From IMG/VR virus record IMGVR_UViG_3300017766_003100, positions 96,001-160,000 of that record: a stretch of DNA of 64,000 nt. One strand, given 5' to 3'. Every line of letters begins with the position of its first letter. Within the stretch, counting starts at the first letter, position 1. The position numbers and the translations under genes are program-made. Shown piece after piece: positions 1-64,000 of the stretch. Under the pieces are notes generated by a model. That model worked only from the letters and a program-made list of their open reading frames with translations. It made no database searches and was not told the DNA's origin. Origin of the DNA: a virus (Duplodnaviria; Caudoviricetes).

Positions 1-2985
1 CCATCTAGTTCGGCTTACTCAATAAATTATTTTGGTGTAATTTCAGGAGGTACTTATGATTCATTATCAGCATATACTGCAAGTACAAATGTATTTGGTG
101 TTGACAATGTAAGTTCAGATTTAGCTGATTATACTGCACCAATTAATGATACTTGGTATTATGCTACCTTTGATAATATTGGTGGTGGTGATTATTCAGG
201 TTATTCATTCTATAGTACGATTACTGGTTTAACTGAAACATCAGCTTTATCAAATTGTGCTTCATTCTATAGTTTTGAAGTTAGTTCAACAACAATTAGT
301 ACTGTGGTTGGGGCAATTAACTATAACACTAATACAATTAGTATTTGTTTACCATCAACAGCAACTACTGCAGATTATTCAGCAATGACCGTAACATTTA
401 GTGCTTGTACAACTGAAAGTTTAAGTGGCGTAAGTAGTAATGGGGTTGTTCAATCAGCAATCACAGAAAATGTAAACTTTAGTGCATTAACTAAGTCTTA
501 TACAATAACATCTGATGATTTAACGGCTACTTCTGCTTGGACAGTGAATGTAACAATAACAGACCCTTGTGGACTTTGTTCTTCAGGTAATACAGGTACA
601 ATACAATCAGGAACAACAACTTATTGTTATAGTGGTACTGTAATGGGTAAAATATTTGTTTACACTGGTGATTCTTATACTAATTACGATGACTTAGTAA
701 TTGCTACACTTCGTTCAAGAGGTATTGCAACATATAGTAATGATAATGGTGCAGTTTATGAGGTTCAAGATTTAAATGGTGTTTCACTTGATTGTACTGG
801 TTCTTACTCAGCGGTAACTAAAAATCCTTTTTCAACATTTGGTGTAAATGTTACAAGTAAAGATGGTGACACTTATTTCTTTGAAACATCATTCTCTAAT
901 TCTAATGTAAATTACATAGGAAAAGTTTTTGGATATTCAAACTTTGCAAAACCAAGAACTGTAGTTCCTCTATTCTTAGAAGAAAGATTCCAAACTTTAT
1001 TAAATTATGGATATAGAAAAGGTTACATTAGAGGTTTAAGTTGTGACTTAACTGCATTACCTGAGTCAAGAAATGGAGATTCTACTTCAATTGGTTGGTA
1101 TATGGAACAATATCAATCACCTGAATCACCTTGGGTTGTTTCTGAATTAAGAGGTAATAAAGTATTTAACCTATTTAAATTTATAACAATAGCTGATGGT
1201 GAATCTGCAAATACTGAAGTTAAAATTTCAATCGCTAACATTTCATTTAATAATGGGACATTTGATGTATTAGTAAGAGACTTTTTTGATAACGATTCAA
1301 ATCCAGTTGTGATTGAGAAATTCACTAATTGTACAATGAATCCAAACGAAAATAGTTTTATTGCTAAAAAGATTGGTACTAATGATGGTGAATATGAAAT
1401 GAATTCTAAATATATTATGATTCAAATCAACGAAGACGCTCCAATTGATGCTCTTCCTTGTGGATTTGAAGGTTACACATTTAGAGAATATGCTGGAGTA
1501 AAATCACCATTCCCAATTTATAAAACTAAGTACGATTTCCCTGGTGAAGTTATATACAATCCACCTTTTGGTTTAGCATCTGGTTCTGATGACGCAACAA
1601 GAAGTTCAGGTGATAACGTAAGAAGAACTTATTTAGGTTTATCTGATACACTTGGATATGATATTGATTTCTTTGGTTATAAAGGTAAACAAGTACCATT
1701 AAGTGTTTGTGATGATACATCAGGTAGTGATTGGGCGTTCAGAACTCAAGGTTTCCATATGGATATAAATGCTTCAGGTATTACAATACCTAACATTTAT
1801 ACATCAAGTGGTACATCTGCATTCCAAGTTGGTTCAGCACCATTTATTACAGACCCTGATAATGAATCAAATCCATATTACAGATTATTTGCACGTAAAT
1901 TCACTTTATTTGTAAATGGTGGTTTTGATGGATGGGATATCTATAGAGAATCAAGAACAAATACTGATAGATTTAGATTGGGTGGTGCAGGTTATTTAAA
2001 AGGTGCTTGTACATCAATAAGATACCCTAGTGCAACTGGTTTTGGAGCGTTCAAACGTATTACAGTTGGTAATAATAATCAAGATTTCGCAAACACAGAT
2101 TACTACGCTTACTTGTTAGGCCAACAAACATTTGCTAATCCTGAAGCTGTTAATATAAATGTATTTACTACACCTGGTATTGATTATGTAAATCATTCAA
2201 ATCTTGTAGAATCTGCAATTGAAATGATTGAATTTGATAGAGCGGATTCAATTTATATCTGTACAACACCAGACTACAATATGTTTGTACCTGTAACTAC
2301 AGATAACGCTGATTTGATTTACCCAACTGAAGCAGTTGATAATTTAGATACAGCTGGTATTGATTCTAACTATACTGCAACTTACTATCCTTGGGTTTTA
2401 ACAAGAGATACAGTAAACAATACTCAATTGTATATTCCACCAACAGCGGAAGTTTGTAGAAATCTTGCCTTGACTGATAACATTGCCTTCCCTTGGTTTG
2501 CTGCGGCAGGTTATACTCGTGGTATTGTAAATGGTATCAAAGCAAGAAAGAAACTTACACAAGAAGATAGAGATACCTTATATAAAGGTAGAATCAATCC
2601 AATTGCAACATTCTCAGACGTTGGAACTGTAATTTGGGGTAACAAAACTCTACAAGTTAGAGAGTCAGCATTAGATAGAATTAACGTAAGAAGACTTTTA
2701 CTTCAAGCACGTAAATTAATATCTGCAGTTTCTGTAAGATTATTATTTGAACAAAACGATGCTAAAGTTAGACAAGACTTCTTAGACGCAGTTAATCCTA
2801 TTTTGGATGCAATTAGAAGAGACAGAGGTTTATATGATTTCCGTGTAACAGTTTCTTCTGACCCTGCTGATTTGGATAGAAATCAACTTACTGGTAAGAT
2901 TTATATCAAACCAACCAAAGCATTGGAGTTCATCGATATTACATTCTATATCACTCCAACTGGTGCATCATTCGAAAATATCTAA
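1..2985 (+). CDS. Contractile tail sheath protein (T4 gp18-like), 5' truncated by window edge
   Basis: Frame of ORF 304..2985 is open back to base 1. The C-terminus has sheath motifs (PWFAAAGYTRG, INPIATFSDVGTVIWGNKTLQ, DRINVRRLL, IYIKPTKALEFIDITF). Confidence 0.93.
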   Translation, partial: PSSSAYSINYFGVISGGTYDSLSAYTASTNVFGVDNVSSDLADYTAPINDTWYYATFDNIGGGDYSGYSFYSTITGLTETSALSNCASFYSFEVSSTTISTVVGAINYNTNTISICLPSTATTADYSAMTVTFSACTTESLSGVSSNGVVQSAITENVNFSALTKSYTITSDDLTATSAWTVNVTITDPCGLCSSGNTGTIQSGTTTYCYSGTVMGKIFVYTGDSYTNYDDLVIATLRSRGIATYSNDNGAVYEVQDLNGVSLDCTGSYSAVTKNPFSTFGVNVTSKDGDTYFFETSFSNSNVNYIGKVFGYSNFAKPRTVVPLFLEERFQTLLNYGYRKGYIRGLSCDLTALPESRNGDSTSIGWYMEQYQSPESPWVVSELRGNKVFNLFKFITIADGESANTEVKISIANISFNNGTFDVLVRDFFDNDSNPVVIEKFTNCTMNPNENSFIAKKIGTNDGEYEMNSKYIMIQINEDAPIDALPCGFEGYTFREYAGVKSPFPIYKTKYDFPGEVIYNPPFGLASGSDDATRSSGDNVRRTYLGLSDTLGYDIDFFGYKGKQVPLSVCDDTSGSDWAFRTQGFHMDINASGITIPNIYTSSGTSAFQVGSAPFITDPDNESNPYYRLFARKFTLFVNGGFDGWDIYRESRTNTDRFRLGGAGYLKGACTSIRYPSATGFGAFKRITVGNNNQDFANTDYYAYLLGQQTFANPEAVNINVFTTPGIDYVNHSNLVESAIEMIEFDRADSIYICTTPDYNMFVPVTTDNADLIYPTEAVDNLDTAGIDSNYTATYYPWVLTRDTVNNTQLYIPPTAEVCRNLALTDNIAFPWFAAAGYTRGIVNGIKARKKLTQEDRDTLYKGRINPIATFSDVGTVIWGNKTLQVRESALDRINVRRLLLQARKLISAVSVRLLFEQNDAKVRQDFLDAVNPILDAIRRDRGLYDFRVTVSSDPADLDRNQLTGKIYIKPTKALEFIDITFYITPTGASFENI

Positions 2986-3003
2986 AATTAGATAAAAATA
3001 ATT

Positions 3004-3032
3004 GGGGGAGACAAAATCTCCCCCTTTTTTTT
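3004..3032 (+). terminator. Rho-independent terminator after sheath gene
   Basis: Perfect stem GGGGGAGA-CAAAA-TCTCCCCC followed by T8. Confidence 0.9.
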
Positions 3033-3042
3033 AATTAAGACA

Positions 3043-3049
3043 TATTTAT
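3043..3049 (+). promoter_or_regulatory. TATTTAT candidate late-promoter motif
   Basis: 4 nt upstream of ATG 3054; the same motif recurs before 16 gene starts. Confidence 0.6.
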
Positions 3050-3053
3050 TAAT

Positions 3054-3938
3054 ATGAAAAATACTATAATCAGAATTCTTAGAGAAATAGAAGAAAGAGA
3101 AATACCTATGAAGTATTACGCTTTCGATTGGGATGATAATCTAATGTATATGCCAACACAAATTTATTTATTAGATGATGATGGTGAAGAAGTTGGTATG
3201 GGTACTGAAGATTTTGCTGAACACAGAACAGAAATAGGTAAAACACCTTTTGAATATAAAGGTTTTACAATTGTTAATTTTGCACCAAATCCTTTTAGAG
3301 ATTTTAAAACCGATGGGGATGGTAAGTTTTTAAGAGATGTTATGAGTGCTGAACTTGCTGAGGATGCTGCTTGGCCTGATTTTGTTGAGGCAATTAATAG
3401 TGGGTCATTATTTTCAATAATAACAGCTAGAGGACATAGACCTAACACATTAAAAAGTGGGGTATTAAAATTAATTAATTCAAATAGAGGTGGAATTGAT
3501 TCTGATGAATTATATGCTTCTTTAGTAAGAATGAGAAAAAATGCTGGTGAAAAACCTAAAGATAAAGATACTGAAATTAAAAAGTATTTAGACTTATGTA
3601 GATTCTATCCTGTTACATATGGAGAAGGTTCTGCAGCAAATCCTGAAGTTGCTAAAATTTCAGCAATGAATAAGTTTAAAAGTTATGTTCAAGCTCAAGT
3701 TGATAAACTTAATATTAGATTATCCAAAAATATTGAAAATAAGATATCTAATAAATTTGTACCAATTATTGGATTTTCAGATGATGACCCAAGAAACATT
3801 GAAGCAATGAGTAAGGGTGTAAAGGATATTAAGATTTATTCAACACATGGTGGAAAGAAAAAATTATATAAAAGAGAAGAAGATGAATTACAATTAGAAT
3901 ATAAAATAAAAAGTATTATTAAAAAACTAATTAAATAA
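3054..3938 (+). CDS. HAD-superfamily phosphatase-like protein with possible head-targeting leader
   Basis: Motif I FDWDDNL (DxD), motif II-like IITARGH, motif IV-like FSDDD; N-terminus MKNTIIRILREI. Confidence 0.6.
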   Translation: MKNTIIRILREIEEREIPMKYYAFDWDDNLMYMPTQIYLLDDDGEEVGMGTEDFAEHRTEIGKTPFEYKGFTIVNFAPNPFRDFKTDGDGKFLRDVMSAELAEDAAWPDFVEAINSGSLFSIITARGHRPNTLKSGVLKLINSNRGGIDSDELYASLVRMRKNAGEKPKDKDTEIKKYLDLCRFYPVTYGEGSAANPEVAKISAMNKFKSYVQAQVDKLNIRLSKNIENKISNKFVPIIGFSDDDPRNIEAMSKGVKDIKIYSTHGGKKKLYKREEDELQLEYKIKSIIKKLIK

Positions 3939-3942
3939 TATA

Positions 3943-4050
3943 ATATTTATAATAATATTATATATAATAATAAATTCCTTATATAGAGGATATTTCATTT
4001 CAAAAAAAAGTAAATAGAAAAAAAATTCAAATTGGATATTTATAATAATA
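3943..4050 (+). promoter_or_regulatory. Two exact copies of ATATTTATAATAATA (3943-3957, 4036-4050), tandem candidate late promoters for tail tube
   Basis: Exact 15-nt direct repeat containing TATTTATA, upstream of ATG 4081. Confidence 0.6.
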
Positions 4051-4080
4051 AAACGAATAAAAATTTAAAAACAATATAAA

Positions 4081-4569
4081 ATGGCTGATTTATTAATGAA
4101 AATGCCGGTTCCATATGAACCAAAAAGACAGAATAGATTTATTTTAAGGTTTCCATCATCTTTGGGTATCAATGAGTGGTTTGTTGAGTCTGCAAAAAGA
4201 CCATCAATTAAAGTTAACTCAGTTGCTATTCCTTTCTTGAATACTTCAACATATGTTGCAGGACGTTTTGAATGGAATGAAATTGGTATTAAATTAAGAG
4301 ACCCTATCGGACCATCAGCGGCACAAGCAATTATGGAATGGATGCGTCTTTGTGCTGAGTCTGTAACTGGTCGTATGGGTTATGCCGCAGGTTACAAGAA
4401 AAATGTTGACTTGGAAATGTTAGACCCAACTGGTGTTGTTGTAGAAAAATGGATACTAGAAGGTACTTGGATGACAAGTGCTGACTTTGGTTCTCTTGGT
4501 TATAGTACTGATGCTTTGGCTGATATCAGTGTTAACTTAAGAATGGACCGTTGTATATTAGTTTACTAA
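4081..4569 (+). CDS. Tail tube protein (T4 gp19-like)
   Basis: 162 aa; EPKRQNRF, AGRFEW, YKKNVDLEMLDPTGVVVEKWILEG pattern of gp19-like tubes; position after sheath. Confidence 0.88.
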   Translation: MADLLMKMPVPYEPKRQNRFILRFPSSLGINEWFVESAKRPSIKVNSVAIPFLNTSTYVAGRFEWNEIGIKLRDPIGPSAAQAIMEWMRLCAESVTGRMGYAAGYKKNVDLEMLDPTGVVVEKWILEGTWMTSADFGSLGYSTDALADISVNLRMDRCILVY

Positions 4570-4591
4570 AAAATATTTTAACTTAAAATCT

Positions 4592-4631
4592 AATTCCTAA
4601 ATGTATTATGTACATTTGGGAATTTTTTTTT
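4592..4631 (+). terminator. Rho-independent terminator after tail tube
   Basis: AATTCCTAAATGTA-ttatg-TACATTTGGGAATT stem (one G.U pair) followed by a T run. Confidence 0.8.
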
Positions 4632-4651
4632 ATTATGTAAATAAAAAAACT

Positions 4652-5404
4652 ATGAATATTGAAGAAATTGGACAAGCTAATTTTAGTTTACCACACGATT
4701 TAGTACCACTTCCATCCCAAGGTATATTTTATAAATCAAAAAAGAAAGCAATCAAGGTTGGTTATTTAACTGCAAATGATGAAAACTTTTTGGTTAGTGG
4801 AAATCAAGTAAATGGTGGTAATATTATTTTAACTCTTTTGAGAAATAAAATATATGAACCAGATTTAAGACCTGAAGATTTATTGGAGGGTGATATTGAA
4901 GCTATCTTGATTTTTTTGAGAAATACGGCATTTGGTCCTGAATATCAAATATCTTTAACTGACCCTATTACTAACAAACAATTTTCAGCTGATTTATTAA
5001 TTGATGAATTAAAAATAAAACAAACAAAAGAAAAACCAGATGAAAATGGTTTTTTTACTACAAGACTTCCAAAAACTGGGTCAGTTGTTAAATTAAAACC
5101 ATTAACTTATGGTGAAATAGTTGAGTTGGATAAAATGGCAGAACAATATCCTAATGGTAGAGTAGTTCCTAAAATTACATGGAGATTAAATAAAATTGTT
5201 CAAGAAATAGATGGTGATAGTGATAGAACTAACATTGCACTTACTATTGAGAACTTACCAATAGCGGATTCAAAACATATAAGAAATTTTATAAAAGATA
5301 ATACACCATCATTAGATTTAAGTAAGACCCTCCAAGCCCCTTCAGGAGAAAAGGTAACATTTGATGTTACTTTTGGGACTGAGTTTTTTCGTCCTTTCTT
5401 CTAA
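4652..5404 (+). CDS. Tail assembly chaperone / baseplate hub assembly protein (T4 gp26-like)
   Basis: HDLVPLPSQGIFY and LLEGDIEAILIFLRNTAFGPEY patterns; lies between tube and tape measure. Start moved to ATG 4652 because ATG 4601 lies inside the terminator hairpin. Confidence 0.65.
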   Translation: MNIEEIGQANFSLPHDLVPLPSQGIFYKSKKKAIKVGYLTANDENFLVSGNQVNGGNIILTLLRNKIYEPDLRPEDLLEGDIEAILIFLRNTAFGPEYQISLTDPITNKQFSADLLIDELKIKQTKEKPDENGFFTTRLPKTGSVVKLKPLTYGEIVELDKMAEQYPNGRVVPKITWRLNKIVQEIDGDSDRTNIALTIENLPIADSKHIRNFIKDNTPSLDLSKTLQAPSGEKVTFDVTFGTEFFRPFF

Positions 5405-5546
5405 TCACCGACAATATCTTTTGGATGATTATTATATAATGGCTAAATTTTTAAGAACTAGTTGGAGTGATTTTTTATCAATACCAACTTATGCAAGAAA
5501 GTATTTAATAAATCTAATAATAGAACAAAATACCCCGAAAGACTAA
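5385..5546 (+). CDS. Short chaperone 'T'-like/gp51-like segment, probably fused to upstream ORF by frameshift
   Basis: Overlapping +1 frame encoding QYLLDDYYIMAKFLRTSWSDFLSIPTYARKYLINLII; no convincing start or RBS; T6 run at 5384-5389. Confidence 0.55.
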   Translation, partial: FFVLSSNHRQYLLDDYYIMAKFLRTSWSDFLSIPTYARKYLINLIIEQNTPKD

Positions 5547-5567
5547 TTCCAAAAAATTAGTCTTTTT
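5538..5567 (+). terminator. Hairpin/terminator at end of chaperone pair
   Basis: AAAGACTAATT-ccaaaa-AATTAGTCTTT followed by TT. Confidence 0.6.
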
Positions 5568-5570
5568 GTG

Positions 5571-5578
5571 TATTTATA
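5571..5578 (+). promoter_or_regulatory. TATTTATA candidate late-promoter motif
   Basis: 16 nt upstream of tape measure ATG 5595. Confidence 0.6.
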
Positions 5579-5594
5579 ATAAAAGTAAAAATAA

Positions 5595-7466
5595 ATGGGT
5601 GACGAAGATAAAAAGTTTGAAAATGTTTTTAAAGCTTTTGGTACTTATGCCGAAACTGTTGGTAAAGCGTTTGCTACCAATTTTATGGCAACCGAAATTG
5701 ATAAAACAATTAAACAATATGAGACCTCAGCCGTAAATGTATTAAAAACATTTGGTACAGGTAGAGACAGAATTGTTGAATTAAAGGCCTCTATGGCTGA
5801 TGCCGTAACAAGTGTTAAATTGTTAGGTGGAGAATTTACTGATGTTGCAAATATTGCTGAAGGTATTGGTAAATCACTTAATAGAAATTTAATTTTAACA
5901 AGCCAATCATATGAAAAATTATTTGCGACTCAAAAAGTAACTGGTATAGATGCTGGAACATTAGCAACTAATTTTAAAGATGCGGGGTATTCAGTATACC
6001 AAATTGGACAAAATATGGAAAAAGTTGTTAATACTGCAAGAGCACAAGGTATTAACGCAAGAGAAGTTTCATCCCAAGTTGTACAAAATATGGGATTGAT
6101 GGACAAATATAATTTTGCTGGTGGTGTTGAAGGTTTGGCAAAAATGGTTACACAAGCAACAAGTTTAAGAATTTCGGTTAGAGATATTGCTAATACAATG
6201 CAAAAAGCTTTTGAACCTGAAAGTGCAATTGAAATGGCAGCCGCATTACAAAGATTAGGTATGGCTCAAGGTGATTTATTAGACCCACTTAGATTAATGG
6301 ATTTAGCCCAAAATGACCCAGCGGAATTACAGAATCAAATTGCTGAAATGAGTAAAACATTTGTTGAATTCAATCAACAAACAAAAGCATTTGAAATAGC
6401 ACCTGGGGCTAAACGACAATTACAAGAGGTAGCACAAGCATTAGGTATGCAACCTGAAGCTTTTGCCAAGATGGCTAAGTCAGCAGCTGAGATGGATGAC
6501 AAGTTATCAAAAATTTCTTTCCCTAATACGTTTACAGAAGAACAAAAGAAATTTGTTGCCAATATGGCTGAGATGGGTGAAGGTGGTGAATATATGTTGA
6601 GAGTTGACAACAAAGACTTAAAACTTGATGAAGCTATGAAATTATTTGAGGGTGACTCAAAAAAACTAGAAAAGTTTATGAAAGAATCCCAACCAAAATC
6701 AATTGAAGACTTGGCTAAAGAACAATTAACAACTTCACAAAGAATGGCGGCAAACGTAAACGCTATTGCTAATAGAATGGGGGCGGCGGTTGCAAGTTCT
6801 GAAAGTCAAGAAATGGCAAATCAGGCAAGTGTTCAATTAAGTGAAGCTATTCCTAAAATGTTAAGTGGTGAAAAATTACAAGTTCAAACTATGAGAGAAT
6901 TTGGTGATAAAATGGCTCAAGATTTAATTAAAGATGCTCAATCGGGTAAATTAGTTGAAGGTTTAGGTAAAGCCGAAAAAGCTCAGGAAAATTATTTTAC
7001 TGGTGCATTAGATGATATGTCAACTGGAGTACAAACGGCATTTAAAGGTTTGAGTGAATCAACTAATCCTTTGATTCAAATAACAAGTAATTTAGTTGGA
7101 AAAATGGGAGACCTCATCATTAAAAATGAAAATTTAGATTCAAGTTTTTTTAAATTAAAAACTAGTGCTGATAACGCGGCAAATGGTTTAAGTAAAACAA
7201 GTACCGAAACTGCTAAAACAAATGTAAATGTTACACCACCACCACCAACAACTACGAAAGAAGAGATGAAATCACCATTAAAGAATAATGAAACTTCTAC
7301 GACAGAAATGAAATTTACTAATCCAATTGAAATAAAAGTTACATTGTCAGGATTCCCATCTGGTATGACAGAAGAAAATATTAAGAAAATGATAGAAGAG
7401 GGTAAATTCAGTCAAGAAATTGTTAAAGCAATAAGTGATGCTGAAAAACAAAAAACTAAACAATAA
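5595..7466 (+). CDS. Tape measure protein
   Basis: 623 aa, Ala/Lys/Gln-rich and predicted helical; follows tube and chaperone genes; length similar to T4 gp29. Confidence 0.75.
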   Translation: MGDEDKKFENVFKAFGTYAETVGKAFATNFMATEIDKTIKQYETSAVNVLKTFGTGRDRIVELKASMADAVTSVKLLGGEFTDVANIAEGIGKSLNRNLILTSQSYEKLFATQKVTGIDAGTLATNFKDAGYSVYQIGQNMEKVVNTARAQGINAREVSSQVVQNMGLMDKYNFAGGVEGLAKMVTQATSLRISVRDIANTMQKAFEPESAIEMAAALQRLGMAQGDLLDPLRLMDLAQNDPAELQNQIAEMSKTFVEFNQQTKAFEIAPGAKRQLQEVAQALGMQPEAFAKMAKSAAEMDDKLSKISFPNTFTEEQKKFVANMAEMGEGGEYMLRVDNKDLKLDEAMKLFEGDSKKLEKFMKESQPKSIEDLAKEQLTTSQRMAANVNAIANRMGAAVASSESQEMANQASVQLSEAIPKMLSGEKLQVQTMREFGDKMAQDLIKDAQSGKLVEGLGKAEKAQENYFTGALDDMSTGVQTAFKGLSESTNPLIQITSNLVGKMGDLIIKNENLDSSFFKLKTSADNAANGLSKTSTETAKTNVNVTPPPPTTTKEEMKSPLKNNETSTTEMKFTNPIEIKVTLSGFPSGMTEENIKKMIEEGKFSQEIVKAISDAEKQKTKQ

Positions 7467-7480
7467 AATCTAATAAATTC

Positions 7481-7488
7481 TATTTATA
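7481..7488 (+). promoter_or_regulatory. TATTTATA candidate late-promoter motif
   Basis: 13 nt upstream of ATG 7502. Confidence 0.6.
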
Positions 7489-7501
7489 TAAAAACAATTA
7501 A

Positions 7502-10500
7502 ATGTCAGATAGTACTTTATCATTTAGTAATAGTGCAAGTTTTAGAAATAGTTTAATAAGTAGAAATTTAGCACCTTATAATATACCTGGGTCGTATACA
7601 CCACCATCAGGTTCACAGAACTATGAATTTTCAGTTTCAAGTTATAATGTTGTTGATTCACCAAATGATTTAATAGCAAGTAATCCATTTGTTAATGATA
7701 ATGTTACATTGAATGAATATGGTCCGAACAATGGTTACCAACAAGTTATTGTAAATAATAATTTACCTGTTGACCCTAATCAGGGTGAATATAATCCAAA
7801 CGATACTGTTTTGGATTTGGTTAATGAATTTTATATTGATGCTGCGTATATTGAAAATAGATTTGGTCCTATAGGTGGATTTCAAAATATGGTTGTTATT
7901 GATAGTATTCAAAACAATAATAAGTTATATACACCATATTGGGACCCTCCCACATTTATACCTTCAACATATTCACCATATACGATATTATTATCTAATG
8001 ACCCATCAGGGTCTAATGGATTATTATCACAGGATTCATTTATTGCCAAACTGGGAGCACTTTCATTAAAAGATGCCCTCCAAGCAAGGATTGATTCCGA
8101 AATCTTTCAGAGAAGTGTTGGAGTCGTTAATCTTGATGCTTTATCAGACCCATTTGAGGTTGCATTATTGGCAACAGGAAAAGAACCTTTAATCTATAAA
8201 GATTATAGAATAACTATACCTGAAAACCCATTAGTTGCTGGGGCTGAATTAATAACAAGATTATCAGGAGCAATATTTCCTTTATCAACAATCCCTGGTA
8301 ATTATTTTTCTGATGTTGAACCAAGTGGTGGTTCGTCAAAACAAATTAGTAATGCTTTAAATGTTGTTAATCAACTTACGGGTGGATTTTTAGGACCGAT
8401 ATTAAACACTACAAGAAATCCTTCTGAATTGTTTTTGGCTAATACTGGAAATGGACAACGTTCAGTTTTATTCAGAAGTATTAGTTATAACAGATACCAA
8501 CCATCATATGATAAAAATTTTGGAGGTATTTTAGGTGCCACTCAAGGTGTTGTTAATTTGATTGCCAATGCTATCAATCCTGACAATGGAACTTTAGTTG
8601 GTGGATATTATGTGGGTTCAAGAAATGCTGAACCATCAACAATTACATCACCTCCAAATCAATTACCTGTTGACCCATTTGGTAAACAAGTACAAACACC
8701 AGTTTATGGTCCTTCTGAACTTGGTATTTTATATGAAGGTAATCAGAGTCAACTTAATTTTGGTTTAGCGGGTAAATCATTTTCAGATGAAGGTGGTATT
8801 GATGGTCAATTTGTTTGGACTTCACCTAAATATAAAGGTGCTGCAGGATTTAAGGCAACACCAGGTGGTGGTAAAGGTTCGATAGATAGTGAATTTAGAG
8901 AAATTGAATCTCAGTTTCAAAAAAATGAATCAACTAATATTACTTTTAAACAGAGTTCTATATTAGACCAAACTCAAAGATTAATTGATTCTGCTGATAA
9001 TGTAGCAGGAATATCAAAATTAAAACACGTTGGAAATGCAATTAATCAAGTTAGTAAAGTTTTTAATGATGGGTATAAAGAAATAACTAAAGGTTCAAAA
9101 GTTTTATCATATGTTGATAATACAACGGGACAAGAAGCTGGTATTGAATATTGTAGAGTTTTTACTAAAGATACTCCTTATTACACATATGCTGATTTAC
9201 AAAAAACTGATGGTATAACAGAATCAGGAAGAAGATTTACAAACTCAGTATTTGACAACACGTATAATCTTAATATTGCACCAATTAAAGGTGATAATTC
9301 AACTAATCTAAAATTAGATGCTAAAGGTAATTTAGTAGCTAAAAAATATATGTTTTCTATTGAAAATCTTGCTTGGAGAACATCAAGTAGACCTGGTTTT
9401 ACTTGGGATGATTTACCTGCTTGTGAGAAAGGTCCTAATGGAGGTAGAGTTATGTGGTTTCCACCATATGATTTAAAGTTCTCAGATTCAAGTTCTGCGA
9501 GTTTTACTCCTACTAGTTTTCTTGGGAGACCTGAACCTATTTATACTTATAAAGATACAAGTAGAAAAGGTAATATATCTTGGAAGATAATTGTTGATAA
9601 TCCATCAATAACAAATTTATTAGTAGACAAACAATTAAAAAATATTGATAACCCAAAAATTAATTCAATTATGGATTCTTTTTTTGCTGGTTGTGTAAAA
9701 TATGATATCTATGAATTAGCCAAAAAATTTAATACAATCCCATTATCTGATTTATACACTTACCAAGAAATATTAAATAATCCAAGATTAACTGGTGAAG
9801 AATATCAAAAAGTAGTTGAAGAAATACCTAAAAAACCTGATGATGGAAACAGTCAAGGTGGTGGAACTACTAATAAAAACGTTGAACCACAAGTTAAAGA
9901 TGACCCAAGAATACAAGAAATTAAAGATGCTTTTAATGGATTAGCATTTTATTTCTTTAATGATATACCAGGTCCTAACTTTGGTGCAGTATCAAATCAA
10001 GCGTATCAAGATACATATGCTGCATATACAGCACCAAGTTTTATTACACAATATCAATCACTTGCTAATAGTACATTTTCACCTGATTCTTCATATTGTA
10101 AAAAAAATGGTACAATAACTACAGCTGATGGTTCTTCTATTAGTAATAGTGAATATTGTACAAGACAAAAAAATACAACAGATTTCTTTAATAATGTTAT
10201 TAAACCAAATTATGAAAAATTTGCAACAAAAGAAGGTAATTTTGTAACTAAAGTATATCAATTACTATCTGAAAGCCCTGAAAACAAAATAACGTTGAAT
10301 ATGATTGGCTCGGCTTCAGCCCCTGGTAGTGTTGAATATAATGTTGATTTATCAAAGAGAAGAGTTGATTCAGTACTTAAATTTTTTGAAACCTACAAAA
10401 TAGGTGATGCAAATTTAAAAAAGTTCATAGATAATAAACAATTAATAGTTAAACCACCATCAACTGTGGGGGAAGTGATATCAATTCCTAAAACCGAAAC

Positions 10501-12556
10501 TGGAGATTATGGTTTTGCGGTTAATTGTTCAGGAGATACTATTGGTGGTAATGGTTTTGTTACACAATCTTCTCAAATTTATTCAGTAAATGCAATGGCT
10601 TGTAGGAGAGTTAGAATAGAAAATATTGTTGTAACCATACCACAAGTAACAACAACTACAACAACAGTAGCACCAGCTAAAAATGTTGACCCTCAAGTTA
10701 CTTTAAAACCAATACCAAGAATTCAACCAACAGTTGACATTCAGAAAAAATTAAAAGAAGGTATTGGTAAAAGAATATTGAGAAATTTATTGACTGAATG
10801 TGATTATTTTGAATTGATTGAGAAAGAAAACCCAATGGTTTATTCTTCGTTCAAAGAAAAAATAAAATACTTTAATCCAACATTCCACTCAATGACACCT
10901 GAAGGACTTAATGCAAGATTAACGTTCTTGAATCAATGTGTTCGTCCTGGTGAAACAATACCTATTATTGGAACAGATGGAAAACCAAAATATAATGACT
11001 CTTTAAATACGGCATTTGGAGCACCACCAATCTTAATATTAAGAATTGGGGACTTTTACCATACCAAGATAGTACCAAATGGTGTATCATTTACATATGA
11101 CCCAATAGTTTATGATATGAATCCTGAAGGTATTGGTATTCAGCCTATGATTGTAAATGTTAGTTTGGATTTTAATATTATTGGAGGTATGGGTCTTGCG
11201 AAACCTATTGAGGAATTACAGAATGCACTTTCATTTAACTACTATGCAAATACTGAGGTTTATGATGAAAGAGCAACACCAACAGAAGACACCTCAACTA
11301 TAGATAAAGAAATTGTAGATGCTTTAATTTTAAATCAACCAAGTGTTACAACTAATCAAGTTACAAATATACAACCAAATCCTGGAGGTAATACAATTGG
11401 TAATATTATTACAAATATTCCTGTGACTGGTGGTCAAACTGGTGAAACATCTTATAGTACTATTATGGACCAATTATTAACTGAAACTAAAAATTATATT
11501 AATTTATTAACTAATAAATTGGAAAGTATTAATAATTCTTATAATTATGGTATTTTACAATTAATTGAACTTAATAGAAACTATACTAAAGGTAAATTAA
11601 ATTTGGGAGATGAACAAGATGATGTTGAAATATATGGAAAACCTGAATTTCAAAGTAAATTAGACGAAGCTTTTACAAACGTATTAGCTGAAATTGATAA
11701 TGATAGTAATGTAATAATAAGTGGACTTAGTAAGTTTTATAAAAATGAAATAACACCAATACCTCTAGTTAAAGAAAATTTAAAAAAATACATAACAGAT
11801 TTAAAAGGTGAATTTTCAAATGGTTTAACTACAATAATTCAAGAATTAAGTACTGGTCAACAAAATTATGTTCAAATAATAAGAAAATTAAATGTTGTTT
11901 TGGATAAATTAGATGGTAAAATATTGGATACAGGTAAACCAAGAATGTATAGTTTAAGTCCAACAACAACAGCAACTGGTGATACATACACTGAATTACA
12001 AGACGATTATAATACTTTACAAAAAGTATTAAGTTTTGGAGATGAAAGTATCCGAGGTATTTTGGATAAAAACAGAATTGCTTTTATGGGTGACATATAT
12101 AAAGATGGAAATTTTAGAGTTTTTTTAGAAAATAAATTGACTAACTCTAATGAAAAACTTTTCTATATGATTATGGCAAGAATAATTAGTGATAAAAATA
12201 AAAAGAAACAATTTATTGATAGTGTTATTAAAGGAGATGAATTAAAAAATTGGAAAACTCCAGTTAATCTATTGAATAAATTTGAAAATATAGTTAACGA
12301 CTTAGATAGAGACTATTCACTTGAATTAAGTAAAGAAGAAAATATGTTTAAGACTTTGAGAAAAGATAAATTATTCAAAGATTTGGTTGATGGGATAAAT
12401 AAAAAAATGTATGTACCTGGAAAACCTAGAAAATTTGAATATACTACAGTCGGTGATTTAACTTCACAAGAAAGTAAAATTTTGAATTTATATAATGGTC
12501 AAAATGGTAGTGATGCCGATAAAACAAATTTTGACAATAAAATAACGTTTAATTAA
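7502..12556 (+). CDS. Large baseplate / tail-tube-initiator-like virion protein with OmpA-like domain
   Basis: Tube-initiator-like segments (WFPPYDLKFSDSSSASFTPTSFLGRPEPIYTY; FGAPPILILRIGDFYHTKI) flank an OmpA-C-like motif (IGSASAPGSVEYNVDLSKRRVDSV...CRRVRI); precedes LysM gene. Confidence 0.65.
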   Translation: MSDSTLSFSNSASFRNSLISRNLAPYNIPGSYTPPSGSQNYEFSVSSYNVVDSPNDLIASNPFVNDNVTLNEYGPNNGYQQVIVNNNLPVDPNQGEYNPNDTVLDLVNEFYIDAAYIENRFGPIGGFQNMVVIDSIQNNNKLYTPYWDPPTFIPSTYSPYTILLSNDPSGSNGLLSQDSFIAKLGALSLKDALQARIDSEIFQRSVGVVNLDALSDPFEVALLATGKEPLIYKDYRITIPENPLVAGAELITRLSGAIFPLSTIPGNYFSDVEPSGGSSKQISNALNVVNQLTGGFLGPILNTTRNPSELFLANTGNGQRSVLFRSISYNRYQPSYDKNFGGILGATQGVVNLIANAINPDNGTLVGGYYVGSRNAEPSTITSPPNQLPVDPFGKQVQTPVYGPSELGILYEGNQSQLNFGLAGKSFSDEGGIDGQFVWTSPKYKGAAGFKATPGGGKGSIDSEFREIESQFQKNESTNITFKQSSILDQTQRLIDSADNVAGISKLKHVGNAINQVSKVFNDGYKEITKGSKVLSYVDNTTGQEAGIEYCRVFTKDTPYYTYADLQKTDGITESGRRFTNSVFDNTYNLNIAPIKGDNSTNLKLDAKGNLVAKKYMFSIENLAWRTSSRPGFTWDDLPACEKGPNGGRVMWFPPYDLKFSDSSSASFTPTSFLGRPEPIYTYKDTSRKGNISWKIIVDNPSITNLLVDKQLKNIDNPKINSIMDSFFAGCVKYDIYELAKKFNTIPLSDLYTYQEILNNPRLTGEEYQKVVEEIPKKPDDGNSQGGGTTNKNVEPQVKDDPRIQEIKDAFNGLAFYFFNDIPGPNFGAVSNQAYQDTYAAYTAPSFITQYQSLANSTFSPDSSYCKKNGTITTADGSSISNSEYCTRQKNTTDFFNNVIKPNYEKFATKEGNFVTKVYQLLSESPENKITLNMIGSASAPGSVEYNVDLSKRRVDSVLKFFETYKIGDANLKKFIDNKQLIVKPPSTVGEVISIPKTETGDYGFAVNCSGDTIGGNGFVTQSSQIYSVNAMACRRVRIENIVVTIPQVTTTTTTVAPAKNVDPQVTLKPIPRIQPTVDIQKKLKEGIGKRILRNLLTECDYFELIEKENPMVYSSFKEKIKYFNPTFHSMTPEGLNARLTFLNQCVRPGETIPIIGTDGKPKYNDSLNTAFGAPPILILRIGDFYHTKIVPNGVSFTYDPIVYDMNPEGIGIQPMIVNVSLDFNIIGGMGLAKPIEELQNALSFNYYANTEVYDERATPTEDTSTIDKEIVDALILNQPSVTTNQVTNIQPNPGGNTIGNIITNIPVTGGQTGETSYSTIMDQLLTETKNYINLLTNKLESINNSYNYGILQLIELNRNYTKGKLNLGDEQDDVEIYGKPEFQSKLDEAFTNVLAEIDNDSNVIISGLSKFYKNEITPIPLVKENLKKYITDLKGEFSNGLTTIIQELSTGQQNYVQIIRKLNVVLDKLDGKILDTGKPRMYSLSPTTTATGDTYTELQDDYNTLQKVLSFGDESIRGILDKNRIAFMGDIYKDGNFRVFLENKLTNSNEKLFYMIMARIISDKNKKKQFIDSVIKGDELKNWKTPVNLLNKFENIVNDLDRDYSLELSKEENMFKTLRKDKLFKDLVDGINKKMYVPGKPRKFEYTTVGDLTSQESKILNLYNGQNGSDADKTNFDNKITFN

Positions 12557-12558
12557 TT

Positions 12559-12882
12559 ATGGCAAGACAAAACTACAATAGATATAAGGATTTTGTTATT
12601 AATGGGGAACAAACAATTGTACCCTATATAACTCTTCCATCTAAAAGTACGGATAAAAAATATATCTATAAGATTGGTATGTCAAGGATGGATAAGGTAT
12701 CTCAACAATATTATGGTTCTCCTTTATTTGGATGGTTAATTATGCAAGCAAATCCACAATTCAGTGGTAATGAATGGAGCATTCCTGATGGTTCTATATT
12801 GACAATTCCATATCCTTTAGTAGCTTCATTACAAGACTATAAAAATCAATTGGACGAGTATCTTTTCTATTATGGTAGATAA
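12559..12882 (+). CDS. LysM-like baseplate wedge protein (T4 gp53 / P2 gpX-like)
   Basis: RMDKVSQQYYGSPLFGWLIMQANP...IPDGSILTIP pattern; 107 aa; synteny. Confidence 0.8.
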   Translation: MARQNYNRYKDFVINGEQTIVPYITLPSKSTDKKYIYKIGMSRMDKVSQQYYGSPLFGWLIMQANPQFSGNEWSIPDGSILTIPYPLVASLQDYKNQLDEYLFYYGR

Positions 12883-15800
12883 ACAAGAAAACATTTTGGT
12901 GGAATTCGATTATAATAACATTATTATAATTGACCCAAACAAAATTATAGATGAAAATGGTAAATCTAAACAAAGATTGGTACAACACGAAAATCTCGTG
13001 ATGTATGCCAATTTGGAATGTGATGTATTACCAAGAACTAAATTGGCAATAGGTGTTGCCCCAAATGACGCAATTGAAACAATATCAGTTGCTAAAATTA
13101 ATTTTTTGAAACCTGGAGGTAAGACGTTCTTGGACACTTCTTGGACTGATGAAATTACAGGTAAAGGAACTGTAACAGGTGATGGTGTTAATCAACCAAA
13201 ACAAACATCAATTAAAAACCCAAATAAAGATAACGATTTTTATATACGTCAAACAATCCAATCAGGAGGAAAACCTGGTTCAGTTGATAATGGATTATTG
13301 GGTATAACATCAATTAATATTAGACAAACAACTGCGTTTATGCCAACAATATCAATTGAATTGGTTGACATAAAAGGTAGGGCTTTGTTTGAATCTGGAG
13401 ATAATTCACCTTATGCTGCGTTTTTTAATTTACCATACCCATTATTTTATTTAACTATAAAGGGTTATTATGGTAAAGCTGTAAGATTGGGATTAATGTT
13501 ACAGAAATTCAATGCAAGATTTCAACCTGAGTCAGGTAACTTCAAAATTGATTTGATGTTCTATACATACAAGTACACAATACTAAGTGAGTTGAGTATG
13601 GCGGCACTTATAGCTGCACCTCATATGTATAAAACAAGAATCTCAACACAATCTAGTAGTGGAGGTCCTACAACTTTAGTAAAAGTAAATGAATCAATAA
13701 CTGAACGAGGATACCAAAAGATTAAAGAATTATATAGTGAATATAAATCAAAAGGTTTAATTCCTGATGATTTACCTGAATTAACTTTGGTACAACTTAA
13801 AGAAAGATTGGATACTTTCATAAAAGATAAATTAGACACATTTACTAAACAAAATTTAGAACCTATTTCAGGTTGTGATGACTATCAAAAAAATCTAAAA
13901 GAATATCAAGGAGCAATATATTATTATACAGCGGGAAGAATATCTTGGTTTAATAAGTACTTGGATAAAAATAACTTTTTTGTCCTTAATAATAATACTG
14001 AAACTAAAGTTTATACTTTTAAAAAAGAAATAAACACCCCTGATTTAAGACAAGCAGCAGTTTCTGAATTAGATGGAATTGTTCAAGAATTTAATAAAAA
14101 ATTAAATAGTAATCCAGTTGTTGGGGAAAAGGGTAACTATAAAATTGATGGTAAAACATTTAATGTATCGGTTTCAAATCCAATAACAACGAATGTATTC
14201 AATGTTAGTGTTAATTATACAAATATTAATACAAAACAAACTTATATTCAAAGGAAAGGTTCTGAACCAAATAGTGACCAGCTGGCTCAATTTGAAAAAG
14301 AATTGGCACAAGCGTTTATTGTTAATACAAGTGAAGCAACATTAAAAAATGGAACTAAATTACCTATAACTAATTTTTATATCTTTGAAGGTCCTAATAC
14401 ATTTATCGATTTAACTGAAAAAATGGGTAGAGACCTTAAAGTTATCAGAGAACAAATTGAACAAGAACTAACATTAGCCTTAACTAATTTATTAGAAAAT
14501 AAAAGTGATGGTATTGGATTTGTTCCTAATATGAGGAATGTTTTAGCTGTTGTATTTGCAAGTGGTGAGGCATTCTTAAGAATGATGGATGATGTTCATA
14601 CCAAAGCTTGGGATTTAAGTGATAACCCAATTAGAAAACAAATAGTACTTAATACACAAACGGCAGGTGCTTCTCAAGAAACATTTAATAATGGGGATAT
14701 TCAAAATACACCAATTTATCCTTGGCCTCAATATATTGAAGAAACAACAGGGGAGAATGGACACGAAAAGTATGAATTACGTTATCCTGGTGATTCTTCG
14801 GTAATATCTAAAACCAAAGGGTATTTGTTGGATGTATGGCCTGAGATTGAATTTGTTGAAGAATTTATCAAGGGGTTTACGGAAAGAAAGAGTCCACCTG
14901 CAGAAAATAAAAATAGTAATGAGGTTACTGAAGTAAAAAGAGTAAGTCTTAACGCAATTGAATTTCCGATTGGTAATTATGTATTCTCAAACAAGGAAGA
15001 AGTTAAATTCTTTTTTGAAATTTATGAGAGAATGTTGTATTTGTCTAACTATTCTAAGTTGTCAAGAGTTTCTGATGCACCTAGTTTTACAGACCCAATT
15101 GTTAAAATAATTTCTGAATGTGAAAAAATTAATATTAAAAATGGTCTTAGTGATGGAGCACCATTTATCAAAGATAAACTTAAAAATTATTTAATAAGTT
15201 CTGGTAACTTTTTACAATTATTGAGACAATTCTCAAATAATGGTAGGGGTGAAAGTTGGCAAAATTATATAAGAGGTATTTTTAATACAAAATATATTAA
15301 AAATACTATTAATAATGCAAGTTTTGAATTCTTGGATTCAAGAATATTAAATGAGAAATTTACTCAACCTGCAATTACATTAACTGATGAAACTAAAATA
15401 CAAGATTTCATAAGTTCATCTACAAATTCTAAATTTGATTTTACAGATACATTCCCATTTACAAATAAAAATTGGGTTAAAACGTATTTAGCACAATCAT
15501 CAACAATTGATACACCAGAATCTGCGTTTAAAACACCCGAAGTACTTAAATACAATCAAACAAATAAAATTATTGCTAATTTTTTACCTACAGCAACTAA
15601 TACTTTTGCCAGACCATTTACAGTATTTGTACAAGAAAATGGAACTGAACCAAATCCAATTCCAAATAATGCTCAAAACTCACAAGTTACAAATAGTCAA
15701 TTAATAGATTTTTATCAAAGACCATCTGATAAACAAATTATAACTGAAGGTAGAATTAGATATAACAATTATAGTGGGTCTGTTAGTTTTGAACAAACAA

Positions 15801-18800
15801 CATCAATACTGAATACACCATATTTTGTTAATTCAATTCAAATTGGGCAGAAAAATTTTAGAAATTATGACAAACATCCATATGTAGCTTCAGCCTATTT
15901 GTTGTTGAATAGTTTACCATTAATAACACTTAAAGAAAAATATACAAAATATGAAAATGATAAGACCATTTTTATGGATTATATATTTGCAACATTGAAA
16001 AAATTTGGTGCAATACATAAAGTTCCATATGTTTGGATTCTTAAAATGGGTTCTGTTTGGTATCGATATAAAAAATATGTTGAAGAAAACGTGGATATTT
16101 TAGATGAATGTTGGAAAAGTTTTGATAGTGTTCCAAACTATGACCCCATTACATCTGCAGCAACTAAAACATATAATTTAACTATCAATGGTTCACCAAT
16201 AGATTTAGTTTTGGAAGATAATAACGTAATTGGACTTGAAACTTCTTCATTAATTAATGTTGGATTTTATCCAAAACTAATTAATGACTTTAATGTTTTC
16301 TTGAATGGTTATGAAATAATTCAGTCTAATTCTCAAGTTAATGGGACTTGTAGTGTAACTGGAACAACATTAACTATAACACAAGTTAATTCAAATACAT
16401 TACAACCAGGCTACATTTTAGCTGGAATTAATTTACTTCCAAATACAACAATAATTTCTCAAATTGGGGGAACACCAGGTGGTGTTGGGACTTATGAAAT
16501 AACTCCGACACAAACTGGTTCTACTGCATTATTTTCTGTTACTAATGCAACAAGTGTTGGTTATACAAGTTCAAATATACAAAGTGCTTTAGATTTTTCA
16601 GGTTTATCAATGTATTATGTGAGTAATGCAATTATCAATGAACCTGAAGGTGTTGACCCAAATAATCCTTTGAGAGATTTAAGAATTATACCTTGGAGTT
16701 TATCTGTTGATACAAACAACAAAAACTTTATGTATGTTTTACCATCAAGTGGTAGTTTGTTTAATCAGACCAAAAATGAATGTTTTGATAATAACAACAA
16801 ATTAACTCAAGAGGTAACTGGTAATACATCAGTACATAATGGAGCTGTAAGATTATTTTGGACAGCACCAAACTATGGTTATTTTGATAACACTAGAATC
16901 ACGAAAGTTAAACCTAATGAATATCTTAAAAGAGTTTTAACCGCTGACACATATCAAGATATATTCACTTTAACTGGTTTTGGTGATGAATATTCTAAGA
17001 TTGATGAAATATTTTCAGTATTTGAAAAAAGTGTGTTAGATGGTTTTGAAAAAGAATTTTTGAAATTCTCAAAATCAATATATGATTACGAAGATGATTC
17101 TTCATCTAATTTAACTCTTACAACAAGTCAAACATCAACAACTACAACCACTACAAAATCTTCAAGTGGTCAAGATACAAGTACAGAAATTACATCAGCA
17201 GTTAATGATATTACTAAATCTTTAAAGGAAGTAGGGGATACTATAATTGATAAGAGAAATAGAAATTTCCAACAATTAATGAGAACATTATTATCTGTAC
17301 CAAAAATTACAGGTAATACAGGTTATGAATATGTTAAAAAAGTTCAATCGTCTCAATTTAGTACAATCAAATCAGTCCTATCTGATTTTTTAAATTATGA
17401 TGTAACATTTAAATATGGAAATCCTTCTGCTTTTGATAGAAAATTATTTAATACGTTTTCAACATTACCATTTACAGACCCATATGAATGGGATACATAT
17501 ACAAATTCAACACCAAACGCTCTACCTAAATTAAATGGTACAACTACATTAAGTAGTTCTCAAATAATTTATTCAGGTGCTTGGGCTACCCTACAAACTT
17601 ATGTCGGATTTTCAGAAATACCTGAATTAAAATATAGTAATAATGGTTCATATATTACTGACTTCTTTATTGATTTGAATGTTGCATTTACACCTGAAAA
17701 TATAGAACTTTTTGCTCCGATAATTAAGATTTATGCGACTCAGAAACTAAATCAATTTCAGTCTAATTATATACCACCACAACAACCATTACAACCATCA
17801 CCTGATGTTGTTGCAACAGCTTTCTTAAAGAGTGGTGGGACAGTGAATGTTGAAAAATTAGGTCCTAAATTTAGAACTACATATTATAATAGTGATAATG
17901 TATTATTATTTGAAGGTGCGTATACTTTTACATTTAGTAATGATGTATATACTACTTCAGGTTCGGAGATTTATTATACAGCATTAATTAATGAAACAAT
18001 TATTGGAATATTTGGTAGTACAACAACCAATCCAACTGACCCTCAATATATAACAACATTTGATAGGGTAACACCAACAACATATAATCCTGAACCTAGT
18101 TCCTCAAATAGGAATAATTCATCGGCTTTCTATGAAGCTATGGACAATTATTTAAACAAAATAAATAATTTCCAAAATAAAATTATAGATTCAACAATGA
18201 TTGATGTTAGAAATTCTTTAGATTCTATAACAATCAATGCGGAAGAAAGAGACCAAAGTGTTTTACAAGGTGAACCTCAACCAAAGTTGGAAATTTGGGA
18301 AAGTTTTAAAGCATTAAATGATAAATGGATTGCTGGTGGTGATTTTAAAACAAAAACATTATTTGAGGATGTATTATTATTGGATAGAGCAAGCAGAAAT
18401 ATTGGTGATAAAGTTTTAGTTGACATATATAAACTTAAAGATAGATTACAAACTGTAATTGAGAAAGAAACTAATAAAACAACAATGTTAATTTTTGTTC
18501 AAAACATATTAGTTGAGAACAATTTTGTGGTAATGAATTTACCATCTTATGTTAATTTTTATGGAGTTCAAGACGCAGTTAAAAACCCAAAACCAAAAGT
18601 TGAAGATACTTTGGATTTTGCGAACACTATGTTTGGAACTTTCTTAAATGTTGACTATAGGGAATCATCAGCAAAAATGGTTTGTTTTTATGGTGGTAAA
18701 CCAAGTGAACAATTGGATTTAAAAAACAATGTTGATTATCGTAAAAGAAGTGACGCTTTTGAGCTTAGAAGAGCGAGTGATAACCCATTAGTTGAAAACC

Positions 18801-19897
18801 TAATAGGTAAAAATGATTGGGATAAGTCAAACAAAGTTGTTGGTTTTAATGTTGATGTTGGTCCTCAAAACCAAGGTATTTTTATTAGTTTTAATGTTGG
18901 ACAAGATGCTGGAAAAGCAACTGCCGAGTCATTAGAAGCTACAAATATGTTGGCAAATCAAGGTAATAACAGAGCGGGTTCATCACAAAGTATTTCATTA
19001 TATAACTTGTATAAAAATAGAAGTTATAGTTGTGAAGTTGAAATGATGGGTAATGCCTTGATTCAACCCACAATGTATTTCAATTTGAGAAATGTACCAA
19101 TGTTTAGTGGGCCTTATAAGATTTTGGAAGTTAACCATAGTATTAGGCCTGGTATGTTTTCAACTAGATTTAGTGGTATAAGACAACCAACTGCCGCATT
19201 ACCAAAGATTGACAATTTCTTACAATCTTTAAAACAGAATTTAGTTCAGACTATAATTGAAAAGAATAAACAAGAAAAAGATGCTAAACAAAAGAAGGAA
19301 ACAAGTACAAATAGTGTAACAACTAGAACTACAACACCAACTAAACTTAATTCAGTAGGAAGTACTCAGAATTGTACAGCATCAACAAAATATAATACTT
19401 ATGTTGCTGAAAAACCATCATCAACATTCCAAACACTTCAAAATTTGATTAATCAAATTTCTACCAAAACAGATGATGTGTTAATAAGATATTGTATGTT
19501 TGCAAGAATTTATTTAATTTCAGGTGGTGATACATTAATAGAATCTTATGCTAACAACTTAGCGGGTATTACATTAAATCAAGATTGGGGTCCTGCGGAA
19601 AGTTACTTTTCAAAAAGTAAGAAATTCTTCTGTACACCAGCAAATAACCCAATGGTTTATTTTGATACCTTGGATGACCAACTAAATTTTATGTTTGCAA
19701 GATGGAGAAATTATCCATCATCATTAAAATTACAAAATAATGTAACTGATATTACAAAGTTTGCTATTATAACTTTAAGTGCTGACGCGACAAATGGTCA
19801 AGAGGTATATAAATCATATATTGGAACCAACGATTTGAAAAATTATGAATCTATTATACAGAAATCTATCGATTTATATAATTCAGTAATTAGATAA
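12872..19897 (+). CDS. Giant baseplate hub protein (gp27/late control D-like C-terminal region)
   Basis: 2341 aa; YSCEVEMMGNALIQPTMYFNLRNVPMFSGPYKILEVNHSI...FSTRFSGIRQ near nt 19016-19188 is the typical hub C-terminal pattern; follows LysM gene. Confidence 0.6.
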   Translation: MVDKQENILVEFDYNNIIIIDPNKIIDENGKSKQRLVQHENLVMYANLECDVLPRTKLAIGVAPNDAIETISVAKINFLKPGGKTFLDTSWTDEITGKGTVTGDGVNQPKQTSIKNPNKDNDFYIRQTIQSGGKPGSVDNGLLGITSINIRQTTAFMPTISIELVDIKGRALFESGDNSPYAAFFNLPYPLFYLTIKGYYGKAVRLGLMLQKFNARFQPESGNFKIDLMFYTYKYTILSELSMAALIAAPHMYKTRISTQSSSGGPTTLVKVNESITERGYQKIKELYSEYKSKGLIPDDLPELTLVQLKERLDTFIKDKLDTFTKQNLEPISGCDDYQKNLKEYQGAIYYYTAGRISWFNKYLDKNNFFVLNNNTETKVYTFKKEINTPDLRQAAVSELDGIVQEFNKKLNSNPVVGEKGNYKIDGKTFNVSVSNPITTNVFNVSVNYTNINTKQTYIQRKGSEPNSDQLAQFEKELAQAFIVNTSEATLKNGTKLPITNFYIFEGPNTFIDLTEKMGRDLKVIREQIEQELTLALTNLLENKSDGIGFVPNMRNVLAVVFASGEAFLRMMDDVHTKAWDLSDNPIRKQIVLNTQTAGASQETFNNGDIQNTPIYPWPQYIEETTGENGHEKYELRYPGDSSVISKTKGYLLDVWPEIEFVEEFIKGFTERKSPPAENKNSNEVTEVKRVSLNAIEFPIGNYVFSNKEEVKFFFEIYERMLYLSNYSKLSRVSDAPSFTDPIVKIISECEKINIKNGLSDGAPFIKDKLKNYLISSGNFLQLLRQFSNNGRGESWQNYIRGIFNTKYIKNTINNASFEFLDSRILNEKFTQPAITLTDETKIQDFISSSTNSKFDFTDTFPFTNKNWVKTYLAQSSTIDTPESAFKTPEVLKYNQTNKIIANFLPTATNTFARPFTVFVQENGTEPNPIPNNAQNSQVTNSQLIDFYQRPSDKQIITEGRIRYNNYSGSVSFEQTTSILNTPYFVNSIQIGQKNFRNYDKHPYVASAYLLLNSLPLITLKEKYTKYENDKTIFMDYIFATLKKFGAIHKVPYVWILKMGSVWYRYKKYVEENVDILDECWKSFDSVPNYDPITSAATKTYNLTINGSPIDLVLEDNNVIGLETSSLINVGFYPKLINDFNVFLNGYEIIQSNSQVNGTCSVTGTTLTITQVNSNTLQPGYILAGINLLPNTTIISQIGGTPGGVGTYEITPTQTGSTALFSVTNATSVGYTSSNIQSALDFSGLSMYYVSNAIINEPEGVDPNNPLRDLRIIPWSLSVDTNNKNFMYVLPSSGSLFNQTKNECFDNNNKLTQEVTGNTSVHNGAVRLFWTAPNYGYFDNTRITKVKPNEYLKRVLTADTYQDIFTLTGFGDEYSKIDEIFSVFEKSVLDGFEKEFLKFSKSIYDYEDDSSSNLTLTTSQTSTTTTTTKSSSGQDTSTEITSAVNDITKSLKEVGDTIIDKRNRNFQQLMRTLLSVPKITGNTGYEYVKKVQSSQFSTIKSVLSDFLNYDVTFKYGNPSAFDRKLFNTFSTLPFTDPYEWDTYTNSTPNALPKLNGTTTLSSSQIIYSGAWATLQTYVGFSEIPELKYSNNGSYITDFFIDLNVAFTPENIELFAPIIKIYATQKLNQFQSNYIPPQQPLQPSPDVVATAFLKSGGTVNVEKLGPKFRTTYYNSDNVLLFEGAYTFTFSNDVYTTSGSEIYYTALINETIIGIFGSTTTNPTDPQYITTFDRVTPTTYNPEPSSSNRNNSSAFYEAMDNYLNKINNFQNKIIDSTMIDVRNSLDSITINAEERDQSVLQGEPQPKLEIWESFKALNDKWIAGGDFKTKTLFEDVLLLDRASRNIGDKVLVDIYKLKDRLQTVIEKETNKTTMLIFVQNILVENNFVVMNLPSYVNFYGVQDAVKNPKPKVEDTLDFANTMFGTFLNVDYRESSAKMVCFYGGKPSEQLDLKNNVDYRKRSDAFELRRASDNPLVENLIGKNDWDKSNKVVGFNVDVGPQNQGIFISFNVGQDAGKATAESLEATNMLANQGNNRAGSSQSISLYNLYKNRSYSCEVEMMGNALIQPTMYFNLRNVPMFSGPYKILEVNHSIRPGMFSTRFSGIRQPTAALPKIDNFLQSLKQNLVQTIIEKNKQEKDAKQKKETSTNSVTTRTTTPTKLNSVGSTQNCTASTKYNTYVAEKPSSTFQTLQNLINQISTKTDDVLIRYCMFARIYLISGGDTLIESYANNLAGITLNQDWGPAESYFSKSKKFFCTPANNPMVYFDTLDDQLNFMFARWRNYPSSLKLQNNVTDITKFAIITLSADATNGQEVYKSYIGTNDLKNYESIIQKSIDLYNSVIR

Positions 19898-19916
19898 ATT
19901 TTTAATTAAATTAAGA

Positions 19917-19924
19917 TATTTATA
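19917..19924 (+). promoter_or_regulatory. TATTTATA candidate late-promoter motif
   Basis: 12 nt upstream of ATG 19937. Confidence 0.6.
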
Positions 19925-19936
19925 ATAAAAAATATT

Positions 19937-20161
19937 ATGAGCGTAAAAATATTATTAGATAATTATTTAGGTAAAAACACCAAAACAACTGAAAAAGACT
20001 TAGGTGATGGTTCTAAACAAGTATGTGATTTAGAAACTGGTGAATGTTATGTTGTTAGAATGAAAGATGGTTTAATTGAAAGAGTAGATAATACACTCAA
20101 AACACACAAAAGAATCCAAGTTGAAACTACTAACGGAATAAAACAACTTTTAAATGGTTAA
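19937..20161 (+). CDS. Hypothetical protein (74 aa)
   Basis: ORF preceded by late motif and coupled to next gene; no recognisable domain. Confidence 0.7.
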   Translation: MSVKILLDNYLGKNTKTTEKDLGDGSKQVCDLETGECYVVRMKDGLIERVDNTLKTHKRIQVETTNGIKQLLNG

Positions 20162-20165
20162 TAAA

Positions 20166-20876
20166 ATGAAAGTAGATATCAGAATACTTAATGAAATAAG
20201 ACGATACAAAGACATTAATAATTACATTTTTGAACAAGATGTACCACCACCACCTCCTGGTGAGGCAGGAGCCGCTGCACCGCCTCCACCACCCGCTGAT
20301 GCTGGATTAGGTGCACCTCCTCCACCCCCTGCTGGTGAAGTACCTGGTGGAGCACCCCCACCTCCTGGTGGTGTAGCCCCAATTACGCCTTCACCTGAAC
20401 CTGTTAATGTTGAACAAGACCCTGAAGTTGAAAAGGTTGATGATAAGACAAAAGAGAAGAAAATTAAGGTAACTGATTTAGTTAAGGGACAAGAAAATGT
20501 TGAAAAGAAACAAGAAACATATTTTGAGAATCTATTTCAGCAACTTGATGATTTAGAAAATAAATTATCAAGTATGGATAGTATTATTGACAAATTAAAT
20601 TCTATTGAAACAAAAATAGAAAAATATAGAGTAAAAACACCTGAAGAAAAATTACAATTAAGAAGTTTAGATTCAGGTCCTTTTAATCAAAAGTTAAGTC
20701 AATTCTTTGATGAAAAGGAAGATGAATTTGAAGAGACAGGAAAAGAACAATATATTCTAACTCCTGATGAGGTTGAAAATTATTCTCCGAATGAAATTAA
20801 AAAAAGTTTCAGAGAATTTAAAGATACTGAAGACTTCGATGGATTTAATAATAGTGGATTTCAAAAAATTTACTAG
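20166..20876 (+). CDS. Poly-proline/coiled-coil protein, possible head internal or scaffold protein (alternative start 20154)
   Basis: Leader MKVDIRILNEI, repeated PPPP(P) tracts, heptad segment LFQQLDDLENKLSSMDSIIDKLNSIETKIEK, acidic C-terminus. Confidence 0.55.
   Translation: MKVDIRILNEIRRYKDINNYIFEQDVPPPPPGEAGAAAPPPPPADAGLGAPPPPPAGEVPGGAPPPPGGVAPITPSPEPVNVEQDPEVEKVDDKTKEKKIKVTDLVKGQENVEKKQETYFENLFQQLDDLENKLSSMDSIIDKLNSIETKIEKYRVKTPEEKLQLRSLDSGPFNQKLSQFFDEKEDEFEETGKEQYILTPDEVENYSPNEIKKSFREFKDTEDFDGFNNSGFQKIY
20243..20402 (+). repeat. Poly-proline low-complexity tract
   Basis: VPPPPPGEAGAAAPPPPPADAGLGAPPPPPAGEVPGGAPPPPGG. Confidence 0.9.
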
Positions 20877-20884
20877 TTTAAAAT

Positions 20885-20913
20885 TTGACAAACTCACGGC
20901 TGACACTTATAAT
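20885..20913 (+). promoter_or_regulatory. Consensus sigma70-type promoter upstream of ssb
   Basis: TTGACA (20885-20890), 17-nt spacer, TATAAT (20908-20913). Confidence 0.8.
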
Positions 20914-20950
20914 TGTGTATAATATTTTCTAATTAAAAAATTTAAAAAAC

Positions 20951-21799
20951 ATGGCGACAAATCCTTTAGATGCGATTTTGGCTCAGTACGAGCAATCACA
21001 AAAATCAAGCACAAACACCAACAAAATGTCTCAAGATGAGAGAATGAAGAAATACTTCGCAGCTCTATTAAAAGACAATGAAAAACAAGGACAAAAAAGA
21101 TTAAGAATTTTACCAACCAATGATGGTACTTCACCTTTTAAAGAAGTATGGTTTCACGAAATCCAAGTTGATGGTAAATGGCAGAAATTCTATGACCCAG
21201 GAAAGAACGATAATGAACGTTCACCACTTTCTGAAGTGTATGAAGAATTAATGGCGACAGGTAGAGATGCCGACAAAGAACTTGCCAAACAATATAAACC
21301 TCGAAAATTTTACATCGTTAAATTAATTGACCGTGACAACGAGCAAGATGGTGTAAAATTTTGGAGATTTAAACACAACTACAAAAACGAAGGTATATTA
21401 GATAAACTAATTCCTATCTTCCGTGCTAAAGGTGATGTAACTGACCCTGAAAAAGGTAGAGACATTATCCTTGAAATGACTAAAGCCAAAACACCAAAAG
21501 GTGCAACGTACACAGTTATACAAACAATTATGTATGATGACCCCGCACCAATTCACACAGATAAATCAACTGCTGATGGTTGGGTGAATGATGAATTAGG
21601 TTGGGCAGATGTTTATTCTAAAAAACCTGTAGAATACCTAGAAGCTATTGCAAGAGGTGAAACACCTAAATGGGATAGTGAAAAGGGTGGTTACACTTAT
21701 GGTAACTCCGATGCTGGTGAAGTATCCTTTGGTGGTAAATCTTCTTCTTATGAAGACCCTCAAGTTGACTTTGAGGCTGATGGTGACCTACCTTTCTAA
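20951..21799 (+). CDS. Single-stranded DNA-binding protein (T4 gp32-like)
   Basis: RLRILP, aromatic-rich core (FYIVKLIDRD...GVKFWRF), DVTDPEKGRDI, acidic tail ending DGDLPF; next to recA. Confidence 0.8.
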   Translation: MATNPLDAILAQYEQSQKSSTNTNKMSQDERMKKYFAALLKDNEKQGQKRLRILPTNDGTSPFKEVWFHEIQVDGKWQKFYDPGKNDNERSPLSEVYEELMATGRDADKELAKQYKPRKFYIVKLIDRDNEQDGVKFWRFKHNYKNEGILDKLIPIFRAKGDVTDPEKGRDIILEMTKAKTPKGATYTVIQTIMYDDPAPIHTDKSTADGWVNDELGWADVYSKKPVEYLEAIARGETPKWDSEKGGYTYGNSDAGEVSFGGKSSSYEDPQVDFEADGDLPF

Positions 21800-21811
21800 A
21801 AAAAACAAAAA

Positions 21812-21848
21812 AAGCATAGACATTATATAGACAAAGTGTCTATGTTTT
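21812..21848 (+). terminator. Hairpin with two alternative 5' arms between ssb and recA
   Basis: 3' arm TGTCTATGTTT can pair with GCATAGACA (21814-21822) or ATAGACA (21827-21833); T-rich tail follows. Confidence 0.55.
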
Positions 21849-21875
21849 ATTATTTATTCCTTTAAAAATTATATA

Positions 21876-22877
21876 ATGGCAATTAAGAAAAAAGAAATAA
21901 CTTTGGATTCTATCAAATCCAAGTTTTCGACTAAAACTAAGTATAAACCAGAAACTTTCTATAATTGTGGTGATGCTTTTATGGAAGCTTGTGGGTTACC
22001 AGGTCCTGTTATGGGAGGTATTAACATTTTCTTGGGGCATACGAATACTTCGAAAACTACAGCTTTAATATTAGCCGCGGCTGATGCTCAAAAAAGAGGA
22101 CATTTACCTGTGTTTATTATTACTGAAAAGAAATGGAATTGGCCTCACGCTGTTGAACTTGGTTTGCAAGCAGAAATGGATTCAGATGGAAATTGGGATG
22201 GAAATTTTATATTTAATGATAGTTTTGATTATTTGGAACAAGCAACAGATTACATCAATGACTTACTTGATGCACAAGAAAAAGGAGAACTTCCCTATGA
22301 TTTACTTATTTTATGGGATAGTGTGGGTTCTTTACCTTGTCAAATGACATTTGAAGGTAAAGGTGGAAAAATGCACAATGCCGCAGCTCTTGCAGATAAA
22401 ATAGGTATGGGTATTCATTCTAGAATTACGAAATCTAAGAAAGAAGATTACCCATATTATAATACTATGGTTGTAATCAACCAACCTTGGGTTCAATTAC
22501 CCTCTAATCCTTTTGGTCAACCAAAAATTAAAGCTAAGGGTGGTGAAGCACTATGGTTAGCGGCTTCTTTGGTCTTTCTTTTTGGTAACGAGGCCGATAA
22601 TGGTATAAATCATATTACGGCAACAAAAAATGGAAGAACTGTATCATATGCTGTTAGAACTAAAATCTCCATATTAAAAAATCACGTAAATGGTATTGCT
22701 TACAAGGATGGAAAAATTATTGCAGTACCTCAAGGTTATATTTCTGATACAAAAGAAGCATTAGAAAAATATAAGAAAGAATTTTCACAATATTGGAATG
22801 CGATTTTGAGTGGTACGGGTGAAATCACTTTGGAAGAAAGTACATCCGACATTAATGAAATTTCTTACGAAGATTAA
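21876..22877 (+). CDS. recA: RecA/UvsX-like recombinase
   Basis: Walker A-like GHTNTSKTT, FIITEKKW, Walker B LILWDSVG, VINQPW, KAKGGEAL. Confidence 0.82.
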   Translation: MAIKKKEITLDSIKSKFSTKTKYKPETFYNCGDAFMEACGLPGPVMGGINIFLGHTNTSKTTALILAAADAQKRGHLPVFIITEKKWNWPHAVELGLQAEMDSDGNWDGNFIFNDSFDYLEQATDYINDLLDAQEKGELPYDLLILWDSVGSLPCQMTFEGKGGKMHNAAALADKIGMGIHSRITKSKKEDYPYYNTMVVINQPWVQLPSNPFGQPKIKAKGGEALWLAASLVFLFGNEADNGINHITATKNGRTVSYAVRTKISILKNHVNGIAYKDGKIIAVPQGYISDTKEALEKYKKEFSQYWNAILSGTGEITLEESTSDINEISYED

Positions 22878-22878
22878 A

Positions 22879-22902
22879 AAAAGTAATAAAATTATTACTT
22901 TT
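22879..22902. promoter_or_regulatory. Inverted repeat between recA and RHH/HNH cassette
   Basis: AAAAGTAATAA-aa-TTATTACTTTT; could be a terminator or operator. Confidence 0.5.
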
Positions 22903-22915
22903 ATAAATTTCGATA

Positions 22916-22922
22916 TATTTAT
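22916..22922 (+). promoter_or_regulatory. TATTTAT candidate late-promoter motif
   Basis: 4 nt upstream of ATG 22927. Confidence 0.55.
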
Positions 22923-22926
22923 TAAT

Positions 22927-23091
22927 ATGGGAAGAAAGAAAATTGAAGAAAATAAAAAAAAGGTAAAAATTTCAGTTGCAATAGACCCTGAACTCCCAAA
23001 TCTTTTTAAGTTGAAACATATAAATCTTTCTTCCTTAGTTAATAAACTATTAAAAGAATATATTGAAAATGAATACAAAAATTTGTTGTAG
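22927..23091 (+). CDS. Small ribbon-helix-helix-like DNA-binding protein (54 aa)
   Basis: MGRKKIEENKKKVKISVAIDPELPNLFKLKHINLSSLVNKLLKEY: beta strand plus two helices, CopG/Arc-like. The ORF-track extension to 22810 overlaps recA and is unlikely. Confidence 0.6.
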   Translation: MGRKKIEENKKKVKISVAIDPELPNLFKLKHINLSSLVNKLLKEYIENEYKNLL

Positions 23092-23638
23092 ATGTGGTGA
23101 AGAAAGAAGTATTACTGAATTTCGTAAAGATAGTTCTAAAAAGGATAAAGTAAGACCTGAATGTAAAATCTGTTTGAAAACATCTGAAATGATTTTTAGA
23201 AATGAAAATCCAAAAGAAATGGGTGAAAGATTAAAAAAATTCTATGAAAAAAATCCTGATAAAAGAAAAAAATATCGAGAAAAATATAGAACAAGAAAAC
23301 AAGAACGAAAAAAAGAAAGAACAGAAACAGACCCTACTTACAACCTTGTAAATCGTATTAGATGTAGATTATGGAAATATCTTAAAATTCATAAAATATA
23401 CAAAAACAATAGTACTTTTGAAATAATTGGATGTACTCCATCAGAGTTGAAAGAACATATAGAAAAACAATTTATAGATGGTATGAATTGGGATAATAAA
23501 GGAAATTGGCATATAGACCATATCATTCCCTTATCATCGGCAAAAACAGAGGAGGAACTCATCAAATTATTTCACTTTAGTAATTTACAACCATTATGGG
23601 CTATAGATAATATCAAAAAGAGTAACAAAATACTTTAA
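23069..23638 (+). CDS. HNH endonuclease with N-terminal Cys zinc-finger (homing-endonuclease-like)
   Basis: CCRCGEE...CKIC; WHIDHIIPLS...HFSNLQPLWAIDNIKKSNK. Confidence 0.85.
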   Translation: MNTKICCRCGEERSITEFRKDSSKKDKVRPECKICLKTSEMIFRNENPKEMGERLKKFYEKNPDKRKKYREKYRTRKQERKKERTETDPTYNLVNRIRCRLWKYLKIHKIYKNNSTFEIIGCTPSELKEHIEKQFIDGMNWDNKGNWHIDHIIPLSSAKTEEELIKLFHFSNLQPLWAIDNIKKSNKIL

Positions 23639-23673
23639 TTGATTTTAACAAAGTTTTTATTTAAATTTAAATT

Positions 23674-24681
23674 ATGAATAAATTAAAAGTTATATCACTA
23701 TTTTCGGGTTATGGGACACAAGAATTGGCACTAAAATATATTGGTGTTGATTTTGAGAATGTTGCAAATTGTGACATCCTTAAAACCGCGAATATTACTT
23801 ACGATTCATTACATACAACAACATTGGGTAACTTGGGGGACATTTCTAAGGTAAATGAGAATGAGTTCCCCCAATGTGACCTAATGACTTACTCATTCCC
23901 TTGTCAAGATATATCAATATCAGGAGTACAAAAAGGAATTCAAAAAGGTACGAGAAGTGGTTTATTATATGAAGTCGAAAGAATTTTAACAAAGAATCAA
24001 CCAAAGTATCTTTTGATGGAGAATGTTAAGAACTTGGTATCTCACAATCATATAGATAACTTTAAAGCTCATATATCATTCTTAAATGAATTGGGATATG
24101 GATGTTCTTGGAGGGTTTTAAATGGTGCTGACTATGGTTGTCCCCAAAATAGGGAGAGAGTCTTTATGATGTCAGTTTTTGGAATGACAAATGATGAAGT
24201 TGGGAAGATTATGGATGGTGTTGAAAAACACAAAAAACAAAGAGTACCAATGAGACCATTCATTGAAAATGACATTGTGGAGGACTTATTTATTGAATGT
24301 GAAGTTACACCTAACGAACCCAAAAAGAATAGTGTGTGTAGACTTGTGGGACGTAGAAACGATGTAAGTTACGACCAAGCAAGACGTATCTATTCTATTG
24401 ATGGTTGTTCACCTTGTTTAACTACAACTGGTTCACCACAGATTATGACAGAGGATGGTAGAATTAGAACAATTACTGGTAGAGAAGGTTATCGATTTAT
24501 GGGTGTTAGAGAAGAAGATATTGATAAATTATTATCAACAAGTCTAACAACAAACAATCACGTTGCTTTGGCAGGTAACTCAATTTGTGTTCCTGTAATG
24601 GAAGCAATATTTACAGAATTTTTGGGTGAATACATCACATCCGAATACAAAAAAGAAGAAAACAATTTTGTTAACCCTTAA
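23674..24681 (+). CDS. DNA (cytosine-5)-methyltransferase
   Basis: Motifs I (SLFSGYG), IV (YSFPCQD), VI (LMENV), VIII (QNRERVF), X (AGNSICVPV). Confidence 0.95.
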   Translation: MNKLKVISLFSGYGTQELALKYIGVDFENVANCDILKTANITYDSLHTTTLGNLGDISKVNENEFPQCDLMTYSFPCQDISISGVQKGIQKGTRSGLLYEVERILTKNQPKYLLMENVKNLVSHNHIDNFKAHISFLNELGYGCSWRVLNGADYGCPQNRERVFMMSVFGMTNDEVGKIMDGVEKHKKQRVPMRPFIENDIVEDLFIECEVTPNEPKKNSVCRLVGRRNDVSYDQARRIYSIDGCSPCLTTTGSPQIMTEDGRIRTITGREGYRFMGVREEDIDKLLSTSLTTNNHVALAGNSICVPVMEAIFTEFLGEYITSEYKKEENNFVNP

Positions 24682-24690
24682 AAAAAATTA

Positions 24691-25698
24691 ATGACAAAAA
24701 CATTATTAATTGATGGTAATAACCTAATGAAGATTGGATTTCATGGGGTTAAAGAATATTACCACAATGGTAATCATATTGGGGGTATTTGGCACTTTTT
24801 AAATACAACCAAAAGGTTTATTGAAGAATACAATTTTGATAAAGTAATTGCTTTTTGGGATGGTGAAGGTAATTCAAGTAAAAGAAAGATTATATACCCC
24901 CAATATAAAGAAAATAGGGTAGTCGAATCCAATGTGTTTAAAGAAGAATCTTTTTCATATCAAAAGGAAAGGGTTAAACAATATTTGGAAGAAATGTTCA
25001 TTAGACAAGTTAACATTGAGAACAATGAGGCTGATGATTTAATTGCTTATTATTGTCAAATCGCAACAGACGAATTAATTACAATATTCTCATCTGATAA
25101 GGATTTAACACAACTTATTTCCCCAAATGTTTCAATTTATTCACCATCCGCAAAACAAATGTATAGAAATGGGGATAAGATTAAATTAAAAGAACATTCA
25201 ATTCCCCATAATAATATTTTGACATACAAGGTATTATGTGGTGATAAATCAGATAATATTGATGGGATATATTATTTGGGTGATAAAACTTTATTTAAAT
25301 TTTTTCCCGAACTACTTGAACAAGACGTAACAATTGACGATATTTTAACCAAGGCTGAAAACCTTTTGAAAGAAGATAAAGAAAACAATACCATTAAAAA
25401 CCTTTTAACTGGAAAAACAAAAACAGGAATTTATGGTGATGAATTCTTTGAAATCAATAAAAAGATTGTAGATTTGTCCCAACCATTAATTGACGATGAA
25501 GGAAAAGAGATGGTTGAACTCTATTATAAGGAGACATTAGACCCTGATGGTAGAGGACATAGAAATCTGATAAAAATGATGATGGAAGATGGGTTCTTTA
25601 AATTTCTTCCAAAAGGTGATGATGCTTGGGTAAATTTTTTAAAACCATTTTTGAAACTTACAAGAAAAGAAAAACACAATTTTAAAACAAAAAAATGA
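24691..25698 (+). CDS. 5'-3' exonuclease / flap endonuclease (T4 RNase H / PolI N-terminal-like)
   Basis: LLIDGNN, EADDLIA, SSDKDLTQL, GDKSDNIDGI motifs. Confidence 0.92.
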   Translation: MTKTLLIDGNNLMKIGFHGVKEYYHNGNHIGGIWHFLNTTKRFIEEYNFDKVIAFWDGEGNSSKRKIIYPQYKENRVVESNVFKEESFSYQKERVKQYLEEMFIRQVNIENNEADDLIAYYCQIATDELITIFSSDKDLTQLISPNVSIYSPSAKQMYRNGDKIKLKEHSIPHNNILTYKVLCGDKSDNIDGIYYLGDKTLFKFFPELLEQDVTIDDILTKAENLLKEDKENNTIKNLLTGKTKTGIYGDEFFEINKKIVDLSQPLIDDEGKEMVELYYKETLDPDGRGHRNLIKMMMEDGFFKFLPKGDDAWVNFLKPFLKLTRKEKHNFKTKK

Positions 25699-25704
25699 TT
25701 AACA

Positions 25705-26160
25705 ATGAGAGAACAAAATGATGTAACCAAACTGGAATTCTTGATGATGGTAAATGATAACATTATCGTACAAAGATTTTTCAACGTAAGAGACTATAAT
25801 CCTGATACAAGGAATTCTATGGAATTTCTTGATTATATGAATGATTTAGTCGAAAGACTTAACTATCAACTTAAGATGAAGTCGGTAAGTTATTTATTGG
25901 AGAATCAATATGATATTACCAATAATCCTAGTTTACTTAATACTTCATTTGTTGAAGGACCAGAGTACTTTAACATTTATTTAAAACACGGAGATAGATT
26001 ACTTTGTCACAGAAGATTTGATGCTAAAATCTATCCTCCTAAAGTCAGATATACAGTTGACATTAGACAAACAATTAAGTTAATCTTACAAGATTTAACA
26101 AGTTTATTTTCAGCAAGAGACCTTTCTTTTGATTATCTTGGACTTAATACAAGAGTGTAA
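25705..26160 (+). CDS. Hypothetical protein (151 aa) between exonuclease and helicase
   Basis: Clean ORF in operon; no recognisable motif. Confidence 0.7.
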   Translation: MREQNDVTKLEFLMMVNDNIIVQRFFNVRDYNPDTRNSMEFLDYMNDLVERLNYQLKMKSVSYLLENQYDITNNPSLLNTSFVEGPEYFNIYLKHGDRLLCHRRFDAKIYPPKVRYTVDIRQTIKLILQDLTSLFSARDLSFDYLGLNTRV

Positions 26161-26167
26161 TATTTAT
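26161..26167 (+). promoter_or_regulatory. TATTTAT motif upstream of helicase
   Basis: 20 nt upstream of ATG 26188. Confidence 0.45.
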
Positions 26168-26187
26168 TCATACAACAATTCAAACAT

Positions 26188-27567
26188 ATGTCATCTAACA
26201 AAAATTTCGATTATTTAGGGAGCTCATTTCAGATACAACTTCTTAATCAAATTGTAGTAGATAAAGAATTTTCAAGGTCTATTGTAGATGTAATAGAACC
26301 AAATTATTTTGATAACAAGTACTTCAAAATCATCATTCAGATGATTAAAGAGTATAGTCAAAAATGGGATGGAGTACCATCTTTTGAAACTTTAGAACAA
26401 ATAACTAAATCTGAATTTCAACAAGAAACTGTTGCTAAAGTTGTGGTTGACACTATCAGAAAAATAAAAGAAGCACCAGTATCAGGTGGAGAGTTTGTTC
26501 AAGAAAAAGCGTTAAAATTTTGTAAACAACAAGAACTACAAAAAGCAATTACTAAAGCACAAAAAGTAATTGATGGTGGTGAGTTTGAAGATTACGATAC
26601 TCTTGAAGAAATGATTCGTGAAGCACTTCAAGTCGGAATTGTTGAAAGTGGGATGTTAAATGTATTCTCAAACTTGGATGATGTTTTAAATGAAGATTAT
26701 AGACACCCAATTCCAATGGGAATACCAGGAATTGATAGACTTTTAAAAGGTGGTTTGGCAAAAGGTGAAATTGGGGTTATATTAGCCCCAACTGGTGTAG
26801 GTAAATCAACAATCCTAACCAAGATTGCCAACCACGCTTTTAATTTGGGTTACAATGTTCTTCAAATATTTTTTGAGGATAATCCCAAGGTTATTCAAAG
26901 AAAACATTTTACATTGTGGACAAAAATCCATCCTGATGATATGTCCAACAAAAAGGAAGAAGTTTTATCTAAAGTAAAGGAGATTGAAAATAAAATGACA
27001 AATCAACTTGTTTTGGAGAAACTTCCATCTGATACAATGACAATGTCACAAATCAAAAATCTAATTAGAAAGAAGATTGCTGATGGGATTAAGATTGATA
27101 TGGTCTTATTGGATTATATTGATTGTGTTGTTCCTGAGAAAAACTTGGGAGATGAATGGAAATCAGAGGGTTCTGTAATGAGAGGATTTGAAGCAATGTG
27201 TCACGAGCTTAACTTAGTAGGTTGGACTGCAACACAGGGTAATAGAAGTTCAATATCATCTGAAGTTGTAACAACAGACCAAATGGGTGGGTCAATCAAA
27301 AAAGCACAAGTTGGTCACGTAATTATATCAATAGCAAAAACACTTCAACAAAAAGAAATGAAGTTGGCCACAATGGCTATTACTAAATCAAGGATTGGGG
27401 ATGATGGTATCATCTTTGAAAATTGTAAATTTGATAATAGTATGTTGGAAATTGATACAGAATCGTCTGTAACATTCTTAGGTCACGAAGAACAAAAAGA
27501 AGAAAATAATAGACAAAGAATTAAAGATTTATTAGAAAAAAGAAAACAAAGAGAACAAAATAACTAA
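26188..27567 (+). CDS. dnaB: DnaB-like replicative helicase (T4 gp41-like)
   Basis: Walker [30 protein letters not shown]. Confidence 0.92.
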
Positions 27568-27569
27568 TT

Positions 27570-28520
27570 ATGACAGAAAAAATATTAACAGAGAATCCAA
27601 ATCGTTTTGTGATTTTCCCAATTCAATACAATGATATTTGGGAATTCTATAAACAACACCAAGCGGCATTTTGGACAGCAGAAGAGGTTGACTTGACTGG
27701 TGACATCAGAGAGTGGCAGAACTTGTCAGAGAACGAACAATATTTCGTAAAGAACATATTGTCATTCTTCGCAGCATCTGATGGAATTGTCAATGAAAAC
27801 TTAGCTGAGAACTTTTATAGGGAAGTTCAATATCCTGAAGCAAAATTCTTTTACGGATTTCAATTAATGATGGAAAATATCCATTCTTTAATGTACTCTT
27901 TATTAATTGATACTTACATATCAAATCCAAAAGAAAAAGACGAATGTTTCAATGCTATTGATAGATTACCTGCAGTTCAAAAGAAAGCCAAATGGGCGTT
28001 GGATTGGATTGAGAAAGCATCTTTTCAAGAAAGATTGGTTGCTTTTGCGGCTGTAGAAGGTATATTTTTCTCAGGTTCTTTCTGTTCAATTTTTTGGTTG
28101 AAATCAAGAGGTGTGATGCAAGGACTTTGTAATGCTAATTCATTGATTTTTAAAGATGAAAACTTACATTGTGATTTCGCAATTCATTTATTGAATAATC
28201 ACGTTGAAAATAAACCAAGTGAAAAAAGAATTAAAGAAATTCTATTGTCTGCTTTGGAAATTGAAAAAGAATTTATTACAGAATCTTTACCAGTTTCTTT
28301 AATCGGAATGAACTCAAATCTAATGAAACAATATTTAGAATTTGTAGTCGATGGGTTACTAATAAAGATGGGATGTAGTAAACATTTCAATGTTGAACAA
28401 CCATTCAAGTTTATGGAACAAATTGCTGTTGAAACGAAGGGTAATTTCTTTGAATCAAGAACAATGGAATACCAAAAAGCTAAATTGAACGAAACGATTT
28501 CATTTACAGACGATTTTTAA
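27570..28520 (+). CDS. nrdB: Ribonucleotide reductase class Ia beta subunit
   Basis: [20 protein letters not shown] (radical Tyr), [15 protein letters not shown]. Confidence 0.96.
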
Positions 28521-28530
28521 AATTATAACT

Positions 28531-30945
28531 ATGTCATTAAGAATTCAAAAAAGAAATGGGGAAGTGGTATCATTTAACCCCACAAAAATACAAACAAGAA
28601 TTAAACGTTCAAGTAAAAACCTAAATGTTAATTCTGACCAAATATTCATTAAAGTTATCACCTCAGTACCAACTGAGGGGGTAATTTCAACTAAACAACT
28701 TGATAAGTTGATTTATGAAATTGCGGCATCATATACTGGAAGTCATCACGATTATTCGAGATTGGCTTCCTCTGTTGCTATATCATCATATCATAAAGAA
28801 ACTAGTGAAAGTTTCTCTAACACAATGCACTACTTACATATTGAAGGTGTAATTAATGATAAGTTAATGGAAACTATTGAAAGTTATGGTGCTTCTAATA
28901 TTGATAGTGTAATCAATCACGAGAATGATTATAACTTTGATTATTTTGCTTGGAGGTCATTATATGAAATGTATCTTCTTAAAACACCACATGGAGTTAC
29001 AATTGAAAGACCTCAACATATGTATATGAGGGTTGCTCTATGGGTTACAAAATCATTTGAAGAAGCTGTTGAATACTACAAGTCATTATCAAACCAACTT
29101 ATTTCTCCAGCAACACCAATTATGATTAATTCTGGTACAAAGATTCCACAATTGGCGTCTTGTGTGTTACATTATAATGATGAAGATTCAAGAGAAGGAT
29201 TATTGAATACAATGACTGATATTTCCACTTATTCGGCTGATGCTGCGGGTATTGGACTTTGTATGTCAAATATTAGAAGTAAGGAAAGTAGATTATCTAC
29301 ATCAGGTGGTTTCGCTGGTGGATTATTAAAATATTTAAAGATTGTTAACGAGTCATTAAGATTCTTTAATCAACAAGGGAGAAGACCTGGTTCTGCGGCA
29401 ATTTACCTTGAACCTTGGCACAAAGATATCATCGATTTATTGGAGATTAAAAAGAATACAGGGGCTGAAGAACTAAGAGCAAGAGATTTGTTCACGGCAT
29501 TGTGGATACCTGATAACTTTATGAGAGCCGTAAGAGAAAATGGTGATTGGTATCTATTCTGTCCTAATGATATCAAAAAGGCTGGATTACCCGCACTACA
29601 AGAAGTTTATGGTGATGAGTATGAGGATGTTTATAATGAGGCTGTACGTATGGGATTGGGTAAGAAAATTAAGGCTCAAGACGTGTGGACAAAAGTTATT
29701 GAATCTCAGATTGAAACTGGTGTTCCATATTTATGTTCTAAAGATAGTGCTAATAAAAAGACAAATCATCAAAACATTGGTGTGATTAAACAATCAAATC
29801 TTTGCAATGAGATTTATCAATATACTGATGAAAAAACTACAGCAATCTGTACCCTATCTTCAATGGTGTTAAAGAACTTTGTACATGATGCACAATTTGA
29901 TTTTGAGGAACTTTATAACGAAACTTGTAAAGTAGTGAGAGCTTTGAATAAAGTTGTTGATATCAATAATTATTCAACTAATAAGGGTGAAAAAGGTGGC
30001 AGAGAACAAAGAGCAATTGCTATTGGAACACAAGGTTTGGCTGATGTATTCTATTTAATGGATTATGAGTTTACCTCCGAAGAAGCTAAAAAATTGAATA
30101 AAGAAATATTTGAAACAATTTATTATGCTGCAATTAGTGAAAGTAATAAATTAGCTCACGATGGCGAATATCCAAAATATGATTTCTTTGAAGGGTCACC
30201 AATGTCAAAAGGTATATTCCAATTTGATATGTGGGGATTAACTGAATCTGATTTATCTGGAAGATGGAATTGGAATGATTTGAAAGAAAATGTAATGAAA
30301 TATGGTGTATGTAATTCATTATTTACAGCACAGATGCCAGTTGCGAGTTCTGCTAAGATAACAGGTTCTTATGAAATGACTGAACCAGCACATTCAGCAA
30401 TCTTTAATAGAAGAGTAGTTGGTGGTGAGATTATGATTGTAAACAAATATCTAATCGCTGACTTTGAGAAACTTGGTATTTGGGGTGAAGATTTGAAAAA
30501 TGAAATCATTCTAAATGAAGGGTCAATTCAAAATATAAATTTCAACAATTACTTAGACACAGAAGATAAAAAATATAACTTCAAAGTTAAAAGGATTGAA
30601 CATTTGATGAAGAAGTATAAAACAATATGGGAAATATCACAGAGAGAATTAATTGATATGGCAGCCGATAGAGGACCTTTTATCGACCAATCACAATCAA
30701 TGAATATCTATATGGGTAACCCAACTTTGTCAAAGATTACTTCATCACATTTCCACGCTTGGCAGAAAGGATTGAAAACATTATGTTATTATGTGAGAAC
30801 TAAGGCAATATCAACTGGTGCAAAACATTTGGCTGTAGATATATCAAAGATAGAAAAACCAAAAGTTACACCAACATTACCACACGTTGAAGTAATTAGT
30901 AAACCAACTGATTCACCATTTGAATGTTTTGGATGTTCATCTTAA
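28531..30945 (+). CDS. nrdA: Ribonucleotide reductase class Ia alpha subunit with ATP cone
   Basis: N-terminal IQKRNGEVVSF ATP cone, QLASC, SNLCNEI, TLCYYVR, C-terminal CFGC. Confidence 0.96.
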   Translation: MSLRIQKRNGEVVSFNPTKIQTRIKRSSKNLNVNSDQIFIKVITSVPTEGVISTKQLDKLIYEIAASYTGSHHDYSRLASSVAISSYHKETSESFSNTMHYLHIEGVINDKLMETIESYGASNIDSVINHENDYNFDYFAWRSLYEMYLLKTPHGVTIERPQHMYMRVALWVTKSFEEAVEYYKSLSNQLISPATPIMINSGTKIPQLASCVLHYNDEDSREGLLNTMTDISTYSADAAGIGLCMSNIRSKESRLSTSGGFAGGLLKYLKIVNESLRFFNQQGRRPGSAAIYLEPWHKDIIDLLEIKKNTGAEELRARDLFTALWIPDNFMRAVRENGDWYLFCPNDIKKAGLPALQEVYGDEYEDVYNEAVRMGLGKKIKAQDVWTKVIESQIETGVPYLCSKDSANKKTNHQNIGVIKQSNLCNEIYQYTDEKTTAICTLSSMVLKNFVHDAQFDFEELYNETCKVVRALNKVVDINNYSTNKGEKGGREQRAIAIGTQGLADVFYLMDYEFTSEEAKKLNKEIFETIYYAAISESNKLAHDGEYPKYDFFEGSPMSKGIFQFDMWGLTESDLSGRWNWNDLKENVMKYGVCNSLFTAQMPVASSAKITGSYEMTEPAHSAIFNRRVVGGEIMIVNKYLIADFEKLGIWGEDLKNEIILNEGSIQNINFNNYLDTEDKKYNFKVKRIEHLMKKYKTIWEISQRELIDMAADRGPFIDQSQSMNIYMGNPTLSKITSSHFHAWQKGLKTLCYYVRTKAISTGAKHLAVDISKIEKPKVTPTLPHVEVISKPTDSPFECFGCSS

Positions 30946-30951
30946 AATAAT

Positions 30952-30979
30952 AAATCACGACACAATGTCGTGATTTTTT
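30952..30979 (+). terminator. Rho-independent terminator after nrdA
   Basis: AAATCACGACA-caa-TGTCGTGATTT plus TTT. Confidence 0.85.
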
Positions 30980-30988
30980 GTTTTATGG

Positions 30989-31021
30989 TATTTATTGAAA
31001 AATATTCGGTTATATATTTAT
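30989..31021 (+). promoter_or_regulatory. Two TATTTAT motifs (30989-30995, 31015-31021) before baseplate operon
   Basis: Second copy is 4 nt upstream of ATG 31026; TTATTGAAAA lies 23 nt before it. Confidence 0.6.
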
Positions 31022-31025
31022 TATT

Positions 31026-31484
31026 ATGGCAGATGGTAAAACATATGGGATAAACTTCCCATTTAGAGATTCATATCAAGGTAATTATTTGTCTTTATCA
31101 CAAACATCTGATGAAGAAATAAGAACTAATTTGGTTCACTTACTTTTAACAAGAAAAGGGACTAGATATTATTTACCTGATTTTGGTACAAGACTTTATG
31201 AATATATTTTTGAACCATTGGATGGTCCTACATTTTCAGATATTGAGTCTGAAATTAGAGATTCTGTGGCTGAATATATACCAGGTATTACAATCACAAA
31301 TATATCAATAAAACCTGCTTCTGAAGGTGAAGAAAATAAAGGTACTTTTGTTAATGATGCTAATGAAAGAGAGTATCGTGTAACTAATATTGGTCAGTTA
31401 GAACATACAGCAAAAATTAAAATCGATTATATAGTCACGGATTCAGCATTTAATTCAAGTGATTTTGTAATTATTAACGTATAA
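31026..31484 (+). CDS. Baseplate wedge protein (T4 gp25 / P2 gpW-like)
   Basis: IRTNLVHLLLTRKGTRYYLPDFGTRLYEYIFEPLD, a canonical gp25 pattern. Confidence 0.92.
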   Translation: MADGKTYGINFPFRDSYQGNYLSLSQTSDEEIRTNLVHLLLTRKGTRYYLPDFGTRLYEYIFEPLDGPTFSDIESEIRDSVAEYIPGITITNISIKPASEGEENKGTFVNDANEREYRVTNIGQLEHTAKIKIDYIVTDSAFNSSDFVIINV

Positions 31485-31488
31485 CAAT

Positions 31489-33327
31489 ATGGCAAACAAA
31501 AAAATATCATATACAACCAGAGATTTTCAGTCCATTAGAACAGAACTGATTAATTTTACAAGAACATATTACCCTGAGTTAATTGATAACTTCAATGATG
31601 CTTCAGTGTTCTCAGCTTTATTGGACTTAAATGCTGCGGTTTCAGATAATCTTCAATTTAACATTGATAGAAGTATCCAAGAAACGATTTTACAATATGC
31701 TCAACAACGTTCATCAGTTTTCAATATTGCGAGAACTTATGGGTTAAAAGTACCAGGTCAAAGACCATCGGTTGCTTTAGTTGATTTTAGTATAACTGTA
31801 CCTGCATTTGGAGATAAAGAAGACTTAAGATATTGTGGTATCTTAAGAAGAGGTGCTCAAGTAAATGGTGCGGGTCAAGTATTTGAAACTGTGTATGACA
31901 TTGATTTTGCTTCAGCTGTTGGTGGGGATGGATACCCAAATAGACTTAAAATACCTAATTTTGATAGTAATAATAAACTTTTAAACTATACAATAGTTAA
32001 AAGGGAAACAGTTGTTAATGGTACAACAAAAGTATTCAAAAGGGTAATTACACCAAATGATGTAAGACCATTTTATGAATTATTTTTACCTGAAAGAAAT
32101 GTATTGGGTGTTACAAGTGTATTATTGAAAGATGGAACACAATATGCGAGTGTACCATCACCACAAGAATTTCAGGGATTAGATAATAGATGGTATGAGG
32201 TTAAGGCATTGATTGATGACAGAGTCTTTATTGAAGACCCAACCAAAGTTTCAGATAACCCAGGTATTAAAGTTGGTAGATATATTCAAACTAATACTAA
32301 ATTTATTACAGAATTTACACCTGAAGGATTTTTAAAAATGACTTTTGGGGGTGGAACACAATCAGCTGATGAACAACTTGCTGAGTTTGCAAGAAATGGA
32401 TTTAAATTAAATCTATATAAGTATTCTGATAATTTGGCATTAGGTAGTACTTTAAAAGCTAATACAACGTTATTCATCCAATACAGAGTTGGAGGTGGAA
32501 CTGGTAGTAATTTAGGGGTTAATGTTATTAATAATATTGGTACAGTTTCCTTTGCAGTAAACGGACCATCAACAAGTGTTAATACAAGTGTTGTTAATTC
32601 ATTATCTTGTACAAATGTTACGGCCGCAATTGGTGGTGCAGGAGCTCCGACAACTGAGGAAGTTAGAAATTTGGTTACATATAATTTTGCAGCACAGAAT
32701 AGAGCGGTAACAATAAACGATTATGAATCTATAATCAGAGGTATGCCATCAGAATTTGGTGCTCCAGCCAAAGTTTCTGTAACTGAAGAGAATAACAAAC
32801 TTAAGATTAAAATGTTATCTTATGATGATACTGGAAGATTGACTGAAATCATATCAAATACATTAAAAAGTAATGTTGCCAATTATTTGTCTAACTATAG
32901 AATGATTAATGATTATGTTTCAGTTGAGACTGCGAATGTAATTGATTTAGGGTTTAACATTGATGTGGTTTTAGATAATAGTCAGAATCAAGGTGCATTT
33001 GTTACACAAATAATTGATATTGTTTCTCAGTATATGGACCCAGGTAATAGACAAATGGGACAAAACGTAAATGTGTCAGAAATAAGAAGATTAATTCAAT
33101 CTCAGAATGGTGTATTATCATTATCAGATATTCAAGTGTTTAACAAGGTTGGTGGACAATATTCATCATCACAAACATCACAAAGATATTCTGACTCAAC
33201 AACTCGACAAATTGAATTAATTGATGACACAATCTTTGCTGAACCAAGTCAAACTTATCAGGTTAGATTTCCAAACAAAGATATTGTTGTGAGGGTTAAA
33301 AATCTTAAAACTGTTAATTTTTCTTGA
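31489..33327 (+). CDS. Baseplate wedge subunit (T4 gp6 / P2 gpJ-like)
   Basis: SYTTRDFQSIR...L...; YRVGGGTGSN; AIGGAGAPTTEEVR...FAAQNRAVTINDY; follows gp25. Confidence 0.9.
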   Translation: MANKKISYTTRDFQSIRTELINFTRTYYPELIDNFNDASVFSALLDLNAAVSDNLQFNIDRSIQETILQYAQQRSSVFNIARTYGLKVPGQRPSVALVDFSITVPAFGDKEDLRYCGILRRGAQVNGAGQVFETVYDIDFASAVGGDGYPNRLKIPNFDSNNKLLNYTIVKRETVVNGTTKVFKRVITPNDVRPFYELFLPERNVLGVTSVLLKDGTQYASVPSPQEFQGLDNRWYEVKALIDDRVFIEDPTKVSDNPGIKVGRYIQTNTKFITEFTPEGFLKMTFGGGTQSADEQLAEFARNGFKLNLYKYSDNLALGSTLKANTTLFIQYRVGGGTGSNLGVNVINNIGTVSFAVNGPSTSVNTSVVNSLSCTNVTAAIGGAGAPTTEEVRNLVTYNFAAQNRAVTINDYESIIRGMPSEFGAPAKVSVTEENNKLKIKMLSYDDTGRLTEIISNTLKSNVANYLSNYRMINDYVSVETANVIDLGFNIDVVLDNSQNQGAFVTQIIDIVSQYMDPGNRQMGQNVNVSEIRRLIQSQNGVLSLSDIQVFNKVGGQYSSSQTSQRYSDSTTRQIELIDDTIFAEPSQTYQVRFPNKDIVVRVKNLKTVNFS

Positions 33328-33332
33328 TAATT

Positions 33333-33387
33333 TATTTATTCCAATTCTTGGTTATCTTTTATTGAAAATAGCAAATAAACTATTTAT
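33333..33387 (+). promoter_or_regulatory. Two TATTTAT motifs (33333-33339, 33381-33387)
   Basis: Upstream of ATG 33404; TTATTGAAAA lies 22 nt before the second copy. Confidence 0.55.
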
Positions 33388-33403
33388 CTAAAAAAGATAA
33401 TTA

Positions 33404-36400
33404 ATGTCCAACTCATATAGAATAAGAACCCAAGTCGGGGTTGATAAGTCAATTAATGTACATTTAGAACAAGATTTTGAATCATTAGAAATCCTTTCAC
33501 TTAAGATATTACAGAGTGAGATTTATACTAGACAATGTGCCGATTATGGTGTTGTTATAGGTAGAATAAGTATTAATAATGGTTTTGGACTTCCAAATTG
33601 CAGGGTTTCAATATTCGTTCCATTAACAACTGAAGATGAAAACAACCCAATTGTTTCTGAAATATATCCATATAAGGCAGTTTCAGATATTAATGACGTT
33701 GGGTATAGATATAACTTATTACCTTATGTAAAATCTTATTCAAATCACGTTCCAACGGGGTCTTTTTTTGATAAGGAAGATATCTTAATTAATCAAAGTT
33801 TTATTGAAGTATTTGACAAATATTATAGATACACCGCAATCACAAATGAGAGTGGTGACTTTATGATTTTTGGTGTACCAGTTGGTGTTCAAACAATTCA
33901 CGTTGATGTTGACTTATCAGATATTGGTGAGTTTTCATTAGCACCGCAAGATTTAATCAGAACTGGTTTGGCTACTGAAGCACAAGTTTCAGGTACAAAA
34001 TTCAAGTCTTCAAGTAATCTTAATGAATTACCACAAATTGTATCTTTAAATAGAGTAATCACAGTTGAACCATTATGGGGTCAGCCTGATTTATGTAATA
34101 TTGGAATCAATAGAACTGATTTTGATTTGTCAGCTGAGGCAAATGTTGTGATTGAACCAACAGCAATTTTTATGGGTTCAATGTTTTCTGATGTAGATAA
34201 TTTAGCTCTAAAAAGTGGTTGTAAACCAAAATTAGCCCAAGGTGAATTATGTAGTTTAGTTACAGGACCTGGTGAAATATTAGCAATACGACAAACAATA
34301 TTTAACGATGATACAGGTAAACCAGTTTTGGAACAATATGAACTTGAAAGTGGGGGGCAAGTTATTGATGATAATGGTACTTGGTTGGTAGATTTACCAA
34401 TGAATTTAGATTATGTTACAACGAATGAGTTTGGTGAAAGAGTTTTTTCAAATGACCCTGAAATTGGTATTCCAACAAGAGGAAAATATAGATTTAAAAT
34501 TAAGTGGAATCAATCACCAAGTTTGGATGATAATGTAAAACGAGCTTACTTTTTAGTTCCAAATGTTAGAGAGTATGGGTGGTCAAACACAGGACCATCC
34601 CCAACAAATTTAACTTTACAGAAAAAATCTTATGCTTTTAGTTTAAGTTGGGATGATTATGCTGACCCACAATCAGCCATTGATGGTGAAGATACTTTTT
34701 ATCAATTCTCATATAATAAAGTTTATACCGTATCACAATTAATTGACCAATATAGAAAGGGAACTTTAGCTAATAGAATAATATCAATTAAAAATATATT
34801 AGATAATAGTTGTGAAACGACAAATAATAAGTTTCCGACTAATGATTCATCATTTAGATGGGATTTTATATACTTGCTTTATACTTTTGCAAGTTATATT
34901 TTTAGACCATTATTAGTTATATTAGTAAGTTTACTTCACTTTTTTTATTTTTTAGTAGGATTGTTAAGAATCGTATTAATACCAATACTTTTAGCTTACT
35001 TAACTTATTTAATAGTAAATCAATCAATACTAATAGGTTTTGCCGCGGCTAATCCATTTACTTTAAATTTACTTCCTGGATTTATAGGTGAATTAGTAAT
35101 ATATATTGTTACCTTTTCAGCATTATTGGCTTTAAATATTTTATTATTTCAAATAAAATTTAGAGGAATAAATTTACCACTATTGTTATATGACCAATGC
35201 GAATTTTGTAAATGTAGTGATGGTGATGAATCAGAAGATAGTGGTGTTAATGGTGGTAGTACAGAATTATTACAAAGTTTTCCAGCACAACAAAACGCAT
35301 CAGGTATTCAAATCACTAACTTTGAAGGTGGAGCGTATAATATTGACTTAATTGAAGATGATATAAATTATGGAATTTATAATCAATTTTTAAGTGGATA
35401 TTTTGTTCAATTAAGGAGTAATAGAGCTAGGTCATATAGTAAAGTTCCAATTAGTATTAATGGACAATATCAATATACTGAAGATGGTTTTGGTAAAGCA
35501 CAATTTTTTACTAGAAGTATTACTTTAGGTGAAAGATTTAATTTATTTAATGTAAAATCAAAATATTTTGATGGAAATTCAGTTACAAATCCAGGTGGGG
35601 GAGTTAATCAAGTATATGTATCTGTTGAACCTATTTTAAATGGGTTACCTTACACCTATAATGGTAATGTGAATCAACCATATATAAATAATAATAATCT
35701 AAAGTATCATACTGATAACGTAATAGTTATGATGATGACACCTGATAGTTTACCACTACTTTCAGGTGGAACTATTTTGAGTTTTGTAAATCCAAATTCA
35801 ACTAAAGATATTAATTATAGTGGGGCTTCATTAAATATATATGATACTAATTCAATTAGTGGTGAAAGTATTTTTGCTAATGTAAATACAACAACAGTAA
35901 ATATTGATGTTCCACATACTTTACCTGATGGAACTAATAGAATTACACAATATACAATTCCAAAACCAAATTCAGGAAATACAAACTATCACAAATTCCC
36001 AACTGATATTGAATATTTCCAAGTAATTACTGCGATGACATATAATGACTTTAATCAAAAAGTAATTTCTGGTAGTGGAGGTGTTTTAGATAATGGATTC
36101 CCAAATAGAGTGTTACAACCCAATATGAGGATAAATATAGTGTATTATGAAGACCCAAGTACAAAAAAAGCAACGTCAGAAGATATACATCCATTAGAAT
36201 CATTAGAGGATTATGAGAATCAAATTATTGTTATATTAAATAGAGGTGTTGACCCATACTCAACTAGAGTCAATATTAGATATGATTTAGGTAGAATATT
36301 TGGTAAACAAGACCCAACCGCAGTTAGTGTTCAAGGTTCGTATAAGTTAAATATACCAATACAAGGTGGATTTAAAAATGTTAGACATAGTGCTATAAAT

Positions 36401-38653
36401 ACACAAACAACACAAGACACTTATTCATCAAGTTATTTATTTTATCCTACATTTGATTATAAACCACTTGGCTTTAGTGCGTATAGTTCAAATTTAACCC
36501 ATTATTATTCTTCATTAGATAGTACTTCCAATCTACAACAAGGACTTGTTAGTGGTGGAGTTATTTGTCAAACTGGAGCACATTGGATAAATTCATATTT
36601 GTCACCTACAAATGGTACTATTACTATAAACAATGATAACCCTTTATTTTCTCAGGGTCAAAATGAATTCATATACAAATATATTGAAATTGGTGAACAA
36701 TTCTATTTAGACTCAACTGACCCAAATATACCAGGAATAAATAGTCCAGCCCCACCATTCACATTAATTGACGAAAGAAGAGGTTATTATCAAGGTGAAA
36801 TTGTTGAAGGTGGGTCAATGATGTCAATAACGGCATCAATAATTAATTTTGGTAGTCAATACTATTATTTTTTAGATACAGCATATAGTAACCCTCAAAC
36901 TTACGAACAAAGAGTATATATTGGTCCAATGTATGATTCGACATTAAGTACTCAATTCGTACTATCTAACGATAGGAGATATGTAATGCGTTCTGATAGA
37001 TTACCAACATCAGATAGATTATTAGAAACTTGTGGTATATCATATAGTTTACAACAAAATCAAAATTTTGCAATATATGTTATACCTGATGAGGGTACAT
37101 TTGATGTCCCAGCTAACACTGGCGGTTCATCTGGTGTGGTACAAGAAAATGATAATGATGATATACCTAATTTTACATCTGAGTTATTACAAACAACTAA
37201 CAATTGTAGAGATAGTAGAAACTTAGCTTGTTATGACTTCGATTCTAACGGACAAATACAAAATCAACAATATCCTGGAGGTGGAAAATATATTGTAAAT
37301 TCAGGACCTTGTCAAGAATTTAGTAATAAACAAATATTTGATAATGGTTGTTATAAATTAGTTACTAAAGTTTTAATATCATTACCTGAAGACATAAGAT
37401 TAATTATTGAATGGGTATCAAGAACTAACATTACTTTTGGGGCTTGTAGAAATGTATTTTCACATTTATTCACTCAAAATTGGGTGAATGGTACATTATA
37501 TGCTTTTGCGTTTAAAAACAATAAATTTTTTGATATTAATAATAATGTACAACCAAATTTTTGTACTGATACTATCTATTATGACCAAGATACTAATAAT
37601 TTTTATTACAGAAGTAGTCCATTTAAAACTGGAACAACAAATAATTTTGGATTTATAGGTAGAATAGCTAACGTTCAACCTAACGATAGAAATTTGTTGT
37701 TTCCGACAACAATAATGGATTTAGGTCCTCGTTCTGATTATTTACAAGAATTAGTGTTTTCTGATGATTATGATGGATATGTAATCAATCGAATTAATAG
37801 TACATCATATCAAGATGTATCAGAACTTTTGAATATATTAATAATAACTAGATTGTTAAATACAAGTTATCGTAGTATATTTAGAGGAACTGCTGGTGGT
37901 AATATTTTTAATTATTTTACTAGAGAAAAATTAACAGTTGATGCCGACTACGCTCAAATGATATCAATTAATTCTGAACTTGGTGTTGTTCCATTTGAAG
38001 CTGAAAATTATCCTAATTTTCCTCAGTTGACACCACCACAATTTGTTATTGACCCTGTTTATTTTAATACTGGAACAAATAAAGACGTTATTTTTGGTAT
38101 TTTTTATTCTTCTGATACACAATTAAGAGATTATATTACACCTAAGAGAACTATTATTAATAGTCAAGGAATATTAAATAATAATTGTGCATTTAACAAT
38201 TTTTATTGTTATTCACAAGAAGTTCCATTTTATCAATGGGAAATAAAACAAAATACAAGTCCATTCCCAAGTCAGAGTATTTTTGGTTCTCAAAAAAATG
38301 ATTGGTATACAAAACCAATAAATGGGTCATTTTTCCATAGCTATAAGTATCAATCAATGGATAGGGCAAATATAAACTCAAGATATTTTAGAACAAATAG
38401 TAGTGTTTTTGCTGGAGATTTCAAAGGATATATATACTCAATCGATAATCCTGTATCAACAACACCACCAACTTCACCATTTTTTACTCAGCCTTCATTG
38501 AACCCCTTGAGGAGTTCTTGGGCGATAAATAATCCAGAACCAACAACAATAACTGTAGGTGCTCCATTTTATTTTTATTTTGGATTAAAAAAAGGAAAGT
38601 CTGCTTGGGATAGATTCGCTAAAAAATGGATAAATTTTGAAAGAATACAATAA
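33404..38653 (+). CDS. Large virion-associated protein (1749 aa) with N-terminal beta-sandwich region and internal hydrophobic multi-helix segment
   Basis: GVVIGRISINNGFGLPNCRVSIF...ITNESGDFMIFGVPVG resembles a carboxypeptidase-regulatory/transthyretin-like fold; about 95-aa hydrophobic block at nt 34865-35150; lies in baseplate operon. Confidence 0.55.
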   Translation: MSNSYRIRTQVGVDKSINVHLEQDFESLEILSLKILQSEIYTRQCADYGVVIGRISINNGFGLPNCRVSIFVPLTTEDENNPIVSEIYPYKAVSDINDVGYRYNLLPYVKSYSNHVPTGSFFDKEDILINQSFIEVFDKYYRYTAITNESGDFMIFGVPVGVQTIHVDVDLSDIGEFSLAPQDLIRTGLATEAQVSGTKFKSSSNLNELPQIVSLNRVITVEPLWGQPDLCNIGINRTDFDLSAEANVVIEPTAIFMGSMFSDVDNLALKSGCKPKLAQGELCSLVTGPGEILAIRQTIFNDDTGKPVLEQYELESGGQVIDDNGTWLVDLPMNLDYVTTNEFGERVFSNDPEIGIPTRGKYRFKIKWNQSPSLDDNVKRAYFLVPNVREYGWSNTGPSPTNLTLQKKSYAFSLSWDDYADPQSAIDGEDTFYQFSYNKVYTVSQLIDQYRKGTLANRIISIKNILDNSCETTNNKFPTNDSSFRWDFIYLLYTFASYIFRPLLVILVSLLHFFYFLVGLLRIVLIPILLAYLTYLIVNQSILIGFAAANPFTLNLLPGFIGELVIYIVTFSALLALNILLFQIKFRGINLPLLLYDQCEFCKCSDGDESEDSGVNGGSTELLQSFPAQQNASGIQITNFEGGAYNIDLIEDDINYGIYNQFLSGYFVQLRSNRARSYSKVPISINGQYQYTEDGFGKAQFFTRSITLGERFNLFNVKSKYFDGNSVTNPGGGVNQVYVSVEPILNGLPYTYNGNVNQPYINNNNLKYHTDNVIVMMMTPDSLPLLSGGTILSFVNPNSTKDINYSGASLNIYDTNSISGESIFANVNTTTVNIDVPHTLPDGTNRITQYTIPKPNSGNTNYHKFPTDIEYFQVITAMTYNDFNQKVISGSGGVLDNGFPNRVLQPNMRINIVYYEDPSTKKATSEDIHPLESLEDYENQIIVILNRGVDPYSTRVNIRYDLGRIFGKQDPTAVSVQGSYKLNIPIQGGFKNVRHSAINTQTTQDTYSSSYLFYPTFDYKPLGFSAYSSNLTHYYSSLDSTSNLQQGLVSGGVICQTGAHWINSYLSPTNGTITINNDNPLFSQGQNEFIYKYIEIGEQFYLDSTDPNIPGINSPAPPFTLIDERRGYYQGEIVEGGSMMSITASIINFGSQYYYFLDTAYSNPQTYEQRVYIGPMYDSTLSTQFVLSNDRRYVMRSDRLPTSDRLLETCGISYSLQQNQNFAIYVIPDEGTFDVPANTGGSSGVVQENDNDDIPNFTSELLQTTNNCRDSRNLACYDFDSNGQIQNQQYPGGGKYIVNSGPCQEFSNKQIFDNGCYKLVTKVLISLPEDIRLIIEWVSRTNITFGACRNVFSHLFTQNWVNGTLYAFAFKNNKFFDINNNVQPNFCTDTIYYDQDTNNFYYRSSPFKTGTTNNFGFIGRIANVQPNDRNLLFPTTIMDLGPRSDYLQELVFSDDYDGYVINRINSTSYQDVSELLNILIITRLLNTSYRSIFRGTAGGNIFNYFTREKLTVDADYAQMISINSELGVVPFEAENYPNFPQLTPPQFVIDPVYFNTGTNKDVIFGIFYSSDTQLRDYITPKRTIINSQGILNNNCAFNNFYCYSQEVPFYQWEIKQNTSPFPSQSIFGSQKNDWYTKPINGSFFHSYKYQSMDRANINSRYFRTNSSVFAGDFKGYIYSIDNPVSTTPPTSPFFTQPSLNPLRSSWAINNPEPTTITVGAPFYFYFGLKKGKSAWDRFAKKWINFERIQ

Positions 38654-40407
38654 TGGGAAACGTAGATAATTTAAGAGTAGTTTTAGGTTCACTTAGGTAC
38701 AAATCAGCACCTAATACAAACCTATTTTTTCAAGTGCCACTTTTACAAACTCACAAAGAAATGGATGAGTTTGATAGAAGTGTTGATGTATCGTTAGAAC
38801 AAGTTTTTGATGATGAAAGACAAAAATCAGATTTATTTAGACCCACTTGTAAATTCTCATTAATATTCAAGAATAATCTTAGTGGAACAACTAATTACGA
38901 ACCTTTTGAAAACAATCTTTATTACATCAATGCTGAAGTCGCGGCCGCAGCTCAATGTCAATATGGGACATCAACAGCTTGGTCAGGTTATCCTCAATTC
39001 AATGAATTTGATTTTATTAGAAATGACTATAATATATCAGGTTATACAATACCATCAGGTAACACACCACCACATATAAACTTTGTTTCAAAAAGTGCCA
39101 ATTCATACAATTGGAATTTTTATTTAAGTTATCCATATGATAATGTTAATAAACAATTGGAAGTTATTGATGAAAATAATACTTTAATTTCATGGTCAGC
39201 AACAACAGGTATTCCATTTACAATTCAAAAACGAACATCAAATGGTAAACCACTAATCACATTTAATTGTCCTATGAAACATGGATTGAGTGTGGGAGAA
39301 TATGTTTCTTTGAGTATATCTTACAATAATAGAAACACATTCCAAGTTTATACTTTGGGAAATAATTTTTATAACACAGATGAATATTCATTCAATATTA
39401 TAGATACTGGTTTCACTGGGTCAACATTCAATAATGGTGTTATAGGAACACTTAAAAGAATAATTTATCTTTCAAATACAGCTGATACAATATCAAAATA
39501 TTATGTTAGAAGACATAAAATTTTAACAAATCCTGAAGATGCTGTTATGGTCAAAGCTGGATTTGAACAAAATATTTTTGGTTCTAAAAAGAAATATGAA
39601 AGTTCAGGATTTACACCAAATAAAGTGGCGAGGGTTTCAATACTTGAAGGTTCACAATCATATACGTTATCATTTAATTCGGATATTAGAATAAGTCCAT
39701 TATTGGATAACCAAAAACGACCTATAACTGAGTTATTCTTTACAGTTTTATGGAAGGGTTATTTTGGATGGACATTGGGGGTTGATGGTAATAATGACCC
39801 AAGAAAACTTAAACAAGGTTACCAATTTAATTTACCAAATGGGGGTGTACCTACAAATTGGTGGAGTTATACTAATTCAAAATCAAATACGGATTTCACT
39901 TATACCACTTTTACAAGAGACAATTATACCTTTACCTATGTAAATTCTTTAAAATCAGGTGATATTGTTGATGGTGCATTTTGTGAATGGAATGATTATG
40001 AACAAAAAGAAAGAATCATATCACCATTATATCACAAAATAACATACAATTCATCGGTGTTTAACTTAAATGATACCTCAGTGAATACAAATCCTAAAGG
40101 TTATTATTTTGAACCACATTATCCTTTAACAATAAGTGTATATTCAAATTATATTGAAGAAGCACCACCACAAAACAATTATGATATACCAAATTACGCA
40201 TATTTTTCAGTAAATGACAATGCTTTTAAATGGAGAGATATATATTCATATGGATATATTGATACTGCAGGTTTAGGCGTTAACTATCCATTTTTAAATG
40301 GTTCACATTATCCTTATGGTAATTTTATGTTTAGAATCATACCTGAAGGAAGTGACTTTGTTGACCAAACCATAATCGAAGACCCAACTATTGACCCTTG
40401 TGAGTAA
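38653..40407 (+). CDS. Putative virion structural protein (584 aa)
   Basis: Translationally coupled in baseplate operon; Asn/Tyr/Thr-rich beta composition. Confidence 0.55.
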   Translation: MGNVDNLRVVLGSLRYKSAPNTNLFFQVPLLQTHKEMDEFDRSVDVSLEQVFDDERQKSDLFRPTCKFSLIFKNNLSGTTNYEPFENNLYYINAEVAAAAQCQYGTSTAWSGYPQFNEFDFIRNDYNISGYTIPSGNTPPHINFVSKSANSYNWNFYLSYPYDNVNKQLEVIDENNTLISWSATTGIPFTIQKRTSNGKPLITFNCPMKHGLSVGEYVSLSISYNNRNTFQVYTLGNNFYNTDEYSFNIIDTGFTGSTFNNGVIGTLKRIIYLSNTADTISKYYVRRHKILTNPEDAVMVKAGFEQNIFGSKKKYESSGFTPNKVARVSILEGSQSYTLSFNSDIRISPLLDNQKRPITELFFTVLWKGYFGWTLGVDGNNDPRKLKQGYQFNLPNGGVPTNWWSYTNSKSNTDFTYTTFTRDNYTFTYVNSLKSGDIVDGAFCEWNDYEQKERIISPLYHKITYNSSVFNLNDTSVNTNPKGYYFEPHYPLTISVYSNYIEEAPPQNNYDIPNYAYFSVNDNAFKWRDIYSYGYIDTAGLGVNYPFLNGSHYPYGNFMFRIIPEGSDFVDQTIIEDPTIDPCE

Positions 40408-41218
40408 CTATTATTATTTAAAACTTCCGATAACTAATCAAACTATTCAATTACCCATTGAAATACAATGGGATTTTTTGGATAGGTCAGATAGTATTGA
40501 GATTTACCAAGATGAAATTGTAAAACAAGTTATTGGTTCACCTGAAGATTTTGAAATTAAACAATTTACTCACGATGTTGTATCACCACTAAGTCCAAAA
40601 ACTGACGTGAACTATGAGTTTTATTTTTATAACACTGGTTCATCAACAAGTATTTCTGCAACTACAGCATCAACTGATTGGGTAAATTCTTATGTTACTG
40701 AAGGATTTACTACAAAAGAAATATATTATTTTAGTAATCCATTTACAAAATCTTTTTTCAAATTGGATTTCTATGATTCTCCTGACCCAAAAAACCAAAT
40801 AAATTATTTTACAATAATAATACCAACACAACAAGGTTTTACGATGACCACATCAACATCACCAAGTTTACCAAATGTATTGATTAAGAAACCTAAATTC
40901 AAATTAGATTATGTTGGTGATAAAGAAGGGTTTTTTATTTATTGGTTAAGAAGTAGAACATATTTGAATATTGATACTTTTTATATGAGTGCTAAATTTT
41001 TTGATGCAAAAATTGGTGTATTTGTAAAGATGATGAATGAACCGCAATCTTCATTACCCATTGGTGTTGGAAGATTTAACTTTTCGGGTTCTACATATTT
41101 TTATAATAAGGTCGTTTTGGATTACGATGAAAAAACCTATCAAATTTTTAATAGTTCAAATCAAAGAATAGGTTTTGAAAACAACCCAATAAAATGGTAT
41201 GAATATGTAAATCAATAA
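40400..41218 (+). CDS. Putative virion structural protein (GTG start at 40400; ORF track start 40391)
   Basis: Coupled ORF in structural operon; no specific motif. Confidence 0.55.
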   Translation: MSNYYYLKLPITNQTIQLPIEIQWDFLDRSDSIEIYQDEIVKQVIGSPEDFEIKQFTHDVVSPLSPKTDVNYEFYFYNTGSSTSISATTASTDWVNSYVTEGFTTKEIYYFSNPFTKSFFKLDFYDSPDPKNQINYFTIIIPTQQGFTMTTSTSPSLPNVLIKKPKFKLDYVGDKEGFFIYWLRSRTYLNIDTFYMSAKFFDAKIGVFVKMMNEPQSSLPIGVGRFNFSGSTYFYNKVVLDYDEKTYQIFNSSNQRIGFENNPIKWYEYVNQ

Positions 41219-42396
41219 TGCAAGATAGAAATTTTCATATAAGAATTTCACCTGAATTTATCAATGGAGATAAATTTTTTGTTAGGTACAATGCTGGTAA
41301 TTCACCAACTGGTAATACTTTTGACCCTTGTTGTGAAATAACAACCACAACAACCACTCAAAACTATACAGGATTTACAATAGCATATTCAGCATTTACT
41401 GATATACTTTCAGGTGGAACTGATGGTTCATCGTTATTAACTGGATTAACCATACCAATTTTTTTAACCCAAACTGCGGTTGATTTTGGTTACTATTCAG
41501 TATTTGATGGATTTGTTTTACAGAAAGATACAATGTTGAATTTCTTATTTTCAGGTAATTCAATATCACCATATACTTGTTATGTTTACAACACATCCGA
41601 ATTAGAATTTAAAAAATATTTGAGTTTCTCAAATTATTATTTGGATTGGGGAGATGGTACAAATGTTCAAATAATTGGGCCTAATATTCCAATGCCATTT
41701 CAACATACATATCCACCTTCTCCTGCTGAATATACGATAACATTCAGTGGTATGAGTCCTTGGGGTAATAATCTTATTAAGAAAAAGGTATATGTACCAT
41801 TTACTGGAGTCACAATAGATAATCCAAATGGTACGGCATATTTTACTCCACAAGGAGGCAGTTGGTCAGGTTCAGCATTACAATATGATTTTATATATAG
41901 TGGTGATACCACTTGTGAAATTTATCAAGGAGGAAATAATCCTTTCTTATCAGGACCATTAATCATCACGGGATATACAAAGTCCTCAATTGAGGATTTA
42001 AGTCAGTATGGCCCTAAAAGTGGATTATATGGGGGTAAATTCAAGGCAAATCAACAAGTCACAGGTTCTACTGGTGTTGTCGGAATTGTTTATTCAGGTA
42101 ATTCATCATTACCATATACAGCATACACAATTAATGGTATGGACTATTATGATTATGATGATGGTAAAACTATCTTTATAATTTCAGGCGTCACACCAAT
42201 TGATGTTGTATGTTCTGCAATAACCAAACAAGAATTCTTATTAAATGTTGTTGACGAGCCTGAAATTCAATCGGATGTTTACATTGAAAGAGGTAAAAAT
42301 TCGGCATTAGAAAGATTGATGAGACTTGGTGAAGTTGATAATGTTGGGGACTTAACAAAATATGGATACGGATTCTTTAATGTTATAAAAACATAA
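41218..42396 (+). CDS. Putative virion protein with PKD-like domain
   Basis: YYLDWGDGT...FQHTY...YTITFSG PKD signature. Confidence 0.6.
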   Translation: MQDRNFHIRISPEFINGDKFFVRYNAGNSPTGNTFDPCCEITTTTTTQNYTGFTIAYSAFTDILSGGTDGSSLLTGLTIPIFLTQTAVDFGYYSVFDGFVLQKDTMLNFLFSGNSISPYTCYVYNTSELEFKKYLSFSNYYLDWGDGTNVQIIGPNIPMPFQHTYPPSPAEYTITFSGMSPWGNNLIKKKVYVPFTGVTIDNPNGTAYFTPQGGSWSGSALQYDFIYSGDTTCEIYQGGNNPFLSGPLIITGYTKSSIEDLSQYGPKSGLYGGKFKANQQVTGSTGVVGIVYSGNSSLPYTAYTINGMDYYDYDDGKTIFIISGVTPIDVVCSAITKQEFLLNVVDEPEIQSDVYIERGKNSALERLMRLGEVDNVGDLTKYGYGFFNVIKT

Positions 42397-42402
42397 AAAT
42401 GA

Positions 42403-42409
42403 TATTTAT
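42403..42409 (+). promoter_or_regulatory. TATTTAT candidate late-promoter motif
   Basis: 20 nt upstream of ATG 42430. Confidence 0.55.
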
Positions 42410-42429
42410 TAAAAAACAAATTATAGAAA

Positions 42430-43338
42430 ATGGCAATTGGTAATTATGGTACAATTAGACCCTCAGATGTTTCACCCGAAGATGTTGAAATAATCTTAAA
42501 CTATACTCCATCTAGAGATGAGACTCAGAATTTTGTATTGACGAAATTAGATGCTAAATCAATATTACGACCATATTTTAATAATTCGGACACTGGCGGT
42601 AATGCGGGTGTTGAAATATTAGGAGGACTTTATAATTTAACATTACCTGCTGAACAATTTAATAGATTGGGTATATACACATTAATGATAAGACCAGCTC
42701 AGATAAGAACTACAATATTAGATTGTGGTATATTATCAGCATTACCAAATGTCAAAGGACTTGTAATTGATTTAAATTCAGTTTCAAATGAATATAGAAA
42801 CAAATTTGTTAATCAAGGTTTGGTTGGATTTAGAGTTGAATATTTGAATGATGATGGGTCAAAAATACCTAATTTTTTCAGGATTATTACATCATCATTT
42901 TTTTGTGAACCAGTTGTTCAAAATTTAACAAATACGTCACAAAAATCTGTAAGATACAGATATACAGACTCAAGTACTAATTTAATATTTTGTACTTTAT
43001 CACCATCAACAGCACCAACATACAAACCAAATGCTATTCCTTTTATAGGACAACCAAATCAAAATATAATAATAACTAATACTTTTTTTAATCCGATAGT
43101 TTTGGATATTGAGGTAGCTGAACACGACTTCTCAACATTGGCGATAGGTCTATTTGGTAATCAGACCAAATCTATTGATGATGGTATTTACACACTTTAC
43201 GATAGTGATAATAACATATATAAACAATATAACTTATACGAAATCAGAGACCAATTTAATGACTTACTTTACGAGGTTAGACAAGATAGAGGGGATAATA
43301 TTGATTTCAGTAAAAACTTTACAAATATTACTCAATAA
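42430..43338 (+). CDS. Putative virion structural protein (302 aa)
   Basis: Late motif upstream, structural operon context; no family recognised. Confidence 0.55.
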   Translation: MAIGNYGTIRPSDVSPEDVEIILNYTPSRDETQNFVLTKLDAKSILRPYFNNSDTGGNAGVEILGGLYNLTLPAEQFNRLGIYTLMIRPAQIRTTILDCGILSALPNVKGLVIDLNSVSNEYRNKFVNQGLVGFRVEYLNDDGSKIPNFFRIITSSFFCEPVVQNLTNTSQKSVRYRYTDSSTNLIFCTLSPSTAPTYKPNAIPFIGQPNQNIIITNTFFNPIVLDIEVAEHDFSTLAIGLFGNQTKSIDDGIYTLYDSDNNIYKQYNLYEIRDQFNDLLYEVRQDRGDNIDFSKNFTNITQ

Positions 43339-46300
43339 TGGCCAATAAATTTACTTGTCCGCCACAAGGGGCTTCAGGTTCGGATACTTTTTCAGATAAT
43401 CTAGTTGGGGTTCAATTAGTTGCTGGTGGGGGTTTAACACAAGGTAATTTTAATTTTACTACGGCAGTAACGGAGAAGGTTAATCGTACTTTTAGTACGG
43501 GTGTATTCTCAAACCCTATGAGTTTAGACTCAATGGGCGTGAGTGATATTAATCAGGCTAAAGCAATTGTTGAGAATAACTTTAAAGTTTATCCAAATTT
43601 TGATTTATCTCAAGTATTAAATTATGCTACATATGGTTCATTATCCAAAAGGATTTCAGCATCAATAACAACAATCATTAGTTATTTTCCTGCTGCGATT
43701 GAATCTACAGCAATTGGTTTAAATTACACATCAGGAACAACAGCAACAAATATAATTTACAATGAGATTTCAAATGAAACTTCATTTGATTTGGATGTGT
43801 CAAGATTAAGAAATCCATTTGAAGTTGATTTTACAGTAAATTCGACAAGAAATTTACAACTTAGGGAAATTGAAGTGTCGCCATTGAGGGATATGACAGT
43901 TCAATATGCAAATTACTCATTATATTATTTAGATAATGGTTATAATGTTACTCGAATAATACCAACAAATAGTTTAACATCTGGAACATTAAAAATATAT
44001 GTTGCGGGTAATCCGTTTTCAGGTTCAAGTGAAAGTTATAATGATATTATTATTAGACCAAATGACTCAGTTGTTGCTAAAACATTCAATGAAGATTTAG
44101 ATGAAATTGAAAACTTTTTATTAAATAGAAATATTGTTCCGATATACACTTCTTCCTTTAAAGTTCCTGTTGAAGCTGAAGATGGTTCATTTTATATTGA
44201 AAATAGACTTGTAACTTGGCCACTATATGGTAGATGGAATCTTGACATTTTAACAGCAAATTTCCAATTATACCTATCCTCGCTTAATCAAATTAGTGAG
44301 TATTATGATGAATATAAAACAAATTTAATTTCAAGATTTTTAACCACTGGTGCTTTTAATGATTTTGACACTGATGGTAGAAAAATGGAAAAAGTACTTC
44401 AAATCTATGGTAGAAGTTTTGATGAAGTACAAAAATTTATTACAGCATTGTCTTTTATGACATCTGTAAATTACAATGTAGGAAATGATATCCCATCACA
44501 ATTATTAAGAAACTTAGCATTAACTTTAGGATGGAACACAAATATTACACCAATATCTAATGAGGATTTCCTTAAATCAGTATTTGGTGAAACAAATTAC
44601 GATAAATCAAATTATAGTGGTGTTGCCGTACAACCAACACCTGATGAACTAAATTATCAATATTATAGAAATGTAATATTGAATTCAGCTTTTCTTTTTA
44701 AATCTAAAGGAACAAGAAAATCAATTGAAGGTTTATTAAGAATGATTGGCGCTCCTGAAGCCTTAACTGAATTTAATGAATATGTTTATTTAGCCGACCA
44801 AAGAATAAATTTGGATGAATTTGATACGTATTGGGCTAATTTATCAGGTGGGACATCAATTACAGAAACACCAACATTAGAGGAAGGAAATGTATTTTCA
44901 ATACAAGGTATTGAATATACTGGTTTCACAACAACAAATACAATCCAAAGTGTAAATCTTTCATTATCAGATTATCCAATAGATAGTGAAGGATATCCAT
45001 CAGCACCAGTTGATTCGGAGAGTTACTTCTTCCAAATTGGGGGTGGTTGGTTTGAACAAACACCTCAACATAGAGGACCTGAAGTTGTTGATACTACATT
45101 CAGTGTATTCACAGGTCAAAGTACTGTATTACAAACAAGTTTACTACCACCAACTTACGGACAAATTTATTTAAATAGATTCAGAAAATTTCCATTTATG
45201 AATCTTGGGTTTGTATTGAAGTCTCAAATTGATAACAATAAAAGTTGGTATGATAATGAGGTAGGCTTAAGAAGTAATTTGGATGGAAATATTAATGCGA
45301 GATATTTTACTACCGATGACAGATTGGTGTTAAATGTCAAGAATGTTGACATATTTATGAACCCTGCTCAAGGTATTTTATATGATGTTTGGGCGATGTC
45401 TAGACAATATAATTACCCAATTCCAAACGAAGGATTAAATTATGTTCCACCAACTTATTGTGACCCTAATCCATATACTATCTACCCTGATAAAGGTGGT
45501 GTTGACTGGACAATAATTAATCCACAACCAGCACGTAAAACATTTTTTGAATTTGCTCAAACTTTTTGGCAAAATACAATTAATGTAAGAAATAGACAAT
45601 ATTCATCAAATGGTAAAACTGGGGGGTATCCAACATTAGAATCAATCTATTGGAAATATATTCAGTCTGAAGAATTTGCTGAAATACCTAATAACAATTT
45701 CAAGTATGATAATATGATTGAATATGTTAATGGTATGGGTGATTATTGGATTAGATTAATTGAACAAATGATACCCGCAACAACAATATGGAATACGGGT
45801 ATTAAAATGGAAAATTCAATTTTTCATAGACAAAAATTTGTATGGAGAAGACAAGAGGGATGTCAGTTAGTTCCAGGTGATAAGGGTGGAAGTCAAAGTA
45901 TACCACCAACAAAAGAAACTCAAGGAGGACCATTAGTTTCAACTCCACCTGCAGGATTTAGTGTTCCAACAATCAAAAATAAACCAGGTGGTGAAGGTAA
46001 AAGTGGAGGTGGAACTGGATATAAAGGTATGCCACCACTTTGTAGACCTTGTGCATTAATAACTAATATATTTGAATATGATTGTAATGTGGAATCTATT
46101 GAGTGTCCAATTTATCCTTGGGAATCTGACCCACAAGTTACATCACTTTCGGGTGTTTTAGGTAAAGTATTGAATACATATTTAGCCAATAATGGTTATG
46201 ATTTAAATGATTGTGTTCAGAATACTTTAACTAGTGAATGGTATATTGAACTTAAAGTGAGTGGTGTTACTATGGTTCAGACATCATTCTTTAATGGTGT

Positions 46301-46514
46301 TACCTTTTCATTCGCACCATTCAACGCGCCAACAGAAACTCAGTACTTTAATGCTTTAATTTCTTCTTTGGACTCTTTGAAAAATATGGGATATGATTAT
46401 TATTTAACAGACAACAATACAGTTGTTGTGTATAATCAAACTTGTCAAACGAATGACAATGGTTTGTTATTTACAATTGATATTGGTATAAACTTTCAAA
46501 TATATTGTAGTTAA
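43338..46514 (+). CDS. Baseplate wedge protein (P2 gpI / T4 gp7-like domain)
   Basis: LALTLGW...YRNVILNSAFLFKSKGTRKSIEGLLRMIG matches the Tail_P2_I pattern. Confidence 0.65.
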   Translation: MANKFTCPPQGASGSDTFSDNLVGVQLVAGGGLTQGNFNFTTAVTEKVNRTFSTGVFSNPMSLDSMGVSDINQAKAIVENNFKVYPNFDLSQVLNYATYGSLSKRISASITTIISYFPAAIESTAIGLNYTSGTTATNIIYNEISNETSFDLDVSRLRNPFEVDFTVNSTRNLQLREIEVSPLRDMTVQYANYSLYYLDNGYNVTRIIPTNSLTSGTLKIYVAGNPFSGSSESYNDIIIRPNDSVVAKTFNEDLDEIENFLLNRNIVPIYTSSFKVPVEAEDGSFYIENRLVTWPLYGRWNLDILTANFQLYLSSLNQISEYYDEYKTNLISRFLTTGAFNDFDTDGRKMEKVLQIYGRSFDEVQKFITALSFMTSVNYNVGNDIPSQLLRNLALTLGWNTNITPISNEDFLKSVFGETNYDKSNYSGVAVQPTPDELNYQYYRNVILNSAFLFKSKGTRKSIEGLLRMIGAPEALTEFNEYVYLADQRINLDEFDTYWANLSGGTSITETPTLEEGNVFSIQGIEYTGFTTTNTIQSVNLSLSDYPIDSEGYPSAPVDSESYFFQIGGGWFEQTPQHRGPEVVDTTFSVFTGQSTVLQTSLLPPTYGQIYLNRFRKFPFMNLGFVLKSQIDNNKSWYDNEVGLRSNLDGNINARYFTTDDRLVLNVKNVDIFMNPAQGILYDVWAMSRQYNYPIPNEGLNYVPPTYCDPNPYTIYPDKGGVDWTIINPQPARKTFFEFAQTFWQNTINVRNRQYSSNGKTGGYPTLESIYWKYIQSEEFAEIPNNNFKYDNMIEYVNGMGDYWIRLIEQMIPATTIWNTGIKMENSIFHRQKFVWRRQEGCQLVPGDKGGSQSIPPTKETQGGPLVSTPPAGFSVPTIKNKPGGEGKSGGGTGYKGMPPLCRPCALITNIFEYDCNVESIECPIYPWESDPQVTSLSGVLGKVLNTYLANNGYDLNDCVQNTLTSEWYIELKVSGVTMVQTSFFNGVTFSFAPFNAPTETQYFNALISSLDSLKNMGYDYYLTDNNTVVVYNQTCQTNDNGLLFTIDIGINFQIYCS

Positions 46515-49500
46515 TGGCTTGTAGTTTATTTGTAACATTAACTGGTTATACGGGTGATTGTTCAAACACAAATAGTGGTGCTTTTGGTTTAACCATTGAT
46601 GGTACAGCACCTGATTACACAATTCAGTGGATAAACCCTTCCTATGGTACAATTCCATTAGGTGCTGGTGTTACAGGATATAGTGTTAATTCACTCTCAG
46701 CAGGAACATATTCATTATATGTTGTTGATAGTTGTCCTTCGGGAAATACTTATTCATTATTAAATGTTTATATTTCATCAGGTTCTTGTGTATCTATTTT
46801 AGATAGTTCAAATACATCTTGTGGATTTGATAATGGGTCAATAACCACAGCAACTTCAAATCTTTATTTTGCGTCAACTTATTATTTATATGAACTCAAT
46901 GATGGATTTATATCATCAGGAGTTACCCAAAATACTAGTTATGAATTCAATTCTCTATCTGCAGGAACTTATTATGTTATTGCTGATGATGGTGGTGGTT
47001 GTAGTGGAAAATCTGAATCTTGTATTATAAAGAGTTCATCAACATTAAATTTTGGATTATATCAGATTAATAACTCAGCTTGTGTTAATAGTCTTGGTTC
47101 TTTATATGTTACAGGGTTAACTGGAACTCCCCCATATACTTATTCTTGGTTACCAAATGGTGAAACAACTTCTTTCATTACTGGGTTAACCAATGGTTCA
47201 TATTCAGTTGTAGTTACTGATGGATTAGGGTGTACAACATCTCAAGGTGCTATAATTGGACAAGTCCCAACTTTGGGTACTATTTTATTGAATGATGTAC
47301 AACCATCTTGTTTTTCAGCAACTGGTGAAACAACTTTATATATTTCAGGGGGTACAGCACCTTACCACATTCAAGGTTCTAATGGTGAAATTGCAATAAC
47401 TTTTTCAACAATTTATACATTTACTGGATTACCTGCAGGATATTTTTCAGTAGTAGTTACTGATGCGGGTCTTTGTCAATCAACAGCATATACCACATTA
47501 TTAACACCAAGTGCATTATCTGTTGTTACAATTAATGTTACTAATTCTAATTGTAATAATACAGATGGTGAAATATCAGTATCCGTATTTGGTGGGGCTG
47601 CCCCATACACATATACGTTAATTGACTCAAGTACCAATTCACAAATAGGAATACAACCAGTTCAAAATGCGGGTTTCATCTTTACTTCATTGAGTTCAGA
47701 TACTTACACGTTATTAATTAATGATTCATCAAATTTATGTCCATATTCAGGTACAGTTGTTGTTAGTAATAATGTGTTATTTACATTAACAGCACAAACA
47801 ACAAGTACAACTTGTGACCAACCTAATGGTTCAGTTACTTTGGGTATTACAACTGGTGGAACAGCACCATATAGATACCAAATCAATGGATTTGATATTT
47901 TAAATGTGACTGGTTTAACTTATAGTTTTACAAATCTATCATCAGGAAATTATACAGCAATTGTAACTGATGCTAATTTATGTTCACAAACATTACCATT
48001 TACAATTACAAATTTAGGGTCTCTTGATTTTGTTTTATCATCAACAAATCCTACTTTTGGAAATAATGGTGAAATAAGTACGTTAATAACAGATGGAACT
48101 CCACCATTTACATTAAATTGGAGTTCAAATGTTAATGGCCAAACTGGTTTAACAGTGACAGCATTAACTGCGGGAACTTATGTTTTAAGTATTACGGATT
48201 CTTTGGGTTGTACACAAACAAGAAGTTCAATATTAACTGGTTTTAATTTGGTTTCATCTTTTGAAACTTACAATATATGTGAAGGGGCATTAATAGATAA
48301 TGGTTCAAATGTTAGAAAAGGACCTCAACAAATGTTAATAGAAGGATTTACTGATTTAACATCAGGTGATACTAATTGTATATTAAATCAAGCTATTTTT
48401 GAAGTTGAAGTTACTTTATCAGGTGTTAGTGCGACAACGACAGCAACAACATTCTACACTGGAACAAGTATAAATGATTTCCCTGGTGATGACGATTATT
48501 ATTATGCCGTAAGGTCATTATTACTTGGATTTTCAGGTATAACTGATGTTATTATTGAACCTGTCCAAAATCAAATTACAATAGCAACAATTTGTAATCC
48601 ATCAGCGGAATATGTTGATGCTGAAATAATAATTGGAATAAAAATATATTACGATATAAGTTGTGAAGATACTGCACCACCAGTATTAGTACCATTTATA
48701 TTTACAATCGATACTACTAAATTATCGGCAGGTTCAAGTTTAGTTGACCAATTCCAATTACCTACAGTATCAGGTGGATATTATGATTTTGATGTTGATT
48801 GGGGTGATGGAAATACTGATGTTATAACAACTTGGAATGATTCAAATACTTTACATACATATACAGCAACTGGTATTTATCAAATTACTATTAATGGTCA
48901 ATTTAGTGGATTTTCATTCAATAATAGCGGAGACGTTGCTAAAATTTCATCTATTGAACAATGGGGTATATTAGAATTAGGTGATTCTCCTGGACATTTT
49001 TATGGTTGTGTTAATTTAGACTTGAGTGGAACTACAGATGTTATTGATTTGTCAACGACAACAACATTCCTCCAAACATTTAGGAATTGTACATCAATCA
49101 CAACAATTAATAATGCTGAGTTTTGGGATGTATCAACAATTACAGATATGACCGAAACATTTAGAAATGCAACATCATTTAATCATCCAATTGGTTCTTG
49201 GGATGTGTCAAATGTTACAACCACATTTAGAATGTTCCAAACTGCATTTGATTTCAATCAAGATATAAGTGGATGGGATGTATCTAATTTAGTTAACGCT
49301 TTTAATATGTTTACATCTGCAACATCATTTAATCAACCATTGAATAGTTGGAATGTATCTAATATTACAAATATGTCTGGTATGTTTCAAAGTGCGTTAC
49401 TATTTAATCAACCTTTAAGTGGATGGAATGTTTCTAACGTAACTAATATGAGTAATATGTTTTCAAACGCCTCTGTATTCAATCAAGATATTAGTGGATG

Positions 49501-50107
49501 GGATGTATCAAATGTTACAAATATGTCTGGTATGTTTAGTAGTACATTAGCGTTCAACCAACCTTTAAGTGGATGGAATGTTTCTAATGCAACTAATATG
49601 AGTAGTATGTTTTCAAATACTGCAGTATTTAATCAAGATATTAGTGGATGGGATGTATCAAATGTTACAAATATGCTTAGTATGTTTGGTAGTGCCTCAG
49701 CATTCAATCAACCTTTAAATGGGTGGAATGTATCGAGTGTAATAACTATGTTTGGTATGTTCCAAAACGCATCATCATTTGACCAACCAATAGACCTTTG
49801 GAATGTTTCTAATGTTACAGTTATGACTGGAATGTTCAATAACGCAATAACCTTTAATCAAGATATTAGTACTTGGAATATATCTAACGTTACTGATATG
49901 ACATCAATGTTAGATAATTGTGGAATGAATCAAAGTAAATATGAGGCATTATTAGTTAATTGGAATTTATTACCATCATTACAACTTAATGTGATTTTTG
50001 GTGTGAGTGGAAGACAATATCAAATAGGAAGTCCTAGTGACATTGCAAGGTCAAATATCATTGGAACATACGCTTGGACATTTATAGGAGACACCGCAGT
50101 ACCATAA
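46514..50107 (+). CDS. Tail fibre/adhesin-like protein: SprB-like repeats, PKD-like domain, C-terminal DUF285 (BspA-like) repeats
   Basis: About 6 G(G)TxPY.. SprB-type units; FDVDWGDG; 10 full 25-aa repeats FNQ(D/P)(I/L)SGW(D/N)VSNVTNMxxMF. Confidence 0.8.
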   Translation: MACSLFVTLTGYTGDCSNTNSGAFGLTIDGTAPDYTIQWINPSYGTIPLGAGVTGYSVNSLSAGTYSLYVVDSCPSGNTYSLLNVYISSGSCVSILDSSNTSCGFDNGSITTATSNLYFASTYYLYELNDGFISSGVTQNTSYEFNSLSAGTYYVIADDGGGCSGKSESCIIKSSSTLNFGLYQINNSACVNSLGSLYVTGLTGTPPYTYSWLPNGETTSFITGLTNGSYSVVVTDGLGCTTSQGAIIGQVPTLGTILLNDVQPSCFSATGETTLYISGGTAPYHIQGSNGEIAITFSTIYTFTGLPAGYFSVVVTDAGLCQSTAYTTLLTPSALSVVTINVTNSNCNNTDGEISVSVFGGAAPYTYTLIDSSTNSQIGIQPVQNAGFIFTSLSSDTYTLLINDSSNLCPYSGTVVVSNNVLFTLTAQTTSTTCDQPNGSVTLGITTGGTAPYRYQINGFDILNVTGLTYSFTNLSSGNYTAIVTDANLCSQTLPFTITNLGSLDFVLSSTNPTFGNNGEISTLITDGTPPFTLNWSSNVNGQTGLTVTALTAGTYVLSITDSLGCTQTRSSILTGFNLVSSFETYNICEGALIDNGSNVRKGPQQMLIEGFTDLTSGDTNCILNQAIFEVEVTLSGVSATTTATTFYTGTSINDFPGDDDYYYAVRSLLLGFSGITDVIIEPVQNQITIATICNPSAEYVDAEIIIGIKIYYDISCEDTAPPVLVPFIFTIDTTKLSAGSSLVDQFQLPTVSGGYYDFDVDWGDGNTDVITTWNDSNTLHTYTATGIYQITINGQFSGFSFNNSGDVAKISSIEQWGILELGDSPGHFYGCVNLDLSGTTDVIDLSTTTTFLQTFRNCTSITTINNAEFWDVSTITDMTETFRNATSFNHPIGSWDVSNVTTTFRMFQTAFDFNQDISGWDVSNLVNAFNMFTSATSFNQPLNSWNVSNITNMSGMFQSALLFNQPLSGWNVSNVTNMSNMFSNASVFNQDISGWDVSNVTNMSGMFSSTLAFNQPLSGWNVSNATNMSSMFSNTAVFNQDISGWDVSNVTNMLSMFGSASAFNQPLNGWNVSSVITMFGMFQNASSFDQPIDLWNVSNVTVMTGMFNNAITFNQDISTWNISNVTDMTSMLDNCGMNQSKYEALLVNWNLLPSLQLNVIFGVSGRQYQIGSPSDIARSNIIGTYAWTFIGDTAVP
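49079..49909 (+). repeat. Tandem 75-nt (25-aa) DUF285-type repeats
   Basis: One degenerate plus 10 full units; 49404-49538 and 49554-49688 are near-identical at DNA level. Confidence 0.92.
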
Positions 50108-50108
50108 T

Positions 50109-50136
50109 AAAAAACCCCACCTAAAAAGTGGGGTTT
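50109..50136. terminator. Terminator between convergent fibre and ruvC genes
   Basis: AAACCCCAC-ctaaaaa-GTGGGGTTT; A6 run on the left gives a U tail for the minus strand. Confidence 0.8.
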
Positions 50137-50140
50137 AATT

Positions 50141-50740
50141 TTACCATATTTTTTCTTGTTTCATATAACCTAAAACACAACAATAAGCATCACTCATATC
50201 ATAATTTTCTTTTTTGAGTGTATTGTTTTTTGTATAAACCCAATTTATTTGGGGCTCTCTTTTTGCAACTTGTTCCCATATTATTTGTTTCTTATCACAA
50301 TCTTTTGGATGTCCACCAAATAATACGTATTTACCTTTTCCATTATCTTGAACTAACCAAGGGAAGGCATTCTTTCTTGAGTTATACGTTGATATATACT
50401 CAGGAACTATACCTAATATGTCATAGATTTCCTTTGAGATTAAAGTATTATATCTAAGTAGTGTTTGTATTGTATAAACATTATTTGAGTTCAACAGAGG
50501 CTCTTCTATGACCACATTTGTTATACCTAAATTTTTATATTCTGACAATTTAGATTTAAAAATTTCCGTTTTAAGAAATAATTCTTTAATTTTGTTGTCT
50601 TCTTTTGGTTTAACAATTGGTGATACGTGAGTTAATTCCAATAACTCTTTAGTTTCAATATCAAAAAGTGCCCAACCAATTGTTTTGGTGGACACGTCAA
50701 GACCTAGTATTTTAGGATTAGATTCAATTTTTTTGTTCAT
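50141..50740 (-). CDS. ruvC: RuvC-like Holliday junction resolvase
   Basis: ILGLDVSTKTIGWA, VVIEEP, DMSDAYCC (RNase H fold D-E-D-D set). Confidence 0.82.
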   Translation of the reverse strand: MNKKIESNPKILGLDVSTKTIGWALFDIETKELLELTHVSPIVKPKEDNKIKELFLKTEIFKSKLSEYKNLGITNVVIEEPLLNSNNVYTIQTLLRYNTLISKEIYDILGIVPEYISTYNSRKNAFPWLVQDNGKGKYVLFGGHPKDCDKKQIIWEQVAKREPQINWVYTKNNTLKKENYDMSDAYCCVLGYMKQEKIW

Positions 50741-50743
50741 ATA

Positions 50744-53700
50744 TTAGAAATCAAATTTCACTACAAATTGTTGAATACCCGTTCTTGGATAAGGTGATTG
50801 TAGCTTAGAAACAATCATAAGTGTTTTATCAGAATCGTAAAGACCTATTTCACTTATATGAACTTTTTTGGTATTATCCCAAGTTGGATTTGATGATGCT
50901 AAAAATTCAGATTGGCCTAAATTTATTTTATATCTCATCTCATAAATTGTTGCTTGAATATCAGTTTCAATGTTACCATAAAAATAATATTCATCACCAA
51001 AATTAAGATTTGTTGTAGTACCTGTTGGCAAGTGAATATAATCAGTTAAGACATATGTATCGGCATTATCATATAAATCTTGAGTAATAACAAAAGTATT
51101 ACCAGTTAACCCTGATTGGGTTAAGAAACCATTTATTGTTGAACCACTTAATTGGTCTGTAAAATCAATAATTTTCCATTCTGTTGGTTCTGGTCTACCA
51201 TTACCATCAATTTTTTGACATATAATTTCAAACTTATTTGCAATAAATCCGTTTTGTACATTACAGAATTCAGAACAAATTGTACTTGCGGTAACAGCTG
51301 AATATGTCGGACAAGTTCCAGTATAACTTCCATAAGTAGTTTCCTCTGAGACTTGAACAATTGCAGAATCTAAAGAACCATCCAAAGTTATAGCACAACC
51401 ACTATATGTAATTCCTGAAGTTATAATTGTTTCATCTGAAATAATAAAACTACAATCAACGACTTTAATTGTTGCACTATTTGCAGTTGTACTTGCCGAG
51501 TAACTACTACAAGTAATATCTACACAACTTTCAAATAAACTTGTTGTTAAACCAGTAACAGGAACAACATCAGGTGTCCAAGTTCCAATTGGAATATCAT
51601 TTTCAGTTAATCCTGTTAAAATGGCTATTCTAGTGTCTGCTGAATAAATCTCCCAAGTAGAATTATAATAAACCAATCTTTCAGCTAAATCAAAATTTGA
51701 TAAATAAAGATTTGTTGACCCACTCAAAGTATTATAATAAGGTATTGTTAAACAAGATTCATTTTCAACACATAATGTGACACATAATAAAGGATTATAA
51801 TTACATTCAGTATAACCTGTTATACCTCCTTCAAAATCAATTGTAAAGTCACCTATTAATCCACCATTTGTAAAATTAATTATTAGGTCAGTACTATTAT
51901 TGTTGGTTCTAATTACCCAATCATTACCATCATAAAAAATATTAGATATCAGTCCCTCGCCAAGAAAACTTCTAAATATTGGGTAACCATTCAAATTTTG
52001 GTCTGTGTTAATAAATGGATAAGCACTATAAGCGTTAGGGGATGTGTCTGGTTGTGGTAAAAACCAAAATGTGAAACCAGAATACCAACAAGGAGTAATA
52101 GATGTGTTAGCCGTAGCTAAACATGAAAATTCATCACCGAATCTTACACTAACATTTTGTGAAGATATTGGATTACAAGAAACATTAGGACCTTGAATAC
52201 TTTGATAGTAATTACAATGTAATGAATTTGTAAATCCTAAATCGTTTGATAATCTGTATGTCACATAAAAATATTCTGTATTACCAGTTAAAATGCCCTC
52301 AACTGAATTATTGTCTAGACCACAAATATTTGGTGTTATTAATGAAACTTTTGGTGCTGGTAAAGTCCAATTTCGATTTGACTTATATGACATTGCCGCG
52401 AGTAATTCTTCGTCATCAATAACAATTATTTTCAAGTCAGGAAATACTTTACCAACTCTATTTGGAATATTAGGCGTTGGTGCATTAGGATTTGGATTGT
52501 CATCCCACAAATGGAAATATCTTATACCAGGGTCATTCATATCAACATTCTTTGTTGATTTTAAATAATTAACTTGGAATAATTCCAAATCTTCAAAACC
52601 TGGTGGGTCAACCCAAAATGTTTGTCCTAAACAACAATTTGGATTTTTGTGCCACATAATCCAAGGTAAATGTATTTTGAAGTTTCTACCTTGACCAGTG
52701 GTGTCATTTGTTGTATCGTCAAATGGTTGCATTGCAAACTTTTCACCATAGAATAAATCAATTGTCTGATTTGTATAATGTATAATACCAATAGCTTTTT
52801 GGTCTTCAGGTAACACATTTACAACTTCATCAAATGAATTAAAATAAAAAGTTGAGCTAGTATCAGTTTGTCCACTACTTGAAGCATAACCCAAATATTC
52901 TTTAGTACCTAAGTAATTAACTGAACCAAATTTTGTATAATCATTTGAAACTGATGAGTCTAATCCTGCAGGACTTTCAGACCAAGGAATATTCATATTC
53001 CAAATCTTAACATCAAATTGGTCTGTATAACAAACAGATTCAAAGTTTATTACATTATCATTCCAATGTCTGAATGGAGTTATACTATCGTATATTTCAG
53101 TCATTTTTGGAGGGTATATAATAGTTCTTGCATAACAATCATTACCCAAATATGAGAAGTCAGGAGTTGGTCTATCTAATGTAATTGTATTCAAACAAAC
53201 TCCAACAATTCTATATGTTAAAATTGGGAAACAACTTTGTAAAGTCACTACACAATCTGGTGGTGCTGGTTGTGGACAAGCATTACTTGGTGTTGGTGTT
53301 GGACAAAACGTTGCACTAGGTGTTGGAGTTGGTGTAGGACTATCACAAGGAAATAAATTTGTGCTTGTGGGTGTTGGGGTTTGTGACACTGGGAACGATG
53401 GTGTCATTGATGGTGTTGGCGACACTGTTGGAGTTGGTGTAGGTGTTGGAAGATTTGAACAATTACAATCAACCAAACCAGTACCATCATAATAAATTGT
53501 TATTATATCACCAACGGCAAATCCTCTAACAACACTTGGATTACAACTATTAAAAACTAAATCAATTGTATTAGTACCATTCAATGTGTTCATCTGAACA
53601 ACATAGTTTGAATTAATAGTGTATAAATTATTTGTTAATGCACTCCAAGTATAATAGTTGGTATCATCTATTGGAGTTCCACTGAAAAACCCTCTTTCTG

Positions 53701-54022
53701 CGGCAGTATTATAGACCGAATCAATAATAGAATCCATAAAAGGAACACCATATGTGTTACCCCCAATGTTATCTACATAGATTGGGTATTTTACATTTTC
53801 TTTATTTGATTGTGGTGAACCTGCAATATTTTGAGCATTGAAACTTGGTTCGAAGACAAAGTAATTTGTCGGATTAAAATTAGGTATAACATTATAACTT
53901 ACTTCACTATCACCAATTTGGAAATAAGAAATATTGAAGTTACCTTCAGATAGTTTTTGTCTACCAGCATCTGTTAACCTTGTGTTTATTAAACCTGATG
54001 TATTTTTAAGAATATATCCCAT
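50744..54022 (-). CDS. Baseplate/tail-fibre attachment protein with split DUF3751-like termini and Cys/Pro/Thr-rich inserts
   Basis: N-terminal RLTDAGRQKLSEG..FQIGDSE and C-terminal ISEIGLYDSDKTLMIVSKLQSPYPR; internal (PT)n tract. Confidence 0.6.
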   Translation of the reverse strand: MGYILKNTSGLINTRLTDAGRQKLSEGNFNISYFQIGDSEVSYNVIPNFNPTNYFVFEPSFNAQNIAGSPQSNKENVKYPIYVDNIGGNTYGVPFMDSIIDSVYNTAAERGFFSGTPIDDTNYYTWSALTNNLYTINSNYVVQMNTLNGTNTIDLVFNSCNPSVVRGFAVGDIITIYYDGTGLVDCNCSNLPTPTPTPTVSPTPSMTPSFPVSQTPTPTSTNLFPCDSPTPTPTPSATFCPTPTPSNACPQPAPPDCVVTLQSCFPILTYRIVGVCLNTITLDRPTPDFSYLGNDCYARTIIYPPKMTEIYDSITPFRHWNDNVINFESVCYTDQFDVKIWNMNIPWSESPAGLDSSVSNDYTKFGSVNYLGTKEYLGYASSSGQTDTSSTFYFNSFDEVVNVLPEDQKAIGIIHYTNQTIDLFYGEKFAMQPFDDTTNDTTGQGRNFKIHLPWIMWHKNPNCCLGQTFWVDPPGFEDLELFQVNYLKSTKNVDMNDPGIRYFHLWDDNPNPNAPTPNIPNRVGKVFPDLKIIVIDDEELLAAMSYKSNRNWTLPAPKVSLITPNICGLDNNSVEGILTGNTEYFYVTYRLSNDLGFTNSLHCNYYQSIQGPNVSCNPISSQNVSVRFGDEFSCLATANTSITPCWYSGFTFWFLPQPDTSPNAYSAYPFINTDQNLNGYPIFRSFLGEGLISNIFYDGNDWVIRTNNNSTDLIINFTNGGLIGDFTIDFEGGITGYTECNYNPLLCVTLCVENESCLTIPYYNTLSGSTNLYLSNFDLAERLVYYNSTWEIYSADTRIAILTGLTENDIPIGTWTPDVVPVTGLTTSLFESCVDITCSSYSASTTANSATIKVVDCSFIISDETIITSGITYSGCAITLDGSLDSAIVQVSEETTYGSYTGTCPTYSAVTASTICSEFCNVQNGFIANKFEIICQKIDGNGRPEPTEWKIIDFTDQLSGSTINGFLTQSGLTGNTFVITQDLYDNADTYVLTDYIHLPTGTTTNLNFGDEYYFYGNIETDIQATIYEMRYKINLGQSEFLASSNPTWDNTKKVHISEIGLYDSDKTLMIVSKLQSPYPRTGIQQFVVKFDF
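53258..53452 (-). repeat. (Pro-Thr)n mucin-like tract with interspersed Cys
   Basis: LPTPTPTPTVSPTPSMTPS...CDSPTPTPTPSATFCPTPTPSNACPQPAPP. Confidence 0.9.
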
Positions 54023-54026
54023 ACAG

Positions 54027-54034
54027 TATAAATA
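54027..54034 (-). promoter_or_regulatory. TATTTATA motif on minus strand
   Basis: TATAAATA on + strand, 4 nt upstream of minus-strand start 54022. Confidence 0.6.
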
Positions 54035-54048
54035 TGTTAATTCATTTT

Positions 54049-54774
54049 TTATGATGTTATTACGTTACAACAATTACAACCAGTAATAACTAAATCAGAT
54101 AAAGAAAATGTATGTTGACTATTTCCTATATAACAATCAACGAATTCATTTTTATATAAAATATCTGTGGTTGTGAGTGTAAAATCTGTGTTATTTGTTA
54201 ATGAAATGTTTGACCATTCTTCATTATATGTTGTTAAATACAATGTTTGATTTTGACATCCAGGTATTGAGTTATAAGTTGAACCAGTACTTGTACCTGA
54301 AGTTGTTATTGAAATTGGAATTGTATCAATAACTAAACTTGAATTTGTAATTGCTGAAACGGAATTCAAATTTGGGGAGGATTTTACTAAATTAGAATGA
54401 CTCAATTTAAAATTTATTGTCACACCATCTGATAATTTAGGAAAAACTGAAACCTTAGTTACGTATTCTTCAGTTTTTTGTGATGGTGATGAATTAATTG
54501 TTTGAGAAGTAGTGTTTAAATATATTGTATATGTTATTGGATTTTGTGGTGGGTTAAGTGTTACAAAATTTGTAAAACTTCCACCTGAAATATCTGTAGT
54601 TGTCACAACATAATTACCTTTACACAAATTTGTGAATATTGGAAATGGTTTAGATGTAATACCATTATCAATTGAATATTGATAAGGAGGATATCCATCA
54701 AATGCTGAGATTGTTATTGCTCCATCACAACCACAAATTGTTTGATTAACTGTTATCGTTGAGTTTAATGACAT
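54049..54774 (-). CDS. SprB-repeat-containing virion protein (241 aa)
   Basis: CGCDGAITISAFDGYPPYQYSID...FTNLCKGNYVVTTTD. Confidence 0.6.
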   Translation of the reverse strand: MSLNSTITVNQTICGCDGAITISAFDGYPPYQYSIDNGITSKPFPIFTNLCKGNYVVTTTDISGGSFTNFVTLNPPQNPITYTIYLNTTSQTINSSPSQKTEEYVTKVSVFPKLSDGVTINFKLSHSNLVKSSPNLNSVSAITNSSLVIDTIPISITTSGTSTGSTYNSIPGCQNQTLYLTTYNEEWSNISLTNNTDFTLTTTDILYKNEFVDCYIGNSQHTFSLSDLVITGCNCCNVITS

Positions 54775-54790
54775 AAATTATTTTTATATT

Positions 54791-56284
54791 TTATATTCCA
54801 CAAATACCATTTATTGTTGTTGTACAATAGATAAAATAAATTGTATTGGTTAGTGGTGGTCCTGATGAAAGATTTGCTGTTAAAGTAATACTATAATTTG
54901 TTGGAGAACAAGGTCCTTGCCATCCTTGACTATTCATCAAACCAGGACCACCAATTGTATTATTTATTGTTGCCCCACCAATCCAAAGTGAAGAACTATT
55001 AATACTTAATTGAGATGGACTTATGTTTGTTACATCTAAATAAACATCTAATGTAGACATATTAATACACAATATATCAAAACTTGTAACTGAAACACCT
55101 ACAGGTAAATTATACGTATTCCAAACAAAATTTGGTATAAGATTTTGACCACCACAAGAAGAACCTCTATACTGATTTGGTATATTAGAACCCCAAGTTT
55201 GCCACCATCCTTCATTAATTATAAAGTTAAGAGTTGGTACACTACATATATTTCTGATTGCCGTTATTGTATAACTTGGGTACAAATTAGCATTAGATAC
55301 AAACCAATTATTCAATGGTACATTACTTGCTGTGAATGTATTTGGTGGTGTTGGTAATGGATATGTTGAAACAATATCAATAGGTGGATTAAATTGAGTT
55401 ACCAACTGACTTGATGGTGAACCAGATAAAATCCAATATTGATTCCAATAAATTAATTCATTTCCTGATGGGGATTTCCAAACTGGATGAATAACTCCAT
55501 TATTAGTTTCAAAATAGGCAATAATAAATGGAATTTGTATTAATGTTTTAGGTGCTTGTATTGTTATACACATATTATATTCCATAAACGATGGGTTTGA
55601 TGGAAGTTGTGCTAACGTGGTTGTTGTGGTTGTTGTAGGTTCAACAATTGTACAATTTATTAATAAACTAAAATCACCAAATTGGTCAGTTATCTGAACA
55701 AAATAAGTTCCTGATTCTAAATTTGTGAAGTTAGTACTTGATGAATTTAATGGTGGTATTGACCTTACAGTATTACCTTCATCATCTAATAATATCACTT
55801 GATATGGTGGAGTACCACCAGTAATTTTAACACCCAAACTTCCGTAACCACCACTAACTATTGGTGACGTTGGTTCACATATTGCACCCATAGGATATAT
55901 GGTTAAGACACCACATTCATTTGATTGTAGATAGTTTAGTTGGTCATATTTTCTTGGTTCAGGACAAGTTATTGCGGCAGTTTCAAAAACATCCATCACA
56001 GCATCCAAATTAGCCCAAGTTGTACCAGTTGGACATTGTAATTCACCTAAAATATAACTTACTAAATTATTATCGTAAAAAATTTCCCATTGTGAATCTA
56101 CTAAATCATAAACTATTTTAATTTCTAAATTTTGTCCACAACAAGGGTCATACCCAACATAGGATTTTCTACCATTAACATAACCACCTGGTTTAAGTGT
56201 TGTCTTAAATACACCACCAAAAGATTCAGAGGTTGCTGATAATGATATACAACTACAAGGAGAGACAGTTACAGATGTGGACAT
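54791..56284 (-). CDS. Modular fibre-like protein: Cys module, SprB-like repeat, Thr run, C-terminal PEBP/YbhB-like domain
   Basis: KITGGTPPYQV...FTNLESGTYFVQITD; PTTTTTTL; CGGQNLIPNFVW...SFDIL...GWQGPCSP..YSITLTA. Confidence 0.55.
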   Translation of the reverse strand: MSTSVTVSPCSCISLSATSESFGGVFKTTLKPGGYVNGRKSYVGYDPCCGQNLEIKIVYDLVDSQWEIFYDNNLVSYILGELQCPTGTTWANLDAVMDVFETAAITCPEPRKYDQLNYLQSNECGVLTIYPMGAICEPTSPIVSGGYGSLGVKITGGTPPYQVILLDDEGNTVRSIPPLNSSSTNFTNLESGTYFVQITDQFGDFSLLINCTIVEPTTTTTTTLAQLPSNPSFMEYNMCITIQAPKTLIQIPFIIAYFETNNGVIHPVWKSPSGNELIYWNQYWILSGSPSSQLVTQFNPPIDIVSTYPLPTPPNTFTASNVPLNNWFVSNANLYPSYTITAIRNICSVPTLNFIINEGWWQTWGSNIPNQYRGSSCGGQNLIPNFVWNTYNLPVGVSVTSFDILCINMSTLDVYLDVTNISPSQLSINSSSLWIGGATINNTIGGPGLMNSQGWQGPCSPTNYSITLTANLSSGPPLTNTIYFIYCTTTINGICGI

Positions 56285-56322
56285 AAATTTTTAAAAAAAT
56301 AAGTTTATTATACTAATCAACA

Positions 56323-56329
56323 ATAAATA
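56323..56329 (-). promoter_or_regulatory. TATTTAT motif on minus strand
   Basis: 38 nt upstream of start 56284. Confidence 0.5.
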
Positions 56330-56332
56330 CAA

Positions 56333-57313
56333 TTAAGAATGTTTTTCTATTATACTTTTCATAACCTCTATGTATTTAATTGTTGAACTATTCTTATCGA
56401 TGTAATCGAAGTAATTAATATTTTCTTTTAATTTTTCTAATGGATTTACGTTTATAAATTCACCTTTATAAAATTTTGACCTTTTTAAATCATCGGTAAC
56501 TCCAGCCATATGTAAAATAGGATGTTTTTCATAAGTTGAAATAGTATCAGTTGCCCAAGAAAAACTTAAATCCTCAACTATTTTTGTTTCGTGGCTAGTT
56601 AACCAAAGATTCCATAAAACCGCCCACATATCAGCTGTCCACATTTGTATTTCTCCCGATGGGACACTATGTCTTTGATTAAATTCAAAAACATTTTTAT
56701 AAAGTAATTGACAATCATTAAAAACTTTTTCCCAAAATGTGTAATCGGTATTTTTGATTAAATATTGAGCACCACCTGAGTTCTTATTATTCTGTTTTAT
56801 TGTATCAACAGAAATACCAATAACATCAGCCATTAATTGAATTAAATGTCCTTTTTGTAGTGATGGGTGTATAGATTCATATCTTTCACAACAAGTCATA
56901 ATATAATCATAATTGATATAACTTAAGGTATCAGATAGATACACAATATCATCTTGTAACAATTTGTTGAAATCAGGGAGTTCTCTAAAAATGATATCAG
57001 AATCGTGGTAAAAGTAACATTTCCCTAAATCAGGATATTCTTTCAACCATCTTGATAAGGCCATTGGTCTTAAACTTGGAATATATTTTTTATCTTTTCT
57101 ATCATCCAAATAATGATGTACGTTAATACCAATCTCTTTTAATTTAATTGACTCATCTGAAGGAAATGTATTTCCATTAACCATAACAAACAAAACGTGA
57201 ATATTTTCAGGTTTAATTCCTTTCTCAATAAAGTTTGTTGTATATATTTTTGTTTGCCAATGGAAGTAAGGGATGTCAGGATGAGCTGATACAAATACCA
57301 AATTATTGTCCAT
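56333..57313 (-). CDS. GT-A glycosyltransferase resembling peptidyl-serine alpha-galactosyltransferase / Hyp O-arabinosyltransferase (GT96/GT95 type)
   Basis: YFHWQT, YIPSLRPMALSRWL, HDSDIIFR (DxD), SGGAQY, WTADMW, PILHMAG in the same order as the SGT1/HPAT motifs as I recall them. Confidence 0.7.
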   Translation of the reverse strand: MDNNLVFVSAHPDIPYFHWQTKIYTTNFIEKGIKPENIHVLFVMVNGNTFPSDESIKLKEIGINVHHYLDDRKDKKYIPSLRPMALSRWLKEYPDLGKCYFYHDSDIIFRELPDFNKLLQDDIVYLSDTLSYINYDYIMTCCERYESIHPSLQKGHLIQLMADVIGISVDTIKQNNKNSGGAQYLIKNTDYTFWEKVFNDCQLLYKNVFEFNQRHSVPSGEIQMWTADMWAVLWNLWLTSHETKIVEDLSFSWATDTISTYEKHPILHMAGVTDDLKRSKFYKGEFINVNPLEKLKENINYFDYIDKNSSTIKYIEVMKSIIEKHS

Positions 57314-57349
57314 ACTTTTTTATAAAAAAATATAGAGAATAATTTGACT

Positions 57350-58567
57350 TTATAAATAATATAGAATATCCGCAGTTCCATTAAATGTTGCATTAGCACC
57401 TAATGGTGTAATACATAACCACATTTCATCTAAAGTACCATTAACATTAGAACCAACTCTAATTTGGTTATCATCAAGTTTCGTTGTAGTTAATGCCGAA
57501 GTACCCGCTTGACCAATCAAAGAAGTCATAATGTGACCAGGGGATGTTATTGTATGTGTATTACCAGTACCCAAACTATATTGGAATGGTGAATTTGGAA
57601 TATCTACCCAAGTTGGGGTATAAGATAAAGTTGGATTGAATTCCATTGTTAATAAATAATTGTCATTAGATGTATTAAGAATACTAATTGCATCGTATTG
57701 TGATGAAACCGATGTATAAGACTCCTTCAATCTATAACCAATATAAGGATATTTTTCACCAGAAGTAGCTAATGTTGTTGTTGCTGTATATGGTACTGAA
57801 ACTGTTGAATATAAACCATTTAAAGCACCTTCAGAAGCTGTTTGAGAACATATCATATCAAAATAACCAGAACCAACACCAACTTGTCTTATTTCATATC
57901 TTATTGGTTGATTAGGTGAGGCCATATAAACTGTTGATATATTATTTGCAGCAGTATAATCAATAAAATAAATTGTTTGACCTGATAATACCATTCCAAA
58001 TCTTAGTCTACCAACACCTAACCATTGATAATCTACAGTCATCAAATTGGTTTTAGTCCAATCAAAATTGTTGGGGTCAAATTGAGTATTAGTCCAAACA
58101 GAAGTATCTGCACTATAAGTACAAGAACCGCTCAAATATATGTTAAAAGTTATTGCACTTGTAACACCATTACTTTCCAAAAAGAAACCATCAAAAACTG
58201 AATTATATGGTGTTCCTGTCGTTGATTGAAACATACCAACCCTTTTAATAACATTAGTTTCAATGGCAAAGTTATTAAAACTAGCTTCAAATAATTGACT
58301 TTTACCTGGTTGATAAATTGGATGTGTTTTTGATTGACGTATAACTAAATCGTTATTAGCTGAAGTAGACATTCTAACTCTTGCATATTGTTGGTCAAAA
58401 ATTGATGTAGCAGTTCCAGCTGTCATTTCATTGACTTGAAGTGGATTTTTATCATAAACGTGTTTGATATCTAAAAGATTAGTTACTGCTGCAGTTCTTA
58501 ATCTACCAAACGCATCTAAGTTTGGGCTATCTGAGTATTTTATCGAATTATTAAAAATGTATGCCAT
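57350..58567 (-). CDS. Phage virion protein of the 'DAFGRLR' type, probably lectin-like beta-sandwich
   Basis: SPNLDAFGRLR, YQPGKSQL, DYQWLGVGRLRFG, NQPIRYEI motifs recognised from phage structural proteins; fold is inference. Confidence 0.55.
   Translation of the reverse strand: MAYIFNNSIKYSDSPNLDAFGRLRTAAVTNLLDIKHVYDKNPLQVNEMTAGTATSIFDQQYARVRMSTSANNDLVIRQSKTHPIYQPGKSQLFEASFNNFAIETNVIKRVGMFQSTTGTPYNSVFDGFFLESNGVTSAITFNIYLSGSCTYSADTSVWTNTQFDPNNFDWTKTNLMTVDYQWLGVGRLRFGMVLSGQTIYFIDYTAANNISTVYMASPNQPIRYEIRQVGVGSGYFDMICSQTASEGALNGLYSTVSVPYTATTTLATSGEKYPYIGYRLKESYTSVSSQYDAISILNTSNDNYLLTMEFNPTLSYTPTWVDIPNSPFQYSLGTGNTHTITSPGHIMTSLIGQAGTSALTTTKLDDNQIRVGSNVNGTLDEMWLCITPLGANATFNGTADILYYL
57351..57358 (-). 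promoter_or_regulatory. TATTTATA motif on minus strand upstream of glycosyltransferase
   Basis: 37 nt upstream of start 57313; overlaps the end of the preceding gene. Confidence 0.55.
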
Positions 58568-58568
58568 A

Positions 58569-59213
58569 TTATATTATCCACCAATTATTATTTCTTGCCA
58601 CCAATGTAAGTGACATATAGTTTATGTTCATATCAACGTAGGAATTTCCATCAATTGTACCACTTGTTGGGGTTATTCTTATTCTATAAGAACCAGAATT
58701 ACCACCTTCGTCTTTTATAGTTACTTTTAATCCATCCAAAGAATTTGGTGAAAACAGAGTTAAATCGACATCCCCCAAATAACTTATTCCATTATAACTA
58801 AAACCTGATGATAAGGTTACTGCGGAGGTAGTAATACCTGTTGTTGCCTCATAGAATGTGACACCAGTAACCGAATCAATTGTTGCGGTAAATGTTGAAC
58901 CATCACTTTCACCAATTGTAAATGTGTTATTATTATATGTAAAACTCGTAACACTTGTATCTGTAAATCCAGTAACGAAACCTGAAACTGTAAAAGTCCC
59001 ACCCGAAGTATTAGTAAATGTAATAGTACCTGTAGTCGCATCATAAGTCCCACCTGATATGTACACTGATTGTACTAAGTCAGTTACTTGTTGTATTGTT
59101 GCCTTAAATGATGACCCAGCTGGATTTTGTGAAGTGTCATTTGGATTTACAATATGAATTAAATCCGTAAATGTCACAGCTGTTGCAGATGTCCTATCGG
59201 TAAGAAATGCCAT
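58569..59213 (-). CDS. Short fibre/adaptor protein with T4 gp9/gp10-like C-terminal domain
   Basis: N-terminal DLIHIVNP...FKATIQQV adaptor motif; C-terminal GLKVTIKDEGGN...ITPTSGTIDG...NYMSLTLV..NNWWII. Confidence 0.55.
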   Translation of the reverse strand: MAFLTDRTSATAVTFTDLIHIVNPNDTSQNPAGSSFKATIQQVTDLVQSVYISGGTYDATTGTITFTNTSGGTFTVSGFVTGFTDTSVTSFTYNNNTFTIGESDGSTFTATIDSVTGVTFYEATTGITTSAVTLSSGFSYNGISYLGDVDLTLFSPNSLDGLKVTIKDEGGNSGSYRIRITPTSGTIDGNSYVDMNINYMSLTLVARNNNWWII

Positions 59214-59226
59214 TTAATATTTTATT

Positions 59227-59234
59227 TATAAATA
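59227..59234 (-). promoter_or_regulatory. TATTTATA motif on minus strand
   Basis: 13 nt upstream of start 59213. Confidence 0.6.
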
Positions 59235-59235
59235 G

Positions 59236-59535
59236 TTAGGACATAAAGAAATAACCAACACCATCCATAAAAAAGAAATCCTCTAAATCCATAAATTCTT
59301 TTATATCTTCACTACAATATAATACCTTAAACTTTTCACAACCATCACTTGTTATAACTTTCACACCAATTGCAGGTGCGGAATCAAATTGAGGTGGTAA
59401 AACCATTAAATTGGTAATGGGTACTGTTGTTGATATATATGCTAATAAAATACATTGATTACCGAATACATCACAAACGTAAACAGTGTAAGGTGGATTT
59501 AATCCCCATATATTACTAAAGGAAAGTAAGTTCAT
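59236..59535 (-). CDS. Small Cys-containing beta-domain protein, paralog of 61600..61815
   Basis: GLNPPYTVYVCDVFGNQC...P...VKVITSDGC. Confidence 0.65.
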   Translation of the reverse strand: MNLLSFSNIWGLNPPYTVYVCDVFGNQCILLAYISTTVPITNLMVLPPQFDSAPAIGVKVITSDGCEKFKVLYCSEDIKEFMDLEDFFFMDGVGYFFMS

Positions 59536-59553
59536 ATTATAACTTTATGTAGT

Positions 59554-59561
59554 TATAAATA
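59554..59561 (-). promoter_or_regulatory. TATTTATA motif on minus strand
   Basis: 18 nt upstream of start 59535. Confidence 0.6.
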
Positions 59562-59568
59562 TTACGTA

Positions 59569-61596
59569 TTATAAACTACCCAAACATGTGGCACAATTAT
59601 CAAAGAAAGTATTTCCAGTTGATGGGAAAAAACTTCCTGAGATGTATGTAAATGTTGAACCTAAAGGTAAAGTTGGATAAGTTGATGAGTAGTACATAAA
59701 CTCCCAACAATAATCATTGGTGATAGTTTTAAATATTGTTCCTGGTGTAAATGTAGGAATAGCCAAAGTTTGAATAATATATTCTGTTGGATTTCCACAT
59801 TGTCTGAAAACATAATAACCTATGGCCATAGATGGTGTTGGTGATGGTGTATTTGTTGGTGTTAATGTTGGTGTAACGGTTGGTGTTGGAGTAGGTGAAA
59901 CATCAGGTGTACATAATGAACATTCACCTAAATTTGAATAACCTAAAGGTCCATCAATTAAACTTATTTCATCAATACCAATAACATCCAAATTATAACC
60001 CAAGAAAGAAATACATTTTGAATTTCCATTAACATTTCCTTTAAAAATCATAAATTGGTCAATAGTACCACCTGAAGGTAATGGTATTGAATTGGTTGTA
60101 TAATACATTTCACCAGTATAACAATCTTGGAATTGTTTACTATTCGGACATTTTATTTCTCCATTTACAGTATTAAATGTTACATTACCTAATATGTTTA
60201 TTGGCCTTGTTACATCAGGTGTTGGTGTAGGTGTTGGTGTTAATGTTGCCGTTGGTGTTGGTGTATATCCAGTTATTGTTACATCTATAGCTACATCACC
60301 ACAAGGATTACTAGGTGTTGGTGTTGGTGTACTTGTTGGAGAAGTTGTTATCGTTGGTGTAGGTGTTGGTGTTGGAATATATTCACAATCAAAAACTGCG
60401 GTAAAGTCTAATACGGAACAATTCACAGTTGGCGTTGGAGTAGGTGTAGGACAAGCTCCACTAAATACATATTCATCACATAAATCAGGACAAGTTGAAA
60501 TACAAGGATAAGGTCCTTCTAATAAACAAGTACCATCCAATACTGATGACATACACCAAGTTCCTCCAGTTGTGAAATAAATAACATTACCAGTGTTTAC
60601 CCCTAACCAATATGGTTGGGAATTATGTATACCAGCGTATTTGTAATTGTCATCATAACCCAATCCTGTATCACTAATACAATAATTAACAATATCGGTT
60701 TTATCTATTAGAATACAATATGGTGTACCACTACAAGTATATAATGAATAACCATCAGGACAAGTATATCCAGTTCCAGTTGTTGCCCCACTTGAAGATA
60801 AAGGAACGTCTTGACCAATAAAACTTAATGTTGTAAACAAAGTATCCGCGCTTAATTGTGAATAACTAGTATAACCACTAAGAGTTGAAACAGAACCACT
60901 ATATATTTCAGCAACAAAACTCGCAGGACCTGAATCATTCAGGTTCTCCATTTCAATTATGTTCAAACCTGATGAGAAAGTATATGGGAAAACACTTAAA
61001 AATAGTGTTCCATAACCTTGAGCGATTGATGTACCTGGAAATGTTGATATTGTATCATAAATTAAATTACCATTTATTTTAAATCTAAAATAGTCATCAC
61101 CTGAAATCGCGATAAAATATGTACCTGAAACTGGTATGTCTAAACAATAGGAAAATCCCACATATTCATCTTGTGGGTCAGGATTGTTAGTTGTCCATAT
61201 ACCCGCATTATTTAATCTACCTGTAATTGTAGTTCCAGTACCCCAAAGAGAATTTCTTAAACTAGTCGGACCATAGTATGGTGATGTAGTAAATCCTTGA
61301 CCACCTGCTTGAATATTTAAAATTCTTCCACTATTATCTACTAAAAATTGAGTATTAAAAAGTAATGTACCATTCTCAGTGAATGCTGATGTTGTTGACC
61401 CAGTATTTGTTATTGGGAATGAAAGATTTGTAATGTCTTCATAAAAAATAACACCATAAGCATTATATGCTGTATTAACACTACCTGTTGTTGCAGTATA
61501 AAAAAATGAACCACCACTTGTTGCTGCGGTTACAGTATATATACAAGCATCAGAATCGATGGTTGGGGTATAACCCGATGGACAAGGACAACTCAT
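59569..61596 (-). CDS. Cys-rich modular virion protein: CPxGY units, PA14-like domain, (PT)n tracts
   Basis: CPCPSGY and CPDGY flank GTYFIAISGDDYFRFKINGNLIYD...GLNIIEMENLNDSGPA; about 26 Cys; four PT tracts. Confidence 0.6.
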   Translation of the reverse strand: MSCPCPSGYTPTIDSDACIYTVTAATSGGSFFYTATTGSVNTAYNAYGVIFYEDITNLSFPITNTGSTTSAFTENGTLLFNTQFLVDNSGRILNIQAGGQGFTTSPYYGPTSLRNSLWGTGTTITGRLNNAGIWTTNNPDPQDEYVGFSYCLDIPVSGTYFIAISGDDYFRFKINGNLIYDTISTFPGTSIAQGYGTLFLSVFPYTFSSGLNIIEMENLNDSGPASFVAEIYSGSVSTLSGYTSYSQLSADTLFTTLSFIGQDVPLSSSGATTGTGYTCPDGYSLYTCSGTPYCILIDKTDIVNYCISDTGLGYDDNYKYAGIHNSQPYWLGVNTGNVIYFTTGGTWCMSSVLDGTCLLEGPYPCISTCPDLCDEYVFSGACPTPTPTPTVNCSVLDFTAVFDCEYIPTPTPTPTITTSPTSTPTPTPSNPCGDVAIDVTITGYTPTPTATLTPTPTPTPDVTRPINILGNVTFNTVNGEIKCPNSKQFQDCYTGEMYYTTNSIPLPSGGTIDQFMIFKGNVNGNSKCISFLGYNLDVIGIDEISLIDGPLGYSNLGECSLCTPDVSPTPTPTVTPTLTPTNTPSPTPSMAIGYYVFRQCGNPTEYIIQTLAIPTFTPGTIFKTITNDYCWEFMYYSSTYPTLPLGSTFTYISGSFFPSTGNTFFDNCATCLGSL
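59831..60450 (-). repeat. Four (Pro-Thr)n mucin-like tracts (about 59831-59911, 60218-60265, 60311-60375, 60427-60450)
   Basis: GGTGTTGGTGT-type runs on + strand encoding PTPTPTPT on - strand. Confidence 0.9.
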
Positions 61597-61599
61597 TTC

Positions 61600-61815
61600 T
61601 TAAACTACTAAATTAGAGATTATTTCACAATTATTATCATCAACAACTTTTAAATTATAAGATAATTGACCATCCAAAATTGATGGAACATCAAATGAAT
61701 ATGTACCACCTGTTATGGTATCTACATATACACAAGTAGTTAAGGGGTCATCACATAGATAAATGTCGAAAGGTGTTGAACCTGAAACTCCATTTATAGT
61801 TATTGTTGTTGGCAT
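61600..61815 (-). CDS. Small Cys-containing beta-domain protein, paralog of 59236..59535
   Basis: GSTPFDIYLCDDPLTTC...P...LKVVDDNNC. Confidence 0.65.
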   Translation of the reverse strand: MPTTITINGVSGSTPFDIYLCDDPLTTCVYVDTITGGTYSFDVPSILDGQLSYNLKVVDDNNCEIISNLVV

Positions 61816-61844
61816 TTGACAAAATTGTTTTTAATAAATATATT
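61816..61844 (+). promoter_or_regulatory. Sigma70-type promoter for primase, overlapping divergent late motif
   Basis: TTGACA (61816-61821), 17 nt, TATATT (61839-61844); the minus-strand TATTTAT at 61834-61840 lies mostly in the spacer and overlaps the -10 by 2 nt. Confidence 0.65.
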
Positions 61845-61868
61845 AGGTAAGAAAACTTTGTGAATATT

Positions 61869-62771
61869 ATGTCTGACGATAATGAAATAATCGTAGAATT
61901 ACTACGTGATATATTTGGGGATGAAAAACAACATTATGAATCTAAAGGCCAAATTAGTCATAATTGCCCCCTTTGTGATGAGGGGAGGAAAAAAGGAAAT
62001 TTGGAGATAAATTATTTCCAACATCTATTTCATTGTTGGAGCTGTGGTGATACAAATGATATGCACGGCTCACTTCATAAGTTAATTAAAAAATATGGTA
62101 AAAAATCACACCTTAAAACTTATTCTGTACTAGCACCAGAAGAAAACCTACCCAAAGAAAAGAAAAAAGTTAACAAACTTGAACTACCGAGTTTTTATCG
62201 GAAGTTCAATGAGGTCTCATCAATATACCCAGTAAGAAGACAAGCATATAATTATTTAATGAATAGGGGTATTACCGATGAAATAATTGAAAGATATGGA
62301 ATTGGGTTTTGTGATAATGGTAGTCACGCTGGTAGAATAATAATTCCATCTTATGATAAAAATAACAAATTAAATTACTATATTGCCAGAAGTTGGGATT
62401 TACATACAAAAGCAAAATATAAAAACCCTGAAGCTGAAAAAGATAAGATTATTTTCTTTGAAAGTTTGATTGATTGGAATAAAGATATTACTCTAGTTGA
62501 AGGAGCATTTGATTCCATATTCATCCCAAATAGTATTCCAATGTTGGGGAAACATATGAGTTCATTATTGTTTGATACCTTATATGAAAAGGCCAACAAC
62601 AATATAACAATCGCCTTGGATGGTGATGCTTGGGACAATGCGGTTAAATTGTATCATGAGTTAAATGGTGGGAATTTATATGGAAAAATTAAAATAGTAA
62701 AACTACCTTTGGATAAGGATATTGCCGATTTGAGGGGACAAATAAATGAATATTATATTGAAATAAAATGA
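61869..62771 (+). CDS. dnaG: DNA primase (zinc finger + TOPRIM); ORF track start 61860
   Basis: CPLC...HCWSC zinc finger; GRIIIP; LVEGAFD; ALDGDA. Confidence 0.88.
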   Translation: MSDDNEIIVELLRDIFGDEKQHYESKGQISHNCPLCDEGRKKGNLEINYFQHLFHCWSCGDTNDMHGSLHKLIKKYGKKSHLKTYSVLAPEENLPKEKKKVNKLELPSFYRKFNEVSSIYPVRRQAYNYLMNRGITDEIIERYGIGFCDNGSHAGRIIIPSYDKNNKLNYYIARSWDLHTKAKYKNPEAEKDKIIFFESLIDWNKDITLVEGAFDSIFIPNSIPMLGKHMSSLLFDTLYEKANNNITIALDGDAWDNAVKLYHELNGGNLYGKIKIVKLPLDKDIADLRGQINEYYIEIK

Positions 62772-63616
62772 CAGATTTATATAAAGTAAGAGATGAAATA
62801 CTAGAAATAGTTAAAAAAAGACAACAAGAATTACAATTAACTTTTGAAGAAGAAAAACACCAATACACAATGTTGGATAATAATTCTGTATTGAAAGATG
62901 ATTGGTATTCTGTATCAAAAATAATAAAAAAGTATTATGATGAATTTCCAGCTGAAGAAGTTGCGTTAAAGAAAGCCAAAGGTGATATTGAAGAACAACA
63001 AAAATTGTTAAAAGAATGGGCTGGAGCTGGAACATACTCAACTAACTTAGGTAGTAGAACCCACTTTTTATTGGAACAAAAATCCCTTGATATGTTTAAT
63101 ATTAAGAAAGAGGTTAGACAACCAATTTTTGATTGCGATTTTGAACAAATATTAAAGAGTGATAGAATGGTCAGTGCTGGGATTAAATGTTTGGAATTGA
63201 TGAAAGAACGAGGTGCTGTATTATTAGATACGGAAATGGTATTAGGTGATAATGAATTATGTTATGTAGGACAACCAGATAAAATGTGGTTAATTGAGAA
63301 TAAGGAAAAGAGTCAAATTGGGATATTTTGTACAGATTGGAAAACCAATAAGGTTAAGAACTTTGAATCCAATCATTTTACAAAACCGATGAAATACCCC
63401 TTCAATAAATTACCCAATAATGCTTTAGGTCACTATTATGTTCAATTACCATTATATTTAAGATTATTATTTAAAATGTTGGAAGGAAGTAAGTATGAAA
63501 AAATTGGACTTTTTGGAGCAATTATAGTATTGTTGAAAGAAGATGGGACATTTGAAGAGTTTAGAATTCCTATGAATGTAATTACTCAAGTTTTTAATTT
63601 AAAATTAGATTTATGA
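62768..63616 (+). CDS. PD-(D/E)XK exonuclease-like protein
   Basis: GSRTHFLLE, GQPDKMWL...TDWKTNK, HYYVQLPLY. Confidence 0.75.
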   Translation: MTDLYKVRDEILEIVKKRQQELQLTFEEEKHQYTMLDNNSVLKDDWYSVSKIIKKYYDEFPAEEVALKKAKGDIEEQQKLLKEWAGAGTYSTNLGSRTHFLLEQKSLDMFNIKKEVRQPIFDCDFEQILKSDRMVSAGIKCLELMKERGAVLLDTEMVLGDNELCYVGQPDKMWLIENKEKSQIGIFCTDWKTNKVKNFESNHFTKPMKYPFNKLPNNALGHYYVQLPLYLRLLFKMLEGSKYEKIGLFGAIIVLLKEDGTFEEFRIPMNVITQVFNLKLDL

Positions 63617-63825
63617 CACCACTACAAGAATTATTAAATTGGGTTGACCAAGAACTAAGATTAGATGGTTATGAACATAAAGAAATTATGTTGAAAATAC
63701 TGGAACTGAAAGAGAAGGAAGAAAGAATGGTTGTTGATGCTTGGCAAGATGGAAAATTATCTGAAATTGGATATTCTGATACATTAAACGGAAATGATTT
63801 TTATAACAATTTAAATAAAAAATAA
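63613..63825 (+). CDS. Hypothetical protein (70 aa)
   Basis: Coupled ORF (ATGA overlap); KEKEERMVVDAW pattern seen in small phage ORFans. Confidence 0.6.
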   Translation: MTPLQELLNWVDQELRLDGYEHKEIMLKILELKEKEERMVVDAWQDGKLSEIGYSDTLNGNDFYNNLNKK

Positions 63826-64000
63826 ATGGACTTAGTAATCACCAAAAACACAAAAACAAATCACAACAAACCTGATACGGATGAGTATTTAATAGAAACT
63901 TTAAGAACGAGAAAGAAATACTATTTTATTTATGATGGTATAAAGTTCGTATCTGACAAAGAAATAATTGGTGTTGAACCAAAAACATACAAATTAATTT
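63826..64000 (+). CDS. Hypothetical protein, 3' truncated (not in ORF track)
   Basis: ATG directly after the TAA of the previous gene; open to window end (MDLVITKNTKTNHNKPDTDEY...). Confidence 0.55.
   Translation, partial: MDLVITKNTKTNHNKPDTDEYLIETLRTRKKYYFIYDGIKFVSDKEIIGVEPKTYKLI

What the first reader, a model, noticed from the sequence alone, without database searches (positions are those of the whole stretch)
56333..57313. Plant-type protein O-glycosyltransferase homolog inside a cluster of mucin-like virion genes: candidate phage virion O-glycosylation system
Seen: a 326-aa GT-A enzyme with motifs YFHWQT / YIPSLRPMALSRWL / HDSDIIFR / SGGAQY / WTADMW / PILHMAG. It has its own TATTTATA late motif and is flanked on the same strand by virion genes carrying (PT)n and Thr-run tracts. 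Established (recalled): plant and algal SGT1/SERGT1 (GT96) and HPAT (GT95) show the same ordered motifs (YFDWQT, YPAINKP..V..WL, LDADMIIR, VGG, WISEMY, P.LMHY) and glycosylate Ser/Hyp in Pro-rich extensins. Virion glycosylation is known for some mycobacteriophages and giant viruses, but with other GT families as far as I know. Inference: this phage O-glycosylates Pro/Thr-rich stalks of its own fibres, producing stiffened, protease-resistant or camouflaged bottle-brush appendages. It may also point to a bacterial/phage origin of GT95/96.
Basis: partly seen in the sequence, partly recalled or inferred. Interest (0 to 1): 0.85.

Follow-up and report, generated by a model that had tools for sequence, protein, structure and literature searches.

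The report
Phage sugar-transferase paired with poly-threonine tags
A large phage encodes a soluble sugar-transferring enzyme, distantly related to the plant enzymes that glycosylate cell-wall proteins. In many unrelated phages this enzyme appears and disappears together with poly-threonine runs on capsid, tail and fibre proteins, so it most likely sugar-coats the virus particle. That has been shown experimentally only for mycobacteriophages, which use other enzymes.

Summary
The ORF at 56333-57313 (-) is real. It encodes a 326-aa soluble GT-A glycosyltransferase (DxD = D104/D106, invariant H268) of PHROG 4417, a family annotated 'unknown function'. A very confident model (pLDDT 97.5) is closest, outside its own family, to plant and algal SGT1 and HPAT (TM 0.6-0.72). 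A profile-profile match to Pfam-HPAT-positive bacterial proteins (E 2e-4) puts all motifs in register, but the Pfam HPAT model itself does not detect the protein. It is a remote sister family, not a GT95/GT96 member.

The functional evidence is comparative. In Enterococcus-type prophages, poly-Thr C-terminal tails on both the major tail and major capsid proteins occur in 12/12 loci with the enzyme and 0/15 (0/12 for capsid) without. In bacterial genomes, stand-alone copies have a poly-Thr ORF immediately upstream in 21/32 loci, against 2/40 for fused forms. In the window's own jumbo-phage clade, Thr runs of 6 or more occur in 52/55 enzyme-positive loci and 0/16 enzyme-negative loci, whereas (PT)n repeats occur in both. 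So poly-Thr, not (PT)n, is the likely acceptor.

No experiment or paper on this family was found. This scan has reached the same reading before on other DNA (at least 23 genomes).

The parts
56333..57313 (-). Gene for a 326-aa soluble GT-A glycosyltransferase (PHROG 4417; HPAT/SGT1-like superfamily)
   Evidence: ORF and translation; phrog_4417 E 1.5e-67; AF2 model pLDDT 97.5; fold matches; no hydrophobic segment, maximum hydropathy 0.94
56996..57004 (-). Codons for D104-S105-D106, the DxD metal and nucleotide-sugar motif
   Evidence: D106 invariant and D104 conserved in at least 90% of 75 family members; aligned to the DPD motif of Pfam-HPAT-positive proteins by hhalign
56510..56512 (-). Codon for H268, the invariant His of the PILHMAG motif; probable third metal ligand, as in GT8-type retaining enzymes (inferred)
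   Evidence: Invariant column; aligned to the invariant His of the PIIHYCQ motif in HPAT-positive proteins
57351..57358 (-). TATTTATA motif 37 nt upstream of the GT start, overlapping the stop codon of the upstream gene; possible promoter element, unproven
   Evidence: Sequence; 14 copies in the window against 17.4 expected, so not enriched overall; 7 of 14 lie 4-40 nt upstream of a same-strand ORF start (and the ORF lists)
54791..56284 (-). 497-aa protein encoded directly downstream of the GT; best candidate acceptor in the window
   Evidence: Carries a Thr7 run (residues 217-223); weak Hoc-like head-decoration hit, phrog_2973 E 0.0011; in 54 of 75 relatives the ORF immediately downstream of the GT has a Ser/Thr/Pro tract
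55616..55636 (-). Thr7 run (seven consecutive Thr codons), the proposed O-glycosylation tag
   Evidence: Thr runs of 6 or more co-vary with the GT in the clade
57350..58567 (-). 405-aa virion structural protein encoded directly upstream of the GT (no Thr run)
   Evidence: phrog_1645 'virion structural protein' E 7.8e-48
10649..10666 (+). Thr6 run in the 1684-aa ORF 7502-12556; further candidate tag
17138..17155 (+). Thr6 run, within a longer Ser/Thr tract, in the 2341-aa ORF 12872-19897; further candidate tag
41341..41358 (+). Thr6 run in the 392-aa ORF 41218-42396; further candidate tag
50744..54022 (-). 1092-aa fibre-like protein with (PT)n linkers; a neighbour, but its PT repeats do not depend on the GT
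   Evidence: orthologs in GT-negative relatives keep the PT repeats
59569..61596 (-). 675-aa Cys-rich protein with a PA14-like domain and five (PT)n tracts; a neighbour, PT repeats not shown to be acceptors

Best explanation
The gene encodes a cytoplasmic, metal-dependent, probably retaining GT-A glycosyltransferase. During late infection it transfers a sugar from a host nucleotide-sugar directly onto threonine hydroxyls in poly-Thr runs of the phage's own structural proteins. In this phage the likely sites are the Thr7 run of the 497-aa protein encoded next door and the Thr6 runs in three other large proteins. In small phages of Gram-positive bacteria they are the poly-Thr C-terminal tails of the major capsid and tail-tube proteins. 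The result is a glycan-decorated virion. Shown here: the fold, the catalytic motifs, the remote homology to HPAT and SGT1, and the co-variation of enzyme and poly-Thr. Inferred: that the enzyme acts on protein, that Thr is the acceptor, that it is the initiating enzyme, and the retaining mechanism. Unknown: the sugar and the benefit to the phage.
For: (1) Enzyme: GT-A model with pLDDT 97.5. DxD and His are invariant. Nearest solved folds are retaining GT-A enzymes, several of which act on proteins or protein-linked glycans: glycogenin Z 15.1, LgtC 14.6, Skp1 alpha-GalT 14.1, UGGT 13.7, GlyE 13.1, PBCV-1 capsid GT A64R 11.2. Nearest characterised relatives are the peptide O-glycosyltransferases SGT1 and HPAT. 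Bacterial HPAT-positive relatives are fused to PqqD, a peptide-recognition domain.
(2) Context: the gene lies inside structural operons directly after a major virion subunit gene. It follows the major tail protein in phiFL1A, Bacchae, FA88, SA2 and TPWB06 (directly, or after only a short overlapping poly-Thr ORF in the last two), and the 'major structural protein' orf13 in phage 1706. It follows the major head protein in VPE25 and R3.3.
(3) Co-variation in one prophage family: poly-Thr tail on the tail protein in 12/12 GT-positive and 0/15 GT-negative loci. The capsid protein, whose gene lies about 1.4 kb upstream of the tail-protein gene (about 2 kb from the GT) with several genes between, has the tail in 12/12 and 0/12. 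Three independent contrasts all go the same way.
(4) Bacterial genomes: stand-alone GT loci have a Thr-rich ORF on the same strand in 25/32, against 4/40 for fused long forms (p 4e-9). It is immediately upstream in 21/32 against 2/40 (p 5e-8).
(5) The window's own clade: Thr runs of 6 or more in 52/55 GT-positive and 0/16 GT-negative loci. Of 5 independent contrasts, 3-4 go the same way (4 in most pairings), none the opposite way, and 1-2 are unchanged. Pooling with (3) gives 7 to 0 at best, two-sided sign test about 0.016 (my arithmetic).
(6) Five complete Gram-positive phage genomes carrying this gene have no GT2, GT1 or GT8 gene, so this is the only recognisable phage GT there.
(7) Reverse test: 5 of 50 loci chosen only for a Thr run of 8 or more contain this GT.
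(8) In phage 1706 the GT (orf14) is annotated 'unknown' while its neighbours are annotated as structural proteins, which fits an enzyme rather than a virion component.
Against: There is no biochemical evidence: no glycan has been shown on any of these virions, and no paper on this family was found. After correcting for relatedness, each single clade gives only 3-5 independent contrasts (p 0.125-0.25 each), so the raw Fisher values are inflated. Seven of 32 stand-alone bacterial loci, some on short contigs, show no Thr-rich ORF. In VPE25 the gene immediately upstream (major head protein) has no tract; only the tail protein 1.8 kb away does. In the window the Thr runs are short (6-7) and internal, not the C-terminal tails seen in small phages. 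The jumbo relatives carry 5-8 other GT2 genes, so this enzyme's step within any pathway is uncertain there. GT-negative jumbo contigs are incomplete (32-73%).
Confidence: 0.75

Rival explanations
1. One reading: the enzyme O-glycosylates the Pro/Thr-rich (PT)n stalks of the fibres (extensin-like), either instead of or in addition to the poly-Thr runs.
For: PT tracts are abundant in same-strand neighbours. The plant relatives HPAT and SGT1 act on Pro-rich extensin motifs (established knowledge). GT-positive loci nearly all have PT repeats too (52/55).
Against: PT repeats are just as frequent in relatives without the enzyme (16/16 loci, 2.98 against 3.08 tracts per 10 kb; Fisher p 1.0), including five contigs of 93-215 kb with no copy anywhere. 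In Gram-positive phages the tracts linked to the enzyme are nearly pure Thr/Ser, with few Pro.
Confidence: 0.12
2. The enzyme belongs to a virion-glycosylation pathway but extends a glycan started by another (host or phage) enzyme, rather than attaching the first sugar to Thr.
For: Jumbo relatives carry 5-8 GT2 genes. Homologs occur fused to PF11397 GlcNAc-transferase and O-FucT domains, suggesting multi-step assembly. Several structural neighbours (UGGT, Skp1 alpha-GalT, LARGE1) extend glycans.
Against: In five complete small phage genomes it is the only recognisable GT. Its nearest characterised relatives (SGT1, HPAT) are initiating peptide transferases.
Confidence: 0.07
3. The enzyme modifies the host cell envelope (teichoic acid, LPS or capsule) to block superinfection or change serotype, as in classical phage conversion.
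For: Many phage GTs do this (reviewed in PMC12619734). GT8-like enzymes include LPS glycosyltransferases.
Against: The gene sits in late structural operons, not lysogeny modules. The protein is soluble with no membrane segment. The gene also occurs in large phages without an annotated integrase (VPE25, SA2, Bacchae). This rival gives no reason for perfect co-variation with poly-Thr tails on two separate virion proteins.
Confidence: 0.03
4. The enzyme glycosylates hypermodified bases in phage DNA to evade restriction.
For: DNA glycosylation by diverse phage GTs is known (10.1101/2023.12.21.572611; PMC13326640). A DNA methyltransferase lies in the window at 23674-24681.
Against: The enzyme is present in 36-39 kb temperate phages whose annotation (phiFL1A) shows no hydroxymethylase or TET-like gene. 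Its position is in structural modules. It co-varies with protein tails. Its nearest relatives act on peptides.
Confidence: 0.02

Closest known systems
Mycobacteriophage virion glycosylation (Che8, Corndog, Myrna; Freeman et al. 2023, Cell Host Microbe 31:1216, cited in PMC12619734 and PMC10877033; the paper itself is not held)
   Same: [quoted passage not shown] This is exactly where the poly-Thr tails sit in the Gram-positive phages that carry this family.
   Different: The hosts are different (Bacillota and Bacteroidota rather than Actinobacteria). The system here is a single small GT-A enzyme of an unannotated family (PHROG 4417). The tag is a simple poly-Thr run. In the jumbo phage of this window the runs are internal to large proteins. 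Nothing is shown experimentally here.
Plant and algal hydroxyproline O-arabinosyltransferases (HPAT, RDN, PLENTY; CAZy GT95; Pfam PF23452)
   Same: GT-A fold; ordered motifs (Y-x-W-Q, Y-x4-K/R-P, DxD, W-x2-D/E-M, His motif) in register; TM 0.57-0.72; hhalign E 1.9e-4 to Pfam-HPAT-positive proteins. They are peptide-directed O-glycosylation enzymes acting on repetitive low-complexity tracts.
   Different: Only 12-14% identity, and the Pfam HPAT model does not detect the protein. The phage enzyme is soluble rather than Golgi-anchored. The inferred acceptor is Thr, not hydroxyproline. The donor is unknown.
Peptidyl-serine alpha-galactosyltransferase SGT1/SERGT1 (CAZy GT96)
   Same: Best Swiss-Prot structural match: Arabidopsis Q8VYF9 residues 394-699, TM 0.64, E 5.5e-11. 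It adds a sugar directly to a hydroxy-amino acid in a repetitive tract.
   Different: 12% identity. SGT1 is a large (802 aa) membrane protein of the secretory pathway with a Ser acceptor in a Pro-rich context. Sequence-level membership could not be tested here.
GT8-type retaining GT-A enzymes (glycogenin, LgtC, GlyE of the pneumococcal serine-rich-repeat protein pathway, UGGT GT24 domain)
   Same: The closest solved structures (Z 13-15). They share the DxD plus distal His arrangement. Several act on proteins (glycogenin, GlyE).
   Different: No Pfam GT8 match. TM is lower than to HPAT and SGT1 (0.42-0.58 against 0.6-0.72).
Chlorovirus PBCV-1 A64R (capsid-glycan glycosyltransferase)
   Same: A virus-encoded cytoplasmic GT-A enzyme that glycosylates the virus's own major capsid protein; structural match Z 11.2.
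   Different: A eukaryotic giant virus; atypical N-linked glycans; a different GT family; a weaker structural match.

Membership tests
PHROG 4417 (phage protein family, function unknown) | Full-length match to the family HMM | tested here: met
   E 1.5e-67, residues 7-320 against profile positions 3-290 of 293
GT-A fold nucleotide-sugar glycosyltransferases | Rossmann-like GT-A fold | tested here: met
   AF2 model pLDDT 97.5; Z 10-15 to dozens of solved GT-A enzymes
GT-A fold nucleotide-sugar glycosyltransferases | Conserved DxD motif after a beta strand | tested here: met
   D104-S-D106 following strand E99-102; D106 invariant, D104 at least 90%
CAZy GT95 / Pfam PF23452 (HPAT) | Detection by the family's sequence model above its cut-off | tested here: not met
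   No hit for this protein even at E <= 1; only 2 of 75 family members reach E 0.09; no hit in three relatives' genomes
CAZy GT95 / Pfam PF23452 (HPAT) | Remote homology: profile-profile match with catalytic motifs in register | tested here: met
   hhalign A1 against 24 Pfam-HPAT-positive proteins: E 1.9e-4, 263 columns, probability 47%; structure TM 0.71-0.72 to clusters that are 55-99% HPAT
CAZy GT95 / Pfam PF23452 (HPAT) | Type II membrane anchor / secretory-pathway location | tested here: not met
   The first strand starts at residue 6; maximum 19-aa hydropathy is 0.94, so no transmembrane segment
CAZy GT95 / Pfam PF23452 (HPAT) | Hydroxyproline acceptor and UDP-L-arabinofuranose donor | not testable with these tools
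   Needs enzyme assays; the comparative data point to Thr, not Hyp
CAZy GT96 (SGT1/SERGT1) | Structural similarity to the catalytic domain | tested here: met
   Top Swiss-Prot hit, TM 0.64 by query, rmsd 6.0, 12% identity
CAZy GT96 (SGT1/SERGT1) | Sequence-level family membership | not testable with these tools
CAZy GT8 / Pfam PF01501 | Detection by the family's sequence model | tested here: not met
   No hit; five carrier phage genomes give no PF01501 hit at all, which includes this gene
Phage virion protein glycosylation system (mycobacteriophage type) | Phage-encoded glycosyltransferase expressed with structural genes | tested here: met
   The gene lies within same-strand structural blocks in the window and in 10 other phage lineages
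Phage virion protein glycosylation system (mycobacteriophage type) | Ser/Thr-rich extensions on capsid and tail-tube subunits that depend on the enzyme | tested here: met
   Met for the Gram-positive relatives: 12/12 against 0/15 (tail) and 0/12 (capsid). In the window itself the runs are internal Thr6-7 runs in large proteins, which co-vary with the GT in the clade
Phage virion protein glycosylation system (mycobacteriophage type) | Glycan demonstrated on virion proteins | not testable with these tools
   Needs mass spectrometry or glycoprotein staining; no published data found

The most novel reading that the evidence does not exclude
A single small soluble enzyme plus a bare poly-threonine run forms a portable, self-contained 'glyco-tag' system. 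Phages of Bacillota, Bacteroidota and other phyla have repeatedly moved it between capsid, tail-tube, portal, decoration and fibre proteins. This prokaryotic and viral family, together with the PqqD-fused bacterial HPAT-like enzymes, represents the cytoplasmic peptide-glycosylating stock from which the plant and algal extensin glycosyltransferases GT95 and GT96 descend.
Probability: 0.3. Interest if true: 0.88.

Novelty: new variant of a known kind. Interest (0 to 1): 0.78.

Why it matters
Virion glycosylation by phage-encoded enzymes has been shown experimentally only in actinobacteriophages, where it affects antibody recognition. If this family does what the comparative data indicate, sugar-coated virions are common among phages of enterococci, staphylococci, lactic acid bacteria, clostridia and Bacteroidota, including phages considered for therapy and phages that trouble dairy fermentations. 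That would bear on immunogenicity, stability, mucus interaction and the interpretation of cryo-EM maps. A one-enzyme, one-tag system acting in the bacterial cytoplasm would also be a simple tool for site-directed O-glycosylation of recombinant proteins. The homology to HPAT and SGT1 offers a soluble, easily expressed model for plant enzymes that have no solved structure.

Tried and rejected
1. Pfam, NCBIfam and PDB sequence searches with the single protein and with the profile gave nothing meaningful. Bromodomain, TAL-effector and MinE hits are chance matches to a short low-complexity stretch.
2. The window's own genome is not held. I used complete relatives from IMG/VR instead.
3. Sugar-nucleotide genes in the relatives: one epimerase in one of three genomes and no nucleotidyltransferase. 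This gives no clue to the sugar.
4. Enterococcus phage phiEf11 has published SDS-PAGE anomalies for its tail and head proteins (PMC5221750). It has neither the enzyme nor poly-Thr tails in its structural module (first 20 kb checked), so those data are irrelevant.
5. Ten literature searches found no paper on this family, nor on poly-Thr tails as glycosylation tags outside mycobacteriophages. The key paper (Freeman 2023) is not held. PMC10747895 and PMC12403621 were checked and are irrelevant.
6. TATTTATA as a late promoter: not enriched in the window.
7. The upstream 405-aa protein is not the conserved partner. It has no similarity to the upstream protein of Chryseobacterium phage MA9V-3, and a BLAST-detectable homolog is adjacent in only 6 of 73 relatives.
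8. Modelling the 497-aa candidate acceptor was abandoned because only three orthologs of similar length were available.
9. Complex prediction was not used. Enzyme with substrate tail is the kind of pair the tool's own description says is rarely informative.
10. The Pfam HPAT family in Myxococcota was positive in only 1 of 401 genomes. That one protein served as the bridge for the profile comparison.
Full report
OBSERVATION. The ORF at 56333-57313 on the minus strand is real and encodes 326 residues. They fall on the invariant or nearly invariant columns of a 75-member alignment of the family (A1: Y77, D106, Y132, Y137, G181, W225, W230, F251, H268, G271 and K283 invariant; D104, W19, Q20, P83, G180 and Q183 at 90% or more). 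Neither Pfam nor NCBIfam recognises the protein. PHROGs places it in phrog_4417, 'unknown function' (E 1.5e-67). The family is large: 2292 clusters at 90% identity and 826 representatives at 50% identity. It is annotated 'hypothetical' in all 77 phage records that carry it. The window is a ~30% GC piece of a jumbo phage; the protein's own contig is 295 kb. It carries T4-type baseplate genes, replication genes, and SprB/DUF285-type fibre modules that suggest a Bacteroidota host.

WHAT THE PROTEIN IS. An AlphaFold2 model built on A1 is very confident (pLDDT 97.5, pTM 0.93). Against solved structures it matches retaining GT-A enzymes: glycogenin Z 15.1, LgtC 14.6, WbbM 14.1, Skp1 alpha-galactosyltransferase 14.1, UGGT 13.7, LARGE1 13.5, pneumococcal GlyE 13.1 and PBCV-1 A64R 11.2 (Foldseek agrees). 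Among predicted structures of reviewed proteins, the best hit is Arabidopsis peptidyl-serine alpha-galactosyltransferase (TM 0.64). Next come the hydroxyproline O-arabinosyltransferases HPAT1-3, RDN1 and PLENTY (TM 0.57-0.63, rmsd 5-6 A). GT8 galactinol synthases align worse (TM 0.44-0.49, rmsd 9-12 A). AlphaFold cluster representatives and the ESM Atlas give the same order. First come members of the protein's own family (TM 0.82-0.98), then HPAT-annotated algal and bacterial clusters (TM 0.58-0.72), then GT8 (0.58 or lower). The protein-language-model search likewise finds a bacterial cluster, 58% Pfam-HPAT-positive, at score 0.96.

To test homology by sequence I fetched a Pfam-HPAT-positive protein from a Myxococcales genome, collected its relatives (all precomputed as PF23452, most also PF05402 PqqD) and aligned 24 of them (A2). 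hhalign of A1 against A2 gives E 1.9e-4 over 263 columns. The Y-x-W-Q, Y-x4-(K/R)-P, DxD, W-x2-D-M and His motifs are all in register.

It is remote, though. Identity is 12-14%, and the Pfam HPAT model does not detect this protein even at E 1. The protein is also soluble (no hydrophobic segment), unlike the membrane-anchored plant enzymes. I file it as a sister family inside an HPAT/SGT1-like superfamily, not as a member of GT95 or GT96.

WHAT IT ACTS ON. The decisive evidence is comparative. In unrelated phages the gene follows a major virion subunit gene, directly or after only a short overlapping poly-Thr ORF:
- phiFL1A: the major tail protein.
- VPE25: the major head protein.
- Herelleviridae phage Bacchae: a small 'major tail protein'.
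- Clostridium phage FA88: the tail-tube protein.
- Lacticaseibacillus phage R3.3: the major head protein.
- SA2 and TPWB06: the major tail protein (with a short overlapping poly-Thr ORF between).
- Lactococcus phage 1706: the 'major structural protein' orf13.

In every one of these lineages, virion proteins carry nearly pure Thr/Ser runs, mostly as C-terminal tails:
- phiFL1A: capsid gp45 and tail gp50.
- R3.3: capsid and tail.
- 1706: capsid/protease orf10 (Thr9) and orf13 (Thr10).
- FA88: portal, a small head protein and the tail tube.
- VPE25: the tail protein.
- SA2 and TPWB06: the tail protein, plus an overlapping ORF with a 46-55-residue Thr tract, plus the prohead protease.
- Bacchae: three small ORFs around the gene.
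- Chryseobacterium phage MA9V-3: a 69-residue tract, and a 29-residue tract in the gene just upstream.

TEST 1, a matched family. I fetched 27 IMG/VR loci by the core of the phiFL1A tail protein alone. Twelve have the enzyme inserted between the tail-protein and chaperone genes, and fifteen do not. The tail protein ends in poly-Thr in 12/12 and 0/15 respectively (Fisher 5.8e-8). The tail and the enzyme gene are adjacent, so a single indel could in principle carry both. I therefore examined the capsid gene, which lies about 1.4 kb upstream of the tail-protein gene (about 2 kb from the enzyme gene) with several genes between. Its product, 75-100% identical in the core, ends in poly-Thr in 12/12 enzyme-positive loci and 0/12 enzyme-negative loci. 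On the tail-protein core tree the enzyme state changes 4 times, and 3 well-supported independent contrasts all go the same way.

TEST 2, cellular genomes. The family occurs in 138 places in 185,579 species genomes. Stand-alone copies (400 aa or less, mostly in prophage-like structural contexts in Bacillota and Bacteroidota) have a Thr-rich ORF on the same strand in 25/32 loci, and immediately upstream in 21/32. Long fused forms have them in 4/40 and 2/40 (p 4e-9 and 5e-8). These fused forms are about 570-590 aa in Chitinophaga, Pedobacter, Mucilaginibacter and related Bacteroidota, and about 1000 aa or more in Actinomycetota; the Atlas shows a Glyco_transf_7C partner domain in a 581-aa Bacteroidota form. 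The fused forms thus also supply a base rate for such tracts in arbitrary bacterial neighbourhoods. The stand-alone copies fall into 13 clusters at 60% identity, 8 of which show the adjacency.

TEST 3, the window's own clade. In 78 of 80 loci found through the enzyme there are Ser/Thr/Pro tracts nearby. In 54 of 75 the ORF immediately downstream has one. That is 'always together' and proves little. I therefore fetched 79 loci through the ortholog of the neighbouring 1092-aa fibre-like protein. Sixty contain the enzyme and nineteen do not. Five of the latter contigs (93-215 kb) have no copy anywhere, although they are 32-73% complete. Among loci of at least 15 kb, Thr runs of 6 or more occur in 52/55 enzyme-positive and 0/16 enzyme-negative loci. 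(PT)3-or-longer repeats occur in 52/55 and 16/16, at the same density.

With relatedness taken into account, the enzyme state changes 5 times on the fibre-protein tree (low-complexity tracts masked). Of 5 independent contrasts, 3-4 go the same way (4 in most random pairings), none goes the opposite way and 1-2 are unchanged (p 0.125 alone). Pooled with Test 1, that is 7 to 0 at best, about p 0.016 (my arithmetic). So poly-Thr tracks the enzyme and the PT stalks do not.

In the window, Thr runs of 6 or more are found in four proteins. One is a Thr7 run in the 497-aa protein encoded directly downstream of the enzyme. By composition about 0.01 such runs would be expected (my estimate).

TEST 4, reverse. 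Of 80 loci taken from IMG/VR only because they contain eight or more consecutive Thr codons, 50 have an ORF with a Thr run of 8 or more. Five of these (mean locus 8.3 kb) contain this enzyme. That is far above any plausible background, but it also shows that most poly-Thr tracts go with other enzymes or none.

WHICH STEP. Five complete genomes of Gram-positive phages carrying the gene (38-89 kb) contain no GT2, GT1/4 or GT8 gene. There the enzyme is the only recognisable phage glycosyltransferase, so it is most simply the initiating one. The jumbo relatives have 5-8 GT2 genes elsewhere, and some homologs are fused to PF11397 GlcNAc-transferase, O-fucosyltransferase and F5/8-type-C lectin domains. 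Longer glycans are therefore possible in some lineages. The DxD-plus-His arrangement and the GT8/HPAT/SGT1 neighbourhood argue for a retaining mechanism using a UDP-sugar. That is inference. Neither the donor nor the benefit to the phage can be read from sequence.

RIVALS. DNA glycosylation and host-envelope conversion do not explain a soluble enzyme placed in structural operons, whose presence predicts poly-Thr tails on two separately encoded virion proteins. Glycan extension rather than initiation remains possible. (PT)n glycosylation may occur in addition, but has no comparative support.

WHAT IS KNOWN. The only experimental precedent I could find is mycobacteriophage virion glycosylation on the C-termini of capsid and tail-tube subunits (Freeman et al. 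2023, as cited in PMC12619734 and PMC10877033; the paper itself is not held). A paper on large aquatic 'moraphages' of Bacteroidota lists four core 'putative glycosyltransferases' with only generic comments (PMC12619734). No held paper mentions HPAT-like enzymes in phages, or poly-Thr tails as tags. Earlier notes of this scan report the same pairing on at least 23 other genomes. I saw most of them only after my own tests, and count none of them as evidence.

VERDICT. The enzyme identification and its plant-like kinship are supported. The virion-glycosylation reading is well supported by comparative genomics, but with poly-Thr rather than (PT)n as the tag. Nothing has been shown biochemically. 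It is a new variant of a known kind of system.

Noticed in passing
L112:19652-19924 (Staphylococcus phage SA2) and L115:11672-11926 (Arcanobacterium phage TPWB06): An ORF overlapping the 3' end of the major tail protein gene encodes a 46-55-residue, almost pure poly-Thr tract. It looks like a programmed-frameshift extension that would give a long-tagged minor form of the tail-tube protein, directly before the GT gene.
   Followed up: no
Proteins P0274-P0393; locus L317:1006-2139 (-): Bacterial Pfam-HPAT-positive glycosyltransferases (Pseudomonadota, Myxococcota) are fused to a PqqD domain, the peptide-recognition element of RiPP pathways. They are candidate peptide glycosyltransferases of unknown natural products.
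   Followed up: partly
Loci L241-L314 (genome contigs), e.g. L241, L249, L253: Chitinophaga, Pedobacter, Mucilaginibacter and related Bacteroidota carry forms of about 570-590 aa; the Atlas shows a Glyco_transf_7C partner domain in a 581-aa Bacteroidota form. Actinomycetota carry forms of about 1000 aa or more. None has a poly-Thr neighbour, so the cellular forms probably have another acceptor.
   Followed up: partly
Protein P0153 (1369 aa): A four-module protein: O-fucosyltransferase + PF11397 GlcNAc-transferase + F5/8 type C lectin domain + this GT domain. It suggests an assembly line for a multi-sugar O-glycan.
   Followed up: no
window 57351-57358, 54027-54034, 59227-59234, 59554-59561 (-); 4037, 5571, 7481 (+): TATTTATA is not enriched overall, but 7 of its 14 copies lie 4-40 nt upstream of a same-strand ORF start. 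It may be part of a promoter or simply AT-rich intergenic sequence. It is the reverse complement of the T4 late consensus TATAAATA, not that consensus itself.
   Followed up: partly
Relatives G002:218992-220652 and 271701-280704; G003:17358-19120 and 89677-93227: Complete jumbo relatives (291 and 318 kb) carry 5-8 GT2-family genes in clusters far from the structural block. Their targets are unknown.
   Followed up: no
L235 (CAYGYN010000024.1, 5.3 kb contig binned as a Woesearchaeota MAG): This holds a 54%-identical copy of the GT, the closest hit in the cellular-genome collection. It is probably a phage contig binned into an archaeal MAG by mistake.
   Followed up: no
L315:5477-7537 and 8247-8984 (Lactococcus phage 1706); L114, L256, L265, L271: The poly-Thr tails end in short conserved caps that are shared by the capsid and tail proteins of the same phage: His-His(-Asp) in phage 1706, and Ser-His-Ala in Lacticaseibacillus phages and prophages. 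This suggests the tag is copied as a unit, or that the cap matters for recognition.
   Followed up: no
window 59569-61596 (-) and neighbours: The 675-aa protein combines a PA14-like domain (E 3e-4), many Cys residues and five PT linkers. The 1197-aa ORF 46514-50107 combines SprB repeats with a DUF285 repeat domain (E 5e-105). These fibre modules are typical of Bacteroidota surface proteins.
   Followed up: no
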